From Poseidonia sp. (GTDB lineage Archaea; Thermoplasmatota; Poseidoniia; Poseidoniales; Poseidoniaceae): a DNA stretch of 64,000 bases. The notes under the pieces were generated by a model that saw only the letters and a program-made list of their open reading frames with translations, was not told the DNA's origin and ran no database searches. Below are positions 1 to 64,000 of this stretch, piece after piece (position 1 is the first letter of the stretch; each line of letters begins with the position of its first letter). Position numbers and translations under genes: made by a program. The stretch is from contig CBFIDD010000001.1 of the NCBI GenBank assembly GCA_965661285.1, forward strand, positions 32,001 through 96,000, in the 5' to 3' direction.

Positions 1-782
1 CGCTTCGCAGCAAGTTCGCCACGAACGAAGGCTTCCACCTCATCGGGGTCGCTGGTTCCAATTCGAAGAACGAATTCAAGGCAGGATTGGTTGGCTCGCC
101 CGTGGAGCGGTCCCGACAACGCGTTCATGGCGCCTGCGATTGAAGCGTAAACGGTGGCGTGACCTGAGGCGATCGCTTTTCCGGTGAAGGTGGACAGGTT
201 GCCGCCACCGTGATCCATGTGGAGAACAAGATATGTGGAGAGAATTTGCTCCATCAGGTCGTCGTCCACGTCCTCGAGACCGAGCGTTCTTACGAAACGC
301 TGAACCATGTTCAAGGAGAGGTCGTCCTCAGGAATGCCCTCGCTTCGGCCTTCTCGGATTCTGAAGAGAAGCCCCATCAAGCGTGGCATGCGGGCAATCA
401 AATTGAGGGCGTCTTCCTTCCAATCTCCGGTGGTGTCCAGCATGCCCAAGGTGTGGATACCAACGCTCAACCAATCCATCGGGTGGCCGTCTTTAGGTAG
501 GGTGGAGAAGACGGCACGAACACTCTCGGGGACACGGCCGCGAGCGGCCATTTCCGACTTGAATTTTGAGGATTGTTCGGCTGTGGGCAATTCCTTATGA
601 AACAATAGATAGACGATGTCTTCCGGAGGATAATGAGCAAGTTCCGCAATCGGATAGCCGCAGTAATGCACGCCCTCGGTGGGTGTCACGAAGGATGTCC
701 GACAGGTGCCGACGGGCACACCCCGAAGACCTGTGTTGAGGTGGGACCTGTGGACGGTGAACAACGGCTCGTCGTTTGTCAT
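1..782 (-). CDS. gltA: citrate synthase (3' end runs off the window; not in the ORF track)
   Basis: Manual translation from ATG at 782: MTNDEPLFTVHRSHLNTGLRGVPVG...LVLHMDHGGGNLSTFTGKAIASGH...AMNALSGPLHGRANQ. The DHxGGNxST and GPLHGxAN motifs are citrate synthase signatures, and the frame is open to the window edge. Confidence 0.92.
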   Translation of the reverse strand, partial: MTNDEPLFTVHRSHLNTGLRGVPVGTCRTSFVTPTEGVHYCGYPIAELAHYPPEDIVYLLFHKELPTAEQSSKFKSEMAARGRVPESVRAVFSTLPKDGHPMDWLSVGIHTLGMLDTTGDWKEDALNLIARMPRLMGLLFRIREGRSEGIPEDDLSLNMVQRFVRTLGLEDVDDDLMEQILSTYLVLHMDHGGGNLSTFTGKAIASGHATVYASIAGAMNALSGPLHGRANQSCLEFVLRIGTSDPDEVEAFVRGELAAK

Positions 783-817
783 CTGTCTTCCCTCGTGAAC
801 GCCGACATCCACGTTCG

Positions 818-826
818 GTATAAATA
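818..826 (-). promoter_or_regulatory. putative archaeal TATA box for citrate synthase
   Basis: TATTTATA on the minus strand about 37 nt upstream of the ATG, in otherwise GC-rich DNA. Confidence 0.45.
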
Positions 827-882
827 CGGCTCCTGCTCAACGTGAAGGAAGAAAACGGTGTGGCCAGCAACACTGGCGCGGC

Positions 883-1359
883 CTAGCGTTTTCTGAGAGG
901 TTTTTCGGGAGGCCACGTTCTGAACCCTTTGGTCGAGGTTCGGTCAGCAAAGATGTTGATGCGTATGGTTTGCCCGTCGATGAGGATGGCATCTTCCGCA
1001 TCAATACCAGGACACGTTCGTTTGACGTTTTCCCATGCACCGGGTGTAGCGAGGTTCTCTCCCCACCAAGGAAAGGCTCTGCACTGCTGAGGTCGAACCT
1101 CGTAAATGTTGCACTGTTGTTGTTCGTTGAGATGGATGCAAACGCCGTCTTCCTCGCGACTTTTCAAGACATGTCGGCCATCAAACGTTGTCCGTGTATC
1201 TCGCTCCAACCACGCCGGGACATCCAAGTTTGCATGCGCTGCCAATCGCGACGCATCATCGGGAGAGAGATAGACGATACCGCCGGGTTCGTCGCAGCAT
1301 TTCCCACAATTTGGTTGGCATGAGAAATTGACGCCGTTCATCCACCACGGCGCCCTCAT
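883..1359 (-). CDS. YkgJ family Cys-cluster (CxxCxxCC, Zn/Fe-S chelating) protein
   Basis: CQPNCGKCC, CIHLNEQQQCNIYEVRPQQCRAFPWW and CPG motifs. The start overlaps the upstream stop (ATGA). Confidence 0.88.
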   Translation of the reverse strand: MRAPWWMNGVNFSCQPNCGKCCDEPGGIVYLSPDDASRLAAHANLDVPAWLERDTRTTFDGRHVLKSREEDGVCIHLNEQQQCNIYEVRPQQCRAFPWWGENLATPGAWENVKRTCPGIDAEDAILIDGQTIRINIFADRTSTKGFRTWPPEKPLRKR

Positions 1360-3389
1360 TCTTCCTCACCCACCAACACCGTGCGGGGGCGAAGGCGTGC
1401 AAGGCGAATCACCTTCTTGTCTGGCGTTTCGTCGAGAAGGTCGTCCGCTGAGACACCGGTGCCGTCGATGTTCCACTCGCCCTCTGGCTCAAAGGAATCC
1501 AAATGGCCTTCTGTTTCAGGAATCGGTGCCCGCTTTCGGCGGCGAGGTGCTCGTCGTCCTCGTTTTTCCGGGCCGTCTTCTTCGAAGGGCGGCAGGGGTT
1601 TCCTGTCAGGGTCAAGTTCGACCAAGCGCTCTTCCAGAGACCGGAGCGCATCGGCAATGGAGATGAGTTCCTCAATGTCGGCGTCAACGGCACGCTGAGC
1701 AAGCACCACCATCTGCTCCTCCAGCCGCTGAAGTTCCAATGATGCTGCGACACTTTGTGAGGTGGAGGCGTTCATGCGTTGGTCAATGGCCTCGTCAATG
1801 TCCACGAGTACCTCAACCGCTCGCCCGACATCGGTCTCAGGAAGCGGGTCGTTGGCTCGAACGATGTACTTCTCCCGCTCATGGACGTCAAGCACCGAAG
1901 GCCGACCCGGCTCGATGGATTCAACACGTTCACGCAGGCGCTGTTCGAGATCGTGGGTTGATGCTTCCAAAACCTGACTTTCCAGCGTTGGGGGCTCGTA
2001 ATCATCCTCCGGCCACGGCTCGAGGGGGCTGTGCAAATCAATGCCACCGGTGTCAAGCGACGAGTACACGCTGTCCAACGCTTCCCCGACGAGTTGAGAG
2101 GCAAGGTCCTCAACACGTTGTTGCTCTTCAACAGGGGCAGAACTTGACCGGCCCTCGAGAAGGTGTTCGACATCGTCGTGGTCGAGAAGAACCGCTCCCT
2201 GCTCAAAAGCCAACGAGACCTGTTCCAATCTGGCCTCCATCATTCGCCAACTGTGGGGCGGCATCCGACTCAACTGGGCGAGATGTTGGTCGGACAGGAG
2301 CAGGTTACGCTGAGAACACCTCCAGCGTCCGAAAGCCATGAGCGTTGGCGCTTGCGGCGTGGCCAGCGGAGTTACGAGGGCTGAACGGAACACTTCCTTC
2401 AGTCGAGACGGGGGGAATTCCTCAACGGCCAATCGTCCCCCTGCAACGACTTGCACCCCATGGTTGAGGGCTTGGTCAACCAGTACGCCGAGTTGGTGGC
2501 TCCATGTCGTATCGAGAGCAAATTCGTGAAGGTCATCCACCACCAAGGCGGTGGCACCCGGGAGCGCGTGCTGCCACGACGCAGCCAGCCCGTCGGTACC
2601 GGTGGCATCGGCGGCGCTCATGAAGAGAACATGACCCTCTTGGCGTCGGAGCATGGCCTGTCCGGTGGCATGGAGCAAGTGCGAACATCCGGCTTGGGCT
2701 TGGGCGACGATGAGGAGGGGATTGAAATGGTGAGACGGACGGTCGATGACCTGCTCACAATATTGTGTGGCTTGGAGGTTCTCCTCGGCAACAAACCACT
2801 GCTTGAACGTCAACTTGCTGGACCACGACAAACGCCGAGGCCAGTTCGAGGTGATGTCGAGCACACGCGTGGCGTGGAACGCCTCATCCGGTTGCGGGGG
2901 GGCCAACTCCTCACCAAGTTCGTTTCGTACTTCCCCACGTTGTTGGCTCAAGACCTGACTCCAAACCGGAGTCCCATCGTCCCCAACGCCGACGAAAAAG
3001 TCCGATGCATCCGTAGAGGCGGGGGGCGGTTGGGCCGCCTCAAGTCGCTCCTGCAATCGAATCAAGCGCGCAGCCACGTGAGCGGAATAGCCCGTTTCAC
3101 GGTCAAGAAATGAATTCGGCACACCGACGTCAGCACCCAGCACACGGTCAGCGATCAAATCATAGGTCGGGCGCTGCGGTACGCCCACGGATTGAAACAG
3201 CGAGAGAGGGCGCTCAGGGACGGTGTTTTTTCCGAGCAATGTGTTCAGTTTGGACCGAGCTGGTCGTTGGGTTGCCTCCTGTTTGGGAACCGATTCGGAA
3301 CCGGCGCTCTGCCGGGCGTGGATGGACCCTTGCAAACGGCGCTTTGCGTCTTCAAGTTCCGAGCGTAATTTCGTCGGCGGCGACGTCAT
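1356..3389 (-). CDS. DnaA/Hda-like AAA+ domain protein with degenerate Walker A and a C-terminal acidic coiled coil
   Basis: LTFKQWFVAEENLQA...HFNPLLIVAQAQAGCSHLLHATG parallels DnaA YTFDNFVVG.SN..A...[22 protein letters not shown]. Walker B is LVVDDLHEF. Confidence 0.72.
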   Translation of the reverse strand: MTSPPTKLRSELEDAKRRLQGSIHARQSAGSESVPKQEATQRPARSKLNTLLGKNTVPERPLSLFQSVGVPQRPTYDLIADRVLGADVGVPNSFLDRETGYSAHVAARLIRLQERLEAAQPPPASTDASDFFVGVGDDGTPVWSQVLSQQRGEVRNELGEELAPPQPDEAFHATRVLDITSNWPRRLSWSSKLTFKQWFVAEENLQATQYCEQVIDRPSHHFNPLLIVAQAQAGCSHLLHATGQAMLRRQEGHVLFMSAADATGTDGLAASWQHALPGATALVVDDLHEFALDTTWSHQLGVLVDQALNHGVQVVAGGRLAVEEFPPSRLKEVFRSALVTPLATPQAPTLMAFGRWRCSQRNLLLSDQHLAQLSRMPPHSWRMMEARLEQVSLAFEQGAVLLDHDDVEHLLEGRSSSAPVEEQQRVEDLASQLVGEALDSVYSSLDTGGIDLHSPLEPWPEDDYEPPTLESQVLEASTHDLEQRLRERVESIEPGRPSVLDVHEREKYIVRANDPLPETDVGRAVEVLVDIDEAIDQRMNASTSQSVAASLELQRLEEQMVVLAQRAVDADIEELISIADALRSLEERLVELDPDRKPLPPFEEDGPEKRGRRAPRRRKRAPIPETEGHLDSFEPEGEWNIDGTGVSADDLLDETPDKKVIRLARLRPRTVLVGEEE

Positions 3390-5335
3390 GGCTCTTCACC
3401 GCCATAACGCTTCAACGCCTCCCCTCGTTCGTTGTACAACGCCGTGGCGTCCGCCCCATCGGGCTCATCAAAGGTCGACCATTCGAGGTAGGCTTTCTCA
3501 ACATCAACCTCGGCTTGGGATTTGGCAGCCGCCTCCCTCGAGGGCTTTTCAGCCGTTTCAACAGGACGGAGGCTGCTGGTCAATGGAGCGCTGTCGCCAC
3601 GTGAGGGAAGTTTGACGGTTTTCTTGACCCTCGGCACGGGCAAGGTCGCATCCGAAAGGTCGGGAGAACCCGCCACGCTGTCCTTCAACGCCTTCGCTTC
3701 CACCGGGTAGGCGACCTTCTGATGACGCTCAACAGCCGCCTCTTGCTTCTTGGCAAACCCATCCATGTTTTCTTTGCGAAACGCATGCTTCGCCCGTGGC
3801 TTGACCGGCCAATCCGGCAGTGGAGAGGCGCTCTTGACGACGGCTGAACTTCGGTTGGTGGACAATCCCCGATCAATTTCAGGCATCCTTGGCCGCTGTT
3901 TTCTCGCGGGAAGCCGTTGTGCGGTGCGAAGTTGTGGAGGAGCGGATTTCACCGGCTTCTTTTGTTTGGATTGAAGTGAACGGCGACGAGGAGCGGGTCC
4001 TTCCTCGGCCACCGCTTGTTCGGCTTTCGGAGAATCACTGACATAGCGACCGTAGACAACTTCGGTGTCGATTTCAGGTCGCCAAGCCGTCGAACCGATG
4101 GACACCTCTGTGGCGGACGAGGGTGGTTCGATGGGATGGTACGGGGAGGATTGTTCAGGCCACGCCTCTACCACCTCGCTCAAAGCCTTGGTCGCTTCAT
4201 TTCGCTCCTCGTCATCGGGTACGAAGGCGCCGCCTTCGACCACCTCTCCGTGCAATACAGGGCCGCCGACCTGCGCGCCCTGGTGATGAATTTGTGCCTC
4301 GAGCCACTGCTCTTCTTCCTCGTCTGGAGCGAGGAGCGCGGGATGGTCCCACAGCACATCCGGGTCGTTGACCCAACGATCGATGGTGGACCCTCGCAGC
4401 GAAGTGGATTCGGAAAGAACGGTGTGCTGAACGGTGGTATCAAACAATTCAAGATCGGTGGTTACCAAGGCGATGTGGTCGTTAAATCGAACACCATCAC
4501 AGATGGATCGAAACACATCAACCATGCCTGCCTCACCAAAGGCATTGGCCAAGCGGTCAAGGCCGTCGATGAGGATAACCGAGCGTTCGTTCCCCCACTG
4601 GAATGCATTGACCACGGCTTGAACGGCTTCACGGTCGCTCAACACGTCATATCCGCCATGGGGCGAGAGAAGTGCATAGGATTGAGGGCCTGGCAGACGC
4701 TGCGTCGCTTCAGTCGTTGCGTGTGGCAAGCCAAACAGACCGAGCAGCGGCATGCCGCGCTCAGCCAGTTCAACACCAAGGGAAATCATGGGGTGCGGGT
4801 CGGGAGCGTCGAGCAGGTACACGCCTCCAGGTTCAAGTTGAAGGGCACTCGCTTCGTTGGGGCGTCGGCGACGGTGCTCGGTCTCCAACGCTAAGGCTTC
4901 AATTTCCTCAATTCGAGTCGCACGCCGCCAAGAGGTGGAAGGTAAGCGAACGCTTGACCACCACGACGCAGCGTTGTCGTTGTGCTCTTGATGTTCGAGG
5001 TGAAGGACACTGCCGGGATGGGTGGCCATCGTTGCGCGCAAGGCGTTCATGGACAATTCGTACAACCGCAACTCGTTGTTGACGTCCAAGGCGTCTTCCT
5101 CCATGCAGAGCAGGGCTTCCAAACCTTGTTGCTCAACCTCTCCTCGATGAAAGGCCATGACGGGTTGACCGAGTCGGAACAACAGCCAACCTTCTCTGCT
5201 ATGCTCATGGGAGGCCGAGCGAATGGAGACCGCCCCAGACTGTTCGTGAACGGCAAGGTTTCGAACCAAGACCCGAAGAACATCGACGCCTCCACGCCGC
5301 TGTTCGACCATGTCGCCGTGTTCGATTATGACCAT
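3386..5335 (-). CDS. multidomain protein: N-terminal PATAN/DUF2226-like domain, DUF835 (inactive RecA/KaiC-like) domain and a long disordered C-terminal tail
   Basis: GAVSIRS...EGWLLFRLGQPVMAFH...GLEAL is a PATAN-like pattern. SVILIDGLDRLANAFG...FRSICDGV...ALVTTD is a DUF835-like pattern. The tail is rich in Pro, Lys and Arg. Confidence 0.6.
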   Translation of the reverse strand: MVIIEHGDMVEQRRGGVDVLRVLVRNLAVHEQSGAVSIRSASHEHSREGWLLFRLGQPVMAFHRGEVEQQGLEALLCMEEDALDVNNELRLYELSMNALRATMATHPGSVLHLEHQEHNDNAASWWSSVRLPSTSWRRATRIEEIEALALETEHRRRRPNEASALQLEPGGVYLLDAPDPHPMISLGVELAERGMPLLGLFGLPHATTEATQRLPGPQSYALLSPHGGYDVLSDREAVQAVVNAFQWGNERSVILIDGLDRLANAFGEAGMVDVFRSICDGVRFNDHIALVTTDLELFDTTVQHTVLSESTSLRGSTIDRWVNDPDVLWDHPALLAPDEEEEQWLEAQIHHQGAQVGGPVLHGEVVEGGAFVPDDEERNEATKALSEVVEAWPEQSSPYHPIEPPSSATEVSIGSTAWRPEIDTEVVYGRYVSDSPKAEQAVAEEGPAPRRRSLQSKQKKPVKSAPPQLRTAQRLPARKQRPRMPEIDRGLSTNRSSAVVKSASPLPDWPVKPRAKHAFRKENMDGFAKKQEAAVERHQKVAYPVEAKALKDSVAGSPDLSDATLPVPRVKKTVKLPSRGDSAPLTSSLRPVETAEKPSREAAAKSQAEVDVEKAYLEWSTFDEPDGADATALYNERGEALKRYGGEEP

Positions 5336-5420
5336 GCGGACCCACCCTACAGCAACACGTTCACCAAACCCCCTCTTGAAGAGTGCGGCGGTTCTGCAGG
5401 GAGGCGAACCGTTTCAAGCC

Positions 5421-5825
5421 ATGATTCCTCGGACGGACATGAGCCTGCTGTCGGCCGGACCGTTGAACCTCGACGAGACGCAGTTGCTCGATGAGGGACG
5501 CCAACGGTTTGACTCGGGTCAGTTCTGGCACGCCCACGAGTCGTGGGAGGATTTGTGGAACATGCTCAAAGGGCGACAGGCCCCGCTTGAAGAGATCCTT
5601 CTGGTCCAAGGCCTGATACAAACAGCGGCCATGTTGCTGCACCATGAACGCAAAAACGCGGTCGGTGTCCGAAAACAATGGGAGAAATTGCAGCCAAAAT
5701 TACGCGGTTGGAGGACGGCGTGGGGCCTCGATATTGAGGCGCACCTCAACGTGATTGAAACCTATGCACTGGACGGCGACCTGTGGCGGCTCACAGCCAG
5801 CGACCACCAACTCCCGCAGGCGTGA
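5421..5825 (+). CDS. DUF309 domain protein
   Basis: FDSGQFWHAHESWEDLW and QGLIQTAAMLLH motifs. Start uncertain (5421 or 5439). Confidence 0.82.
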   Translation: MIPRTDMSLLSAGPLNLDETQLLDEGRQRFDSGQFWHAHESWEDLWNMLKGRQAPLEEILLVQGLIQTAAMLLHHERKNAVGVRKQWEKLQPKLRGWRTAWGLDIEAHLNVIETYALDGDLWRLTASDHQLPQA

Positions 5826-5856
5826 GGTTCAAAGTCGGCGGCGATTGGTTACCCAC

Positions 5857-6513
5857 ATGGTCGATGACGCCTCGGTGCTTCCCGCCGACATGCTCCGGTT
5901 CATCGACACCCCTGTTGCGCAACCGCTCGTCAGGGGACGGAACATCGCCTTCGGGGGCAGCATCGTGCTGGCCATCGTGCTCTTCCTTTTGATGCGTCAA
6001 TTTGCCTTCTCTTCACTCCTCTCGGCCAGCCTTGCCGCCCTGACCCTCCTCATGAATGCGGTCGTCGTTTGGCTCCGATTCCAAAGCCACGCCTCTACCC
6101 CGCTTGCGGTGAACCTGAACCATCCGTTCATGGACACGGAGCCGATGGGCGATGCTCGCCTGCTCGTCCAATTGACCGACGGACGCTGGATTGCACCCGG
6201 TGAGCACCGGGTTCGTGCAGTACCCGACGACCTTCTTGGAGGCTTCACACTCGTCCTGGACACCGAGGATTACCCCGCTTTGGGTCATTTTTCAAACGCA
6301 AAAGAACTCGGGGGCACCCTTACCCGTCATTTGGCGCTCATCAACCAAGCGATTGCGCTGAGGGACGCTGTGAACGAAGTGCATGACCCCATTGAGGATG
6401 CACGGAGTCGAGAGAAGATGGATACGGGCTTGCTGGAACGGTCGTGGCTTGAGGACGAAGAAGCCGTTGAGGTCGAAAGTCCCCTCGTGTCGTTTTTTAG
6501 GGGCAAGGAATGA
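5857..6513 (+). CDS. hypothetical membrane protein (2 TM)
   Basis: Coding-like ORF from MVDDASVLP, with two hydrophobic helices followed by a soluble domain. Confidence 0.72.
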   Translation: MVDDASVLPADMLRFIDTPVAQPLVRGRNIAFGGSIVLAIVLFLLMRQFAFSSLLSASLAALTLLMNAVVVWLRFQSHASTPLAVNLNHPFMDTEPMGDARLLVQLTDGRWIAPGEHRVRAVPDDLLGGFTLVLDTEDYPALGHFSNAKELGGTLTRHLALINQAIALRDAVNEVHDPIEDARSREKMDTGLLERSWLEDEEAVEVESPLVSFFRGKE

Positions 6514-6571
6514 GGCGGTTCGCCCAAAAAACAACCCGCATATTCAAAACCGTTTCACGCAAGCGAACCAC

Positions 6572-7180
6572 GTGCCTACCAACGAAACATGGATGTCCAA
6601 GGTTGACGCCTTGGCCCCTCAGGAGCAGGAAACCCTGCTGGGCACATCCCTTTCGCGTCGGTTTGCCCGCCTCCCGTTGTGGCTGAATCATCCGGCCAAC
6701 ATCGGGGGATTCTACGGATTCTTGGTGGCCTTGGCGTTACTCTTGCCCTATGCTTTTGGGGATGACAGCGAGGTGTGGGGCGTTCAGTGGCTCTATCACG
6801 CATCGCTGCTGATCATCGCGTCAGCAGCCAGCGGCTTTGTCTCGGTGGTTCTCATCGCCTTTTCAAAACGCCATCCGGTGGCGCCTCCACGCCAGTTCCT
6901 CTACCCCATGCCCTTCGTGGGCTTGGCGCTCTTGACCATTGACCGAGTGGACTTGGTGGCAATTCCATCCGTGTTGGTTTGGGCGCTCTTGTTGCTGCCC
7001 GGCCCCATTTATGTCCACCTGTCGTGGGCTCCACGGTGGCGTCTGTTGTGCATGATTGAGGACGGCAAAGACCCCTTCATTGGCCTGGAAACCAAGCAGG
7101 AAGAAACGGTCGAAGCCGAAGAAATGGTGGACGGCGACACGGAAATGCTTGAAGTCGTGGACGCCTTTGAGTCCGAATGA
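6572..7180 (+). CDS. hypothetical membrane protein (about 4 TM, acidic tail)
   Basis: Hydrophobic helices and an acidic C-terminus. Start is GTG 6572 or ATG 6593. Confidence 0.7.
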   Translation: MPTNETWMSKVDALAPQEQETLLGTSLSRRFARLPLWLNHPANIGGFYGFLVALALLLPYAFGDDSEVWGVQWLYHASLLIIASAASGFVSVVLIAFSKRHPVAPPRQFLYPMPFVGLALLTIDRVDLVAIPSVLVWALLLLPGPIYVHLSWAPRWRLLCMIEDGKDPFIGLETKQEETVEAEEMVDGDTEMLEVVDAFESE

Positions 7181-7182
7181 GC

Positions 7183-8364
7183 TCAAATTACACCAACTTG
7201 GGGGCCAACCTTTTCGAAACAGGCCAGCACGTCATCGAGGTCTTGACGGCTCAATCCGGCGGACATTTGTGTTCGGATTCGGGCCTTGTCCCTGGCCACC
7301 ATTGGGAAGACGATGGCACCGGCCATCACACCCACCTCACCAAGCGCTTGCGTCATGGCTTTCGCTGTGGATGATTCACCGCACATGACAGGAATGATGG
7401 GTGTTACCGAATCGCCCGTATCAAAGCCCATGGATTGGAGTTCTTTTCGGAAATAGTTCGTGTTCTCCCAAAGTTTTGCATGGTGTTCGGGTTCGGTCAT
7501 CAACACCTCAATGGCTGCTTTTTGCGCAGCCGCCACGCCCGGCGGTTGCGACCCAGAGAGCAGCCACGACCTCGAGTGGTTCAGGGCGTGGGTTCGTGTC
7601 ATCTCCGTGCCGGCCAGAATGCCACCTTGGACCCCCAGGGCCTTGGAGAAGGAACCCGTTTCGAAGTCAACCTTGCCCTGGAGTTTGAAATGGTCAACTA
7701 TGCCGGCCCCGCCTTCTCCCAGAACACCTTCACCGTGGCAGTCGTCGACGTACACCATGGCACCGTATTCCTCGGCTAGGGAGGTGACCTCATCGAGCGG
7801 CGCAATGTCGCCGTCCATCGAAAACACACCGTCGGTGATGATGAGTTTTCGTTCCGAGGATTCATGCGTTTTCAACACCGCTTCCAATTCACCCATATCA
7901 TTGTGGGCGTAGACGGCGCGAGATGCTTTGGTGAGGCGGACGCCGTCAATGATGGAGCCGTGGTTCAACTCGTCGGAAATGATGACGTCCTGCGGGCCGG
8001 TGACCAACGTCGGGATGAGGCCAACATTGACCGTGTAGCCTGCAGAGTAAATGAGCGAGGCTTCAACGCCCTTGAACTCGGCTACTTTTTTCTCGGCTTC
8101 CAAATGGATGTCCATCGTTCCTGCAATCGCTCGGACCGAACCGCTTCCAGCACCGTACGTGGTGGTGGCTTGTTGCATGGCCGAGACAACTTTGGGATGC
8201 GTGGTGAGGTTGAGGTAGTTGTTTGCTGAAAGCATGATCGTTGGCTTTCCGTCCATTTGACAGCGCGGCTGATTGGGGCCCTCAAGCGTGGGCGGCTCCC
8301 ACAACAGCGACTTCTCGTTGAGCTCGTCATAGCGCGCTTTCATCCAAGACATATCACCGGGCAT
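7183..8364 (-). CDS. PLP-dependent alpha-oxoamine synthase (glycine C-acetyltransferase Kbl / BioF family)
   Basis: SANNYLNL, SDELNHGSIIDG, DGVFSMDGD, VDDCHGEG, GSFSKALG (PLP lysine) and ARIRTQMSA motifs. Confidence 0.92.
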   Translation of the reverse strand: MPGDMSWMKARYDELNEKSLLWEPPTLEGPNQPRCQMDGKPTIMLSANNYLNLTTHPKVVSAMQQATTTYGAGSGSVRAIAGTMDIHLEAEKKVAEFKGVEASLIYSAGYTVNVGLIPTLVTGPQDVIISDELNHGSIIDGVRLTKASRAVYAHNDMGELEAVLKTHESSERKLIITDGVFSMDGDIAPLDEVTSLAEEYGAMVYVDDCHGEGVLGEGGAGIVDHFKLQGKVDFETGSFSKALGVQGGILAGTEMTRTHALNHSRSWLLSGSQPPGVAAAQKAAIEVLMTEPEHHAKLWENTNYFRKELQSMGFDTGDSVTPIIPVMCGESSTAKAMTQALGEVGVMAGAIVFPMVARDKARIRTQMSAGLSRQDLDDVLACFEKVGPQVGVI

Positions 8365-8397
8365 GATGCTTCCTCACCCGACCTAAGTCGGGGTGCT

Positions 8398-9189
8398 TCA
8401 AGGTCTTTTGTCTTCAATATCTTCGAACACCGATTGGGTCAGAAGACGCTCATCCATCTTCACAAACCCACCCTCTTGCAGATCGAGCAGGTCGAGATGC
8501 AAGCCCCCAATCGAGGTGCGGTGCAGGTTCACCACCTCAAGACCCACGGCAGCAAACATTCGCCGCACCTGACGTTTTTTTCCTTCTGAAATCGTCGCAA
8601 TGACGGTGCCGTCCTCCATGGTTTCAATACGTGCAGGCCGGGTGGCGTAGGTGGAACGGATGCCGTTTTCCTCCAATTCAATATCCACGCCATCACGCAA
8701 TTGTTGAAGTTGGTCTGATGCGGGGGCGTGGTCGGTCGCTACGGCGTAGGTTTTCGCAACCTTCTGGTCGGGTGAGGCGATGCGGTGCACGAGATGACCG
8801 TCCGTCGTGAGGATGAGCATGCCCGTGGTCGCTTCATCGAGACGGCCGACCGTGAGCAGTCGGTCGTACGTTGATTCGTTCACATGGTCCTGCAACAAGG
8901 AAAATACCGAACGCTTGCCCAACGCTCGCTCTTGTCGGTTCAATCGCGAACAGATCACGCCCCTCGGCTTGTTGAGGACAAACGTATGATGGAGGCCGGG
9001 GAGGCGTATCACGTCACCCTGCCAGCAGACTTCTTTGGTGTTCGCATTAAACTGGAAGGCGATGTCTTTGACCACTGAACCTGCCACGGTCACGTCACCG
9101 GACCAAATGGCGTCCTTGACCTCGCGTTTTGAGGAAAACTGACCCGTGCGTGAAAGAAATTGGTGCAGTCTTACTTTCACAGGCCTCAT
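8398..9189 (-). CDS. RsuA-family rRNA pseudouridine synthase with S4 domain
   Basis: RLHQFLSRTG...SKRE (S4), LNKPRGVIC, VGRLDEATTGMLILTTDG (catalytic Asp) and EGKKRQVRRMF. Confidence 0.92.
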   Translation of the reverse strand: MRPVKVRLHQFLSRTGQFSSKREVKDAIWSGDVTVAGSVVKDIAFQFNANTKEVCWQGDVIRLPGLHHTFVLNKPRGVICSRLNRQERALGKRSVFSLLQDHVNESTYDRLLTVGRLDEATTGMLILTTDGHLVHRIASPDQKVAKTYAVATDHAPASDQLQQLRDGVDIELEENGIRSTYATRPARIETMEDGTVIATISEGKKRQVRRMFAAVGLEVVNLHRTSIGGLHLDLLDLQEGGFVKMDERLLTQSVFEDIEDKRP

Positions 9190-9248
9190 CTATGCTTCGT
9201 GGAGGTACCTCTAATCCTTTCGCCCCCAGAAGATAGAGGAAGCCATCC

Positions 9249-9575
9249 TCAGACCGGATCGTCCTCACCGGGAGAGCTGAGTCGAGCACGCTTGTTGGCC
9301 TGCACGGCAGCGTACATCTCCATCACGGGCTGGAGACGTTCTCGTCGGGCTTCAGCCCGGACTTGGCCGACGATACGTTCGGTCTCCGCTCGAACTTCGG
9401 CAAGTTCTCGAACGGTCTGGGCACGGGCAAGTGCCAATTCACGTTCCTCTTCAACTGCTTTCATCCGTGCTTCATGCTCGGATGCATCCGGCTCATCCTC
9501 GCTTTTGCGCCACCAACCCCACAAAGCCCGAAGACCCTGAAAGGCAGAAATGTACCCTGATGTCGTCATCTGCAT
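9249..9575 (-). CDS. hypothetical coiled-coil protein
   Basis: 108 aa ORF rich in Glu, Arg and Ala (helical), divergent from the S8 peptidase. Confidence 0.55.
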   Translation of the reverse strand: MQMTTSGYISAFQGLRALWGWWRKSEDEPDASEHEARMKAVEEERELALARAQTVRELAEVRAETERIVGQVRAEARRERLQPVMEMYAAVQANKRARLSSPGEDDPV

Positions 9576-9669
9576 GCCATTACCTGTGAATGGATTGGTT
9601 CCGCTCCTCTATATCGCTATTGCCCGCAGGACCATCAGCATTATATCACGGCGGCCGCGGATTTTGACC

Positions 9670-12240
9670 ATGGCAACCACACGCCGTGCGATGGTTCTCT
9701 CTGCGTTTCTTCTGCAATTGCTCATGGTGGGTGCTACGGCTTCACCGCTCGCAGACGCAACCAACCCGCTGGGCGACGATACGAAGATGAACGCTGACCT
9801 CATCGAAAAACTCGACCAGGTGGAGGACTCCACGGTGCTTCCCGTCATTTTTCAACTTCATTCCCCTTTGACACCGCACGATGAAGCCTACATGGCCGAC
9901 CTCGGCCTTGTGCTCAAAGGCGAGGCACCCCTCTTGGACGCAGGACTGGTCGAAGGCCAAGCCATCGACCTCCGCCGAATGTCAACATGGGACCGCGTGG
10001 AATACCTCGAACTTGACCGAGCGTTGGAATTCTTCTACCTGCCCTCCGAGTGGGGAGGCCAGCCCGAACCCGGCATCATGATGCACGAAACGACCCACGT
10101 GGTGCGCGCCACCGACACATGGGACCGAGTCATCATCACACCATCGGGTGAAATCCAGCGAGAGATTGACCTCTCGTTCAGCGAGTGGGACGGCGACGGC
10201 ACCGCCATCGTCGACCTCGATACCGGCGTGGATGCCGGCCACCCCGATTACGACTATCTTGAACCCTGGACCGGTGAGAAAACGCTCTACTCCGCCAAGT
10301 GGACTCCCGCTGACAACGACTGGGTGGAGACCAGAAATTCCGACACCTCCTCCGGCCATGGCACCCACGTCGGCGGCACCATTGCCGGCAACGGGGACGC
10401 TTCTGCTGGCCGCCGAGCAGGTGTGGCCAAGGGCGGCCAACTCGTCGCTCTCGGCGCAGGTGACGGCGCCTCAATCTTTGCTGGCGTTCAAGGCCTCGAG
10501 TGGACCTATGCCCACTCCATCCCGGGCCAAAACCCCCACCACATCCGTGTCGTTTCCAACTCGTGGGGCAGCGACGGTGATTACGACCCACAAGGCACCA
10601 TCACCCAACTGACCGACCGGCTCACCTACGAGAACGACGTTGCCGTCATCTTCGCAGCCTCGAACTCCGGGGGCTCGGGCGCAGAGTGCTCGGGCGACCT
10701 GCGCACCAACGTCTACGCCAACACGCCATCGGCGATTTCCGTCGCCGCACTGACCCATGACGGTACCGCCGTCACCTCCTTCTCCTCGCGTGGTTGCATG
10801 AACCAGCAACACACCTGGCCCGATGTTGGCGCACCTGGCCGAGATATTTGGGCTACGGCACCTCGTGGCACGGCGATTGACGCATCCACTCGCACCCAAG
10901 GTGACCTCTACTACATGGCCATCTCCGGGACCTCCATGGCCACCCCCCACGTCGGTGGTATGGCCGGTGTCCTGCTGGATGTCGCTCCATCGCTGGGCGC
11001 TGCCGATTACCATCGGGACGACCACGACTTTGGCGACAGCCTGGTGGGAGGCGAGGGAACGGCTGCCTACGGCCAGTTCGAAGACTGGAACGAGCGCAAC
11101 AACAGCCGGGTTCACGAGGTTGAGCTCATTCTTGAATTGACGGCTCGCTACGAAGGCATGGCCAATTCCTGCGAAGCCGGGAACGACGAAGATTCCTGCA
11201 ACGACATTCCAGAGGAATGCTACCGTAGCGCAACCGGTGCGTGCCACGACTGGCGCATCGGTCACGGACTGACGGACCTTGACGCAGCCGTCGCTTTGGC
11301 CCGCACCCTGCAGTTGATGCGAGACCAAGACGGCGATGGCCTCGTTGACCACCCCGAATACACGGTATGGGACGCCTACGACATTTACGAGAACATGATG
11401 ACAACCACCACCATTCCCGCCAACACCGACCGGGTGCGCCACGCTTGGAAAGGCGATTGGAACCATTTCAACAACGGCCAGACGGGCGCCGTGTACTATA
11501 CCGAGGATTCCCACTACGTTTGGATTCCAAACGGCACCACACGTCTCGAGGCGACGTTCACCGCCGTTGAAGCAAGTTTGGACACCGGCCAGGCGGGTCT
11601 CCTCCAGCTCGATATCGACCTTGGTGATGACGGAAGCAACGAGGCACAAGGCGAAGGCAACCGACTGGCCGATTCGTGGTACTATGACCTCCCCGTTGAC
11701 GAATCTGCATGGGGCCAGTGGGCGCATTTCGATGTATCCGGAACGGCCGTCACGCTCTGGGGCTTCCTCGGCGACATTGAGTTCTTTGAATCCCGAGTCC
11801 CTTACACCGTGGACGTCATGTTGACCTTGGACCTCTCTCAACCGGTCGACATCCAATTTGAGCAGCGACCCGATTTCTACACCGACCTCAACCCGACCAC
11901 GCCCTCGGATGAATACGAAAACGACATGGACGGCATGTTGACCTTCACGCGTTCAGCCTACGACCAAGCCACCGTCGTCTCGCTGATCACGCCCAAAGTG
12001 ACCGTCGAAGAAACCGCGGACTCTGGCTTCTTCTCGAGCCTCGGAGGCGTCATTGCCGACCATCCTTTTGCCATCATCATCGTGTTGTTGATGCTGATTG
12101 GAGCGGCTGGAACGATAGGCTACTCCGTCCGTCTCCAAACCGAGGGAGATGCAGAAGAGGCCGTGTTGTTGTGGGATGAGGAAGACTCATTGTTGGAAAA
12201 CGAAGGCAAGTCCGTTCCCGGGCTCGAAAACGAAACCTGA
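9670..12240 (+). CDS. secreted, C-terminally anchored S8 (subtilisin-like) serine peptidase
   Basis: Signal peptide MATTRRAMVLSAFLL; catalytic triad motifs DLDTGVDAGHPD, GHGTHVGGTIAG and ISGTSMATPHVGG; C-terminal TM helix FAIIIVLLMLIG. Confidence 0.95.
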   Translation: MATTRRAMVLSAFLLQLLMVGATASPLADATNPLGDDTKMNADLIEKLDQVEDSTVLPVIFQLHSPLTPHDEAYMADLGLVLKGEAPLLDAGLVEGQAIDLRRMSTWDRVEYLELDRALEFFYLPSEWGGQPEPGIMMHETTHVVRATDTWDRVIITPSGEIQREIDLSFSEWDGDGTAIVDLDTGVDAGHPDYDYLEPWTGEKTLYSAKWTPADNDWVETRNSDTSSGHGTHVGGTIAGNGDASAGRRAGVAKGGQLVALGAGDGASIFAGVQGLEWTYAHSIPGQNPHHIRVVSNSWGSDGDYDPQGTITQLTDRLTYENDVAVIFAASNSGGSGAECSGDLRTNVYANTPSAISVAALTHDGTAVTSFSSRGCMNQQHTWPDVGAPGRDIWATAPRGTAIDASTRTQGDLYYMAISGTSMATPHVGGMAGVLLDVAPSLGAADYHRDDHDFGDSLVGGEGTAAYGQFEDWNERNNSRVHEVELILELTARYEGMANSCEAGNDEDSCNDIPEECYRSATGACHDWRIGHGLTDLDAAVALARTLQLMRDQDGDGLVDHPEYTVWDAYDIYENMMTTTTIPANTDRVRHAWKGDWNHFNNGQTGAVYYTEDSHYVWIPNGTTRLEATFTAVEASLDTGQAGLLQLDIDLGDDGSNEAQGEGNRLADSWYYDLPVDESAWGQWAHFDVSGTAVTLWGFLGDIEFFESRVPYTVDVMLTLDLSQPVDIQFEQRPDFYTDLNPTTPSDEYENDMDGMLTFTRSAYDQATVVSLITPKVTVEETADSGFFSSLGGVIADHPFAIIIVLLMLIGAAGTIGYSVRLQTEGDAEEAVLLWDEEDSLLENEGKSVPGLENET

Positions 12241-12241
12241 T

Positions 12242-12787
12242 TCATGGCACCCAATCTATCTGATTGATGTGCGGTTTGAATTCGTTCGGTTTGTCGTGCT
12301 CCTCTAATCGGTCGAGCAACCAAATTACCCAATGGAAGGTTCCCATGCCCTCCTCTTCAGTCACACTGCTCTGCTCGTGTATGATGTAGCCTTGTTCGGT
12401 CAGGGACATCATGTGGCGCATGTTCACACCGATGAGCGAAAGATACGGTTTGTAGAAGGAATAGACGATGTCAAACGAGAGGTTGCGGTGAAAAGTCATC
12501 ACGGCATGGTTGGCCATGAGCACGACAAGGGCATTGGTGGCGTCTTTTTGTTCACGGGTTAATTCCATCAGTTCTTTCAGACCTGTGTGTTTGGTAATGA
12601 CGCCCCCAAACGTAGCAAACCCGCGCTGGACAAGAGGATTTTCAAGCGAGTGCGCGATGGTTTGAGAAATTTCATACCGACGGTTCCGGTTGACTTCCAT
12701 GACTTGACGTAAACCAAACACCAGCGTCGCCATGATGGCGAGGCCACTGAGAGCCTCACCCAAATTTGCTGCAGTTTCAAGATCCAT
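12242..12787 (-). CDS. hypothetical protein with N-terminal TM (DUF4760-like); paralog of 14731..15240
   Basis: MDLETAANLGEALSGLAI...LRQ...NRRYEI...NPLVQRGF aligns by eye with the 14731..15240 product. Confidence 0.7.
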   Translation of the reverse strand: MDLETAANLGEALSGLAIMATLVFGLRQVMEVNRNRRYEISQTIAHSLENPLVQRGFATFGGVITKHTGLKELMELTREQKDATNALVVLMANHAVMTFHRNLSFDIVYSFYKPYLSLIGVNMRHMMSLTEQGYIIHEQSSVTEEEGMGTFHWVIWLLDRLEEHDKPNEFKPHINQIDWVP

Positions 12788-12824
12788 TTAAAAGCCTCAT
12801 GAAGTGATGATTTGCACGGTCAGT

Positions 12825-14159
12825 CTACTCGCTTTCGTGAACGACGGTGGTGGCAGAAGGTCCAACATCATCCTCTTTGATTTGCAGCAGGACAATGAAC
12901 ACCAGCGCTTGGAACGCCGCCCCGAACAAGAACAGATTGGGGAAACTTCCCCCAACAACATCGAGGAGTTGTGGTGAAAGCGCATTACCGGTAAACGCAC
13001 CGACGTTGATGAGCGTCATGTAAATCGAGAACTGTGTGCCTGCCACCTCTTTGCTGGTGACCGACATCAAGAACGCCAGAAGGTTGGCGCCAACGATGGC
13101 CCAAACCAGTGTCCAGGCCAGCCAAATCTGCAACATCATGTCGCTGTCGGTCCACTGGCCTCGCAGCATGGACCACACCACCGTCATGACGGTTCCAACG
13201 GCGACCGCCGCCGTCAGTGTCTTTTTCGAACCGAACTTCGAACCCAGGAGGCCACCAACAAGGAAGCCCAGCATCGTCATGAGGAAGACAGGTAGACCTT
13301 TGGCGTCAAGGAAATCTTGCGCCTCCCAGTTCAATTCGTCAACGAAGAGGAATTCCCACTGGAAGTCGATGATGCCCATACCGGTGCCCATGCCACCACC
13401 AATCCACATGATGGTGCACAGCAGCAACGCCATCTTGGCAGCGCTGCCCGAAACTGCCGATTGGAAGGCGGTCTTGATTTCACCAAAGGTCATGATGTCG
13501 CCGTCATCTGCCGAAGTTGCATCAGTGGATGCTTCACTCCAAGGGAACAATTGGTCGCCGGGTCGCTCTCGCACGAACAGCGGGATCATCATGATGGCTG
13601 CCAAGACCACGATCTGGACCTGAAGGGCTGCGTGGAAGCCGGAATCCGTGAGGACGCGACTGAGACCAAGCACAGCAAACATGGCACCGAAGCCCTTGGC
13701 CACGAACATCAGCCCGTTGGCGAGGGGCAATTCCTCATCGCTCAACGTGTCAACCGCCAGCGCGTCCGAACTGACGTCTTGAAGGGCGGCGAAGATGTTG
13801 TGAATCAGGAAGAATAAGCCGAGTGTTTCCAAATCAGAAGCAGGGTCGTCAACCAAAAGGAAGGCTGCCATCGTGAGCATCATTCCCAGTTGCGAGATGA
13901 GCACCCAAGGACGGCGCTGCCCCATGCGAGGGAAACGATAGCGGTCGATGACGGGGCCGAGAACGAGTTTACCAATGATCCATGGAATCATACCTGCGGA
14001 GATGAGTGCGAGTTTCTGGTCATCGTTCATTGAACCATTGTCAACAAGGTACGTGACAAGGACGGTGGCAACAAAAAACCAAGGAACACCCTGGGCGAAG
14101 TACAGCGCACACACCGTACCAAACCGCGTCACCTTGCTCTCTTGCATATTCACTGCCAT
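12825..14159 (-). CDS. MFS transporter (AmpG/acetyl-CoA-transporter-like)
   Basis: LYFAQGVP, PVIDRY...GQRRPW, AALQDVSSDALAV and AGTQFSIYMTLIN motifs; about 12 TM segments. Confidence 0.88.
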   Translation of the reverse strand: MAVNMQESKVTRFGTVCALYFAQGVPWFFVATVLVTYLVDNGSMNDDQKLALISAGMIPWIIGKLVLGPVIDRYRFPRMGQRRPWVLISQLGMMLTMAAFLLVDDPASDLETLGLFFLIHNIFAALQDVSSDALAVDTLSDEELPLANGLMFVAKGFGAMFAVLGLSRVLTDSGFHAALQVQIVVLAAIMMIPLFVRERPGDQLFPWSEASTDATSADDGDIMTFGEIKTAFQSAVSGSAAKMALLLCTIMWIGGGMGTGMGIIDFQWEFLFVDELNWEAQDFLDAKGLPVFLMTMLGFLVGGLLGSKFGSKKTLTAAVAVGTVMTVVWSMLRGQWTDSDMMLQIWLAWTLVWAIVGANLLAFLMSVTSKEVAGTQFSIYMTLINVGAFTGNALSPQLLDVVGGSFPNLFLFGAAFQALVFIVLLQIKEDDVGPSATTVVHESE

Positions 14160-14291
14160 ATTGTCTGGTTTTGGCACCTAAATCTAATACTTATCCCAAT
14201 ATATTGTTTGTTTTTATCCAAAACAGGGAGATTCTCTCGGTCAGCCGTGAACATGGAAAGGTTGAGAGGATGAACCTCTGTCTGCGGTTTG

Positions 14292-14405
14292 ATGCTGACT
14301 CAAGAAGCGCTTCAAGCGTGGTACGGGTCGCATGAAGTCGACCTTGACTGGCTGGATAAACCATCACGGCACCAGTTTCGTTGGCGCTTACCCAACGACC
14401 GGTGG
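14292..14405 (+). pseudogene. possible 5' gene remnant (about 38 codons)
   Basis: MLTQEALQAWYGSHEVDLDWLDKPSRHQFRWRLPNDRW reads as real protein, then degrades into non-coding-like sequence overlapping the next gene. Confidence 0.3.
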
Positions 14406-14439
14406 GCCGGGCAGCCCCGCAGTCATCGAGATGATCAAC

Positions 14440-14709
14440 ATGGGTTTCTTGCAAAACCTCCTCGCCCGCCTCTTCGGCCAAGCCTCAGCACCTTCGCAAT
14501 CCTACAGTTTTGGACAACCCAACGCAGGCTACAGCGGCGCTCGATTTTCCGGTGGCGGCAGCGACAACCGAGTCATCAACATGGTCGGTGCAACGGGAAA
14601 GAGCGAGGATGAAGTCTGCTCTGCCCTTGCTGCCGAGTATTTTTCTCCTGACGACGTCAACAAACTTTGTGCGTCGCCAACCTTCCGTCAACTGATGGGT
14701 TGGGGCTGA
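14440..14709 (+). CDS. small hypothetical protein
   Basis: MGFLQNLLARLFG (amphipathic helix), a Gly/Ser linker and a small helical domain with two Cys. Confidence 0.55.
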   Translation: MGFLQNLLARLFGQASAPSQSYSFGQPNAGYSGARFSGGGSDNRVINMVGATGKSEDEVCSALAAEYFSPDDVNKLCASPTFRQLMGWG

Positions 14710-14730
14710 CGCCTCAGCACAAAGGCTTGA

Positions 14731-15240
14731 TCAATTGGACTTGAGGGCGTAATCGCCGTCCCGCTTGGATTCGAGATGGTCCAGCAGCCAGAACAAGCCT
14801 GCCCAAATCGAATCCTCACCATCTTCGGTTTTCTCAACGTTCATCATCATGAAAATCATGATCACTCGCCGCCATCGGCTGGCGAACATCCGCACGTAAA
14901 CGCCACAGAAATCTTCGACCAAATCAAGGGAGAGATGACCGTTTTTTGCGAGCACACCGATGTTGTTCATGCCGATCATCAAGGCGTTCATCGCATCCTT
15001 TTCTTCTCGCGTGAGCGCTGCGAGTTCTTGTGGCGTCAGGTCGTCATGAAGTTTGACGGTGCTGATGGAAAACCCACGATGAACCAACGGGTTGTTCATG
15101 TGAGCCGCAAGGTCTCGCCCAATTTCATAACGACGGTTTTCGTTCCAGTGCTTCATTTGCCTGAGACTGAACAGAAGGGTGAACAAAATCGCGATACCGC
15201 TGACGGCCTCGCCAACATTCGCCGCAGTCTCAATGTCCAT
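14731..15240 (-). CDS. hypothetical protein with N-terminal TM (DUF4760-like); paralog of 12242..12787
   Basis: MDIETAANVGEAVSGIAI...LRQ...NRRYEI...NPLVHRGF...LTREEKDA...WLLDHLE. Confidence 0.72.
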   Translation of the reverse strand: MDIETAANVGEAVSGIAILFTLLFSLRQMKHWNENRRYEIGRDLAAHMNNPLVHRGFSISTVKLHDDLTPQELAALTREEKDAMNALMIGMNNIGVLAKNGHLSLDLVEDFCGVYVRMFASRWRRVIMIFMMMNVEKTEDGEDSIWAGLFWLLDHLESKRDGDYALKSN

Positions 15241-15334
15241 TGGTCAACGCCACCGTTTCCGTCCTCATGTAGATTATGGCGTCGTCCCGGCGCATCAAAT
15301 CCGGTCAAACCGGAAACACGACCCGAGTTCGGGC

Positions 15335-17092
15335 TCAATCACAACAGGACTTGGCCAGCGCATCTTGAGCGCAGAAGCACGTCTTGGCAGGGATGATGTC
15401 AGCGCGAGCGCTGCGCTCGTTGAACAAGGCGGTGACCTCCGCCAATTCCTCGGGTGCGTCGCCGCGAGCCTCGAGGCAGAGTTTCAGACCGAGCAGTCCC
15501 CACATGTTGTCCTTCCAGAGCTTGATGTCGGCGCGGTAAACTTCCTCAGCTTCCTCGATGTGACCCTGCTCGAACAACAGGGCGCCCAGAATGTGGCGAA
15601 CCGGTTGCATCTGGCCCCACGGTTCGTTGTAGGCGAGGTTGAGCGAGAGGTCAACACCTCGGCGCAATTCGTCAAAGGCTGCGGTGAAGTCGTGATCTTC
15701 GCCGGCTTCCTTGGCGAGGAACTGGCGGCGGTATTCGATTTCAGCCTCCAAAATGGAGGCGTTCACGTTCAAAATCGATGGGCCTTCAGCGGGGTCTTGG
15801 TACATCAGATTGTTGTGAAGCACGCGACCGGCGAGCGCTGGGTTTTGGAGGGCTTCCTTGAACAGCACCTGCTCGGCTTCGGCCTCTGGCACCATGCCCT
15901 TGGAGGCGTAAGCGACACCACGAGCGTAGTGCTGCGTGGCGATGGTTGCGGGGAACACATCCTTATCGGTGTACAACGGTTCGGCAAGGATTTCGTCCCA
16001 CTTTCCAAAGCGGATCATGACGTGCCAGGGCATGGTCACATAGGATTCGAGGAAAATCGCGCCCATCGGGATGATGCCGGCCAGCATAAACTGGACACCG
16101 TGGTCGGCATCCCCTGCTGGCAAGGTGGCAACGGCCTTTCGGGCGTACTTGAGCGCCGTTTGGTATTGACCGTCAAACATCGCACACCACACGACGAAGT
16201 GGTGGTTGTGCATGCGGTAGAACTTGTAGAACTGGGACTCATTTCCGGTCAATTCCACGTAGCGATCGTCAGCCTCAACGGCGGCGATGTTGCACTCGAT
16301 GGCTTCCTTCCACTGACCAACCCATGCGTCAATGTGAGAAGGCATGTGGACAAGGTGGCCCAGTCCCGGCATGCGGGTTCGCAAGACGTCGGCGGCGGGA
16401 AGCGCCTTTTCGGGGAACGGTGACAATTCCAAAGCGTGGCAGTACAGGTGGCAGAGCGCAGGGTGGACCTTGGCTTCTTCACTGCTCTCAAATGCATCCT
16501 CCATGACCTTCACGAGCAAGAGCGTGTTGTCATCGGCAGGCGTGATTTCGCCCGTGGCGGTGTTCTTGTCCCAAAGCTGCCAGGCCTTGAGGTTCATCAG
16601 CGCCTCGACATAAATGGCGGTGACGTCCAAGTTTCCGGCGTACTTTTCGTACAGCGGCGCCATGGCTTCGGCGAAAGCGACGTTCAGTTCGGGGTCGTTG
16701 CCCATGTTGAGGACAGTGGGGTCAGCAGCGTCTCGGGCTTCAGCGGAGTGTCGCTTGGAAAGCGCACGGATGAGGTCCTGCTCAAGTTCAGTGCAGTGGT
16801 CCATCACCTTCAGGGCTTGCTGAATGGGGTCGTGTCCGGACCCAAGTCCGGGAGACCAGTTGTAGTTTGAAGAAACACAGTAGGCAATGCCCCACCAGGC
16901 CATGGCGCAGTTGGGGTCGAGTTCTGTCGTGGCGGTGAAGCATGCGATGGCTTGCTCGTGGTTGTAATTCAACATGTGACCGTAGGCTTCGATGAACATT
17001 TTCCGTGCTTCATCGTTGGCGCATGTTACATTTTGTGCAAATTCGTAATTTGAGGTGTCTCCGTAATCGTAATCCGTTGGTGCAAGCGACAT
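15335..17092 (-). CDS. TPR-like repeat protein with conserved His motifs
   Basis: NYNHEQAIACF...DPNCAMAWWGIAY (TPR-like), HPALCHLYCHALE, GHLVHMPSHID and YRMHNHHF; Cys-rich C-terminus. Confidence 0.85.
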   Translation of the reverse strand: MSLAPTDYDYGDTSNYEFAQNVTCANDEARKMFIEAYGHMLNYNHEQAIACFTATTELDPNCAMAWWGIAYCVSSNYNWSPGLGSGHDPIQQALKVMDHCTELEQDLIRALSKRHSAEARDAADPTVLNMGNDPELNVAFAEAMAPLYEKYAGNLDVTAIYVEALMNLKAWQLWDKNTATGEITPADDNTLLLVKVMEDAFESSEEAKVHPALCHLYCHALELSPFPEKALPAADVLRTRMPGLGHLVHMPSHIDAWVGQWKEAIECNIAAVEADDRYVELTGNESQFYKFYRMHNHHFVVWCAMFDGQYQTALKYARKAVATLPAGDADHGVQFMLAGIIPMGAIFLESYVTMPWHVMIRFGKWDEILAEPLYTDKDVFPATIATQHYARGVAYASKGMVPEAEAEQVLFKEALQNPALAGRVLHNNLMYQDPAEGPSILNVNASILEAEIEYRRQFLAKEAGEDHDFTAAFDELRRGVDLSLNLAYNEPWGQMQPVRHILGALLFEQGHIEEAEEVYRADIKLWKDNMWGLLGLKLCLEARGDAPEELAEVTALFNERSARADIIPAKTCFCAQDALAKSCCD

Positions 17093-17217
17093 GTTTTATT
17101 CCAAAGAATGATGATACTTAAACCTCAGTCCAATTATCTATTGAATCTACAGTTAGGACCTCAATAAACCGTCACGGTCGGGAGAATCATTAAATCTAAA
17201 GGGGAGGATGTGAGGTT

Positions 17218-17418
17218 ATGGCAAGCACAGGAATCATCGGAATTCTCTTGATGGGGCTGGTTGGTCTGGTTGGCGGTGAACTCACCAACCCGTGGCAAAT
17301 CTGGGAGATTGTTGCCAACATGATCGAAACCGCATTCGGCCTTCTTATTCTCGCCATCTTGGCCCTCATCTATCTGCTGGGACTGATTCCAAATCCGTTC
17401 CCTTGGATTGTGTTTTAA
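17218..17418 (+). CDS. small membrane protein (66 aa)
   Basis: Two hydrophobic segments; upstream TTAAAT and GGAGG/GAGGT elements. Confidence 0.55.
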   Translation: MASTGIIGILLMGLVGLVGGELTNPWQIWEIVANMIETAFGLLILAILALIYLLGLIPNPFPWIVF

Positions 17419-17813
17419 CCACGATTGAATGTTGTCGTTGACCATGACGCACAGCGGGACTGCGGTCCACACCAAGGTATTCGTCTTGAGCGAATCCGAA
17501 CCGAACTGGACGACCGTCTTGAAACAGAACTCTTCAACGCCCAACAGACCACGGAGATCAACATCGACCAAACCCATCTCGTTGAGCGAGAACTCCATGA
17601 ACAGGGACAAAAAAAACGGTCCCGATTTGGCGCTCAGCGGCGAACAAGAATGACGAACTGGAGACGACGCATCACGTTGCTGTGAAGACGTGATTCGCAT
17701 TGTTCTGCCAAATCGCCTCCAAGGATAGCCAACCAGAGGCGACCAAGGGGTTCAAACTCCAATCGTGTTATGCGGAGCAGTCCAACGAACAAGGGGTTCG
17801 GACTCGACATGGG

Positions 17814-17889
17814 TGGTGGACGCTGGGGGATTTGAACCCCCGGCCTTCTGGTTGCAAACCAGACGCTCTTCCAACTGAGCTAAGCGCCC
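17814..17889 (-). tRNA. tRNA-Ala(TGC), CCA encoded
   Basis: GGGCGCTTAGCTCAGTTGGAAGAGCGTCTGGTTTGCAACCAGAAGGCCGGGGGTTCAAATCCCCCAGCGTCCACCA: 76 nt cloverleaf, anticodon TGC, G3:U70 Ala identity pair. Confidence 0.97.
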
Positions 17890-17947
17890 TTGTAATCCGA
17901 GCGGTGGGCCTCTCCCTTTTGAGCCTTCACCTATGCAGGACAGCGAA

Positions 17948-19249
17948 TCAAACGCAGTCAATGGTGGCATCACGGTCGGGCCCAACGCCCACGCTGGTGC
18001 AGGGCACGCCCACCAAGGTTTCGAGTTTGGCAATGTACTGTTGAGCGGCCGCAGGCAGGACAGCGATGCCTTTGCCCGATTCGTTGGCATGAACCGCCAT
18101 CGCCAACCATTCCGAAAGCGAGAGTTCGGGGAAACCCGGCATGGTGATGTAGACCGGCTTGCAACGGGCCAAGGCAGAAGCGGTGGACGGCATTTCGGTG
18201 ATCTCCCTGCCGTCGAGTTCGTAGGCGACGCAAATTTTGAGTTCATCAAGGCCACCCAACACGTCAAGTTTGGTCAGAGCAAGACCGGTGAACCCGTTGA
18301 TGCGTTGTGCCTGGCGCATGACCACGGCGTCAAACCATCCACAGCGCCGCTTTCTGCCCGTGGTGGTCCCGAATTCCTTGCCGACCGTCCCCATGTGCTC
18401 ACCCGCCTCGTCGTCGAGTTCGGTGGGCATGGCGCCGTGGCCGACCCGGGTGATGTAGGCCTTGGTGATGCCGATGACATCCTCCACGTGTCCGGGATGA
18501 ATGCCGGCACCGTGCGTGGCGTTGCCACGGGAGGTGATGGAGGAGGTGACAAAGGGGAAGGTCCCCTGGTCGATGTCGAGCAGCGTGCCTTGTGCCCCTT
18601 CGAGGATGACGTGTTCGCCGAGTTTCAGGGCGTTATCGAGCATCAGTCCAGTATTCGCAACACTGGCCGCGTAGTTCTCGTGGATCCAAGCGATGTCGCC
18701 AGCCAAACCGTCCACCGACACACGCTCGGAGGAACCGGCTGCTTCCAGCGAAGCGTTCATGCGAGCCACCGTAGCGCTGGTCCAGTCGTCGTCACCCAGC
18801 ACCTCAGCCACATCACCAAAGCGAAGGCCAACGCGGTTGATCTTGTCAGCGTAGGTGGGACCAATGCCGCGACCGGTGGTACCAATTTTGGTGTCAAGGC
18901 TGTCCATGTAGCGGTGGTAGGGCAAAATGATGTGGGCTCGTTCACTGACGTAGAGACGGTCGCTGCGCGGGTCTTCACCGGCCGTGGCCTGCCAGTCGGT
19001 GAGTTCCTTGTGAAGCACCCAGGGGTCGATGACCATCCCGTCACCCAGCACAAGATGGCATTCCTTTCGGGTAATGCCGGAGGGCAAGAGATGGAATTTC
19101 AGAACTTGGTCACCCAAGACGACGGTATGACCAGCGTTGTTTCCGCCTTGGAAACGGGCGACCCATGTGGCCTGTTCGGCCAACCTGTCGACGAGTTTTC
19201 CCTTTCCTTCATCGCCCCACTGAGCGCCAAGAATCACGGTGGCTGGCAT
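17948..19249 (-). CDS. purA: adenylosuccinate synthetase
   Basis: GAQWGDEGKGK, RFQGGNNAGHT, IGTTGRGIGPTYADK, EGAQGTLLDID and GTTTGRKRRCGWFD motifs. Confidence 0.98.
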   Translation of the reverse strand: MPATVILGAQWGDEGKGKLVDRLAEQATWVARFQGGNNAGHTVVLGDQVLKFHLLPSGITRKECHLVLGDGMVIDPWVLHKELTDWQATAGEDPRSDRLYVSERAHIILPYHRYMDSLDTKIGTTGRGIGPTYADKINRVGLRFGDVAEVLGDDDWTSATVARMNASLEAAGSSERVSVDGLAGDIAWIHENYAASVANTGLMLDNALKLGEHVILEGAQGTLLDIDQGTFPFVTSSITSRGNATHGAGIHPGHVEDVIGITKAYITRVGHGAMPTELDDEAGEHMGTVGKEFGTTTGRKRRCGWFDAVVMRQAQRINGFTGLALTKLDVLGGLDELKICVAYELDGREITEMPSTASALARCKPVYITMPGFPELSLSEWLAMAVHANESGKGIAVLPAAAQQYIAKLETLVGVPCTSVGVGPDRDATIDCV

Positions 19250-19447
19250 GCTAATCCTCGTTAGGCTGGCACCGCGGGACGCCTTTGAACCCTGTGATGA
19301 CATTTGGTCAAATCCACTCACCAAACCGGAACCTTTTGCGCTGTGGCCGAACGACTGTTTATAACAACATACGTAAAGTTCTCACCGTAGCAGAGGAGAC
19401 ACTCACCGCCGTAAATAGTGTATAGAGAAGAACCTAGTATCTGCAAT

Positions 19448-19466
19448 GAAACCTTTAATTTAAATA
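19448..19466 (+). promoter_or_regulatory. putative BRE/TATA promoter of tfb
   Basis: GAAACCTTTAATTTAAATA about 35 nt upstream of the ATG, in the AT-rich purA/tfb divergent intergenic region. Confidence 0.5.
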
Positions 19467-19499
19467 ACACCACACGCCACTACTAAACAACGAGTTGAG

Positions 19500-20513
19500 A
19501 TGATGGACCAAAAGAACACACCGCAAAAAACCAACACCAGCCCTCGACCGTCGCTCCCCGGGCTCACACCCCACGACCATTCCCGACGCACGCTTGAAGG
19601 CCACACCCGCCCGTGCGAGGATTGCGGCGCGGTGAACTGGGACTTCGACATCTCACGCGGCGAAATCACCTGCGGAGATTGCGGCCTTGTGGCCGAGGAA
19701 AACGTGCCGGACCCGGGAGCTGAATGGACCAACCGGGACAACGGCGAAGATCGTTCCCGTGTGGGCCGACCCATGACCTACACGCTTGCGGACAAGGGGC
19801 TCAACACCACCATTGACGTGCGCGACCTGAACACTGGCATCGCTTCTCGACACGGCATGAGTTCTCAGGCCCGCCGCGACTGGCGCCGCCGCCGGGTCAT
19901 CGATGAACGCTCAAAGACTCGGAAGAGCCGAGAGCGCAATCTGGTGAAAGCGAACCAATTCATCAGGGACCGCTCCGGTCTTCCTGCACCGCTTCAAGAG
20001 GAAGCAGCCCGCCTTTACCGACGATTGTCGGGCGAAGGGTTCGTGACCGGCCGCTCCATCGCCGGTGTCACGGCAGCGTGCACGTACCTCGTCGCTCGCC
20101 AAGAAGGGCTCCCACGACAAATACCGGATATCGCCAATGCGTTTGACATCACGGAGAAGGACCTCTCTCGTTTGATTCGTCAAGTTTCACGACGCCTCAA
20201 CATGCACAAAATCACCTCTCCCGACGAGTACTTTGACAAATTCATGTCCGACCTCGGCCTTGAGCCAGGCATCCGAACGCCGCTTGATGAGTTGTGGGGG
20301 ATGATTCAGCCACACGACGATGTGTGGCAGGGCAAGAAACCGATGGGCGTTGCTGCTGCACTGATCTACAAAGCGGCTGCGAGCGCAGGAACACCCCGCA
20401 CCCAATCCGAGGTCTGTTCGGTGGCGAATGTGTCGGAAGTCACTCTCCGGGGATTGCTGCGTGTTATCGACGGGCTGTTGGACAAAATTCGCCACTACCA
20501 AAGCCTTCAGTGA
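19500..20513 (+). CDS. tfb: transcription initiation factor IIB (TFB) family protein
   Basis: Zn ribbon CEDCG...RGEITCGDCG, RSRVG...DKGL, ERNL, two cyclin repeats (GRSIAGVTAACTY; GKKPMGVAAALIY) and HTH TQSEVCSVANVSEVTLR. Confidence 0.92.
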   Translation: MMDQKNTPQKTNTSPRPSLPGLTPHDHSRRTLEGHTRPCEDCGAVNWDFDISRGEITCGDCGLVAEENVPDPGAEWTNRDNGEDRSRVGRPMTYTLADKGLNTTIDVRDLNTGIASRHGMSSQARRDWRRRRVIDERSKTRKSRERNLVKANQFIRDRSGLPAPLQEEAARLYRRLSGEGFVTGRSIAGVTAACTYLVARQEGLPRQIPDIANAFDITEKDLSRLIRQVSRRLNMHKITSPDEYFDKFMSDLGLEPGIRTPLDELWGMIQPHDDVWQGKKPMGVAAALIYKAAASAGTPRTQSEVCSVANVSEVTLRGLLRVIDGLLDKIRHYQSLQ

Positions 20514-20552
20514 TACGGTAACCTTCATGAACGGGTGCTACAAGCGCAAATC

Positions 20553-20828
20553 ATGGGATTCAAAGCAAAGGCGCGCAAGCACAAAAAGGACGCCGGCGAG
20601 GATCAGAAGAAAAGCGCCTCCAAAAAGAAGGAGGGCGAACTGCCCTGCGGTGTTCGAGACTGTGAGAACTTCGCCGACAAGTCGATGGGAGGACGCTCCC
20701 TCTCGGTCGATGACGCCATTGACATGTGGGGTTCAAACGGCTATGAAATGCGCAAGGGTCGGGTCCGGATCTGCAAGTCCTGCTACCGAAAGTGGAAGAA
20801 GGAAAACAAAAACGACGACATGTACTGA
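20553..20828 (+). CDS. small basic Zn-finger-like protein
   Basis: Lys-rich N-terminus with CGVRDC and CKSC pairs. Confidence 0.75.
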   Translation: MGFKAKARKHKKDAGEDQKKSASKKKEGELPCGVRDCENFADKSMGGRSLSVDDAIDMWGSNGYEMRKGRVRICKSCYRKWKKENKNDDMY

Positions 20829-20850
20829 TTTCACTTTCACTTTCCCTTCA
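20828..20850 (+). terminator. pyrimidine/T-rich tract (possible archaeal terminator)
   Basis: TTTCACTTTCACTTTCCCTTC immediately after the stop codon. Confidence 0.35.
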
Positions 20851-20895
20851 TGGGTGTGAAAAAGGAAGGTGTACCTCCAGCACGTCATCCGAACC

Positions 20896-21459
20896 ATGAA
20901 TCAACGAACAATTGTTCGAAGTCTTACCACAATCGACGGAACGCTGGTCGCCATGAGCGACGGGGCGGTGTCGTGGAAACCTCGGGGAGGACGTTCGACA
21001 CGGACCCAACTCGAGGGGCTCCCCACCGTCCTGTTGGCCCTGCGAGGACCGATGGGTCCCGTGGATGCTGCGGCCATCGGAACAGCGGATGGAAACGTCG
21101 TGGTCCTGACCCTCCCGCGACTCGAGACCGTGGCAAAATTCGGCCTCAATGCCGGAAGTATTCGCGCCTTAACCTTGGTTGATGAAGGCGACCTTCACTT
21201 CCTCGTCGGAACGCAACACGGTGCCGTGTGGTCGGCATGGGACGGGAGAGCGGAACGCTGCATCCATCAGTTCAGCATTGAAGGGCCGGTTTCAAGCCTC
21301 CACATCGAAGGCGACCGTGTTCATGTGCGAAGTGGCTGGATCCACCATGTTCGGGCGCTTGATGGAAGCATGCACGATGTGGAAAACACCGCTGCCTCCT
21401 ACCGTGTGAAACGCCAGAAGCGCCTCGGTCAAACTTACTTCATGCCCTATCCGGCCTAA
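20896..21459 (+). CDS. hypothetical protein with WD40-like beta repeats
   Basis: Repeated LVAMSDGAV / IGTADGNV / VGTQHGAV beta-hairpin patterns. Confidence 0.65.
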   Translation: MNQRTIVRSLTTIDGTLVAMSDGAVSWKPRGGRSTRTQLEGLPTVLLALRGPMGPVDAAAIGTADGNVVVLTLPRLETVAKFGLNAGSIRALTLVDEGDLHFLVGTQHGAVWSAWDGRAERCIHQFSIEGPVSSLHIEGDRVHVRSGWIHHVRALDGSMHDVENTAASYRVKRQKRLGQTYFMPYPA

Positions 21460-22217
21460 ACGGATTCCTGTTCCTCAAGGGGCCACGGCGTGCGTGGCGT
21501 GAGCCAGACGGCCGTGGGCGCCGGTCGGTCCCAGGACGCAGGCGGCTTGCCTTCGTTCTCGACCGCTTGCTCAAAGAATTCGAGATGTCGATTCAGGACA
21601 TCCTCCACATGTTCCTTCCCCCGAATGGCCGGACCTTGAAGCGGCACAATGGACGAGAGGTTCATCCGTTTGATTTTCGTCATGCTGGTGATGATGTCCT
21701 TCAGAGAACCGCCCGGCAAATCCCAACGAGTGGGCCGGTCGGCTCGTGGAAGCAATGCACCCACCACAAGGGTCGAGAGGTGCGGAAGATGGAACCCCAT
21801 CCCTTCACTCGTATGTCCCGGCAGGTGGACGGGGACCACCTTACCGTCGCCCATGGGAAAAACATCCTCCTCGCAGAGGGGTTCCGTGGAGGTGCGCGGC
21901 ATGTCGGAATCGTAGCGATTGGCCCATGTCGTGAAAAAATCCCCGGTTTCCAATGCGGCTTGACCGTCGCTGTGAATGTGGACGGGAATGTCTCCAAAGG
22001 CCTTCGAAAGATGTGCCGAACCTCCTGAAACAGGAAAACGGCGAGAGGTGAGCAGAATACGGTCCAAGCGAGCATCGTTCAGTTGACCGGTGATGCGTTC
22101 GACTTGGAGGGCTTGGTACCACGACGTCCCCGCATTGATGAGCAAATGGCCCAACGAACCGGAGATGAGCACGACGTTGCCGTCATGATGGATGCCGGGC
22201 AACCTCACGACCTTCAT
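21456..22217 (-). CDS. metallo-beta-lactamase-fold protein with degenerate metal site
   Basis: MBL layout (LLINAG, ILLTSRRFPVSGG, LPGHTSEG, LVVGALL, R.DLPGGS), but HxHxDH is absent. Confidence 0.75.
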   Translation of the reverse strand: MKVVRLPGIHHDGNVVLISGSLGHLLINAGTSWYQALQVERITGQLNDARLDRILLTSRRFPVSGGSAHLSKAFGDIPVHIHSDGQAALETGDFFTTWANRYDSDMPRTSTEPLCEEDVFPMGDGKVVPVHLPGHTSEGMGFHLPHLSTLVVGALLPRADRPTRWDLPGGSLKDIITSMTKIKRMNLSSIVPLQGPAIRGKEHVEDVLNRHLEFFEQAVENEGKPPASWDRPAPTAVWLTPRTPWPLEEQESV

Positions 22218-22268
22218 GCCGTTGCCATCACTCGGCCCACCTTGAACATACCCAAACCGGGTGGTTGC

Positions 22269-22278
22269 GGTTAAATAG
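22269..22278 (+). promoter_or_regulatory. putative TATA box of rpl40e (leaderless spacing)
   Basis: GGTTAAATAG about 25 nt upstream of ATG 22299. Confidence 0.45.
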
Positions 22279-22298
22279 GGGGATTCGGTCGCCCCACC

Positions 22299-22448
22299 AT
22301 GGCACGATTCCCGGAAGCAGAAGCCCGTTTGCTTCACCGCAAAATTTGCATGCGTTGCAATGCACGCAACGCCGTTCGTGCCGTTCGCTGCCGAAAGTGC
22401 AGCTACAAGGGACTTCGTCCCAAGAACGTTGAGCGCAAGGGCAACTGA
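22299..22448 (+). CDS. rpl40e: 50S ribosomal protein L40e (not in the ORF track)
   Basis: [49 protein letters not shown] matches archaeal L40e. Confidence 0.96.
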
Positions 22449-22453
22449 GCGCT

Positions 22454-23449
22454 TCACCCAATCCACTGCATCAAGAGGGTTGTTGGATCACCCAAGAGGA
22501 CGAGCGGAAGCACGGCCGGGAACAAGAACACCAGCAACGGCATTTTGTGGCTGACCCAAACCCTGTCAACTCCGAGGGCCTCCAACCGCTCGAGATGGTT
22601 GGCCAACTCCTCTGTCGAGGGCGTTTTCCGCGGTGCGCGGGTGGCGTGAACCACGCACTCCTCGCCACTGGGCATGACCATCGTATCGGTCAGCAACCAA
22701 ACATGGCGATGGGGGACGTCGGATACGGCGAGCATCGAGGCGTGCCACGCTAAACGAAGGTCGCCCAAACCTCGTATGTCGCCTCGCTTGAGGTTGAGAA
22801 CCAGCATGATGACGGGGATGAGCAAGAACGCTAAACCGCCCCAGATCAACAAGGCGACGCTGACCGGGAGGGCAACCACCGAGCCATCAGCCATGCTGCT
22901 GAATGGAAGTGGAACCGAGGCCCATGTCGGGAACACGAGGGTGACCCACATCAACGCCTTGGCATCGGCGCCACCGTGCAGGAGACGAAGACGCCAAGCC
23001 ATGTCAATGAACAATATCACCAACAGAAGTGCGGCGGTCCTCCACCACAGCATACCAAGGGCCTCGCCATCGTCCAAGAGCACCTCCATCGGTGTTGTCG
23101 CTTGGTATTGAACGGCTCCAGCCACCAGGCCGACCAAACTCGCAGCGTACCACAACAGAAACGCCCGATCCATCCACGAACCGTTGAGGGCATCGTTGAA
23201 GGTTGGTCGACCAAACACCGATGCGCTGGCGTAGGCAATCACCGCTGAAGCCGTTGCGTAAATCGTCCAGTCTGCACCTTGGACCATCAAGTCCAGTGCC
23301 CAAATGAAAATGGCGGGCTTGGCCCATACGACCCAGTGCTCGTTGACCACTCGGCGGGTTTTGTGGTCCATCCAAGCAGCCCAACCCATGCCGAGGAGAA
23401 GCACAGCAACCCGTGTCCATCCCAAGATGGCCTCGTTGGTCGCCTGCAT
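22454..23449 (-). CDS. flaK: A24 family prepilin/preflagellin peptidase (FlaK/PibD-like)
   Basis: AAWMDHKTRRV and GGADAKAL carry the two catalytic Asp; the C-terminal VWVSHKMPLLVFL is typical of archaeal PibD/FlaK. Confidence 0.85.
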   Translation of the reverse strand: MQATNEAILGWTRVAVLLLGMGWAAWMDHKTRRVVNEHWVVWAKPAIFIWALDLMVQGADWTIYATASAVIAYASASVFGRPTFNDALNGSWMDRAFLLWYAASLVGLVAGAVQYQATTPMEVLLDDGEALGMLWWRTAALLLVILFIDMAWRLRLLHGGADAKALMWVTLVFPTWASVPLPFSSMADGSVVALPVSVALLIWGGLAFLLIPVIMLVLNLKRGDIRGLGDLRLAWHASMLAVSDVPHRHVWLLTDTMVMPSGEECVVHATRAPRKTPSTEELANHLERLEALGVDRVWVSHKMPLLVFLFPAVLPLVLLGDPTTLLMQWIG

Positions 23450-23514
23450 AGCCGAACCACGGCGGCCATCACCTTAAAGACGGCCACCAACGAGGAACCG
23501 ATGCGTGCAACAAG

Positions 23515-23790
23515 GTGAACGACATGAACATCGAAGAACGATTGGAACAAGTTGCCTCGGTCATCAACCAAATTGACGACCCGAAAGTCCCCCGGAACAT
23601 CCGTCGTCAGGCGAAGGAAGCCTGCGACAACTGGCTGCTCAACAAAGGCCGACAACTCGACGTGCGGATCGCCATGGCGCAATCAAAGCTCGAGGAGTTG
23701 TACGAAGACCCGAACATCCCACCCGAATTTGGAACGCTGATTTTGACCATCAACACCGAACTCGAGCGCATCCTCACCGAAGTGCTTTGA
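23515..23790 (+). CDS. UPF0147 family protein
   Basis: QIDDPKVPRNIRRQAKEA and LEELYEDPNIP motifs. Confidence 0.85.
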   Translation: MNDMNIEERLEQVASVINQIDDPKVPRNIRRQAKEACDNWLLNKGRQLDVRIAMAQSKLEELYEDPNIPPEFGTLILTINTELERILTEVL

Positions 23791-23791
23791 A

Positions 23792-25225
23792 TCACTCTTC
23801 TTCGTCATCGCCGAGAGCAAAGACAAGGCGACCGAGCAATAAACGCTCTTTGACGCTCAATTTCCCTTCCGTGACGATCGCCTCAAATTGTGCATCCCAC
23901 CTCTTCGGGTCCTGCATGTGGTCAATACCGATGCGGATGAGGGCGATCTGGTCGAGGCTCAAGCGTCCTCTTCGCAGAGCGTATTCTGCGGCAATGCGTG
24001 CTGAGATCAACTTCACCTGGTCGTCGGTGTAGCCAAGGACGTTTTGCAGTTCATCCAACATTCGCTCCTCATAGGCCGTGATGCGTCCGTCCTTGATGGC
24101 CTCGCGCCACGCTTCTTCAAGCGTGGGCGCCCGTTCTGAGAGGATGATGGCCAGCGGCCGGGTGGCGTCAATGTTTTCGAGAACGATTTTCAAAATCACC
24201 ACCAGTGGGATGGACAAAATCATGCCAATGATGCCCCACACCCAGAAGGAAAAGGCCGTGACGACCAACAACAGGACGGGTGAGATGTCAAGCGCACGAC
24301 CTGCCCACCGTGTCTCAATGATATTCCCCCACAGTTGCTGATTGGTCAACAAGAGTGTTGTGAGCAGAAGCAAGAGCGCCGGGTCGAGAAGAATGAACCC
24401 AAGGACGATGGGAGGAATGGTGGCCAAGAGGGAACCGATGTAGGGCACGTAATTCAAGAGGAACGTGAGCAGGGCCCACGTGAACCAGAGGTCAATACCA
24501 AACACGAGCATGACCAAACCGGCACAAACGCCCGTACCAAATCCAACACCCGTTTTGACGACAACATAGGTATTCACACTGGCTTCGATTTGATCTCGAA
24601 TCATGCTGACGCGCTCGCTGGCTCCACCGGGAAAAGCACGTTCAATTCGTCCCGGAAGTAAACTGGCTTCGAAAATGATGAAGAGCAAGAAAAAGAGAAC
24701 CGTGATGCCGGTGATGAAAAACATCCCCACGCTTGACAGCAGGTTGTTCATCGCCGTCGAGACACCGGAGCCCTCCTCGAGAAGCCCCATGCTCGCCAGG
24801 TCTTCATCGAGGGTTCCATCAACCGTCGCCCCCGAATCAAGAATCGACTGACCGACCAGCGGCATCTCCTTGAGGTCCGACCATCGTTTGTTGAGAAGTT
24901 CCGTGTACTCGTCCATACGCTCCTCGTCCGAGAGGAAGGTGTCGGCTTGTTGATAGGCAAAGAATCCTGCACTCAACACAATCAAAATAGCCAGCAAGAG
25001 CATCGTGATGTACGAGAGCATGATGGGAAAGCCCTTGCGTGAGAGGGCGTCTGCACCGGGTTTGAGCACGAAGTAGATACCGAGCGCGATGAACAATGGC
25101 TGGAGGACGTCAACAAGTTGTATCAGCCAAACAGTGAGTAAGGTCATGATGACGGCAGCGTGGGAAAAAACAGCCAAACGATGTCGAAACTGGGGTCCCG
25201 ACCATGCTGACGTAGCCGTCTCCAT
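23792..25225 (-). CDS. AI-2E family transporter with C-terminal soluble extension
   Basis: LNYVPYIGS, QQLWGNIIE and WGIIGMILSIPL motifs, plus about 110 aa of extra helical tail. Confidence 0.9.
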   Translation of the reverse strand: METATSAWSGPQFRHRLAVFSHAAVIMTLLTVWLIQLVDVLQPLFIALGIYFVLKPGADALSRKGFPIMLSYITMLLLAILIVLSAGFFAYQQADTFLSDEERMDEYTELLNKRWSDLKEMPLVGQSILDSGATVDGTLDEDLASMGLLEEGSGVSTAMNNLLSSVGMFFITGITVLFFLLFIIFEASLLPGRIERAFPGGASERVSMIRDQIEASVNTYVVVKTGVGFGTGVCAGLVMLVFGIDLWFTWALLTFLLNYVPYIGSLLATIPPIVLGFILLDPALLLLLTTLLLTNQQLWGNIIETRWAGRALDISPVLLLVVTAFSFWVWGIIGMILSIPLVVILKIVLENIDATRPLAIILSERAPTLEEAWREAIKDGRITAYEERMLDELQNVLGYTDDQVKLISARIAAEYALRRGRLSLDQIALIRIGIDHMQDPKRWDAQFEAIVTEGKLSVKERLLLGRLVFALGDDEEE

Positions 25226-25278
25226 AAGGTCGTGCTGAAGTCTTCTGGTCTTCAAGACATCTCATCGGAAAAAAGGCG

Positions 25279-26610
25279 TTATTCTGCCTCGTCGAGAACG
25301 CCCAGATTTGGAATACGAAGGGTCAAGAAACCGCAGATAAGCATCAACACCCCGCACAAGTGGAACGCCGTGTGATAGTCAAACGGATAGGTCCCGTTGA
25401 CCGTCAGCTCCCATGCAAAGCCCCCCGAGAGCGGGCCTATGATGCGAGCGAACGCACCGAGGGACTCCTGCGCACCCATCACGGCTCCCAAATCAAAATC
25501 TTCTTTTCTGGCAAGTCGTGTCAAGTACGTGCTTGATGAGGGTTGAAAGACACCGTTGCCAATCGCAATGCAGGACAGGACCACCAACAATTGGAGCCAT
25601 ACCAGATTGGTCTGCGTGTACGGAATGAGCACCAAACCCGTTCCTGTAAGCCCAATGGACATCGGAATGAGACGACGGGTGCCAAACTTCCTGGTCAGCG
25701 GCCCGATGAGCACGCCTTGCGTAAGAATGCCCAGAAGGCCAATCATAGCGAACATCCGTCCGTTATCCTGTTCAGAAAAGCCCAGTCCACCCGATGCCGG
25801 GTCCATCTCCGTGTAGAGGATGAAGACCGCATGCATGACGGTGAACCCGAGCATGAACAGCATGGTGACCCAAATCATAGCACCAACCGTGGCCGTCCTG
25901 AGCATGGAGATCGAATCGCCAGCCATGCGTGCCATCCGGCCGCCCCAAGAAAGCGTGGGCGCCTCTCGAACAGCATCCAAATCAACGGATTCTGGGAGTT
26001 TGAAATATGCCAGCACCAACGAAGCGGCAGAAAGCAGGCTCGCAATCACGCATGGAAGAAGATAGGGATAGGTTTCAAACACGGTGCCTACAAACACATC
26101 CCAACGCTCTGCGGGACTGGAAAACTCTCCGCCGATAAACGGACCGATGGTGAAACCCAGGCCGAAAGCTGCACCGATGAGGCCCATGCGCGTCGCCAAT
26201 TGTTTCGGTGTGCTGACGTCCCCGATATAGGCTCGAGCGACGGCGATGTTGCCGTTGAAAATACCAGCGAAAAATCGCATGGAAAGCGCGAAGAGAAGGG
26301 TGGATGACAATCCAAACGCGGTGAAAAAGACGGTGTTGCCAACCAGCCCAATCATGAGGACTGGGCGTCGCCCGATGCGGTCAGAGAGCGAACCCCAAAA
26401 GGGAGAGGAGAGGAACTGTGCCGTCGAATAGGCCGTCATCAAAAGCCCGACCCAAAGGCCGATGCGGACGACGCCCTGCTCAGCAGCGAGGTCTTGAACG
26501 AGATAGGTGAGAAATGGAATGATAATTCCAAATCCGATCATATCAATCATCGTGACCAAAAAGAGGGCCAAAAGAGCCCCTTTTCCAGCATCTTGAGATG
26601 TTGATGACAT
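25279..26610 (-). CDS. MFS transporter (TetA/DHA1-like)
   Basis: IDMIGFGIIIP, WGSLSDRIGRRPVL and AAFGLGFTIGPFIGG motifs. Confidence 0.92.
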   Translation of the reverse strand: MSSTSQDAGKGALLALFLVTMIDMIGFGIIIPFLTYLVQDLAAEQGVVRIGLWVGLLMTAYSTAQFLSSPFWGSLSDRIGRRPVLMIGLVGNTVFFTAFGLSSTLLFALSMRFFAGIFNGNIAVARAYIGDVSTPKQLATRMGLIGAAFGLGFTIGPFIGGEFSSPAERWDVFVGTVFETYPYLLPCVIASLLSAASLVLAYFKLPESVDLDAVREAPTLSWGGRMARMAGDSISMLRTATVGAMIWVTMLFMLGFTVMHAVFILYTEMDPASGGLGFSEQDNGRMFAMIGLLGILTQGVLIGPLTRKFGTRRLIPMSIGLTGTGLVLIPYTQTNLVWLQLLVVLSCIAIGNGVFQPSSSTYLTRLARKEDFDLGAVMGAQESLGAFARIIGPLSGGFAWELTVNGTYPFDYHTAFHLCGVLMLICGFLTLRIPNLGVLDEAE

Positions 26611-26681
26611 GATGACTAACTCTACCCTATCGCTCTTCACTTTTCTATGCCACCCCAATATTCCCACGTTGGGAGGGATTT

Positions 26682-28754
26682 TCAGACCAAGGAGATCTTG
26701 CTCTGGACTTCTGGCGTGAGCCGGTCGATAACGGCCTCAAGGCGCTCAACGAGGCTGGCTTTTTGCTCGTGTTTGATCAAAGCAAACTGCATCACCTCGT
26801 CCAACGTGTCAACAGCAACGACCTCCACCATGTTCTCAAATCGGTCGTCAAGGAGAACATCCTGCATGTTGGCCCGTGGAACAACAATGGTTTTCACGCC
26901 CGAGCGTGCGGCGGCTTCAATTTTTGCTGTGACACCGCCGATAGGCAGCACTTCGCCTCGGACCGAGAGAGAACCCGTCATGGCCAAATCTTGGCGGATA
27001 GGGATGTTTTCGAGCGCCGAGATGATGGCTGTTGCAATGGTGATGGAAGCCGAATCGCCGTCGACACCGTGTGTATCGACGAATTGAATGTGGATGTCGT
27101 AGTCCGAGATGTCCTTCCCGGTGAGTTTCTTGATGACAGCACTGACGTTGGTCACGCTTTCTTTCGCAAGGTCGGACAAGCCGCCCGTAGCGTGAATCTT
27201 CCCGCCACCTCCTTGAGAGGGCGTCACGAGGGCCTCGACCGGCAACATGATGCCGCTAAAGTCCGAAAGACCGGAGTTGGCGCCCAAAACAGCCAGACCG
27301 TTCACCCGGCCGACGCGTTCACCGCTGTTGACGAGCATGGCGTAGTCTTGGCGGCGCTCAATCATTCGGTCGGCCACCTGTTGTTCAAGCGGTTTAGCGA
27401 TGTTGCGAGCACCGAGGACATGTTCGGCCGACGTGAAGGGTGCACCGGCCTCAACGGCCAGGTCACCCGCAATTCGAACCAATCCGCCAAGCTCTCGAAG
27501 GCGAAGCGAGAGTTTTCCTCGCCGCCCGGCTCGTCGTTGGGCTTCTCGCAGGATGATGGCGACAGCGCTTTTGTCGAAGTGCGGGATTTCACGAACGGTG
27601 TCTTGGTCGCGCAGAACTTCCTGAGCGATGAACCGGATGAGGCGGCGGCGGTTCCGGGAGGTGTCCGGCATCTCCGAGTTGACGTAAACTTCGTATCCAT
27701 AGCCGCGGATACGGCTGCGCAACGCCGGGTGCATCCCCTGAATAGCGTCAAGATTTCCTGCAGCGATGAGAATGAAGTCGCACGGAACGGCTTCGGTCTT
27801 GGTCAAGGCGCCGGAGGAACGCTCTGAGCGTCCTGAAATGGGGAAGGCACGGTCTTGCATGGCGGTGAGGAGGGCTTGTTGTTCCTCAAGCCGTAGAAGA
27901 TTGATTTCGTCAATGTAGAGAACACCCTTGTGGGCTCGGTGAATAGCGCCGGGTTCGACACGGTCGTGAGCCGGTGTTTCCATGCCACCGGACTGGAACG
28001 GGTCGTGCCGTACATCGCCCAAGAGCGACCCGGAAAGGGTCGCCGTGGCATCGACAAAGGGAGGCAGTTCGTTCAAATCATGTTTGACGAGCACCTTCGG
28101 AATTCGGCTTTCATCGGCGGCGCCGAGGCGACTGCGAATGAACATGTAGCCGAAGACGAGCAAAAAGCCGCCGAAGAGCAAGGTGAACAAATCGCCAGAC
28201 TGTAGGGCAGCGATGAGCAAGAGGAAGCCGATGGCTGCAAAGGCGATGAAAAGCATACGCTGCGATTTCTCACGTTGCTGGCGGATGGCTTCTTTCTGAA
28301 CCTTCACGATGCGTTCTGCCCGACCGGCAGGAACGGTTCGAACCCGAGGCACGTTTTCGTCGTCCTCGTTGGGATAGACCAACACGTCTTCAAGGGCATC
28401 CTTGGGAAGCAGGTCGCTCATCGACTTGGCCAACATCGATTTCCCGGTGCCCGGGTCGCCGATCATCAGCATGTGACGGCGCTGCTCAGCGGCTTTTTTG
28501 ATGACCACAGAACCGGCTTCCTGGCCAATAACTTGGTCGACCAATCGTTCTGGGATGGGGACATCGGCCGTGGATTCAAAATCAACGTCTGCAATCCATT
28601 CTTCCACCGATGCTGTGACGATTTCGTCAGCACCGGTCGGTTCGGGGGACCAAATGGTTGCCATTTCGTCGTGCTCGACCTCGGCGCCTTCTTGAGTGTC
28701 CAGAGGAACCTCCTCTGAATCCTCAACAGGAATCTCACCGCTGTCTTCGGCCAC
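26682..28754 (-). CDS. lonB: archaeal membrane-bound ATP-dependent protease LonB
   Basis: DQVIGQE, Walker A GDPGTGKS, two TM insertions, LYIDEI, DGDSASI (catalytic Ser) and GGVTAK (Lys). The GTG start is preceded by GAGGAGAGG. Confidence 0.96.
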
Positions 28755-28830
28755 GCCTCTTCCTCTCCTCACTCCCCTTTAGGGGTATGCTTTTGTCATA
28801 ACCCCCGGCAAGGGGGAATAAATCTTGCAT

Positions 28831-31800
28831 TCACAGTTGGTTCAATCGGTCGAGGTATTGCTGACCGTAGTAATTCCACTGCTCCATGGACCACCCTGCT
28901 GGCAAGCCACTTGCTGGCAACGGTGGGCCAACAGGGGCTGCCACGGGAGCCGCCACAGGGGCCGGGGTCGGAGCGACTGCCGCAACGGGTGCAACAGTGG
29001 CGACAGGCGCCATGGCTGAGGCAGGTTGCTGGAACAATTCCTGAGCCCCGCCGTACATCGAGTTGGCCACGGTGTCGTGAACGGGAAGCGTGGCTTCGTT
29101 CCACTTGAGTTCCTCGGTCTGACCGCTGCCACCTCGCATGAACATCAATCCAAGGAGGGCGGCCACGATGAGGACGCCAATGATGATGAGGATGAGGTTC
29201 ATGTTCAATCCGGGTCCTTCCTCTGCACTCGATCCTTGGACTTCATCCACCGGGCAATCAGCGCGTGTATCTTCACACGCACCATCAAACTTGGTGTTAA
29301 GTTCCATCAAACGGGCTTCAAGGCTCGCTTGGTCATCGGCGTTGGCTGGGTCCTCAAGTTGTGCTTCAATCTCTTCAATGTCGGTGATGAGGTCAGCTAC
29401 GTACCACTCGAGCAAGGCATCGTCCATCTCGGCAGGCTCAGGCAGCGCTTCGGTGGTCAACCACTTGGTGGTCTCACCGGTCTTGTATTCCTGACCAGCA
29501 TCGTCAACCGCTCGCACGGTCAAACCGATGTAGTCCATGTTGCGCATGCCGTTGACACGTGCATAGCCTCCATCACCGTAGGATGAGGGGATGTTCATCT
29601 CTTGTGTCCATCCGGTATTGGAGCGGGACATGTCGAGGTCGTATTCCCAGAATCCGTCGCAGGTACCGGACAACTCGTTGCACAGAGACCATGTGACCGA
29701 CACGACGGTGAAGGTGGGTGCTGATTCTGTCAGCGCAAACGAGGCGGTTGGGGTTTGGGTTTCGTATGTGTCAACCATGTCAACGTAGAGATGACCCGAG
29801 CCGTCGTCTGTCGTGGACACATAGAACGGCACGGAATCGAAGACGTTCACGATGATTTGGTAGCTGTTGGTTGCATATCCATCGGTCGTAGAGATGGTCA
29901 CTGTTTGGACACCAACCTCCTCGAAGTTGAGAATCAAGTCGCCGGTCACCAAACGGGCGGAACCGGTTTCGGTCGACTGAGGGTTGTTCACCCAGTAGGT
30001 TCCCTGGGGGCTGTCAACATCGGAAAGACGGCTGTTGAGGTTGATCACCTTCTGACGGTTGGTCTTCAGGGAGAATTCCTCGATGTCGGTCAGGTCAAGA
30101 CGGGGAGCATCGTTGATGGGGTTCACTCGGAGGGTGATGGTCTGGTCGGAGAATTGCTCGCCATCGCTTGCTCGCAATGTGACCACGGTTTCACCGTTCA
30201 CGTCGTCGTCGACCGTTTCGAAGCCAAGATTTTGGCCGCGTAGTTCAACATCGAAGACTTCGGGGTTTGAGTTGCTCATGATCTGGAGCGAGAGGGTACT
30301 GGTGTCAACTTCTGCCCCTACATCGTCGGTATCGGAGAGGTATTCAGAGAGCGAGAGCACACCGCTACCGCCTTCATCAACGACCTGAACGGGGAGGCCT
30401 TCCCATCGTGGCTGACCGTTTTCGATGATGTTGAACAGCAACGTACCGTAGGGAAGTTCCCCGTCATTGGTGTAATCGCCGCCGTCATCAACCTTGATTT
30501 CAATGCCTTTCTGACCCAGCGGGCATTTTTGCTGGAGGTCGTCGTAGGCGAAGAGGACCTCAATTTCCTCACTCGCAGGGTGCCACGCCACAAAGTTGGG
30601 GCTGTTTGAAGTGATGGTGAGGTCTCCCAACGGGGTTTCGGGGTCCGAAACGTGGCCGTCCATGCTCACCTTGGTGCTGATGTCGCACATCACGGTTGGA
30701 ACGGGATCAGCAACGATGAGCGGGCGTCCATTGGCGAGTTCAAACATGTCGCTGACAACCGACCAATCACTTGTTTGGCCTCGACTATCAACGGCTCGTG
30801 AACGAACATCGTAGTCGCCGGCCACCATGGTCATGCTGGGGTAGATGATGTGCTCTCGACCTTCCTGAGGCGAGTCGCGATAGAGCACGTTTTCACCACC
30901 GGAAACGATGCTACCGTCCCAGTTGTTTTGGCCTGCGGGGGACACCTCGACCTCAAACATCATGCTGTCAATGGTGTCAACATTGTCGTTGGCATCGCCC
31001 TTGGCAAGAACGGAGACATAGTCGCCCCGCTCCACCACGTCAGAACCGAGGACTTGAGGCGTTTTGACAAGCGGGGTGCGGTCGTGGTCAACGCCGATTT
31101 CTTGGACGTTATTGCTGGACGCCATATCGCCGGTGATGCCCACAAGGCGAGCCCCGAAGTTGGTGGACCAGACGTTGCTTGGCAGGTTTGAGGTGTCGAA
31201 GGTAGCCGTACCGGTCAAGAAAGAAGAGCCGGGAGCGACATTGAGTGTTGGGATGGACACGGTATCGATGGCCGTGGTTGTGGCGCCGTTCTTGTAGAAG
31301 AATTCGAGCGAACCGCCGCTGGTGTAGTCAAGGTCGCCGGTGTTTTTGACATCAACTTGGAGTGTCACCGTGTCGCCACGGACGTATGAATCGGTGCCCT
31401 GATCGTTGGTCACTGTGAGTCCAGAGACACCGATGTCCATCTTGGGGCCCATGGTTGAATCGATGGCGTGGTAAACGTGAGGGCTGCTACCGCCAACGGA
31501 AACTTGGTTGCCGCTCATGAGAGCAGCCACGACGACGGCTTTGTTGATGCCGCCGGGGACGACGGAGGTGGGGACCGAGGTCCAGGTCTCGGTGGCTTCC
31601 GCCGAGGAGACGGAGACGCTGTGGAAAGCGGAGCCGGTTCCTGCGCCCTTTGACTTGTAGGTGTCACCAGCGGTGAGCCAAGCCATCCAGCAGTTGTAGC
31701 CGTGAGGAATACCCGAGGAGTAGGAGTAGCCGGTGCAGTCCTTGTCAACAAGAGCAGCGTAGAGCTTCATGTTGGAAGCGGGGGAACCTGAACCCTTGTA

Positions 31801-32343
31801 CTTGTAGGAGATGCTGATGTCGTAGTTGCCACCGTTCTGGGAAACGGCTGCAGACATGCCGTAATCGTTCACGGTGCTGTGCATGCCGCCGCCGCTTGAG
31901 AACTGGCTGTCATAGGTGTCGTAATTGGCCGATGCACCACTTTGTCGCTTGTCAGTGCGGTCGCCGAAGTAGGCATCTGGAGCACCGCCAGTGGTCCAGG
32001 CCCAGTTGTAAGGGGCGACATTGCCTGCACGGGCCGTATTCGTTTGTCCGAAGGAGGCCGACATGTAGGTGATGTAGACATACTCGTCGGGGTGGTTCTG
32101 CTTGATGGCGTGGTGCGCATCAGAGCCACCGCCCGTCTTCGAGCAGTGACCGCAGTTATCCGAGGAGATGTACTGCCCAAAGACAACGTGTCCCGGGCTG
32201 GTGGCTTGCGAGGGGTTGAGGACGACGGGATCTTCTTCGAGTTCAACGGCGGGTTGATACAATTCAGCCATCATTCCAGAAGCAAGACTGCCGAGGAAAA
32301 CGGCAACAATGACCAAGGCGAGGCTACGCGAGGCGGTGTTCAT
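28831..32343 (-). CDS. large secreted, membrane-anchored protein: thioredoxin/Omp28-like CxxC domain, Ig/CARDB/cadherin-like repeats, TM and GLPxGW tail
   Basis: Signal peptide MNTASRSLALVIVAVFLG; SSDNCGHCSK; VKNTGDL and INDAPRL Ig-like motifs; TM LILIIIGVLIVAALLGLMFM; tail LPASGLPAGWSMEQWNYYGQQYL. Confidence 0.85.
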   Translation of the reverse strand: MNTASRSLALVIVAVFLGSLASGMMAELYQPAVELEEDPVVLNPSQATSPGHVVFGQYISSDNCGHCSKTGGGSDAHHAIKQNHPDEYVYITYMSASFGQTNTARAGNVAPYNWAWTTGGAPDAYFGDRTDKRQSGASANYDTYDSQFSSGGGMHSTVNDYGMSAAVSQNGGNYDISISYKYKGSGSPASNMKLYAALVDKDCTGYSYSSGIPHGYNCWMAWLTAGDTYKSKGAGTGSAFHSVSVSSAEATETWTSVPTSVVPGGINKAVVVAALMSGNQVSVGGSSPHVYHAIDSTMGPKMDIGVSGLTVTNDQGTDSYVRGDTVTLQVDVKNTGDLDYTSGGSLEFFYKNGATTTAIDTVSIPTLNVAPGSSFLTGTATFDTSNLPSNVWSTNFGARLVGITGDMASSNNVQEIGVDHDRTPLVKTPQVLGSDVVERGDYVSVLAKGDANDNVDTIDSMMFEVEVSPAGQNNWDGSIVSGGENVLYRDSPQEGREHIIYPSMTMVAGDYDVRSRAVDSRGQTSDWSVVSDMFELANGRPLIVADPVPTVMCDISTKVSMDGHVSDPETPLGDLTITSNSPNFVAWHPASEEIEVLFAYDDLQQKCPLGQKGIEIKVDDGGDYTNDGELPYGTLLFNIIENGQPRWEGLPVQVVDEGGSGVLSLSEYLSDTDDVGAEVDTSTLSLQIMSNSNPEVFDVELRGQNLGFETVDDDVNGETVVTLRASDGEQFSDQTITLRVNPINDAPRLDLTDIEEFSLKTNRQKVINLNSRLSDVDSPQGTYWVNNPQSTETGSARLVTGDLILNFEEVGVQTVTISTTDGYATNSYQIIVNVFDSVPFYVSTTDDGSGHLYVDMVDTYETQTPTASFALTESAPTFTVVSVTWSLCNELSGTCDGFWEYDLDMSRSNTGWTQEMNIPSSYGDGGYARVNGMRNMDYIGLTVRAVDDAGQEYKTGETTKWLTTEALPEPAEMDDALLEWYVADLITDIEEIEAQLEDPANADDQASLEARLMELNTKFDGACEDTRADCPVDEVQGSSAEEGPGLNMNLILIIIGVLIVAALLGLMFMRGGSGQTEELKWNEATLPVHDTVANSMYGGAQELFQQPASAMAPVATVAPVAAVAPTPAPVAAPVAAPVGPPLPASGLPAGWSMEQWNYYGQQYLDRLNQL

Positions 32344-32475
32344 GTTATTATGTCGGCATGGTAGGTATATGAAATAACCCCCCCCGTGTCCAAACAAAAA
32401 GTGGCGTGAACCAGCGCAGTCTGCGATTAATAGCCTTGAGGAGAACCTTAACATCAACCGCTCCATCCGGCGCCT

Positions 32476-33261
32476 GTGTCTTCTCCAGATTGGGCCGTGG
32501 TCAGCGAAGAAAATGGGAAAACCTACGTTTTTGAATTCTCGGACAAACCGCTGAAAGTCAAGGGCCTGGGCGTGTTCAACCCGTACAATACCCTCAACGG
32601 CCTCTCGGTGGGCGAGCAAACCACCATCGGTCAGAAAGAAGTTCGCCGTCTCCCGCCCCGCCTCCCAGAATTGAGCCGTGGCATGGTGCGTCGGGCGCAG
32701 ACCATCGGCAGCAAGGATGCAGGCTTCTTCATCGCCCGATTGGGTCTCGGCCCGGGGGACGTTGTCCTTGAAGCCGGCATTGGAAGCGGCGGTCTGTCCA
32801 TGTACATCCAACGGGTGCTTGGGAGCAGCGGCACACACGTGACCGTTGAGCCGCGCACGGAGCATGCTGAAGTGGCGCTTGAAAACCTCCGCAGAGCCGC
32901 GGGATGCTGGGATGAAACACCCCGCCACCACCACATCGAAGGCACCGTGGAGGAGAGCGTTGCCAGCATCACCGACCTTACGGATGGGTTTCACGCCATC
33001 GTCCTTGATTTGCCCGAACATCCCTCCGCCATCAAGGCCACAGCCGACCTGCTTCTGCCAGGTGGCCGCCTCGCCTGTTACTGCCCCGTCAGTTCGCAAC
33101 TTGAACGAGCGTGGGAAACCTGTGAGGCAGAAGGCCTGACCGTGGAATGGGCGGGTGAGTTGATGGAACGTGAATGGGGACGTGCCTCGAAAGGCGGGAT
33201 GCGACCGGTCAACGGACCCTTCGGCCACACGGCGTTTTTACTCGTGGCTCAGCGAGCGTGA
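32476..33261 (+). CDS. trmI: tRNA (adenine-N1)-methyltransferase (m1A57/58)
   Basis: RRAQTIGSKD, VLEAGIGSGGLS, AIVLDLPE and GHTAFL motifs. Confidence 0.9.
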   Translation: MSSPDWAVVSEENGKTYVFEFSDKPLKVKGLGVFNPYNTLNGLSVGEQTTIGQKEVRRLPPRLPELSRGMVRRAQTIGSKDAGFFIARLGLGPGDVVLEAGIGSGGLSMYIQRVLGSSGTHVTVEPRTEHAEVALENLRRAAGCWDETPRHHHIEGTVEESVASITDLTDGFHAIVLDLPEHPSAIKATADLLLPGGRLACYCPVSSQLERAWETCEAEGLTVEWAGELMEREWGRASKGGMRPVNGPFGHTAFLLVAQRA

Positions 33262-36200
33262 TCACTCGACCACACGTATCTTGTTCTCACACTGCGGGCA
33301 AGAGAAACGGAACGGCGGTGTGCTTCCACGAGGAACGCCCAGGCGTGCGTCGCAGGAAGGGCAGTTCACCTTGGAGTCGCCGTCCATGCGGCATTCGTTG
33401 TAGCCAAGTTCCGGGACGTCTTTCTCTTCTTCCGCTTCTTCCTCCTCCACATCGTCGCCCCCCAGTTCTTCTTCCTTGGGCGAACGACGGCGGAGAAGTT
33501 GGATGGCCACGATGGCCACAAGCCACCCGGCGCCCATGAGGCCCAAGGTTGCGGGTTGACTCACACTGACACCCAAGGGCAAAGCAAGACCGTTGGGGGG
33601 TAGAGCAGGCCCCTCGATGGAGACAGGGAGCGGAATTGATTCATCGGTGGTCAACACGCCGCCGCCTGTGGATGTGGCCCGAACCGTCAGTTCCGTGGCG
33701 GCCGTTCGTGCTGTGTTGGAGACGACCGTGAGTTGGAAATCCACGCTGGAACCCGGCGTGAGCGCGTAATCGGTGGTCGCTTCTCCATCGCTCAGACGTT
33801 CCCAAACCAACACCACCAATCCGGTGTCCTGTCCGAAAGCATCGAGGGTTCCCGTGACGTCGGCGTTCCCGAGATTTTGAACCGTCAAGATGGTCGTGGT
33901 CGAACTGTCAACGCCAAGCGACAAACGACCGTCCACAAAGGAGACCGCCACCAGCGAATCGCCCGGCCAGTCTGCTTCTACCGTGTACAGCGTGCTGTAT
34001 TCAACGACCACATTGCTGCGCACCGTACTCACGGCGCGGAAGGTGAGCGCACGCTGTCCCGCATCGGCATCGTTAGGGACGACACACGACCAACCAAGCG
34101 GTTCTGAGGCGAGCCCAGCAGGAACGGTCACCGAAAGGTCGAGACCGCAATCAACGCCAACGGTTGAAATCGAGAAGGTGTCCTCCGTATTGCCGGTGTT
34201 GGTCAATCGCAGGGTTCCGTACACCGACCCGCTGGGGGCGGCGGTGCTGACATCCGTGAGCACCGACAGGTTGGCCGAGGCCGAAACGGGCTGAATCGTC
34301 ATGGCGACTTCATCGTGCACCGCTGCGTTGGTGGTCGACACAACGCGGAGCGTGTAGACCACGCCGATGTCGGGTGCACCGCTGCTGACCTCACGCACGT
34401 CGACAGAAATCGATTGCGTCGAACCGGAACTGAGTTGGAAGGTGGTCGGGGAAATGGTGAATTCAAACCAGTCTCCCTGGCTTTCCGTCGTCCATTCCAC
34501 GAGGTACACATCGCCGTTCGTCCCAAGGTTGGTGGCTTCAACCACCGAAGAGGAAACCGAAGCGGGGCCAGCCAGAAGACGTTGTTGTACGGTGTTGACG
34601 ACGATTTCTTCCCGCTCAACGACCACGACTTCAAATTCATAGGCGACGCTCATCGAGCCTGATGTGTAGGTGAGGACGGCAGAAGAGGAACCCGGTGTTG
34701 CGCTGTTGGATGCGCTCAGCGTCAAGACGACGGCCTGTTGTTCGTTGCGATCCAGGCCAAACGCTTCGATGTCAAAGTCGACATCCACCGCAGATGGAAG
34801 ACCCGAAAGGGCCGGGGTGAGCGAGAGGTTTGACGTGCCGGTGTTCTCGAGCACAACGGTGTGGGTGGCGGTCGCACCCGGGGTCACCAACACTCTGGTG
34901 TCGCTGGGAGGTAGGATGTTCAGCCCGTCAACCTCGAGGAGATGAATGTCCACATCGAGTTGGGAGGTTTGTCCGCTGTAGGCGGTGGAGAACGTTTGTT
35001 GCAGCATCCCTGAAAGCGATGCATCACCCTTGGTGTTCACCGTCCAGGTGCCGGCCCCGCCGGCAGCAACCGTGATGCCCGAGGCAGAAACAAGCACCGT
35101 TGTTAGGCCCGCTGATTCGACGATATCAAGGAAGAAGGTGGCTTCGTCGCTGCCGTGGTTGTTGAGGCGAATTTCGTAATTCGCACCCGTGTTGGGAACG
35201 ATGTCAACGGTGGCCATCGGCCCTGCAAGTGCGAAGCTGACGTTTTCGTCAATCTCGACGTTGAAAGTCAATTCATCAAGAACCATTGAGGCGTCTTCGA
35301 CGTCGTAATGGGCGGTCAACACCATGGGACAGGTGGCTGAACCGTCGGCGTTCTCCGAGACATCAACCATGATCTCAACTTCACCCACCGCGCCCGGTTG
35401 AAGGTCGAGCAGTTGTGGCGTGACGAGCGAGGACGTGCAGGGTGTGGAGGCGACCGTCGAAGGCATGTCGAGGGTCCAATCAAGGTCAAGGGGAGCATTT
35501 CCTGTGTTGGTGACCTGAACCGCTGTTGTGGTGCTTGCACCCGGGAGGAAAACATCGTCTTGGCGGAGGAAGGCCGTGGAAAGCGAGGGTTCCGCCTCAA
35601 CCCCGACCACGATGATGGTGGAAGAGGTGATGTTTCCGTTGGTCGAACCGATGGTGAGACGGAAACCGTAGAAATCTGGTGCGGCATCGGAAGGAACGGT
35701 GATCGAAAGGGTGGCCGGCTCGCCGTCTCCCGCCGGAATGTTGGCCAGTTCGTCATCCTGCCACTGGATGTACCATCCTTGTGGAATGGAGGAACCAAGA
35801 CCAAACGCTGCCGTGCCCGAAACTTCCCACGGGTAGTAGGACATACCGGCTGTCTGGTTGAACACCGTGTCATCAGCGGCTTGCTGCAGGGCGAGTTTCA
35901 CGTTGGCGTTCAGGTTCACCGTATCGTTTGAACCCACGCAGGTTTCTCCGGTGGTGCTGGAATGGAAGACACAAGCTGCGAGGTAGGACCCTGAAAGGGA
36001 GGGGTGGCTGCCGTCTGCAGCGTAGAGGTCGTAAAACAGATTGCCCGAGGCGGTGGGGTCGTCGCCATCAGCAACCACGTCATCGTGGACCGTTTTGTAG
36101 GCCAATCCCACGGGAGCAATCCATACGCTGTTGCCCGCGTTGGAGATGTTCTCGGCGTAGCGTGTGTAGCCCTCGGTCAGTCGAGCCTGCATGGACGTGA

Positions 36201-37269
36201 AGTTGTTGTTGAAACTGTTGAGGCTGTCGCCGTCGCGGTACCCCCATGTCATGAACAGCACGGTTTCAGCACCTTCGTCTTCGATGGCGTTGCTGATGTT
36301 AACCGATGCGTTCTTGCTTTGCTGCCACATCAATTCTGTGGTCGGGAACGAGGGGACCTGGCTTTGGTCTTGAAGGATGACGTAATCCCAGTTTGAGCCT
36401 CGCAGCGTGGTGTTCCATTGATGTCCGGAAGTGTTCACGTTTTGCCAGTGTGCAGGGAGCTTCATCCCCCCGGCGGTAACCGATTGGACGGTGGCGTTGT
36501 AGCCGTCTGCGTCCATGATGCCTTCAACCACGGACGCCAAATTGTTGGCGTTGGTGTAACTGTTCCCCATCATCATCACCGAAACCGAAGCAGTGGTGGT
36601 GTTGGTCGTGCCGTTGGTGCCGTTGGAGTTCCCTTCGTCGTCATCGCTTGAGTTTCCGGAGGAATTCTCAGAGGAACTGTTGGTGTGGTTCGCCCACCAT
36701 GCGGCCAGGTCGGGTTGAACTTCGACATCGAGAAGGAAGGTGTCGGTGACCGAACCCAAATTTTGTGCGTTGAAACTCACGTTGGTGCTTTCACCGGCCG
36801 CCAAGGACAGCAGTGGAGAGCCCGAAACGCTCAACGAGGGATGGTAAGCGGGAGCGACCGAGACAAGTACGGTGAGAAACGTTGAGACACCTGCGTCCGG
36901 CTCCGTGACGTTGACAACAAAGGAACCGCTGTCCGCCACCGTCGCACCCTCTGTCAGACGAACGACGAGCGTGGTGTTCTTTGACCACGTCGGGAACACA
37001 TTGGACACCGTGGTTTCAACCGGTTGAACACTCCACGGTGATGCGAGGCCTGCCAAATCAACACTCACGTTATAGGATTCGATGGCTGAGGCGTTGTTTT
37101 CAATGGTGAGCGTGATGTTGGTGGTCTGTCCCGGTTCAAGGACGACGTGTTGCATGTCAACCGTCAGCAGGATGGAGTCGTCCGCCGCGACTGGCATCAC
37201 GAGGGGCGTGAGGCTCATGGCCATCAAGACGAGAACACAGAACACAGCACGGCCTGCACGGCTGGACAT
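33262..37269 (-). CDS. large anchored surface protein: NEW3/CARDB-like Ig repeats with an inserted SGNH hydrolase domain and a C-terminal TM plus Zn ribbon
   Basis: Repeated xNxGN..DxF Ig motifs; SGNH blocks MGNSYT, GGMKL, WDYVILQDQSQ and DGSHPS; tail CPSC...CPQC. Confidence 0.87.
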   Translation of the reverse strand: MSSRAGRAVFCVLVLMAMSLTPLVMPVAADDSILLTVDMQHVVLEPGQTTNITLTIENNASAIESYNVSVDLAGLASPWSVQPVETTVSNVFPTWSKNTTLVVRLTEGATVADSGSFVVNVTEPDAGVSTFLTVLVSVAPAYHPSLSVSGSPLLSLAAGESTNVSFNAQNLGSVTDTFLLDVEVQPDLAAWWANHTNSSSENSSGNSSDDDEGNSNGTNGTTNTTTASVSVMMMGNSYTNANNLASVVEGIMDADGYNATVQSVTAGGMKLPAHWQNVNTSGHQWNTTLRGSNWDYVILQDQSQVPSFPTTELMWQQSKNASVNISNAIEDEGAETVLFMTWGYRDGDSLNSFNNNFTSMQARLTEGYTRYAENISNAGNSVWIAPVGLAYKTVHDDVVADGDDPTASGNLFYDLYAADGSHPSLSGSYLAACVFHSSTTGETCVGSNDTVNLNANVKLALQQAADDTVFNQTAGMSYYPWEVSGTAAFGLGSSIPQGWYIQWQDDELANIPAGDGEPATLSITVPSDAAPDFYGFRLTIGSTNGNITSSTIIVVGVEAEPSLSTAFLRQDDVFLPGASTTTAVQVTNTGNAPLDLDWTLDMPSTVASTPCTSSLVTPQLLDLQPGAVGEVEIMVDVSENADGSATCPMVLTAHYDVEDASMVLDELTFNVEIDENVSFALAGPMATVDIVPNTGANYEIRLNNHGSDEATFFLDIVESAGLTTVLVSASGITVAAGGAGTWTVNTKGDASLSGMLQQTFSTAYSGQTSQLDVDIHLLEVDGLNILPPSDTRVLVTPGATATHTVVLENTGTSNLSLTPALSGLPSAVDVDFDIEAFGLDRNEQQAVVLTLSASNSATPGSSSAVLTYTSGSMSVAYEFEVVVVEREEIVVNTVQQRLLAGPASVSSSVVEATNLGTNGDVYLVEWTTESQGDWFEFTISPTTFQLSSGSTQSISVDVREVSSGAPDIGVVYTLRVVSTTNAAVHDEVAMTIQPVSASANLSVLTDVSTAAPSGSVYGTLRLTNTGNTEDTFSISTVGVDCGLDLSVTVPAGLASEPLGWSCVVPNDADAGQRALTFRAVSTVRSNVVVEYSTLYTVEADWPGDSLVAVSFVDGRLSLGVDSSTTTILTVQNLGNADVTGTLDAFGQDTGLVVLVWERLSDGEATTDYALTPGSSVDFQLTVVSNTARTAATELTVRATSTGGGVLTTDESIPLPVSIEGPALPPNGLALPLGVSVSQPATLGLMGAGWLVAIVAIQLLRRRSPKEEELGGDDVEEEEAEEEKDVPELGYNECRMDGDSKVNCPSCDARLGVPRGSTPPFRFSCPQCENKIRVVE

Positions 37270-37391
37270 GCACCAACCAAAGCGGCACTGTTCAAGAGAC
37301 TTCGGGCCACCAGCACCCGCTTCGCTTGTGCTTTGAATGGACCAGCCACGCCCGGCGAATGGTTCATGTTCTGTGCCTCAACCCCCGTGGC

Positions 37392-38798
37392 ATGACCACA
37401 TGGGTTCCAACCGCCTACCGCACGCACACGCTGGGTGAATTGCAGACACACGGAGCAGACCTTATCGACGCCGAAGTCACCGTGATTGGCTTTATGGAGG
37501 CCAACCGAGGAAAGGGGGCCATTTGTTTTGTTGACCTTCGGGACGGTACGGGAAAAACCCAGGTGTTCCTCAAGGCGGACAATGTTGGCGAAGAGGCCCT
37601 TGACACCGTTCAGCGGATGACACGAGAGTCCACCCTCCAATTCACCGGAACCGTCGCCCTCAAGCGGCCGCCCAAGGTGAAGGAAGGGGAACCAACGCCC
37701 CCTCCCGCTTACGAAGTGTTGGCGACGTCCGTCCACGTCATCGCTCGAGCCGAAGCCCCGCTCCCGTTGGGCGTCACCGACACCGTCAAGGTCGAACTTG
37801 ATACGCGGCTCGACAACCGATTCCTCGACTTGCGTCGAGCCCACGTGAACGCCATGTTCCGATTGCGTGGAAAGGTTCTGCAGTACGGACGTGAGCACCT
37901 CATCACCGAGGGCTTTGTTGAAACACACACGCCAAAAATCGTCGCCACCGCCACCGAAGGAGGAGCGGATTTGTTCCCCATGCAATACTTCGACCGCCCC
38001 GCCTTCCTGAACCAGTCCCCGCAGTTGTTCAAGCAACTCTGCATGAGCGGAGGCTTGGAGCGGGTCTTTGAAATTGGACCTGCGTTCCGAGCGGAGAAGA
38101 GCGACACCTACCGCCACTTGGCTGAGTTCATCTCGTTTGATATTGAGTGTTCGTGGGCCAACGACGACGACGTGATGGGTGTGCTCGAGCGTATGCTCCA
38201 CCACATCTGGAAATCCGTGGCAGAGGACGAAGAGTCGCAGCGCCTCATCGCCACCATCAACGCCTTCCGAGCAGAACAGGGCGAAGAACTGGTCGAGATC
38301 ATCGTCCCCGAATTGCCCTTCCCTCGGGTGGAGTACGACGACGCCATTCGCATCATCAAAGAAAAAGGCGGAAGCATCGAATGGGGCGATGACATCGACG
38401 CTGAAAATTCCGACCTCCTGGCCCAAGATCTGCCCCAATTCTACTTCCTGCCGCGTTGGCCCATGTCCCTCAAGCCGTTTTACATCCACCAAATCGAAGG
38501 TGAAATTGGGAGCACGGGCGAGCAACTCTCTCGAGGCTTTGACCTCAATTTCGGCAGGGACGAGATGACCTCGGGCGGCCAGCGAGAGCACCGCATCGAT
38601 GTGTTGGTTGAGAACCTCCGCAACATGGATTTGGACCCTGAGGAATTCGAGTTCTACGTGGCTGGATTCCGCCACGGTGTACCGCCTCACGCCGGGTGGG
38701 GCCTCGGTGTTGAACGTATTCTGATGAAACTCACCGGAGCCAAGAACGTTCGAGAAACGGTACTCTTCCCACGAGACCTACGCCGCTATTGCCCCTGA
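37392..38798 (+). CDS. aspS: aspartate--tRNA ligase (archaeal type)
   Basis: FVDLRDGTG, RLDNRFLDLR, ATEGGADLF, LNQSPQLFKQ, FRAEKSDTYRHLAEF, SGGQREH and GWGLGVER motifs. Confidence 0.96.
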   Translation: MTTWVPTAYRTHTLGELQTHGADLIDAEVTVIGFMEANRGKGAICFVDLRDGTGKTQVFLKADNVGEEALDTVQRMTRESTLQFTGTVALKRPPKVKEGEPTPPPAYEVLATSVHVIARAEAPLPLGVTDTVKVELDTRLDNRFLDLRRAHVNAMFRLRGKVLQYGREHLITEGFVETHTPKIVATATEGGADLFPMQYFDRPAFLNQSPQLFKQLCMSGGLERVFEIGPAFRAEKSDTYRHLAEFISFDIECSWANDDDVMGVLERMLHHIWKSVAEDEESQRLIATINAFRAEQGEELVEIIVPELPFPRVEYDDAIRIIKEKGGSIEWGDDIDAENSDLLAQDLPQFYFLPRWPMSLKPFYIHQIEGEIGSTGEQLSRGFDLNFGRDEMTSGGQREHRIDVLVENLRNMDLDPEEFEFYVAGFRHGVPPHAGWGLGVERILMKLTGAKNVRETVLFPRDLRRYCP

Positions 38799-38816
38799 GG
38801 GTCAACGGGACCTGAA

Positions 38817-39503
38817 TCATCCGAACAGGAGGATGTACCCGACGGCAAAGACCACCACATCGCACATGGCATGGGTGATGTAGGGAATCCAGATGCTTCG
38901 GTAGCGAACGTAGAGCCAACTGAACGCCGCTCCCCCAACGAACAGACCGAGGCAGGCCAAGAGGTTGGCTGTCAGGGAAAATCCGAGGAACCACAGGGCG
39001 AAAAAATGGTGCACCACGAAAACAAAAGCCGATGCGAAAATGGTCGGCCAGCCAGGGCCAAAAACAACCTCGCCTTTCTCAACGAGGAACCATCGAAACA
39101 CGTATTCCTCCAACACCGAATTTCCAACGGTCCAAAACACCGCCGCCGCAAGGTAGGTGCTGGGGTTGGTCAATCCGAAGGGTTCAAGGGTCAAGCGAAA
39201 CGTTTCGAGGTCCACACGAGACGCACCAATGAGGAACCATGCGAGCACCATGATGACGCAAAAAACAACCCCCATGGCCGTTGCCGCGACGATACCGCCG
39301 TTGTTGACCGGCGACCACGACCATGGTTTTCGGTCGACCTTGAGATGCCACCACAGCGGCAGGCCAAGCATCCAAGCCTTTGACAAAAACCATGCGAGTT
39401 GTCCCAGCAGACCTTCCCCCGTACCGAAGGACGTCAAAATGGAGGCGGTGGGGGCCAAGCCAACCAAAACGAGGGCCAGCCATGCCAGTCGTTTTTCCGA
39501 CAC
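38817..39503 (-). CDS. CPBP (CAAX/Abi) family intramembrane glutamic endopeptidase
   Basis: NSVLEEYVFRWF, FVVHH and ITHAMCD motifs; GAGGTG upstream of the GTG start. Confidence 0.9.
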   Translation of the reverse strand: MSEKRLAWLALVLVGLAPTASILTSFGTGEGLLGQLAWFLSKAWMLGLPLWWHLKVDRKPWSWSPVNNGGIVAATAMGVVFCVIMVLAWFLIGASRVDLETFRLTLEPFGLTNPSTYLAAAVFWTVGNSVLEEYVFRWFLVEKGEVVFGPGWPTIFASAFVFVVHHFFALWFLGFSLTANLLACLGLFVGGAAFSWLYVRYRSIWIPYITHAMCDVVVFAVGYILLFG

Positions 39504-39629
39504 GCCATGCACCTCATTCGATGAGCCGACATCATTGATGTTGGCCTTTCCGTGCTCCCCTCCTTGGTTTGTAAGCCCTTTCCCATCGTGCAGCACAAGC
39601 ATCATAGCCCAACCTCTCGTGTTTGTGGC

Positions 39630-40376
39630 ATGGCCGTTGACCGGGTGCAATGGGGGGCAGAGGCCTGGCAGTTTGCGGACCTCTACATGCCCGACGATCC
39701 CTCCCCGTTCCAGAAAGACGAGGGGATTCCCTGCGTCATGCTCATCCACGGTGGATTTTGGAAAGCGAAGTACACGCTCGACCTCATGCAGCCCATCGCT
39801 GAAGACCTGGCGGAAGCCGGTGTGGCTGCATGGAACGTTGAATTCAAGCGATGGTCACCCGATGAGGAGGGGGTGTGGATGGACACCCTCTCGGATGTGC
39901 TACGAGCGTGGGGCCACCTCGGCTTGCTGCGCGGCATCGACATCGCCCGCTCCATGGTGATGGGCCATTCGGCAGGCGGGCAACTCGCGCTCTTGATGAG
40001 CGCCAAGGCGGAACGAAAACCATGGCTGGCCGTGGCCCAAGCGCCCCTCACCGATTTGGTGGGTGCTGACCACGCATCGCTTTCCGACGAAGGTGATGCT
40101 GTTCGACGGTGGATTGGCTGCGCACCGGAAAGCAATCCAACCTTGTGGAGTCAACTCAACCCCGTTGACCATCCGCCGAAAACCAGCGTGTTGCTGTTTC
40201 ATGGCGAGGAGGACGTCGACGTTCCTCTTGAGCAATCCGAAACCTACGCCCGAGTGATGAAGGCCAAGGGCGCCGATGTCCAGAAGGTATGGCTTCCCGG
40301 CAATCACTACGACATCATTGACGTGGCTTCCGACGATTGGCTGGTTCAACTCAACACCGTCCTCGACTGGTTGTAA
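39630..40376 (+). CDS. alpha/beta hydrolase (HGG / GxSxG esterase-formamidase-like)
   Basis: LIHGGFW, MGHSAGGQLA, FHGEEDVDVP and GNH motifs. Confidence 0.9.
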   Translation: MAVDRVQWGAEAWQFADLYMPDDPSPFQKDEGIPCVMLIHGGFWKAKYTLDLMQPIAEDLAEAGVAAWNVEFKRWSPDEEGVWMDTLSDVLRAWGHLGLLRGIDIARSMVMGHSAGGQLALLMSAKAERKPWLAVAQAPLTDLVGADHASLSDEGDAVRRWIGCAPESNPTLWSQLNPVDHPPKTSVLLFHGEEDVDVPLEQSETYARVMKAKGADVQKVWLPGNHYDIIDVASDDWLVQLNTVLDWL

Positions 40377-40457
40377 AACCAACAACCGCATCCGACGATG
40401 ACCTCCTGCTTTTGGCCGCATCCCAAGGCCTATGACCTATGGGGAATTCCACCGCTC

Positions 40458-41273
40458 ATGGACCTCCTCGGCAGCGACTACCCGTTTCTCCCAACCGCCC
40501 TCGAGGGCAAGCACGCCTTTGTTTGCGGTGCGAGCAAAGGCATCGGTGAAGCCACTGCGAAAATGATGGCCAAAGCCGGTGCCCATGTGACGGTGTGTGC
40601 GCGAAACGGTGCTGCGTTGACCGCCCTGTGCGAGGAACTTGATCGCCTCGGTTCAGGCCGACACCAGGCGCTGATGCTCGATTTGGAAGAAACGGACAGC
40701 ATCGCATCGGCCTTTGACTCCGCTGTGGAGACGCTCGGCCCGGTTCACATCCTCATCAACAACGCCGGCGGCCCACCTGGAGGACCCCTGCTGAACAACG
40801 AAGTGGGCGACTTTGAAGCCCCGTTCCGCCGCCACCTTCACGCCGCTCACACCTTGGTCAAAGCCGCTGCCCCCGGGATGGAAGCAGCCGGCTACGGCCG
40901 CATCATCCAAATCATCTCAACATCGGTGAAAGAACCCATTCCAAACATTGGCCTGTCCAATACACTCCGAGGCGCCATGGCGTCGTGGGCCAAATCCATG
41001 TCCAACGAACTGGCGCCCTGCATCACCATCAACAACGTGCTGCCTGGATTCACCGACACCGACCGACTGGGCAACCTTTCCGCATCCATTCAGGAACGGA
41101 CAGGTAAATCTGCCGCCGATGTTCGAGCAGGCTGGTTGAACCAAGTGCCCATCGGCCGCCTCATCGACCCGCTTGAGACCGCCAGTGCCATCACATACCT
41201 CAGCCTGCCAGCCTCCGGTGGTATTCGAGGCGTGAGCTTGGCGGTTGATGGCGGACGACTTCGCTCCATCTGA
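40458..41273 (+). CDS. atypical SDR oxidoreductase
   Basis: CGASKGIG, NNAGGPPGG, ISTSVKEPIPNIGLSNTLR (no YxxxK) and VDGG. Confidence 0.92.
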   Translation: MDLLGSDYPFLPTALEGKHAFVCGASKGIGEATAKMMAKAGAHVTVCARNGAALTALCEELDRLGSGRHQALMLDLEETDSIASAFDSAVETLGPVHILINNAGGPPGGPLLNNEVGDFEAPFRRHLHAAHTLVKAAAPGMEAAGYGRIIQIISTSVKEPIPNIGLSNTLRGAMASWAKSMSNELAPCITINNVLPGFTDTDRLGNLSASIQERTGKSAADVRAGWLNQVPIGRLIDPLETASAITYLSLPASGGIRGVSLAVDGGRLRSI

Positions 41274-41282
41274 GGTGAAATC

Positions 41283-42131
41283 ATGGATGCCGAAGTCTCC
41301 CCTGAAATGGCTGCTCAAGTGCTGAGTATGCTCACAGACGGCGGGTCAATGGACCACATCAACACTTCCTTGGCCCTTCACTTGATTCCTCTCGCACAGG
41401 AACTCGACGACCACGAACTGGTGGAGCAGCTCTTGGAACACGCCAGGAACATCGCCTCCAACGACGAAGAGCGAGGGTGGGCGAAATTTGAGGCCCTCAA
41501 GGTGATGGAAGCGAAGATCGAAAGTTATCTCCCCCTCGCTGAAGAAGCCGAGCAACTCGAAGGTGCACAAGCGCTCTCAGCAGCGGTCAATCACTACGTG
41601 GCTCTGCTCTATCTGGCAGAAGACCGGCTGGACGAAGCCCGGGCAACCGCCCAACATGCGCTTCGCCTTCGCCACCTGCTCGAAGACAAGCAAGGCCTCT
41701 CGTACGGCATGGCGCTCCTGATGGCTATCGCCAAGCGGCAACACGATGAGGAGACGGCCATCGCGGTTGGAACGGAACGATTGGAATTGCTCATGACCCT
41801 CAAAGACGAGGAAGGCCAAATGGAGGTTCTGGCAGATTTGGCCCACAGTCAAGCGACCATCGGCGAGTTCAACACCGCACAGGACCTGTTCGAACAATCC
41901 TTGGAACGAGCCAAGGCCTTGGGAAGCCTCTCGGGTCAACTGGTTGCGAGGTGGGGGCTGGCGGATTTGGCCGAGATACGCGAAGACTACCAAGCCGCCA
42001 TGCTGGTCCTCTCCGATGCACTCCACGAATTCATCGGCGAAGACTTGGCCGCCCCTGCACAACTCAAACAACGCATCAACGATTTGACCAACCTGAAGGA
42101 CAAGCCAAACCCGAGCGGCGACGAAGCCTAG
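41283..42131 (+). CDS. TPR-like helical repeat protein
   Basis: Repeated A...L..A helices (LADLAHSQATIGEFNTAQDLFEQSL; LADLAEIREDYQAA). Confidence 0.75.
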   Translation: MDAEVSPEMAAQVLSMLTDGGSMDHINTSLALHLIPLAQELDDHELVEQLLEHARNIASNDEERGWAKFEALKVMEAKIESYLPLAEEAEQLEGAQALSAAVNHYVALLYLAEDRLDEARATAQHALRLRHLLEDKQGLSYGMALLMAIAKRQHDEETAIAVGTERLELLMTLKDEEGQMEVLADLAHSQATIGEFNTAQDLFEQSLERAKALGSLSGQLVARWGLADLAEIREDYQAAMLVLSDALHEFIGEDLAAPAQLKQRINDLTNLKDKPNPSGDEA

Positions 42132-42177
42132 TGCTCCACACCCATTATGAGCCATGGCGGTTTGGGAAGAACGGTGA

Positions 42178-43434
42178 GTGAACATGGAGCATGACATCTT
42201 CTTCTCCATCTCACAAACCCCTGATGAAGACGGCCATATTCCATCCGAGGCCACGATGTTGCGGAATTATTTCCAGCAACTGGAATGCGCTGACCGTCTT
42301 GGTTTCGGCGTGGGATGGATTGCTCAAGCCCACCTCTCAACCGAGACCCAGAAGTCAAACCAACGTCCGGTCGTGCCCCATTGGAAGGGCGAGGTTGGGC
42401 TCTGCACCGACTTTCCTCAACTCGCTTTGGAATCGTTTCGCCGCACCAACCGCATCGAAATTGGCAGCGCAGTGGTGTCCATTCTCGCCTCCGGAGGCCC
42501 CATCGCTCAGGCCGAACGCATGGCGAACCTCTTGAGCCTGCACGGCCTTGATGAGGACGAACACCGATGCTTGCACGTCGGGTTCTCAGCAGGGCGGTTT
42601 GAATTCATGGCCCGGCCCTATGGCGTCGTGCCCCGCAACGCGATTGAGGAAGCCGCGTGGCCGGCCCTACGAGGTCAAATCTTCATGGAGGCCGCCGAGA
42701 TTTTCCTGCGATTGTTGCGTGGCGACGTCATCAACTCCACCATGATTCGACCCACCGTGTTGACCCGAGCAAACTTCCGAAGCGATGGGGATTGGGAGGC
42801 CGTCCAAGACGCAGCGGTTGAATTTGAGGCGCTCGAAACGAGGCCTGAATCCATTGCGATTCCATCGAAGTACGTGTTTGAAGACCTCAAAATCATTCCA
42901 ACTGAGTTCCGTCGGTCGTTGTTGAAATTGGTCGCAGGCACGCACGACCCTCGAGCACAAACCTTCGTGAACAGCATTCTTCCCGTGAAGGTCTTCAACC
43001 TCTCCATCACCTCGCCCGAGGTCATTGATGCGACGCACGAGCGCATGCGGGAAGTCTACCACCCCGACGGCGGTGCTTGGAAGCGTAGCGACATGCCCCG
43101 AACGAGTTTTGTGTTCTTGAACGCCGAGGCCGGATTGACGCCGGAAGAACAGAGTGCTGCGGCGCAAATTGAAGCCGACCAGGCCCTCAGCGCTTACTGG
43201 AACGCACTCGAGGGGACCATCGACCCGGACAAGGTTTCCAAAGCCGCCAACAACGCTCTCATCGGCAACGTCGAAGAGGTGGCCCAACAGATGGTCGAAC
43301 GGTTCCACCCCGAGGACCGCATCATGGCGTGGTTTGATTTCTTCAACCACGATTCAGAACGTGTCTGCCGAAACATGACGGCCTACATGGAACAGGTGGT
43401 GCCACTGGTTGAGACGATGCTCAAGGAGGCGTAA
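42178..43434 (+). CDS. LLM class (luciferase-like) flavin-dependent oxidoreductase
   Basis: ADRLGFGVGWIAQAH, TNRIEIGSAV, PIAQAE, VGFSAG and ALIGNVEEVAQQM...MEQVVP follow the luciferase TIM-barrel pattern. Confidence 0.87.
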   Translation: MNMEHDIFFSISQTPDEDGHIPSEATMLRNYFQQLECADRLGFGVGWIAQAHLSTETQKSNQRPVVPHWKGEVGLCTDFPQLALESFRRTNRIEIGSAVVSILASGGPIAQAERMANLLSLHGLDEDEHRCLHVGFSAGRFEFMARPYGVVPRNAIEEAAWPALRGQIFMEAAEIFLRLLRGDVINSTMIRPTVLTRANFRSDGDWEAVQDAAVEFEALETRPESIAIPSKYVFEDLKIIPTEFRRSLLKLVAGTHDPRAQTFVNSILPVKVFNLSITSPEVIDATHERMREVYHPDGGAWKRSDMPRTSFVFLNAEAGLTPEEQSAAAQIEADQALSAYWNALEGTIDPDKVSKAANNALIGNVEEVAQQMVERFHPEDRIMAWFDFFNHDSERVCRNMTAYMEQVVPLVETMLKEA

Positions 43435-43436
43435 TC

Positions 43437-44555
43437 ATGGGGGTTCACCACGATACTTTTTCGGCCGTTCAACCCGGAAAACCCGGCTCTGCCATGTACC
43501 CCGAATCGCCGCTGGGCGAAAAGGTCGAAGGCATCCCGACCGGCCGGGATGTTGACTGGGAGCCGCTCGTGGACTATCGCCGAAACGGTGTCTCGGAAAC
43601 CACCATTCATGGTGCCGTCGCTTGGGCGCACGGCGACGAAGTGATCCACTCCTTTGGAGGCGACGTCCTCTGCTACGGCCGCTCAATGATGAAGCCCTTC
43701 ATGCTGAAAGCGTTCACGGACGAACTCGAAGATTGTTCATGGGAACAGAAGGCCATCGCCGTCGCCTCGCACAACGGCGACACCGAACACGTCGCGGCCG
43801 CCCAATCGCTGCTCAGCGAATCTGAATGGCCACTGATGCTCACGCCGCTGGATGTGCCACTGATTCAATTCGGGCGACAGGTTCGGCGGCCACGGCGCTG
43901 GTTTCACACCTGTTCGGGTGAACATGCAGCCATTCTGCGAGGCTGTCGCATGAAAGGCTGGAAGCGGGCCGGCTACACGCTACCAACGCACGAAGTCTTC
44001 CACGCCTACATGGAACAGTTGCGCACCTACCTCGGCGAGGATTGGGAGCCTCTTCGCATCGCCAAAGACGGTTGCGGCTTACCAACCGTCTCCAACACCG
44101 TCTCTGAATTGGCACAGATTTACGCCGGTCTGGTCCGCGACAAGGACGACGACTGGATTTGGGAAGCCATGGTACGACACCCCGACCTTGTGGGTGGATT
44201 CAATCGCCTCGATTCCACCGTCCTCAAAGCGGGGGAAGGCCGCGTCATCGCCAAGGAAGGCGCCGATGGTTTGCTTGGCATGGCCATTGAACACCCCGAC
44301 TATCCCAAAGGGCTGGGCATCGTCGTGAAAATTGCTCATGGTTGGAACTCCCAGGCCACATGGTATGTCGCAAGGGCGTTGCTGGGTGTGCTCGGCATCA
44401 ACTTGCGGAACCCCTACCCGCTCCACCGCCAAAAGGCGTTCATCGTCCCGGGCATCGTGCCCGAACGCTATGTTGAGGTCCTCGAAACCGTACCGACATG
44501 GGACGAATGGGACCCCGACCAGGACCGTTGGCATTTCGACCATGAGGTGAGTTGA
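43437..44555 (+). CDS. asparaginase II (Rhizobium etli AnsA / class 3) family protein, variant active site
   Basis: RSMMKPF, ASHNG, HTCSGEH, DGCGLP and AKEGADG motifs. Confidence 0.85.
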   Translation: MGVHHDTFSAVQPGKPGSAMYPESPLGEKVEGIPTGRDVDWEPLVDYRRNGVSETTIHGAVAWAHGDEVIHSFGGDVLCYGRSMMKPFMLKAFTDELEDCSWEQKAIAVASHNGDTEHVAAAQSLLSESEWPLMLTPLDVPLIQFGRQVRRPRRWFHTCSGEHAAILRGCRMKGWKRAGYTLPTHEVFHAYMEQLRTYLGEDWEPLRIAKDGCGLPTVSNTVSELAQIYAGLVRDKDDDWIWEAMVRHPDLVGGFNRLDSTVLKAGEGRVIAKEGADGLLGMAIEHPDYPKGLGIVVKIAHGWNSQATWYVARALLGVLGINLRNPYPLHRQKAFIVPGIVPERYVEVLETVPTWDEWDPDQDRWHFDHEVS

Positions 44556-46003
44556 TGAAGCCGATCATGAACTTCATCAACGGCGAATTTCAGCCCGCTG
44601 CTTCCGGAGCGGTCATGGAAACGGTCAATCCGGCTACAGGCGAAAGCATCACCACCCTGCCACGCTCCAACGCTGAAGATGTGGCACTCGCCACACGGGC
44701 CGCCCTCGAAGCAGGACCGGCATGGGCCGCCACGAGCCTCGAAGAACGCATGGCCTGGCTTCACCGCATCGCTGATGCGCTCGAGGAGGAGGCTGAAACC
44801 ATTGCACAACTCGAAAGCATGGACACCGGGAAACCCATCGCATTGGCCCGCCAAGTTGACGCTGCTCGTTCCGTGGCAAATTTCCGTTTTTTCGCTGACT
44901 TTGGACGCGACCACACCGAGCCGACCTTCGTTGACCATGGGGCCATCAACCACGTGCACCGCTCACCGGTCGGCTGCGTTGGACTCATCACGCCGTGGAA
45001 TCTCCCCCTCTACTTGCTCACCTGGAAAGTCGCGCCCGCCTTGTTGATGGGCAACACCATCGTGGCCAAACCCTCGGAACTGACCCCGATGACCGCCAAC
45101 CACCTCGCCAAGGTGCTGAAGCGTCTCGACTTTCCAAAGGGCGTTTTCAACCTCGTACACGGTCTTGGCCCCGAGGTGGGACAGGCCATTGTTGAACACC
45201 CAGACATACGAGGTATCTCCTTCACCGGCGGCACGGCCACGGGGAAAATCGTCGCTGCCACAGCCGCTCCGATGTTCAAGAAACTCTCCCTTGAACTCGG
45301 CGGAAAAAACGCCACCATCGTTCTGGCCGATGCACCGCTTGATTCGGTCATGGACGGGATCGTCCGAGCCTCGTTTACCAACTCCGGACAGGTGTGCTTG
45401 TGCGGCTCACGTGTGCTGGTGGACGCCACCATCTACGACCGCTTCAAGGCCAAGTTTATCGAAGCCGTCAACGGCATCGTCGTTGGCGACCCCACCAAGG
45501 AGAACACGGTCATGGGGTCGGTGATCTCCTCGGACCACCAAGCCAAAGTCGAATCGTACATCGAACTCGGCCGGCAAGAAGGCGGTACGGTGTTGACCGG
45601 TGGGCTGGCTTCTGAGGCACCGGTGGAGGGTGTCTCACCAAACGGAGCCTTTCTTCGACCGACCGTCATTGAAGGCTTGAGCCACACCACTCGCACCGCC
45701 ACCGAGGAAATCTTCGGGCCGGTGGTCACCCTTCATGCCTTCACCACGGAAGACGAAGCTGTTGCGATGGCCAACGCCACCGAATACGGCTTGGCAGGTT
45801 CGGTGTGGACGGCCGATGTGGAGCATGGACACGCCTTTGCGCAACGAATTGATACCGGCATCGTCTGGGTGAACACGTGGCTCAACCGAGACTTGCGGAC
45901 ACCCTTCGGCGGCGTCAAACAATCGGGAGTGGGAAGGGAAGGCGGTGCATGGTCGCTGAACTTTTTCTCTGAATTGACCAACATCTGTGTTCAGCAACCC
46001 TGA
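44555..46003 (+). CDS. aldehyde dehydrogenase, 2-aminomuconate/2-hydroxymuconate semialdehyde dehydrogenase (ALDH8/AmnC) type
   Basis: ITPWNLPLYLLTWKVAPAL, FTGGTATG, LELGGKNA, NSGQVCLCGSR, EEIFGPV and RDLRTPFGGVKQSGVGREGG; gene context supports the subtype. Confidence 0.88.
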   Translation: MKPIMNFINGEFQPAASGAVMETVNPATGESITTLPRSNAEDVALATRAALEAGPAWAATSLEERMAWLHRIADALEEEAETIAQLESMDTGKPIALARQVDAARSVANFRFFADFGRDHTEPTFVDHGAINHVHRSPVGCVGLITPWNLPLYLLTWKVAPALLMGNTIVAKPSELTPMTANHLAKVLKRLDFPKGVFNLVHGLGPEVGQAIVEHPDIRGISFTGGTATGKIVAATAAPMFKKLSLELGGKNATIVLADAPLDSVMDGIVRASFTNSGQVCLCGSRVLVDATIYDRFKAKFIEAVNGIVVGDPTKENTVMGSVISSDHQAKVESYIELGRQEGGTVLTGGLASEAPVEGVSPNGAFLRPTVIEGLSHTTRTATEEIFGPVVTLHAFTTEDEAVAMANATEYGLAGSVWTADVEHGHAFAQRIDTGIVWVNTWLNRDLRTPFGGVKQSGVGREGGAWSLNFFSELTNICVQQP

Positions 46004-46041
46004 GAACACATGTTCAAATGCTAGCCAAGCGGAGGCAAACC

Positions 46042-46770
46042 ATGGACGACAAAGCCCTTCCGCTGTTCGTCCTGCCCATGGTCTTGTTTCCCGGTGAACT
46101 TCAGGAACTGCGTGTGTTTGAACCAAGGTACCGACAGATGCTGGATACCTGCATTTTGGATGAGCGCCCGTTTGGTTTGGTGATGAACGACCCCTTCGCA
46201 CCCACCAACGGTTGGGATGGCCCCCGGCCGCACGGATGCGAGGCCATCATTCTCAATCACGAGACACGGGGCGTAAATCATTTCATCACCATCACCGGAG
46301 GACGTCGTTTCTTTGTCGAAGAGGTCATTGAGCCAGCACTCCCTCCGTTTTCTGACCCGTCCATGGCCACGCTGGTTGAAGAAGGATTAACCCCGGACGT
46401 CGACACCTTGCTGCAACATCTTCCGGAAGACGCCAACCACAGCAAATTGTACATCTCTGCCAAGGTCAACTACCTCGAGGAGGTGGGCGAATTGAACGAG
46501 GACGACAAAGGGTTCTTGCGCACACTGACCCGAACCATCGTCCACCGTGCGGGCCGCGGCATGAACGTGGACGTCGATGTGTTGGACGGCTGGGTCGAAT
46601 CCATCTGTGAGGAACAAATCTCTGAGCGAAAAGAGTCCATCTACAACATCGCCGCCTTGTGCCTTAACGACTTGGAAGGGCGTCAACAACTGCTGGCGAG
46701 TGCCAACGCAGAAGAGGCCCTGCACGAGCTTCAAAACCAAGTCTTTGGCTTCGCTGGCGAGGCAGAATAA
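46042..46770 (+). CDS. stand-alone LON peptidase substrate-binding domain protein
   Basis: [14 protein letters not shown]...[12 protein letters not shown]...FGLV and ITGGRRF motifs. Confidence 0.87.
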
Positions 46771-46813
46771 CCGCAGGCGACGAGTTCAAAACACCGTGAG
46801 CGGTGGAACCGCT

Positions 46814-47635
46814 ATGTCCGTTTACAGCGAAGCGCGGAAAGTCACCACGCACACGCTTCAGGAAATGAAGCGCGCAGGTGAGAAAATCACCATGCTCACC
46901 GCCTACGACTATTCCCTGGCGCGACTTGTCGACCAGGCGGGTGTTGATGTCATTCTTGTTGGCGACTCCGCCTCCAACGTCATGGCAGGCCAAGTCACCA
47001 CGGTGCCGATGACCCTCGACCACATGATCTACCACGCCCAATGCGTTGAGCGGGCCGTTGACCGCGCCCTCCTCGTGGTGGACATGCCGTTTGGCTCCTA
47101 CCAGGGCAATTCTCGCCAAGCCCTTGAGTCGGCCATTCGCATCATGAAAGAATCGAGCGGCCACGCCGTCAAACTGGAAGGTGGCGCTGAAATCGTGGAA
47201 TCCATTGAACGCATCTTAACCGCCGGCATCCCCGTCATGGGACATCTCGGATTGACCCCACAGTCCATCTACAAATTTGGCACCTACTCCGTCCGTGCCA
47301 AAGAAGAGGAGGAAGCGGAGAAGTTGATCGCCGACGCCAAGGTGTTGGAGGCTGCTGGATGCTTTGCCATCGTGCTTGAAAAAATTCCACGCGAACTCGC
47401 CAAGCGTGTCTCGCAAGCCCTAACCATTCCCACCATCGGCATCGGTGCTGGGCCTGATGTGGACGGGCAAGTGCTCGTGCTTCACGACCTGTTGGGCATC
47501 ACGATGGACTTCTCTCCACGCTTCCTTCGCCGCTACCTCAACCTCGCAGAGGACATCGACGGGGCCATCAAGGGATACTGTGCCGATGTGCGCTCCGGGG
47601 ACTTTCCCAACGACGATGAATCGTACACCTCGTGA
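46814..47635 (+). CDS. panB: 3-methyl-2-oxobutanoate hydroxymethyltransferase
   Basis: [40 protein letters not shown] and IGIGAG...DGQVLV motifs. Confidence 0.97.
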
Positions 47636-48130
47636 TCACATCAGCAGGCTGAAGTACAACAGCGAGCCACCCAAGGCCCCGATGTTCACGCCCATGGTGT
47701 GCCAAATGGCGAGCCGAAACGGAGGCAAGTGAAAACGCCACCATGAGGTGCTGACCCATATCCACAACACGGTGGCGAGATAGCCACCGCACACAAACCC
47801 ACCCATACCGGTGGACCAGACGAACAACAGCGGTACGCCGAGTGCGGCAATGCCGCCGAGATAGTCCAACCACATGGATTGGGGATGCGGCGTCAGCCAG
47901 CGGTGAAGCAACGGGGAAAAGAGCATCATGATGAGCAATCCGCCCTGAGGTGGATTGGGCAAGCCGTAGGTCAAATGCGGGGAAACCGTGGCCTGCCAAA
48001 CGGCACCTGCGACCATACCAAACAGCGTGGGGAACATGACGTTGACCCACGTTTCGGACCAGGTTGCGGAGACGGGTTGCTGAACGAGGAGTTCAGTCGA
48101 AGGGGACGCTTCGGCCTCTCCCGCTTCCAT
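47636..48130 (-). CDS. hypothetical membrane protein
   Basis: About 5 hydrophobic segments from MEAGEAEAS; fills the gap between panB and amnB. Confidence 0.7.
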   Translation of the reverse strand: MEAGEAEASPSTELLVQQPVSATWSETWVNVMFPTLFGMVAGAVWQATVSPHLTYGLPNPPQGGLLIMMLFSPLLHRWLTPHPQSMWLDYLGGIAALGVPLLFVWSTGMGGFVCGGYLATVLWIWVSTSWWRFHLPPFRLAIWHTMGVNIGALGGSLLYFSLLM

Positions 48131-48227
48131 GTGTAGACCCAATCCTGCCGCTTGTTTAGGGCTTCGTGTTGACCTTGGCTTGGTGGGGTGCCGATGATGA
48201 ATTAAACCTCGGTGCAGTGCGACATCC

Positions 48228-49130
48228 ATGGGCAAAGGCCAGATTGTCGCTGGATGCATTGCACCGCATCCGCCACACCTTGTGTATGCGGAAAACCCCC
48301 CTCAGAACGAGCCGGTCGCTGAAGGTGGTTGGGAACAACTGCGCTGGGGCTATGAACGCCTCCGTGCCTCCCTTGCCCAGCATGATTACGACGCCATCGT
48401 TCTTCTCTCACCGCACTGGCAAACCTACGTTGGCACCCATTTTCTCGGTCTGCCGCATTTTGAGGGGCTTTCGGTCGACCCGATTTTCCCCAATCTCTTT
48501 CGCTACCACTACGACATGAACGTGGACGTCGAACTTGCGAAGGCCATCCATGACGAAGCGGCCAAAGCTGGGCTGCCGGTGAAGATGATGGAAAATCCTG
48601 ACTTCCGTGTTGACTACGGTACCATCACCACCGGGCACCTGTTCAACCCCGAATGGGACAAACCGCTCGTGGTGATTTCCAGTAACCGCTCCACGGCCTA
48701 CTACTCGGTCGAGGTCATGCAAGAAATCATGATCGAACTCGGAAAAGTCACCCGCAAGGCCATTGAGGCCAGCGGAAAGAAGGTCGTGGTCCTCGCCAGC
48801 AATTCACTCTCCCACCGCCACTTCACCACCGAATCGGAGGTTCCCGAAGACATGAGCAAAGAACACATCACCAGCCACGCCATGCATCTGTGGGACATGC
48901 GGATGATCGATTACATGCGCAGCGGACAAGCCCAACGCATTCTTGACGAAATGCCCGAATTCACCGAACAGGCCATCGCAGAGAGCGACGGTGGCGGCCT
49001 CTCATGGCTGCTCTCCGCCCTGGATGTCCCGGATTACCCAGCCATCCTCCACGGCTATGGCACCATCATCGGGACCGGAAACGCCGTGGTCGAATGGCCC
49101 TGTTATGCTCACGAGGTGAACGACGCATGA
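48228..49130 (+). CDS. amnB: 2-aminophenol 1,6-dioxygenase beta (catalytic) subunit, LigB/extradiol class III
   Basis: APHPPHLVYAENPPQNEP..GGWE.LRW, SPHW, SVDPIFPNLFRY, NPDFRVDYGTITT, LASNSLSH, PEDMSKE and YGTIIGTGNAVVEW closely match AmnB/CnbCb as I recall them. Fe-ligand His, His and Glu positions are retained. Confidence 0.9.
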   Translation: MGKGQIVAGCIAPHPPHLVYAENPPQNEPVAEGGWEQLRWGYERLRASLAQHDYDAIVLLSPHWQTYVGTHFLGLPHFEGLSVDPIFPNLFRYHYDMNVDVELAKAIHDEAAKAGLPVKMMENPDFRVDYGTITTGHLFNPEWDKPLVVISSNRSTAYYSVEVMQEIMIELGKVTRKAIEASGKKVVVLASNSLSHRHFTTESEVPEDMSKEHITSHAMHLWDMRMIDYMRSGQAQRILDEMPEFTEQAIAESDGGGLSWLLSALDVPDYPAILHGYGTIIGTGNAVVEWPCYAHEVNDA

Positions 49131-50572
49131 GTGCAGGCGACGTGGTGGCCTCGTTTGTTGTGCCCGTTCACCCCCATACGGTGCTGGCGCCCGACCAAAG
49201 CCCGGGATGGCGCCGATTGCGAGACGCATTCGACGAAGCCGCTCAAACCATTCGCGACCTCGAAGCGGATTTGCTCATCATCTACTCGACCACATGGCCC
49301 TCCATCATCGGCCATCAAATCCAAGCCGACCCCAATCCCGAGTGGGTCATGGTGGACCACGATTTCCACGACCTTGGCTCCATTCCCTATTCGTTCAACA
49401 TCGACGCTGAATTCGCCCACGCGTGGAACGAAGCCAACGAAAAGCGAGGCCTCCAGAGCCGCTGTGTGAACTACAAGGGCTTCCCCATCGATGTCGGTTC
49501 CGTGGTGGCACTCACGCTGCTCAATCCCGACAACACCATCCCGGCCGTCATCGTCTCCTCAAACATGTACGCCAACCGGAGCGAGACAACGGTGCTGGCC
49601 AAGTCCTGCCTTGACGTGGTGAAAGCCCAAGGACGCCGCGCGGTGGCCATCACCGCCATGTCCCTCTCCAACCGGATGTTCACCGATTTCATCCAGCCTG
49701 AGGAGGACAAGATTCACTCCCTCAAGGACGACGAGTGGAACAGGAAAATATTGGAATTCCTCGAACAGGGACGCCTGGAAGATGTCGGTCAACTTTCGCG
49801 GACCATCCACCGTCAAATTCGAGTGCAAAAAGTGGTCGCGTTCAAGCCCATGTGGTGGCTTTCGGCGATGAACGGAAATCGCAACGATTTGACCGGGCGC
49901 GTCATGGCCTACGAGGCCATCCACGGTGCTGGAGGTGCCGTTGTTCACCTCGACCCAACGCCATCAGGTGCAGGGGACAAGGAATACGACGAGGATGATG
50001 TGGAGTATTTCCACGGCGAGCGTGGTGTGCTTGACGCAGGGGCGGACGACGTCGATTCGCCAACAGCGTCCGAGCCGGCCGAGGCTGGCAGCGAAGAGCC
50101 AGCATCCGTGACACAAGCCAACGGCCCCGCCTTGTGGGACCCAACCCAAGCCGAGGGTTCGGTCAACACCGAGGCAGCGCCAAAACCGGTGGGCGCCTAC
50201 CCGCACGCTCGGAAAGTGGGCGATATGCTCTACCTTTCCGGCGTTGGTCCTCGGCAACCCGGCACCAACGCCATCCCCGGAGGACCGATTCACGACGAGG
50301 ACGGCGATCCACTTGACTACGATATCAAAGCGCAGACACACGCTGTCGTGGAAAACATCCGCCGTATCGTCGAAGAAGCCGGAGCTCGGTTTGACCAGAT
50401 CGTGGATGTCACCACCTTCCTCGTTGACATGAAGCGGGATTTCGCGGGGTACAACGAAGTGTGGGCTGAAACCCTTGGAACGGTTGGGCCCACCCGCACC
50501 ACCCTTGCCATCGATGCGCTACCAACGCCCATCGCGGTGGAGATGAAGGTCATCGTCCACCTCGGGGAATGA
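49127..50572 (+). CDS. amnA: fusion: 2-aminophenol 1,6-dioxygenase alpha subunit + RidA-family (2-aminomuconate deaminase-like) domain
   Basis: N-terminus YSTTW, VNYKGFPIDVGS, SSNMY and EDKI...DDEWNRKIL (AmnA-like); acidic linker; C-terminus APKPVGAYPHARKVGDMLYLSGVGPR...DVTTFLVDMKRDF..YN...PTRTT...LPTPIAVEMK (RidA). Confidence 0.86.
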   Translation: MSAGDVVASFVVPVHPHTVLAPDQSPGWRRLRDAFDEAAQTIRDLEADLLIIYSTTWPSIIGHQIQADPNPEWVMVDHDFHDLGSIPYSFNIDAEFAHAWNEANEKRGLQSRCVNYKGFPIDVGSVVALTLLNPDNTIPAVIVSSNMYANRSETTVLAKSCLDVVKAQGRRAVAITAMSLSNRMFTDFIQPEEDKIHSLKDDEWNRKILEFLEQGRLEDVGQLSRTIHRQIRVQKVVAFKPMWWLSAMNGNRNDLTGRVMAYEAIHGAGGAVVHLDPTPSGAGDKEYDEDDVEYFHGERGVLDAGADDVDSPTASEPAEAGSEEPASVTQANGPALWDPTQAEGSVNTEAAPKPVGAYPHARKVGDMLYLSGVGPRQPGTNAIPGGPIHDEDGDPLDYDIKAQTHAVVENIRRIVEEAGARFDQIVDVTTFLVDMKRDFAGYNEVWAETLGTVGPTRTTLAIDALPTPIAVEMKVIVHLGE

Positions 50573-50680
50573 TTTCCGGAATCCGGCGTTTGTTTATCGA
50601 ATACATACAAATTGCTAATATCCTTTGGCGATTATCACGAAACAACACAGCATTCTGGTGTTAGAAATCGGGGAATGTTC

Positions 50681-52078
50681 ATGGGTGTTGATAAAACCGT
50701 TGAATTGGCTCGTAGCATTGGCCTGAAAACGCTGGTCGTCCTCTCGCTATCTTCCATGTTGGGTTCCGGCCTGTTTTTGCTTCCGGCCTTTGCACAGGAA
50801 GTTGTAGGCCCCGGCATGTGGTTTGCGTTCCTGCTGGCCGGAAGCGTCGTCATCGCCAGCGCCTACTCAAAGGCCGAACTGGCGAGCGCCATGCCCCAGT
50901 CTGGCGGATTCTACGTGTACGCCGAGCGAACGTACGGACATTTGGTGGGCACCATCAGTGGTTTGGGCCTCTTTGCATCCTTTATGCTAAAATCCGCTTT
51001 TGCCCTTGTTGGTTTTGCAGCGTATATGGAGGTCATCACAACCCACTTTGGCATTGATGATGTGAATTCAAAAGCCATCGCCATGGTCCTTCTCGTCCTC
51101 ATTTTGGTCGTGAACATCACCGGCGTGAAAGCCATCAAGAAAGTGCAGGTGCCCATCGTTACCGGTGCGGTCGCTACCGTCGTCCTCCTGTGTATCATGG
51201 CGTTGTTTTCCAATGATTTGGACCTCAGTCGACCCGTACAAGACTTCCAACCGGTCAGTCTGAAGATGGGCACTGCTGCTGCACTGGTCTTTGTCGCCTT
51301 TTCAGGTGCCATCAAAGTTGGTGCTATCGGCGGCGAAGTGCTCGACCCGGAAACAAACCTCCCACGTGGCATGATTCAGTCCCTGTTCATCGCCACCGCC
51401 CTTTACGCCGTCGTCGCCTACATCATGGTGGCCGTCATGGCGCCGGACTGGTACATGACCGACGGTCATGCAGTTGAAAATCCAATCAGCGTCTTTGCCG
51501 ACTCGGTCGCCGGCACCACTGTGGTACTGCTCGCCTCCTTCGTCGCCATCATCGCCATGGCTTCAATGGCCCTGGCGGGCGTGCTTTCGTCCTCTCGGTT
51601 CATCTATGCCATGGCCAAGGACGGCGTCCTTCCAGCCCCGCTCGCTGAGTTGAACGAACGCTACAAGACGCCTCACTGGCCAATTTTGTTGACGGGGTTG
51701 TTGATGGCGATCTCCATCTATTCCTTCGATGTCCATGTCATTGCAGAACTTGCCTCCGGATTCATCCTCATGGTCTTCATCGTGCTCAACTTGACCGTCG
51801 TGGTGCTTCGTGGTGCAGAACCAAGGCATGCTTGGGACCCACCTTACCGTTCACCTTTGTATCCAATTCCGCAAATCTACGGAACCATTGCGGGAATTGC
51901 AATGTTGATTCTCATGGGGGAAAAGGCGCTTTATGGCGGTCTGGGCGCCGTCGCCATCGGTATGTTGGCGTGGTACGCCTACGGTCGTCGAAACGTCAAA
52001 CCTCGTGAAGGCGAAACGCCACTCAATGCGTTCTTGAACCGTGATGGAGAGCCATCGACTCCAAAAGAGCAAGAATAA
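50681..52078 (+). CDS. APC family amino acid permease
   Basis: SMLGSGLFLLP, AELASAMPQSGGFYVY, GGEVLDPETNLP, SRFIYAMAKDG and YKTPH motifs. Confidence 0.93.
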   Translation: MGVDKTVELARSIGLKTLVVLSLSSMLGSGLFLLPAFAQEVVGPGMWFAFLLAGSVVIASAYSKAELASAMPQSGGFYVYAERTYGHLVGTISGLGLFASFMLKSAFALVGFAAYMEVITTHFGIDDVNSKAIAMVLLVLILVVNITGVKAIKKVQVPIVTGAVATVVLLCIMALFSNDLDLSRPVQDFQPVSLKMGTAAALVFVAFSGAIKVGAIGGEVLDPETNLPRGMIQSLFIATALYAVVAYIMVAVMAPDWYMTDGHAVENPISVFADSVAGTTVVLLASFVAIIAMASMALAGVLSSSRFIYAMAKDGVLPAPLAELNERYKTPHWPILLTGLLMAISIYSFDVHVIAELASGFILMVFIVLNLTVVVLRGAEPRHAWDPPYRSPLYPIPQIYGTIAGIAMLILMGEKALYGGLGAVAIGMLAWYAYGRRNVKPREGETPLNAFLNRDGEPSTPKEQE

Positions 52079-52098
52079 CCTCGCCAACCCTCAAGTCC

Positions 52099-52518
52099 TC
52101 AAGCGAGGATGAGACGGAGGTTTTCGAGGCTGCGGAGTTCTGCAAAGTAAATTTGTTCAATCGCATCGTACATCTCCTGGTCGCCAACCTCTTCGAGCAG
52201 TTGGGTGATGCCTGCATAGACTTCAGCCGCTTTTGTTTCGGTCTCCAACGAGCATTCGAGCATGGTCTTGTAGTCCGTCGTGTGGACGATCGCGTGGCCG
52301 TTTCGTTCCGTGACGGGAACACCGCCCAACTTCACGATGGCTCTGCGAACCACATCGGCGTGGGCCATTGATTCTGTGGCTTCTTCGTTGAACATCGGGT
52401 CCAACTGGAGACGGTGAATTCCCTGAACGTTCGCAGCATAATGTGCGTACATGGTCATGGCACGCAATTCCCATCCGAGGGCTTCGTTGAGGCTTTCAAT
52501 CAATTCGTCGGCACCCAT
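52099..52518 (-). CDS. ferritin-like (bacterioferritin/Dps-like) four-helix protein
   Basis: LNEALGWELRAMTMY, EEATESMAHA...IVKLGG and LETE...Y...IYFAE motifs. Confidence 0.85.
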   Translation of the reverse strand: MGADELIESLNEALGWELRAMTMYAHYAANVQGIHRLQLDPMFNEEATESMAHADVVRRAIVKLGGVPVTERNGHAIVHTTDYKTMLECSLETETKAAEVYAGITQLLEEVGDQEMYDAIEQIYFAELRSLENLRLILA

Positions 52519-52580
52519 GCTATCAAAAAAACCGAGGCTGTCCTCCGCTATGAACCCCTGCGCTCATGGAAAAACGCCTT

Positions 52581-55175
52581 TCATTCGTGACGAATCCACT
52601 CGCCATCGGGCGTAACTTCCCAGTATTGCAGTTCTTCAGAGACATCAACATACCAGCCGGTCTGCCCCTGGACGGTCGAGGGGGTGGCCTGCATGACGCC
52701 GACGTTTCCTGCCTCTTGTGCCAGCGCCCTCATCGATTCCAAGGTCAAGCCGTGGCGTTCGTGGAGCGGTGTGTCGTCAACAACAAGGTCGCCCGGTTGC
52801 TGATCCACCTCGTCTTCCTCCTCGTCATCGTCAAAGACGTCTTCCACCCACGCTTCATCCGAAGCTTCGGATGCCTTCTTGGTGAGCGTCACCAACACGG
52901 CCAAGAGCAAGAAAAGCAGCACAGCAGCCATGGTCATGGCGGTGTTGGTCGAACCGACTGCACCGCCGAGGAGAACCTCGTCAACATCGTAGAAGGTTTG
53001 TGCGAGCAGGCCACTCCAACGAATGGTGCACGAACGGTCTGTTCCTCCGTTCTGGACATCAATTTCCCACGTCCCGTTGGTCACAAACGAGGCGGGTCCC
53101 GATGTGCAAGAAACACTCGTGTTCGCTTTGGGAATACTCAACGTGTTTCCGTACGCATCCGTACCAAATGCGTTCATCAACACGACATCGCCCTCGGCAA
53201 TCGCACTGCGGCTCATCGAGGCTTGGATCCGAACGGGGGCACCGGCTTCGACGGTCAAGGGGACGGTATGGCTTGCACCCTCATCTTGGAGGACCAGCTC
53301 ATAGGTGCCAACTTTCTTGCCCGTGAACTGCCAGTAACCCAATCCGGTTGGCGAGGCCTCCAGTTCCCCAAGCGAGGCGTTGAGCGTGGTCGAAACCGAG
53401 GTTGATTCGGCAATGTTGCCGTGAACATCCACAACTTGAATGAAAAGGTCGAACGGTTCGCCTGCATTCACAACCAGCCCCTCATCCACATCGGTGACCA
53501 AACCGTAAGCGCTTCCGGCCACCACGGTGAACCGTACGGTTGCAAAGACCCCGTCGGCATTGACTCGAAGTTCGTGCCCGCCAACGGACGTGGCCTTCCA
53601 GCGCCCGTCGTTGAGCAACATGTCAAGAGTAATGTCCTCGCCGTCCAGCGTCCAGTTGAGCGCAATACCATTCAACTCGTTCCCGAAGGCGTCATAGAAC
53701 ATCGGGTTCAGTGCCAGTTCACCGTCCGCAGGGACGCGGCTTCCCTCGCCGTCGAGGGTGATGAAGGCAAGGCGACCGACCTGAACGTCAAAAGCGGCAT
53801 CGGTCACAAACATCGCACCCGTTGAGTTGTCAAACCAACTGCCGTCAAATCGCCAAGAACCGGCGCTTTGAGCTTGCAGCAACGCAAAGGATGTCTCGGT
53901 CGTGAGTTCGGTCTCCTCACCCATGGTCATGTCGATGGTTCCGTTCACGACCCATCGATTTCCTTTGACGTCCTCTGCAACGAGTTCAATCACGACCTGG
54001 TCGCCTGCAGAAGGGACACGCGGCGATACCTGGAAACCGATATCGATAGCACGGCCGTGCTCAACCTTCAACAGAAGTGAACTGCTCACCGTGCCGTCGT
54101 TGCCAGAAAGCGTGGCTTCACCCGTTGCGGATGGATTCCAGTACACTCGACCCTCATCGTCGACCGAGAGGCCGCCCGATGAGGCGGTGAGGGCGTGGAT
54201 GGAAGGTGAGACGAAACCGATGTAGCCGTTCGCATCTCGACGTTCGAACACCAATTGGTACGACTCTCCCGCCATGAACACCTCCGGTGCATCGACCACC
54301 AACAACTCAGAGGCTACGGCATCGCCGGGAATCACGTGGAGTGTCGTGCTGCCGGTGATGTTGCCTGCCGATACGGTGATGAGCCAACTGCCCGTGTTGG
54401 TAGCGAGGTATTCGCCTTGAGCGTTAAACGAGCCGTTCTCAGCGAACCAGGCCAGCGAACCAACCGTGGAGAGCGGCATCTCATATCCGTTGATGTCGAC
54501 CAAACGAGGCGTGATTTTTTCCAAGGTGCCGGCACGCACCATCAAGGGTTCATCAAAGACAAATTCGTAAGGTGAGCCGGCGGTGACCGTGATGGTTGTT
54601 CGGGCCTCGAGTTGATTGTAGCGAACACGAACGTCGTAGTCTCCGATGGTTTGCGCCGTCCACGTGGGTTGACCGTGCCCGATGTAGGTCCCATCAATAT
54701 CCCAAACCATGGACGAAGCACCCGGCATTCGATTGCCTCTTGCGTCGAGAAGGTCGGCTGCCATGCTGGTGGGCTCGAGCACACCGATGCTGGTTCGGGT
54801 GATTTCGATGGATGTGGGCACACCAGCCTCCACCGTGATGTTGTGGTGACCCAGAAGACCGTTGTGTTCAGCCATGATTTCGACCACGCCAGACGACCAC
54901 GGGTAGAACAGACCGTCATCGGTGATGGTACCGTTGCTTGCAGACCAACTGATATCCCCGGAAACGAGGTTGTTGACCGGGTCGTAAATCAGGGCCTCAA
55001 ACATCACCACTTCGTCAGCCGACATGGTGGCAGGCGGGTCGTCAATCACCACACGATCTGCAGTTCCCGAGCGGTGAATTACAGCCTCTTCATCGAGCAA
55101 CGCAGGAAGGCTTGCAGACCATGTGCCCAACACAACGAGCGTCGCAAGAACAACGCAGGCCTTTGGAAAGTTCAC
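52581..55175 (-). CDS. secreted, membrane-anchored Ig-like repeat protein
   Basis: Signal peptide; repeated DxxGN Ig modules (DARGN, DINGY, DVKGN, DAFGN, DVHGN, DAYGN); TM; acidic and Trp-rich tail. Confidence 0.85.
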   Translation of the reverse strand: MNFPKACVVLATLVVLGTWSASLPALLDEEAVIHRSGTADRVVIDDPPATMSADEVVMFEALIYDPVNNLVSGDISWSASNGTITDDGLFYPWSSGVVEIMAEHNGLLGHHNITVEAGVPTSIEITRTSIGVLEPTSMAADLLDARGNRMPGASSMVWDIDGTYIGHGQPTWTAQTIGDYDVRVRYNQLEARTTITVTAGSPYEFVFDEPLMVRAGTLEKITPRLVDINGYEMPLSTVGSLAWFAENGSFNAQGEYLATNTGSWLITVSAGNITGSTTLHVIPGDAVASELLVVDAPEVFMAGESYQLVFERRDANGYIGFVSPSIHALTASSGGLSVDDEGRVYWNPSATGEATLSGNDGTVSSSLLLKVEHGRAIDIGFQVSPRVPSAGDQVVIELVAEDVKGNRWVVNGTIDMTMGEETELTTETSFALLQAQSAGSWRFDGSWFDNSTGAMFVTDAAFDVQVGRLAFITLDGEGSRVPADGELALNPMFYDAFGNELNGIALNWTLDGEDITLDMLLNDGRWKATSVGGHELRVNADGVFATVRFTVVAGSAYGLVTDVDEGLVVNAGEPFDLFIQVVDVHGNIAESTSVSTTLNASLGELEASPTGLGYWQFTGKKVGTYELVLQDEGASHTVPLTVEAGAPVRIQASMSRSAIAEGDVVLMNAFGTDAYGNTLSIPKANTSVSCTSGPASFVTNGTWEIDVQNGGTDRSCTIRWSGLLAQTFYDVDEVLLGGAVGSTNTAMTMAAVLLFLLLAVLVTLTKKASEASDEAWVEDVFDDDEEEDEVDQQPGDLVVDDTPLHERHGLTLESMRALAQEAGNVGVMQATPSTVQGQTGWYVDVSEELQYWEVTPDGEWIRHE

Positions 55176-55187
55176 GACACCACGACC

Positions 55188-58100
55188 TCAATCAGTGTAT
55201 TCTTGCCACTCTTCTTCACCGGGGTTGCGATACCACCAGGCACCGTCCTCGTCTTCCCACCATTCCACGCCGTCTTCGTCAAAGGTGGTTTCGAGTTCTT
55301 TCTCGACCTCCTCCTCTGCAGGGGGCTCATCAGCTGAGGGACCGCTTGGCCCAGGTGCGGGGCCTGTCGGTCCAGGTGCAGGGCCTGTCGGACCGGGTGC
55401 AGGACCGGTTGGACCCGGAGCGGGACCTGTCGGACCGGAGGGACGGTCGTCATCGTCGTCGTCATAATCATCGTCGTCCCAGTCGCCCGAACCACCGTTT
55501 CTCATGAACATGACACCAAGGCCGAGGAGGACAACGGCCACCAAAGCGAGCAATCCAGCACCGACGTAGTACAACGTTCCGCCAGCCTCGAAGAAGCCTT
55601 GGAAGTTTCCGGTGACACTGATCTCCTCGTTCACACGGACCGCACCAACGCTCACCGTGATGGTTTGTGGTCCGTCATCCAAGGTGGTGACCGTCCACTG
55701 GTCCGAGGAGGTCATCATGGCTGTTCCTCGACCCGTTGCTTCGACTTGAACGCTTCCAGGAACCGAGATTTCGTTGTCAAAGGCGTCAAAGGCACGAATT
55801 GACACGTCAAGGCTCTCGAGTTGTTCAAGACTGTCGGTTGACAAATTCACTTCCAACCGTGCAACGATGTTCTGGGCTGCAACCGTGATTTCAGCGGTCG
55901 ACATCGCTCCACCGACGCTGTACTCGAGGGTGTGTACGCCAGCAACCTCTGCGTCGTAGGTGTAGGTGCCTTCGGAGGACGTGATGATGCTCAAGGTGGG
56001 CACCGTTTGGCCATTTTCCGTCCAGGCCACATCCTGCGCAAACTGGTTGCCATCAGCGTCGGTTCCTGTCACCTGGATGTCCACGCGGTCGCCCGCTGTG
56101 GGGGTGGTGGTGGAGAGGTCCGCTGCCACCGTGACCGCCTCACCGTGCAGGACGGTGATGGAAACACTGTCCGAGATGTTGAAACCTGTACCGCTGATGC
56201 TGTAAGCTTCAATGCGCCATTCGCCGACCGTGGTCGCTTCCCAGCGCATGGCGTCAAGAAGCAATTGGGTCGTGATGTCGCGCGACTCACCGGATTCGAC
56301 ATTGACCTCGAGCCAGGTCAATTCATCCGACGAAATTTGGTTGTTGTCCGTGTCAAACAATTCGGAGGTGAAATCGATGGCGAAATCTGAGGTGATTTCA
56401 ATCACTGCACCGGTCGACTGAAGCGGGTCATTGGCCACGGCTTCGACGGTCACAGTGTTGAGCATACCGTGGTCAACCGTGATGTTGATGGAAACGCTGA
56501 GGTCAGTATTGGCATCGCTGTAGGACGCCGTGAGCATGTAGGGCAGGTCCGAGGCGTAATACGGCGTGAAGGTCGTTGCATCACCGGACAAGACCTCAAG
56601 GAAATTCGAAGCGTCGGTGATGGTCGGATGGTCAAGCGACCAATTGGATTCGGGAACCGACCACTGGTTGCCCTTAGCGTCAATGGCGAAAATTTTCGCT
56701 TCCAAGGTGTCATCGGCCGTGATGTCAAAGTGTTGCCATGTCGCAATTTCGTTATCAACGGTGATGCGGAGGGTCTGGGTTTGTCCTCGCTCCACATCGA
56801 TGATAATCTGAGTTAGCTCGTTCTCATAGCGTGCCTCGAGGAGTTTTGAACCGGTCTTGATAGGGTCCCAAATCGCAGGAGCACCCGGCGTCAACTGACC
56901 GTCGGACGTCTTGGTCCAGTTGCTGGCAGGGAGGACAACGGCCAACCGGTTCCCACGAACGTCCACTCGCGTGGTGTTAATGTACACTCGCTCGTCAGCG
57001 GTTATGCTTGTGGATGATGCATTCAATTCCAGATAATCGATGGCTCCGTGGCCAACATCGATTTGAAGCTGGCCAGCTGCACCCGACACGGACGTGAGGT
57101 TCAACCACCAAACACCAACATGGTCGGGGAAGTATTCCTGATTCGATTCGGAGTAATTCCCGTTGGTGGTTGTCCACGTCAAGTTTCCAGCCTCAGAAAC
57201 ATTGAGGGCGTTTCCAAACTGGTCGTAGAGGTCGATGGAAATCGCGCATTCAATGCCGGCAGGGACGGTGCCCTCGCACCCGCCCAACTCAAAGTAGGAC
57301 GGAGCACCGGCTTCGACGGTAACCGAGACATCAACATAATCGCCAGAAGGGACACCGTGCGCCACACGAACGACGTGAGTGCCAATGGCATAGGGCTGGA
57401 AGATGTTCGGCACGACGGCGCTCATGCTACCGTTGGTTGGCGAATACGTGATGGGCTCGCCAGGAACCATGTTGCCGTGTTGATCGACCATGTGGGCCGT
57501 GATTGTCAGCGTCTCGTCAGCAGTGATATTTGCAGACAGCGGGGTGACGATGAGATCGGTCGGTGCGCCGGCTGTCACGGTGATCGATTGGGTGCCGCAG
57601 ACGAGCCCGAAACACGACGAGATGGTGACGGTGCCCGTCGTGGTTGGCGTGAACAGTCCATTGGTCCCGATGCTTCCCGAGGAAGCAGACCATGTCATCG
57701 GCGGTGCACGAACCATCGCTTGGTGATCGTAGGCTATGGAATTGAAGTTCACCGGCGTGTCTGCATCGGTGGTCAAACTTCCCGTAGGACTGATCGATAC
57801 GGTCGTGATGTTCGTTGTGTTGAAAAGCACCTTCGGACGGTAATCGGCGTTGGCTGCTGAACCGGAGTGGAACGAAGCATGTGCGTGACCCGTGTTGGGC
57901 GTGGCGATGATGATCCATGCTTCTTCGCCGGTGATGGTCATGCCGGCCGTGCTGATGTCAAACCACACCCAACCGGAGGCCCCGATGGTCGCCGTCGTGG
58001 ATGAAATCGCATCACCATAATCCACGCCCAGCTGCATTCCTGGGGCACCCCATGAAGCACCTGAGGTGGTGCCATCCCATGTCGCTGAGGAAGCGGCCCA

Positions 58101-61100
58101 GTTGGTAGCCAACAGTGGATGAACGCTGAAGGAGACAGAGGTAGCGCCTTGGTCAAACGTCCACGATTCAAGGTAAAGTCCCAAAGAAGCGGAATGGACC
58201 TGTTGGTATTGTGCGAACGGAATTTGTGCTGCGTTCAAGCCGATGTTAATGCGACATTCGTCGGTGAAGGAAGAGCCACAAAAATCTCCAGCGCTTAGCG
58301 TGCTTGCTCCTGCAAAGTTATTCGTTGGGTTGGCACTGGAGAGAACGGTGTTTTGGATATTGGTGTGTCCGTACTCGGATACTTCATTGCCGGTTTGGAA
58401 GGTGTATGTGTAGGTGAAATCGTTGTTGTAAACATGATTTGGCGCACCAATGGCGAAACTCCAGCGAGCAGAGGAGGGTCCGGGAATGGATTGGTTGACT
58501 GCTTGGACCCACCAGGTGAAGAGTTGTCCATCGGGAAGGTCAGCCCCGAAACGGAAACTGGTGTTGGTAATTTCATCGTCCTCCCATGATTTGAATTTGT
58601 AGACGCCGGTTTCGTTTGAAATGGTGACGATGTATCCGGTTGCACCTGCGACGGGGGCCCATGACAAGACAGGCTGGGTTGAGGACGTCAACAACCCGTC
58701 GTTTTCCTGGTAGAGGACTTCGCCGTCCGCTGGCGAGTTCAAGACCGGCTGACCTGGCGGGAGGATACCTGCGACATTGTCAACATACTGTAATACCAAG
58801 TGAGGGTGGCGGGAGGCGTTGGAATTTTCTGATGAGGCGAGCGTGTGTGAAGATCCTGTCGATCCGACCATCTCAAGTTTGAATGTCATCGTGGTGTTTC
58901 CGTTGGCAATATTACTTTGTGCAAGGCTGGTAAGGTCCCACTCCACCCACCCCGTAGGTGAACCAACAGAGAGCGTAGAACGGGTAATCTCCGTGGTCGA
59001 GCATGTCGGAGAAGAAATCCACAGAACGGTTGACTCGCTGAACCCGCTGCAGGCATACGCTGCAACCGTGGTAGAAGATGACCCTGCGATACCGGTTTGG
59101 TACATCCTGAGCATCATCTGCGTCGGGGTCATCGCTGCGGGCCAAGGGATGTTCGTGAGGTCAAACTCCATGAGAACGCTGCTCTGTCCGGTACCCAGGC
59201 GATTCGCACCCAAATACACCAACGTCGAGCCACCGCGATTGACAGTGGCGTTGGAATCGATCTCAACATCCTTGACTGCGGGAAGGTCACCCGTTGAGTC
59301 AAAGATGGACCCACGAGAGAGGACAACCGTGTGATTCCCACTTCCGTCATCGCTTCCCTGATCCTCGGGATTTCGATATTTATTAACGGCGGACCATTGA
59401 CCAATCCTGTCGCCTTGGTCGGCTCGCACACGCCAATAGACCCACTCATCTCCTTTTGAGTGATTGGCCACCGTGATGGTCAAATTGGTCGAGTCGAACG
59501 TGAGATTGGTGTGATCACCCGCGAGGATTTCGTCAGAGGTGTAGCAATCGAGATCGTCCACCATTCGACTGTCGGGGGACACACAAGCAACCCAACGGGT
59601 CTGGTTCGTGTAGGACGCGGTCCAGTTGAAATCAGATGTGTTTTGTCCGGAAGGACGAGGTTTCGACGTGTCCCAAAGCGTCGCACCGTCAACTGGCTGA
59701 AGGTTGGCAGGCGAAGGAACAACCCACGGCGTGTCCACGGCGTAGGTCATGTTCAGGCGAGGGCGCAAACTGAGCGTGGAGGCTTCACTGCTCGCAAATT
59801 GGACACGGCCATCCCAAAGTCCGTCAACATACTCACCTTGGATGAGAACGTTGAGCTCGCTCAACCCCGCTGCGCGAGCGTGTTGAACAAGTGCGGTCAC
59901 ATTGAACGAAACCGTACCGGTGGCGTTCACCCACTGTGGTGAATTGAACGGGGGCATTGAATCCCCGGAGTGGTGGGCACCCGTGCCCTGCCACGAACTC
60001 GTGTTGCCAGAAGGATAGGCCCAAACCGATGATTCCGACCATGGCGTAATCATCTGTGAAACCGAGACATAGGTGCCCCGGTAGGTCGAAATGGCATCCA
60101 ATTCAAGATGCGCATCGAGGACTTCGTACGTTGAAGGCAACGGCAAGCCGCTGAAATCAATCGACATCAAGGTGGCTGTGCGGTAGGTGGTGATTGGCGA
60201 GCCAGGACGAAGACCAACATAGAGGGAAGACGACGAGCCTTGACTTGCGTAGGGATTGCCGTTGTCGAGGTAGGTATCCGAGGTGGCCGCAGGATAGGCG
60301 ATGGAGGGAATCATCCCACCGTCCTGGATTGAAACAGTGGCGTGCGTAGAATTGAGTTCCTCACCGACATCGTTTGGCAAATAGAACACGCTGGAGTTGC
60401 TACGTGGACCGATCATGCCGTTGTTAATCGGTTGAACCATCCAGCGAATCGTCTGGGCAAACGAGAGGTTGGAACTGGGTGTGAAGGTAAGGTTGGCCGT
60501 ATCGAAAGCTGCAGGAGTGATGCGAGAATCGTAGGTAATTAACCCCGCCATGTCGTTGTTCGCATCGGTTTGAATGAAAACTCGCCAGTCTGAGACGGTC
60601 GTGGTCCCGTTGTACGTCCAGGAAAAGGTAGGCGTCCGGTCGGCTTTGAGTGCATGAGACGCTGTGTCCCACACAACCGCTCCGTTTGCAGGTCCGACGT
60701 TTACACCACTGGCTGTGGGCGTTGCCACAGAGCCGGCCTCCCAAACCAACGTCAAATACGGAGCTTGTGCTGCGTTGCCCTCGGTCGAGGTGATGACGAT
60801 GTCATCTGTGGTTTGGGAAGCGGTGTAAACGACCAACGAAACAAAATTTTGATTGTTGGCAAGAGCGGCTTGAACCGCCTCTGTCACGTCGAACTCCATC
60901 CAGTCATCAGCAACACTGTCGACGAGGTCAACGTATTCGCCGAGATCCACGCCGATGTCTCGACCACCCCGCTCGGACCAGTTGTTGGTTCCGTCGTAGG
61001 TTGTAGCGTTTGCAGAGGTCGTCCATGGCTGCAGCGATGGTCGAACAGCAACGGGTTCATCTACGGCAGAACCAGATTGCGCAAACAAACTCAATTCCGC

Positions 61101-64000
61101 TCCGGTGACGCGAGCACCCGATGGTTGAGGCACCTCAGCGAGCGGAATGCGAATCAAGGCTGCACTCTGATAGCCGCTGGATTGTTCTCCGATTCGAAGT
61201 GTGGTTGCGTTCTCGTGGGTGTCGTCTGAACCCGAACCGTTCTCGATGACATAGGTGTCGACAAAGTGGGGTGTGTTCAATTGAGGAAGTGCACCATGGT
61301 GCCGCAACTCGACGGAGGCTTTGGTTGAATTGAAGACGACCGTTTCTAAGTCGGGGACCTGGAAGTGGTAGGCAGAAGACCAGTTTCCAATTTGATTCGT
61401 TGCCGAGATGGCTCGAACTCTCCAGTACCACGTCTCCCCTTCTTCAAGGTCGGTCTGTTGCGTGTAGGTGGTGTTCGCCACATCGAACCCTGCATTGTTC
61501 CATGAGGTGTAGGTCAGACTGTTTGTGGAAGAAAAGTCGCTTTCTGTATCAAGTTGAACGATGTACCCTGCCAGCGGCATCGCCCCGGAATAATTCCAAA
61601 CGAGAGTTGGTGTTGTTATTGGCGTCAAATCAACCCCACTGCCGATGGACCATGAACCGTTAAGCGGCAGCGATGGAGACGGATCGGTTGGCAAGGCATC
61701 CGAACCCGGCACGTACACGAACGTCAACTCAGGGCGATTCGCCATCGAATCTTCTGCCGTGCTAAAGTAAGCGGTTCGCGCACCGCCCGAGCCTGCGCCA
61801 AGCATGCCAGCAATGAAATCCACCCTGCGGTCTTCACGCATGGCGTTTTGCACGGCGAGCGACACGTTCCACTGCACAGTATCGCCTTCTGAGAAGGTAC
61901 TGCCGAGGCTCACGCTGTCCAGAAGGGAACCACGGTCGGTTCCCTTTGCCCCAGCCGTATCCCAAGCGTTTGAACCATCATAGCTAGCCCACGTCGCATC
62001 CTCTGCGTTCCAGTTGTTTTGATGACTTTCCCACACAGCAACGGTTGGACTGCCAAACGTTGAGGACGTGAGTTTCATGCTCAGGTGGGCGGACTCAACG
62101 GCATATCCATCCGGAAGAAGATTCGAGACGAGATTGCAACCGATCAACCCTGTAATTTCTGCTCCCGACGGGTTGTAATCAACGGTCATTTCGGAGTCGC
62201 CGTCAAAATTATCGGTGGGTGCGGTGCTTTCGATGTAGGTGTCCATGCATTCAGGATATTGGTTGTCCTGCGAGCCGTTGCCGTGTTTCATTCTAAACTC
62301 GTATCGGTCACCGCCCAACCAAGTGCTCTCAGCATCGGAAACAAAGAAACTGGAACTGACCCACTGCCCGTAGTGATCGTTGCTGTCAACAGTGGCCATT
62401 CGCCAATAGTACATGTTGCCGGTTTCAAGTGTTCTCGAACCGTTCATCGGGAGCGTACCGTCTGTAGGGTTGAAGTCGTTGTCAACTCGGGTATCCACAA
62501 CCAATTCTTGGAGGCGGAAATCTTCGTCGGTTGCCAACTCAAATAAAATGTCGTGGCCCGATGAGGGAGCGGTCCAGTTCAGTGATGGTTGGGTGTTTCC
62601 TGACAGATTATGTCCCGATTGATTCCAAACGGCCAAACCGTCAACCGGAGCCGTCAGGTTCACCGGCGTGGGCGGGACACTGCTGCCCCACTCATAGGTG
62701 ATCGAGAAGGTGGGGGCGTTGGCGAGGTTCGCTGCCTCCGTGGAGTGGAACACAATGCCTTCGCCGTTGGTGTAACCTTCGAACTTTCCTCGGACGGCGA
62801 TCAGCATGTCGAGCGGTTCGCTATCACCACCGTTAAGGTAGTTCTGAACGGCATGGTCAAGGTCGAACGTGAAGGTTGAATCGGTTTGATTTCCGTCGGC
62901 AAGCGCCATGGTGGCTGTTCCGTTTGAACGACCGCCATCGTACCATTGGACACCGCCTGCAGACATGCGATTCCATGTCACCTCGGTTTCATCCCAAAGT
63001 CCTGATTCCTCCATGCCGTGGACGGACACCAGGGGGTTGCCGGTATACGAAGAGCGTGTCAACTCCATTTCGGCATTCACGATGGTCAAGTTATCGTGCA
63101 TCCCAAGTTGGTTCAGTGACGCACGGAGATGAATCAAACGTTCCTTGCTTGAGGTCATGCTTGCCTCAAGGGTTGTACCTGCACCCAAGGTTGTCGTTTT
63201 GCTGGTTTCGCTCACGGTCGCATCTTGAATAAAGTCATCCTCGAGCCCGGTTGCCGTAGGTCCGAACGTCATCGTTGCCGTGCCGTCGCCGTTGTCAACA
63301 ACGTTGTGTGCAGGGAGAAGGAAACTGGTGGTCTCCCAAGGCCCCCATTGACCGGATGTGTCGACGGCTCGCACGCGCATGTGCATCGTCGTGCCGTTGG
63401 AGAGCGAGAGCGATGAAGGAAGGACGTAAGAGCCGGTGGTACCTGTGGATGTAAAGGTGGACCACAGCGTTGAGAAATGCCAGTCTTCATCCGTTTCAGA
63501 GCGCCATTGCTCATCATTGCTGAGCTGAATCTCAACATCGGTTCCCGTGTTCGCATCGTAGCTGAGAAGCGGGGTTGTGACAGCCTGCAAAAGGAAATCA
63601 GATTTCATCCATGGCTCGCCGTCCTCAACTGGGAGTGCCGTGGAAACGGTTGCACCGCTCGTTGCGGCCGTCCCGTTGGTTGTATCCATGAGGAGACGAG
63701 GACGTTCCACCGGGTTGAGCGACTCCGACATCCCACAATCATAACTCGCACCGAAGGATGAGACGACGACAGAGAGGTACGGGAGATTTGATCGGGCAGA
63801 TTGTTGGGCAATGGAGGTGACGTTCAAGCTCAATGTGCCGTTTCCTGAGATGGTGGTTGGTGGCTCCCAAGCGCCCCGATCCCCCGTGCCGTCTGCGCCT
63901 GGCATCGTCCAAGGAGAATTGCTGGCAAAGGCAGTCCAGGAAGCGAACGAGCCGTTCCACGCGCGATCCACGGCGGCGACGAAAGCGGTCATTTCAGTGG
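55188..64000 (-). CDS. giant surface protein (>2930 aa, 5' end off the window): alternating DNRLRE/CBM96-like and FN3-like modules, Ig repeats, TM and Pro-rich/Trp-rich tail
   Basis: At least 6 D(T/A)x(I/V)...N.G...L...A.L.L modules alternate with YxWRVRA-type modules, followed by DxxGN Ig repeats and TM YVGAGLLALVAVVLLGLGVMFM. The frame is open at the window edge. Confidence 0.88.
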   Translation of the reverse strand, partial: TEMTAFVAAVDRAWNGSFASWTAFASNSPWTMPGADGTGDRGAWEPPTTISGNGTLSLNVTSIAQQSARSNLPYLSVVVSSFGASYDCGMSESLNPVERPRLLMDTTNGTAATSGATVSTALPVEDGEPWMKSDFLLQAVTTPLLSYDANTGTDVEIQLSNDEQWRSETDEDWHFSTLWSTFTSTGTTGSYVLPSSLSLSNGTTMHMRVRAVDTSGQWGPWETTSFLLPAHNVVDNGDGTATMTFGPTATGLEDDFIQDATVSETSKTTTLGAGTTLEASMTSSKERLIHLRASLNQLGMHDNLTIVNAEMELTRSSYTGNPLVSVHGMEESGLWDETEVTWNRMSAGGVQWYDGGRSNGTATMALADGNQTDSTFTFDLDHAVQNYLNGGDSEPLDMLIAVRGKFEGYTNGEGIVFHSTEAANLANAPTFSITYEWGSSVPPTPVNLTAPVDGLAVWNQSGHNLSGNTQPSLNWTAPSSGHDILFELATDEDFRLQELVVDTRVDNDFNPTDGTLPMNGSRTLETGNMYYWRMATVDSNDHYGQWVSSSFFVSDAESTWLGGDRYEFRMKHGNGSQDNQYPECMDTYIESTAPTDNFDGDSEMTVDYNPSGAEITGLIGCNLVSNLLPDGYAVESAHLSMKLTSSTFGSPTVAVWESHQNNWNAEDATWASYDGSNAWDTAGAKGTDRGSLLDSVSLGSTFSEGDTVQWNVSLAVQNAMREDRRVDFIAGMLGAGSGGARTAYFSTAEDSMANRPELTFVYVPGSDALPTDPSPSLPLNGSWSIGSGVDLTPITTPTLVWNYSGAMPLAGYIVQLDTESDFSSTNSLTYTSWNNAGFDVANTTYTQQTDLEEGETWYWRVRAISATNQIGNWSSAYHFQVPDLETVVFNSTKASVELRHHGALPQLNTPHFVDTYVIENGSGSDDTHENATTLRIGEQSSGYQSAALIRIPLAEVPQPSGARVTGAELSLFAQSGSAVDEPVAVRPSLQPWTTSANATTYDGTNNWSERGGRDIGVDLGEYVDLVDSVADDWMEFDVTEAVQAALANNQNFVSLVVYTASQTTDDIVITSTEGNAAQAPYLTLVWEAGSVATPTASGVNVGPANGAVVWDTASHALKADRTPTFSWTYNGTTTVSDWRVFIQTDANNDMAGLITYDSRITPAAFDTANLTFTPSSNLSFAQTIRWMVQPINNGMIGPRSNSSVFYLPNDVGEELNSTHATVSIQDGGMIPSIAYPAATSDTYLDNGNPYASQGSSSSLYVGLRPGSPITTYRTATLMSIDFSGLPLPSTYEVLDAHLELDAISTYRGTYVSVSQMITPWSESSVWAYPSGNTSSWQGTGAHHSGDSMPPFNSPQWVNATGTVSFNVTALVQHARAAGLSELNVLIQGEYVDGLWDGRVQFASSEASTLSLRPRLNMTYAVDTPWVVPSPANLQPVDGATLWDTSKPRPSGQNTSDFNWTASYTNQTRWVACVSPDSRMVDDLDCYTSDEILAGDHTNLTFDSTNLTITVANHSKGDEWVYWRVRADQGDRIGQWSAVNKYRNPEDQGSDDGSGNHTVVLSRGSIFDSTGDLPAVKDVEIDSNATVNRGGSTLVYLGANRLGTGQSSVLMEFDLTNIPWPAAMTPTQMMLRMYQTGIAGSSSTTVAAYACSGFSESTVLWISSPTCSTTEITRSTLSVGSPTGWVEWDLTSLAQSNIANGNTTMTFKLEMVGSTGSSHTLASSENSNASRHPHLVLQYVDNVAGILPPGQPVLNSPADGEVLYQENDGLLTSSTQPVLSWAPVAGATGYIVTISNETGVYKFKSWEDDEITNTSFRFGADLPDGQLFTWWVQAVNQSIPGPSSARWSFAIGAPNHVYNNDFTYTYTFQTGNEVSEYGHTNIQNTVLSSANPTNNFAGASTLSAGDFCGSSFTDECRINIGLNAAQIPFAQYQQVHSASLGLYLESWTFDQGATSVSFSVHPLLATNWAASSATWDGTTSGASWGAPGMQLGVDYGDAISSTTATIGASGWVWFDISTAGMTITGEEAWIIIATPNTGHAHASFHSGSAANADYRPKVLFNTTNITTVSISPTGSLTTDADTPVNFNSIAYDHQAMVRAPPMTWSASSGSIGTNGLFTPTTTGTVTISSCFGLVCGTQSITVTAGAPTDLIVTPLSANITADETLTITAHMVDQHGNMVPGEPITYSPTNGSMSAVVPNIFQPYAIGTHVVRVAHGVPSGDYVDVSVTVEAGAPSYFELGGCEGTVPAGIECAISIDLYDQFGNALNVSEAGNLTWTTTNGNYSESNQEYFPDHVGVWWLNLTSVSGAAGQLQIDVGHGAIDYLELNASSTSITADERVYINTTRVDVRGNRLAVVLPASNWTKTSDGQLTPGAPAIWDPIKTGSKLLEARYENELTQIIIDVERGQTQTLRITVDNEIATWQHFDITADDTLEAKIFAIDAKGNQWSVPESNWSLDHPTITDASNFLEVLSGDATTFTPYYASDLPYMLTASYSDANTDLSVSINITVDHGMLNTVTVEAVANDPLQSTGAVIEITSDFAIDFTSELFDTDNNQISSDELTWLEVNVESGESRDITTQLLLDAMRWEATTVGEWRIEAYSISGTGFNISDSVSITVLHGEAVTVAADLSTTTPTAGDRVDIQVTGTDADGNQFAQDVAWTENGQTVPTLSIITSSEGTYTYDAEVAGVHTLEYSVGGAMSTAEITVAAQNIVARLEVNLSTDSLEQLESLDVSIRAFDAFDNEISVPGSVQVEATGRGTAMMTSSDQWTVTTLDDGPQTITVSVGAVRVNEEISVTGNFQGFFEAGGTLYYVGAGLLALVAVVLLGLGVMFMRNGGSGDWDDDDYDDDDDDRPSGPTGPAPGPTGPAPGPTGPAPGPTGPAPGPSGPSADEPPAEEEVEKELETTFDEDGVEWWEDEDGAWWYRNPGEEEWQEYTD
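55353..55436 (-). repeat. 4 x 21-bp coding tandem repeat (GPTGPAP)
   Basis: PSGPTGPAPGPTGPAPGPTGPAPGPTGPAPGPSGPS, with synonymous variation between units. Confidence 0.9.

Follow-up and report, generated by a model that had tools for sequence, protein, structure and literature searches.

Ring-opening genes for 2-aminophenol in a planktonic archaeon and a predicted kynureninase-independent route of tryptophan catabolism

Related systems and layout of the locus

The amn, cnb and nbz clusters of Pseudomonas, Comamonas testosteroni CNB-1 and Burkholderia encode a LigB-type dioxygenase in which the beta subunit is catalytic and the alpha subunit inactive, together with an AmnC-type dehydrogenase (ALDH) and a RidA-type 2-aminomuconate deaminase, with amnB preceding amnA, and the same features were found in a locus of Poseidonia sp. 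within the window, the whole 64,000-nucleotide stretch of DNA analyzed here. Unlike those clusters, the archaeal genes are chromosomal, near-universal in a planktonic order, and linked to a luciferase-like monooxygenase (LLM), an Asparaginase_II-family (AsnII-like) hydrolase, an SDR and tryptophan dioxygenase in place of nitroarene or chloroarene genes; in this genome RidA is fused to AmnA, AmnB belongs to a separate clade, and no dmpE, dmpH, dmpF, dmpG or tautomerase gene was found. The classical kynurenine/3-hydroxyanthranilate pathway (KynA, KynB, KMO, KynU, 3-HAO, ACMSD, AMSDH and a deaminase) shares with the route predicted here its first steps, by tryptophan 2,3-dioxygenase and then a formamidase, and its last two enzymes, 2-aminomuconate semialdehyde dehydrogenase and the deaminase of 2-aminomuconate. 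In the present genome, however, kynureninase, 3-HAO, ACMSD and a clear KMO were not found, and ring opening would fall to AmnBA acting on 2-aminophenol. In the 4-hydroxyacetophenone route, aryl ketones are catabolized by a Baeyer-Villiger oxygenase and an esterase. The reaction predicted here resembles it in that an oxygenase followed by a hydrolase would turn an aryl ketone into a phenol and an acid, but differs in having an amino acid, kynurenine, as the substrate and an asparaginase-family hydrolase instead of a carboxylesterase.

Through Pfam, NCBIfam and PDB sequence searches, all nine genes named in a first-pass annotation of the locus were confirmed as real plus-strand genes of the families assigned to them (Table 1). 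That annotation had described a co-oriented run in which amnB directly follows ALDH and a permease lies downstream of amnA-ridA. The permease was found there, but three genes (a Lon-N gene, panB and a minus-strand membrane protein gene) separate ALDH from amnB, so that the run is interrupted, includes one gene on the opposite strand and comprises at least two transcription units. These intervening genes are unrelated to the module, which counts against the reading favored below.

Table 1. Features of the locus, in window coordinates
Feature	Coordinates	Strand	Evidence
Alpha/beta hydrolase	39630..40376	+	Pfam BD-FAE 2e-16, Peptidase_S9, Abhydrolase_3
SDR oxidoreductase	40398..41273	+	Pfam adh_short 6.2e-38
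TPR protein	41283..42131	+	Pfam TPR_12 2.1e-7
Divergent luciferase-like (LLM) flavin monooxygenase	42178..43434	+	Pfam Bac_luciferase, below cut-off; fold confirmed
Asparaginase_II-family (AsnII-like) serine hydrolase	43437..44555	+	Pfam PF06089 7e-48, 163.7 bits
AmnC-type ALDH	44552..46003	+	Best PDB matches 2-aminomuconate-6-semialdehyde dehydrogenases, 1.4e-137
LON_substr_bdg-domain (Lon-N) gene	46018-46770		Pfam
panB	within ORF 46577-47635		Pfam
Hydrophobic membrane protein, 207 aa	47636-48259	-	Protein-level conservation in family-f1 relatives
amnB	48228..49130	+	PDB 8ihg_A 1.9e-110
amnA-ridA fusion	49127..50572	+	PDB 3vsg_A 8.1e-41; RidA part 6izh 2.1e-25
APC-family amino-acid permease	50612..52078	+	Pfam AA_permease_2 4.8e-40

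The ORF of the alpha/beta hydrolase opens at a GTG (39552), and the ATG at 39630 is its likely start. The TPR, Lon-N and panB genes are lineage-specific insertions that are not conserved with the module. The TPR gene lies between the SDR and LLM genes in loci of family f1, to which this genome belongs; it had a single weak match in f3 loci (L031, 28% identity) and none in the bacterial loci examined except the mislabelled L126, and is an f1-specific insertion, probably not a catalytic part.

Enzymes of ring opening

AmnB also matched PDB 3vsg_B (2.9e-107), and the alignment showed conservation of His14, His63, His196 and Glu252, which we take to be the catalytic positions. By homology, it is the catalytic beta subunit of 2-aminophenol 1,6-dioxygenase. 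With respect to membership of the AmnAB clade, which had been proposed as a check, it is 54-58% identical to plasmid AmnB/CnbCb, but its clade in the tree is separate from the five characterized plasmid-borne xenobiotic AmnB/CnbCb proteins. The AmnA part has none of the four AmnB catalytic positions and is joined through an acidic linker to a RidA domain (residues 389-519 of the long ORF) matching a 2-aminomuconate deaminase; the fusion is thus assigned by sequence as a non-catalytic alpha subunit plus a 2-aminomuconate deaminase domain. In one relative (G051), amnB, amnA and ridA are three separate ORFs.

The top seven PDB sequences for ALDH are all 2-aminomuconate-6-semialdehyde dehydrogenases (down to 8.2e-132), and Arg120, Glu268, Cys302 and Arg464 (4i1w numbering), presumably the catalytic positions, are kept in the alignment, identifying it by homology as an AmnC-type 2-aminomuconate-6-semialdehyde dehydrogenase. 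It scored under the NCBIfam equivalog cut-off for 2-hydroxymuconic semialdehyde dehydrogenase (542 vs 693 bits), and the RidA domain was also under its equivalog/subfamily cut-off; both shortfalls were counted against the favored reading. Judged from these strong matches to solved enzymes, the 2-aminophenol ring-opening genes of this ocean archaeon are genuine, in agreement with the initial assignment of AmnBA, an AmnC-type ALDH and an AmnD-type RidA.

Predicted conversion of kynurenine to 2-aminophenol

On balance, we favor the reading that this region carries the greater part of a tryptophan catabolic pathway that does not depend on kynureninase and in which kynurenine is split to aspartate and 2-aminophenol. 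Tryptophan 2,3-dioxygenase would open the indole ring to give N-formylkynurenine, whose formyl group would be removed by the alpha/beta hydrolase, or by a formyltransferase-like protein or KynB in other lineages. LLM would then act on kynurenine in a Baeyer-Villiger reaction that places oxygen between the side-chain carbonyl and the aromatic ring, yielding a beta-aspartyl 2-aminophenyl ester that may rearrange to N4-(2-hydroxyphenyl)asparagine, and the AsnII-like serine hydrolase would split this product to L-aspartate and 2-aminophenol. From strong homology to characterized enzymes, AmnBA is predicted to convert 2-aminophenol to 2-aminomuconic semialdehyde, ALDH to oxidize the latter, and the AmnA-fused RidA domain to deaminate 2-aminomuconate to 4-oxalocrotonate. 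The SDR may reduce 4-oxalocrotonate toward 2-oxoadipate, or may supply the oxygenase with reduced flavin. With 2-aminophenol as the compound whose ring AmnBA cleaves, neither a carboxylated intermediate nor a quinolinate branch would arise. If true, this would be an undescribed tryptophan breakdown that skips classical kynurenine-pathway enzymes; no description of a kynureninase-free 2-aminophenol route was found in the literature searched. No end step of the pathway was found, which weighs against it.

LLM scored 18.5 bits against the Bac_luciferase cut-off of 27.9. Its AlphaFold model (pLDDT 91.8) matched luciferase-like TIM barrels in Foldseek (E 1e-14), where luciferases and uncharacterized monooxygenases led the list and a type II Baeyer-Villiger monooxygenase (BVMO), 4uwm, ranked 23rd. 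Identity to any solved structure was 12-17%; the type II BVMOs of the luciferase-like family (diketocamphane monooxygenases, PDB 4uwm and 5aec) share the fold at only 12-13%. LLM represents a small isolated family, with 315 representatives at E<=1e-3 among 1.84 billion. We propose it as a kynurenine (or N-formylkynurenine) Baeyer-Villiger oxygenase from chemical logic and fold class, a basis that we counted against the favored reading.

The AsnII-like protein shares its Pfam family (PF06089) and the S-x-x-K, ASH, DGC and K-x-GADG motifs, including both Ser-Lys pairs, with two class 3 L-asparaginases from Rhizobium etli, ReAV and ReAIV (PDB 7os3, 8cly), but the similarity is weak (2.5e-16 in PDB), an N-terminal region of about 45 residues is additional, and CSGKH is replaced by CSGEH in 106/106 homologues. 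The lysine of CSGKH is presumably the Zn-site lysine of characterized class 3 asparaginases, so the chemistry may differ from theirs. Also unlike ReAV and ReAIV, the gene is always in this operon context, adjoining LLM in all loci examined, and its product is 74-80% identical to bacterial homologues. Its proposed role is to hydrolyze the product of the oxygenase to L-aspartate and 2-aminophenol.

For the formamidase step, the alpha/beta hydrolase is a candidate N-formylkynurenine formamidase of this lineage: it weakly matched Drosophila kynurenine formamidase (4e11, E 2.4e-4) and adjoins the SDR gene in 31/53 archaeal loci, while a Formyl_trans_N-like gene fills its slot in eight others, the two never occurring together, and KynB takes its place in bacterial clusters.

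The SDR gave only generic SDR/FabG matches in PDB. It is directly upstream of LLM, or of TPR and LLM, in archaeal and bacterial loci, and as a conserved module member may act in flavin reduction for the oxygenase or in reduction of the ring-cleavage product; its lack of a place in the Baeyer-Villiger scheme counts against the favored reading. This conserved but roleless SDR would be accommodated if the same pathway from tryptophan through 2-aminophenol to ring cleavage used a different middle chemistry, which we regard as possible but unlikely: the SDR might act first on the ketone or amino group of kynurenine, LLM might hydroxylate its substrate or break a C-C or C-N bond oxidatively by a reaction distinct from Baeyer-Villiger insertion, or the AsnII-like enzyme might hydrolyze another amide. 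LLM enzymes catalyze many reaction types, no BVMO is among the top structural matches of the present one, and gene linkage backs a pathway, not a particular mechanism. Nevertheless, conversion of an aryl carbonyl to an aryl hydroxyl by an oxygenase plus a hydrolase amounts to Baeyer-Villiger oxidation and ester/amide hydrolysis, aspartate as the leaving acid suits an asparaginase-family active site, and a simpler alternative from these three families could not be formulated.

Conservation of the module and linkage to tryptophan catabolism

Across the order, whose related genomes are not independent samples, amnB was present in 59/61 relatives, and the AsnII-like gene and tryptophan 2,3-dioxygenase each in 119/121 genomes. 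Among 16 loci fetched around AsnII, LLM adjoins it in all, an SDR occurs in all (directly upstream of LLM or TPR and LLM in about 12), and ALDH follows in 15, the contig ending in the sixteenth. Thus SDR-LLM-AsnII-ALDH and amnB-amnA-ridA are two conserved blocks, near-universal in the order sampled, and together represent a core trait of the order, as opposed to a peripheral xenobiotic one. Over 301 genomes of the phylum, LLM (87) and amnB (89) are confined to the same five families and agree in presence and absence in 299; in family f4 both occur in the same 5/8 genomes.

These patterns make it quite improbable that the locus serves scavenging of free 2-aminophenol or environmental aromatic amines unrelated to tryptophan, with neighbor genes for other purposes. 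AmnB, AmnA, ALDH and RidA are indeed homologous to xenobiotic amn/cnb enzymes, and the amn genes with the permease form their own unit in the window, but the module is near-universal in streamlined planktonic genomes of 1.3-2.1 Mb, AmnB and LLM co-occur family by family, the AmnB clade stands apart, the lower pathway typical of xenobiotic clusters was not found, and the module clusters with tryptophan dioxygenase in bacteria and other archaea and with KynB in bacteria.

Indeed, in bacteria of several phyla and two other archaeal families, both blocks occur in one cluster, often including tryptophan 2,3-dioxygenase and, in bacteria, a KynB formamidase. Dioxygenase is beside module genes in nine and KynB in 17 of the 27 bacterial-labelled loci (one KynB, in L084, scoring 216 bits against arylformamidase TIGR03035). 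In archaeal f4, dioxygenase, LLM and amnB lie within about 6.6 kb in 4/5 module-positive genomes, the fifth having dioxygenase beside LLM and amnB on another contig, and in f28 a dioxygenase-like gene is beside LLM in 7/13. Counted against the favored reading are the location of this genome's dioxygenase on another contig than the module (G000:C3:140906-141916), the presence of dioxygenase in module-free families f9, f22, f25, f27 and f46, and a distance of >100 kb between the blocks in several f3 genera.

Such separation (>100 kb in G051, different contigs in some same-genus genomes) would also suit two functionally unrelated neighbors, with SDR-LLM-AsnII-ALDH acting on another nitrogen compound through a flavin oxygenase, an amidohydrolase and a reductase, much as in Rut, and amnBA-ridA being independent, a reading to which we give little credence. 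The Rut pyrimidine pathway, with RutA (luciferase-like oxygenase), RutB (amidohydrolase), RutC (RidA) and RutD (alpha/beta hydrolase), applies an equal combination of enzyme families to a nitrogen-containing ring, and ALDH is under its equivalog cut-off. However, no RutA match was obtained in NCBIfam at E<=0.001, the amidohydrolase is from another family, and the RidA domain is much closer to 2-aminomuconate deaminase than to RutC (2.1e-25 vs 3e-6); moreover, the first-block ALDH is closest to an enzyme using the AmnBA product, amnB directly follows the AsnII-like gene in loci of Myxococcota, Planctomycetota and Eiseniibacteriota, and the concordance across the phylum speaks for one module.

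The favored tryptophan route agrees with the genes that were searched for and not found. Kynureninase over cut-off was detected in 0/60 f1 genomes (this 93%-complete genome included), in 3/121 genomes of the order and in 0/5 module-carrying bacterial genomes, all five of which have the dioxygenase. Cupin 3-HAO, Amidohydro_2/ACMSD and KynB gave no match in this genome, no clear kynurenine 3-monooxygenase was identified (one strong FAD_binding_3 match is present), and the lower meta-pathway (decarboxylase, hydratase, aldolase) was absent from the whole genome in Pfam-family searches, extending to genome scale the absences first noted in the window. Comparative genomics supports the first-pass suggestion that LLM, the amidase-like enzyme and the hydrolase could form an upper pathway from a tryptophan/kynurenine-type compound. 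It is most improbable that the role of the dioxygenase pair lies in NAD synthesis, with 3-hydroxyanthranilate being cleaved to a quinolinate precursor, since, although LigB-type AmnB acts on ortho-aminophenols and the genome has no cupin 3-HAO, neither a kynureninase nor a clear kynurenine 3-monooxygenase was found to lead to that substrate, and the fused deaminase and AmnC-type ALDH indicate catabolism.

The APC permease, absent from the bacterial clusters examined, follows amnA in most archaeal loci long enough to include that position, and might possibly import the substrate.

Gene order in the window and across Poseidoniales

The first-pass annotation had described a co-oriented run of genes leading from an alpha/beta hydrolase to amnB and amnA-ridA, with an APC permease downstream. 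All of these genes were found on the plus strand (see the table below), but that description had left out the Lon N-terminal-domain gene, panB and a minus-strand ORF, and because these three interrupt it, the run is real yet neither contiguous nor wholly co-oriented. The minus-strand ORF overlaps the start of amnB by about 30 bases, and its product occurs at the same position across genomes of the window's family (f1), with about 30–80% identity at the protein level. At least two transcription units are present in the window's genome, one from the hydrolase to panB and the other from amnB to the permease. A sigma-70/terminator scan of positions 39000–52500, which was not designed for archaea, found sites no more numerous than in shuffled sequences. 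The large genes flanking the region encode probable surface proteins with Ig-like/CARDB-type and carboxypeptidase-regulatory-like domains, and the one next to the permease adjoins it in relatives too.

Table. Positions of the genes discussed (in the window unless a contig or locus is named)
Feature	Position	Strand	Basis or remark
Flanking large protein, 1335 aa	33262-37269	-	
Alpha/beta hydrolase	ORF opens 39552, likely ATG 39630, end 40376	+	ORF listing and profile searches
SDR	40398-41273	+	ORF listing and profile searches
TPR protein	41283-42131	+	ORF listing and profile searches
Luciferase-like monooxygenase (LLM), 418 aa	42178-43434	+	sub-threshold Bac_luciferase match
Asparaginase_II-family (AsnII-like) protein	43437-44555	+	163.7 bits
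ALDH	44552-46003	+	ORF listing and profile searches
Lon N-terminal-domain protein	46018-46770	+	ORF listing and profile searches
panB	end 47635	+	ORF listing and profile searches
Hydrophobic 207-aa protein	47636-48259	-	between panB and amnB; no Pfam match
LigB-family protein (amnB), 300 aa	48228-49130	+	ORF listing and profile searches
LigB-RidA fusion (amnA-ridA)	49127-50572	+	ORF listing and profile searches
APC permease	50612-52078	+	ORF listing and profile searches
Flanking large protein, 864 aa	52581-55175	-	
Tryptophan 2,3-dioxygenase	window's genome (G000), C3:140906-141916		other contig than the window
219-aa ORF	G000:C3:140175-140834 (L062 7175-7834)	-	directly downstream of the dioxygenase; no Pfam match
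Formyl_trans_N-like gene	L036 12584-13321	-	same position in L022, L027, L035, L037-L041, L047-L051

Among 61 related genomes (12 genera, 3 families), amnB and amnA were carried by 59, the two misses being genomes of 80% and 92% completeness, and the AsnII-like gene was found in 119 of the 121 genomes of the order. In all 16 loci fetched around the AsnII-like gene, LLM was adjacent to it and an SDR was present, which lay directly upstream of LLM or of TPR plus LLM in about 12, and ALDH followed the AsnII-like gene in 15, the contig ending in the sixteenth. Conversely, LLM, AsnII and ALDH lay no more than 10 kb from amnB in 10 of 20 amnB loci, and some 125 kb separate the two blocks in the single-contig genome G051. 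Only f1 has the TPR gene, the Lon-N gene and panB at this position. Across Poseidoniales the genes form two near-universal blocks, SDR-LLM-AsnII-ALDH and amnB-amnA-ridA (together, the module), with amnB near the AsnII-like gene in only 6/16 loci.

Predicted ring-cleavage enzymes and the lower pathway

The LigB-family protein, predicted to belong to the family of 2-aminophenol 1,6-dioxygenase beta subunits (AmnB), matched the solved members 8ihg_A (1.9e-110) and 3vsg_B (2.9e-107; residues 1–291 aligned, full length). Its His14, His63, His196 and Glu252 aligned with His13, His62, His195 and Glu251 of cnbCb of pCNB, which we take to comprise the iron ligands and the catalytic histidine. For 49 beta subunits, a maximum-likelihood tree from a quick search without bootstraps, with 7 alpha subunits as outgroup, placed the window's AmnB inside the beta-subunit side; 44 archaeal and bacterial-cluster AmnB sequences formed a clade (SH-aLRT 94), to which none of the five plasmid AmnB/CnbCb belongs. 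The sequences of f1 and f3 were each monophyletic (99), their branching relative to the bacterial sequences not being settled by the tree.

The AmnA part of the fusion gave an N-terminal match to the alpha subunit 3vsg_A (8.1e-41), and since it reads V, T, N and Q at the four AmnB catalytic positions, it fits an inactive alpha subunit. The RidA domain (Pfam Ribonuc_L-PSP, 5.3e-24) had as its best RidA-type PDB match the 2-aminomuconate deaminase 6izh (2.1e-25), with RutC at only 3e-6. G051 has amnB, amnA and ridA as individual genes, three in all, so the AmnA-RidA fusion of the window is lineage-specific. An acidic linker of low complexity (residues about 318–385) connects its two parts, and the separate RidA gene of G051 (L030 11362-12048) retains an N-terminal extension of roughly 95 residues. 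For ALDH, the seven best PDB sequences were all 2-aminomuconate-6-semialdehyde dehydrogenases (1.4e-137 to 8.2e-132), and Arg120, Glu268, Cys302 and Arg464 (4i1w numbering) were aligned and conserved; we take Arg120 and Arg464 to be the substrate-carboxylate arginines of AmnC-type ALDH, and Cys302/Glu268 the catalytic pair.

Such matches to solved enzymes, together with the kept catalytic residues, argue for the core that the first-pass annotation had predicted, namely AmnBA, an AmnC-type ALDH and an AmnD-type RidA. A simple orthologue call is countered by the scores of ALDH (542 bits, under the 693.25-bit curated cut-off of the 2-hydroxymuconic semialdehyde dehydrogenase equivalog TIGR03216) and of the RidA domain (86.5 bits, under the 106.25-bit cut-off of TIGR00004), as well as by the identity of AmnB to the AmnB/CnbCb genes found on plasmids, which is 54–58% for the five. 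A Rut-like pathway was rejected, there being no RutA match in NCBIfam at E<=0.001 and the RidA domain being far nearer to 2-aminomuconate deaminase than to RutC.

Compared with the canonical amn/cnb operon, the lower half of the module would work alike, with genes of the same families, but the lower-pathway families searched for were not found and its AmnB falls, in the quick tree, in a distinct clade. The lower-pathway genes dmpE, dmpH, dmpG and dmpF and a tautomerase were present in pCNB and two other plasmid clusters, whereas the 93%-complete genome of the window gave no match to DmpG_comm or Tautomerase, in agreement with the lower pathway having been reported missing from the window at first pass. 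The sole FAA_hydrolase gene of this genome, considered as a 4-oxalocrotonate decarboxylase, was rejected as YcgM-like. A 2026 preprint (10.64898/2026.06.05.730449) shows that, even in animals, what happens downstream of 2-aminomuconate continues to be worked out step by step.

Tryptophan dioxygenase, the formamidase slot and bacterial clusters

Tryptophan 2,3-dioxygenase (hereafter dioxygenase) was found in 119 of the 121 genomes of the order. With the classical kynurenine pathway, the window's genome shares the dioxygenase (204 bits), but it lacks matches over cut-off to kynureninase (best 29 bits, cut-off 246), 3-HAO (only 16 bits) and ACMSD (no Amidohydro_2/ACMSD match), so that the absence of 3-HAO and ACMSD noted at first pass for the window holds, as far as Pfam-family searches go, for the whole 93%-complete genome; KynB gave no match either. 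Kynureninase exceeded its cut-off in 3/121 genomes of the order and in none of f1. The three matching genes (G055:C29:6106-7323, G125:C56:7236-8453 and G135:C276:1478-2512) come from genomes of genera g10 and g4 and may be either genuine or contamination. NAD synthesis via 3-hydroxyanthranilate was rejected because kynureninase was not found over its cut-off in the window's genome. Beside the dioxygenase of the window's genome lie purP and, upstream, heme A/O synthase genes.

In a phylum sample of 301 genomes, LLM (87/301) and amnB (89/301) were both confined to families f1, f3, f4, f28 and f30, and the dioxygenase (104/301) occurred also in the module-free families f9, f22, f25, f27 and f46 and is thus not exclusive to the module; since the relatives are no independent samples, the counts should be read as a pattern and not as a statistic. 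The same 5 of 8 genomes of f4 carry LLM and amnB, and in four of these five module-positive genomes the dioxygenase, LLM and amnB lie inside about 6.6 kb. Beside LLM in 7 of 13 f28 genomes stands a dioxygenase-like gene with partial matches of 60–85 bits, pointing to a tryptophan-dioxygenase-like protein that is divergent or shortened. From the start of the profile, these matches (e.g. G194:C1:94582-94956 and G274:C4:43157-43531) reach no further than about position 135.

A scan of species-representative genomes gave 580 confirmed stretches matching the AsnII-like protein, from which 80 loci were kept, 27 labelled bacterial and 53 archaeal, and the window's proteins were mapped on them. In many bacterial-labelled loci, the dioxygenase, SDR, LLM, AsnII, ALDH, amnB, amnA(-ridA) and KynB form one cluster; the dioxygenase was found in 9/27 and a KynB homologue in 17/27, and amnB directly follows the AsnII-like gene in several Myxococcota, Planctomycetota and Eiseniibacteriota loci. 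Three KynB candidates of these clusters are Pfam Cyclase proteins, and that of the proteobacterial locus L084 scored 216 bits against the arylformamidase TIGR03035 cut-off of 223. All five module-carrying bacterial genomes searched possess the dioxygenase, and none gave a kynureninase match at E<=1e-10. The clustering of dioxygenase and KynB with module genes in bacteria is consistent with the tryptophan/kynurenine-type upper pathway put forward at first pass.

Two loci counted among the 27 look like MGII contigs that were mis-binned or mislabelled: L126 (NZEQ01000011.1, a Verrucomicrobiales MAG) has the MGII gene order with 85–97% identical proteins and a 94% identical lysyl-tRNA synthetase, and L122 (CALDQY010000240.1, a Rhodobiaceae MAG, 4.2-kb contig) carries AsnII-ALDH-panB only, in the MGII f1 order. 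The cluster of L084 also contains a small Rieske [2Fe-2S] ferredoxin gene (7580-8059, +) between the dioxygenase and the SDR.

The gene next to SDR was the window-type alpha/beta hydrolase in 31 of the 53 archaeal loci and a Formyl_trans_N-like gene (product ~245 aa, Pfam 9.8e-13) in 8 others; the two occurred together in none of the 53, and the remaining 14 loci end short or show neither. The Formyl_trans_N-like gene stands directly upstream of SDR in f3 and in two f1 genera, the position held by the alpha/beta hydrolase in the window's genus, and the window's genome contains no close homologue of it (best 28% over 86 residues). It might encode a deformylase or, alternatively, a transferase by which the formyl group is saved. 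The alpha/beta hydrolase weakly matches the kynurenine formamidase of Drosophila (4e11, E 2.4e-4), which gives no more than a hint. The alpha/beta hydrolase, the formyltransferase-like protein and KynB look like unrelated proteins that fill a single step in three ways, a step which would most simply be formyl removal from N-formylkynurenine.

LLM, the AsnII-like protein and a candidate route from kynurenine to 2-aminophenol

LLM scored under the gathering threshold of Pfam PF00296 (18.5 vs 27.9 bits) and gave no NCBIfam match, and its atlas neighbours carry PF00296. Its family is small and isolated: of 1.84 billion representatives, 315 matched at E<=1e-3, and many of these are fragments. A structural model built from 22 sequences (pLDDT 91.8, pTM 0.90) matched luciferase-like TIM barrels in Foldseek (E 1.1e-14, probability 1.00; 2i7g, 8cbb, RslO1 7bip and LuxA 1luc) at 12–17% identity, and LLM is therefore predicted to have the TIM-barrel fold of luciferase-like monooxygenases. 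The type II BVMO 3,6-diketocamphane monooxygenase 4uwm ranked 23rd among the fold matches (E 1.1e-10), and by this likeness LLM is a candidate Baeyer-Villiger enzyme only.

The AsnII-like protein matched PF06089 with 163.7 bits against a cut-off of 25, and when aligned with ReAIV/ReAV, it kept the S-x-x-K, ASH, DGC and K-x-GADG motifs. Among 106 homologues in the fetched loci, GRSMMKP was found in 106, KEGADG in 105 and ASHNG in 77, and CSGEH replaces the asparaginase CSGKH in all 106, with both cysteines kept. The PF06089 motifs presumably represent two Ser-Lys nucleophile pairs and, in CSGKH...DGC, the Cys-Lys-Cys of the Zn site. On these motifs, the protein would be a member of the class 3 L-asparaginase family that has the Ser-Lys pairs and not the Zn-site Cys-Lys-Cys. 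Homologues labelled Myxococcota, Alpha- and other Proteobacteria, Planctomycetota, Eiseniibacteriota and Bdellovibrionales are 73–80% identical to the window's protein, and one from a Candidatus Poseidoniaceae archaeon is 87% identical; judged by its sequence, the protein is unusually strongly conserved.

For kynurenine to become 2-aminophenol, the aryl-carbonyl bond would have to become aryl-OH, for which one oxygenase and one hydrolase would suffice, by Baeyer-Villiger insertion and then hydrolysis. The 4-hydroxyacetophenone route offers a precedent for this pair of steps. Insertion would yield as intermediate a beta-aspartyl ester, or an N4-aryl asparagine after an O-to-N acyl shift, either being a type of substrate that an asparaginase-family active site could accept, and the acid released would be L-aspartate. 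Such a scheme would account for LLM, the AsnII-like enzyme, ALDH, AmnBA and RidA, and would explain why kynureninase, 3-HAO and ACMSD are missing. Gene identities, conservation and linkage are observations here, and every reaction of the upper pathway we infer. Tentatively, and at somewhat less than an even chance, we propose that in MGII and many marine bacteria, flavin-dependent Baeyer-Villiger cleavage of kynurenine and, after it, an asparaginase-like hydrolase yield aspartate and 2-aminophenol, the latter being a natural central metabolite, that the xenobiotic amn/cnb/nbz operons are offshoots of this pathway, which would have a housekeeping role, and that KynB, the alpha/beta hydrolase and the formyltransferase-like protein were recruited as formamidases in different lineages. 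The module would then represent a variation on known pathways, with two reactions that may be new. Of the first-pass account, the observation is confirmed in part, and the interpretation gains support and a sharper form.

Few routes of tryptophan catabolism, a textbook subject of biochemistry, are known. No description of this route, or of its genes in Poseidoniales, was found in a literature search of papers outside subscription journals, and supplementary tables of MGII genome papers may already carry these genes as annotations. The terms 'aminophenol' and 'Marine Group II' co-occur in PMC12113859, in a community-level pathway prediction. If true, the proposal would add two new reactions, those of a kynurenine Baeyer-Villiger oxygenase and a beta-aspartyl-aminophenol hydrolase, in a kynureninase-independent route, and two families that are widespread and highly conserved would receive functions. 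It would also give the 'xenobiotic' 2-aminophenol dioxygenase family a physiological role, explain the otherwise orphan tryptophan dioxygenase of Marine Group II archaea, and make aerobic aromatic ring cleavage a core trait of these protein-degrading plankton, the trait being near-universal in an abundant ocean lineage that is among the most abundant archaea of the surface ocean.

SDR, whose matches in PDB and NCBIfam were all of a generic SDR/FabG type, stands outside the scheme and may reduce flavin for LLM, or else 4-oxalocrotonate or 2-aminomuconate.
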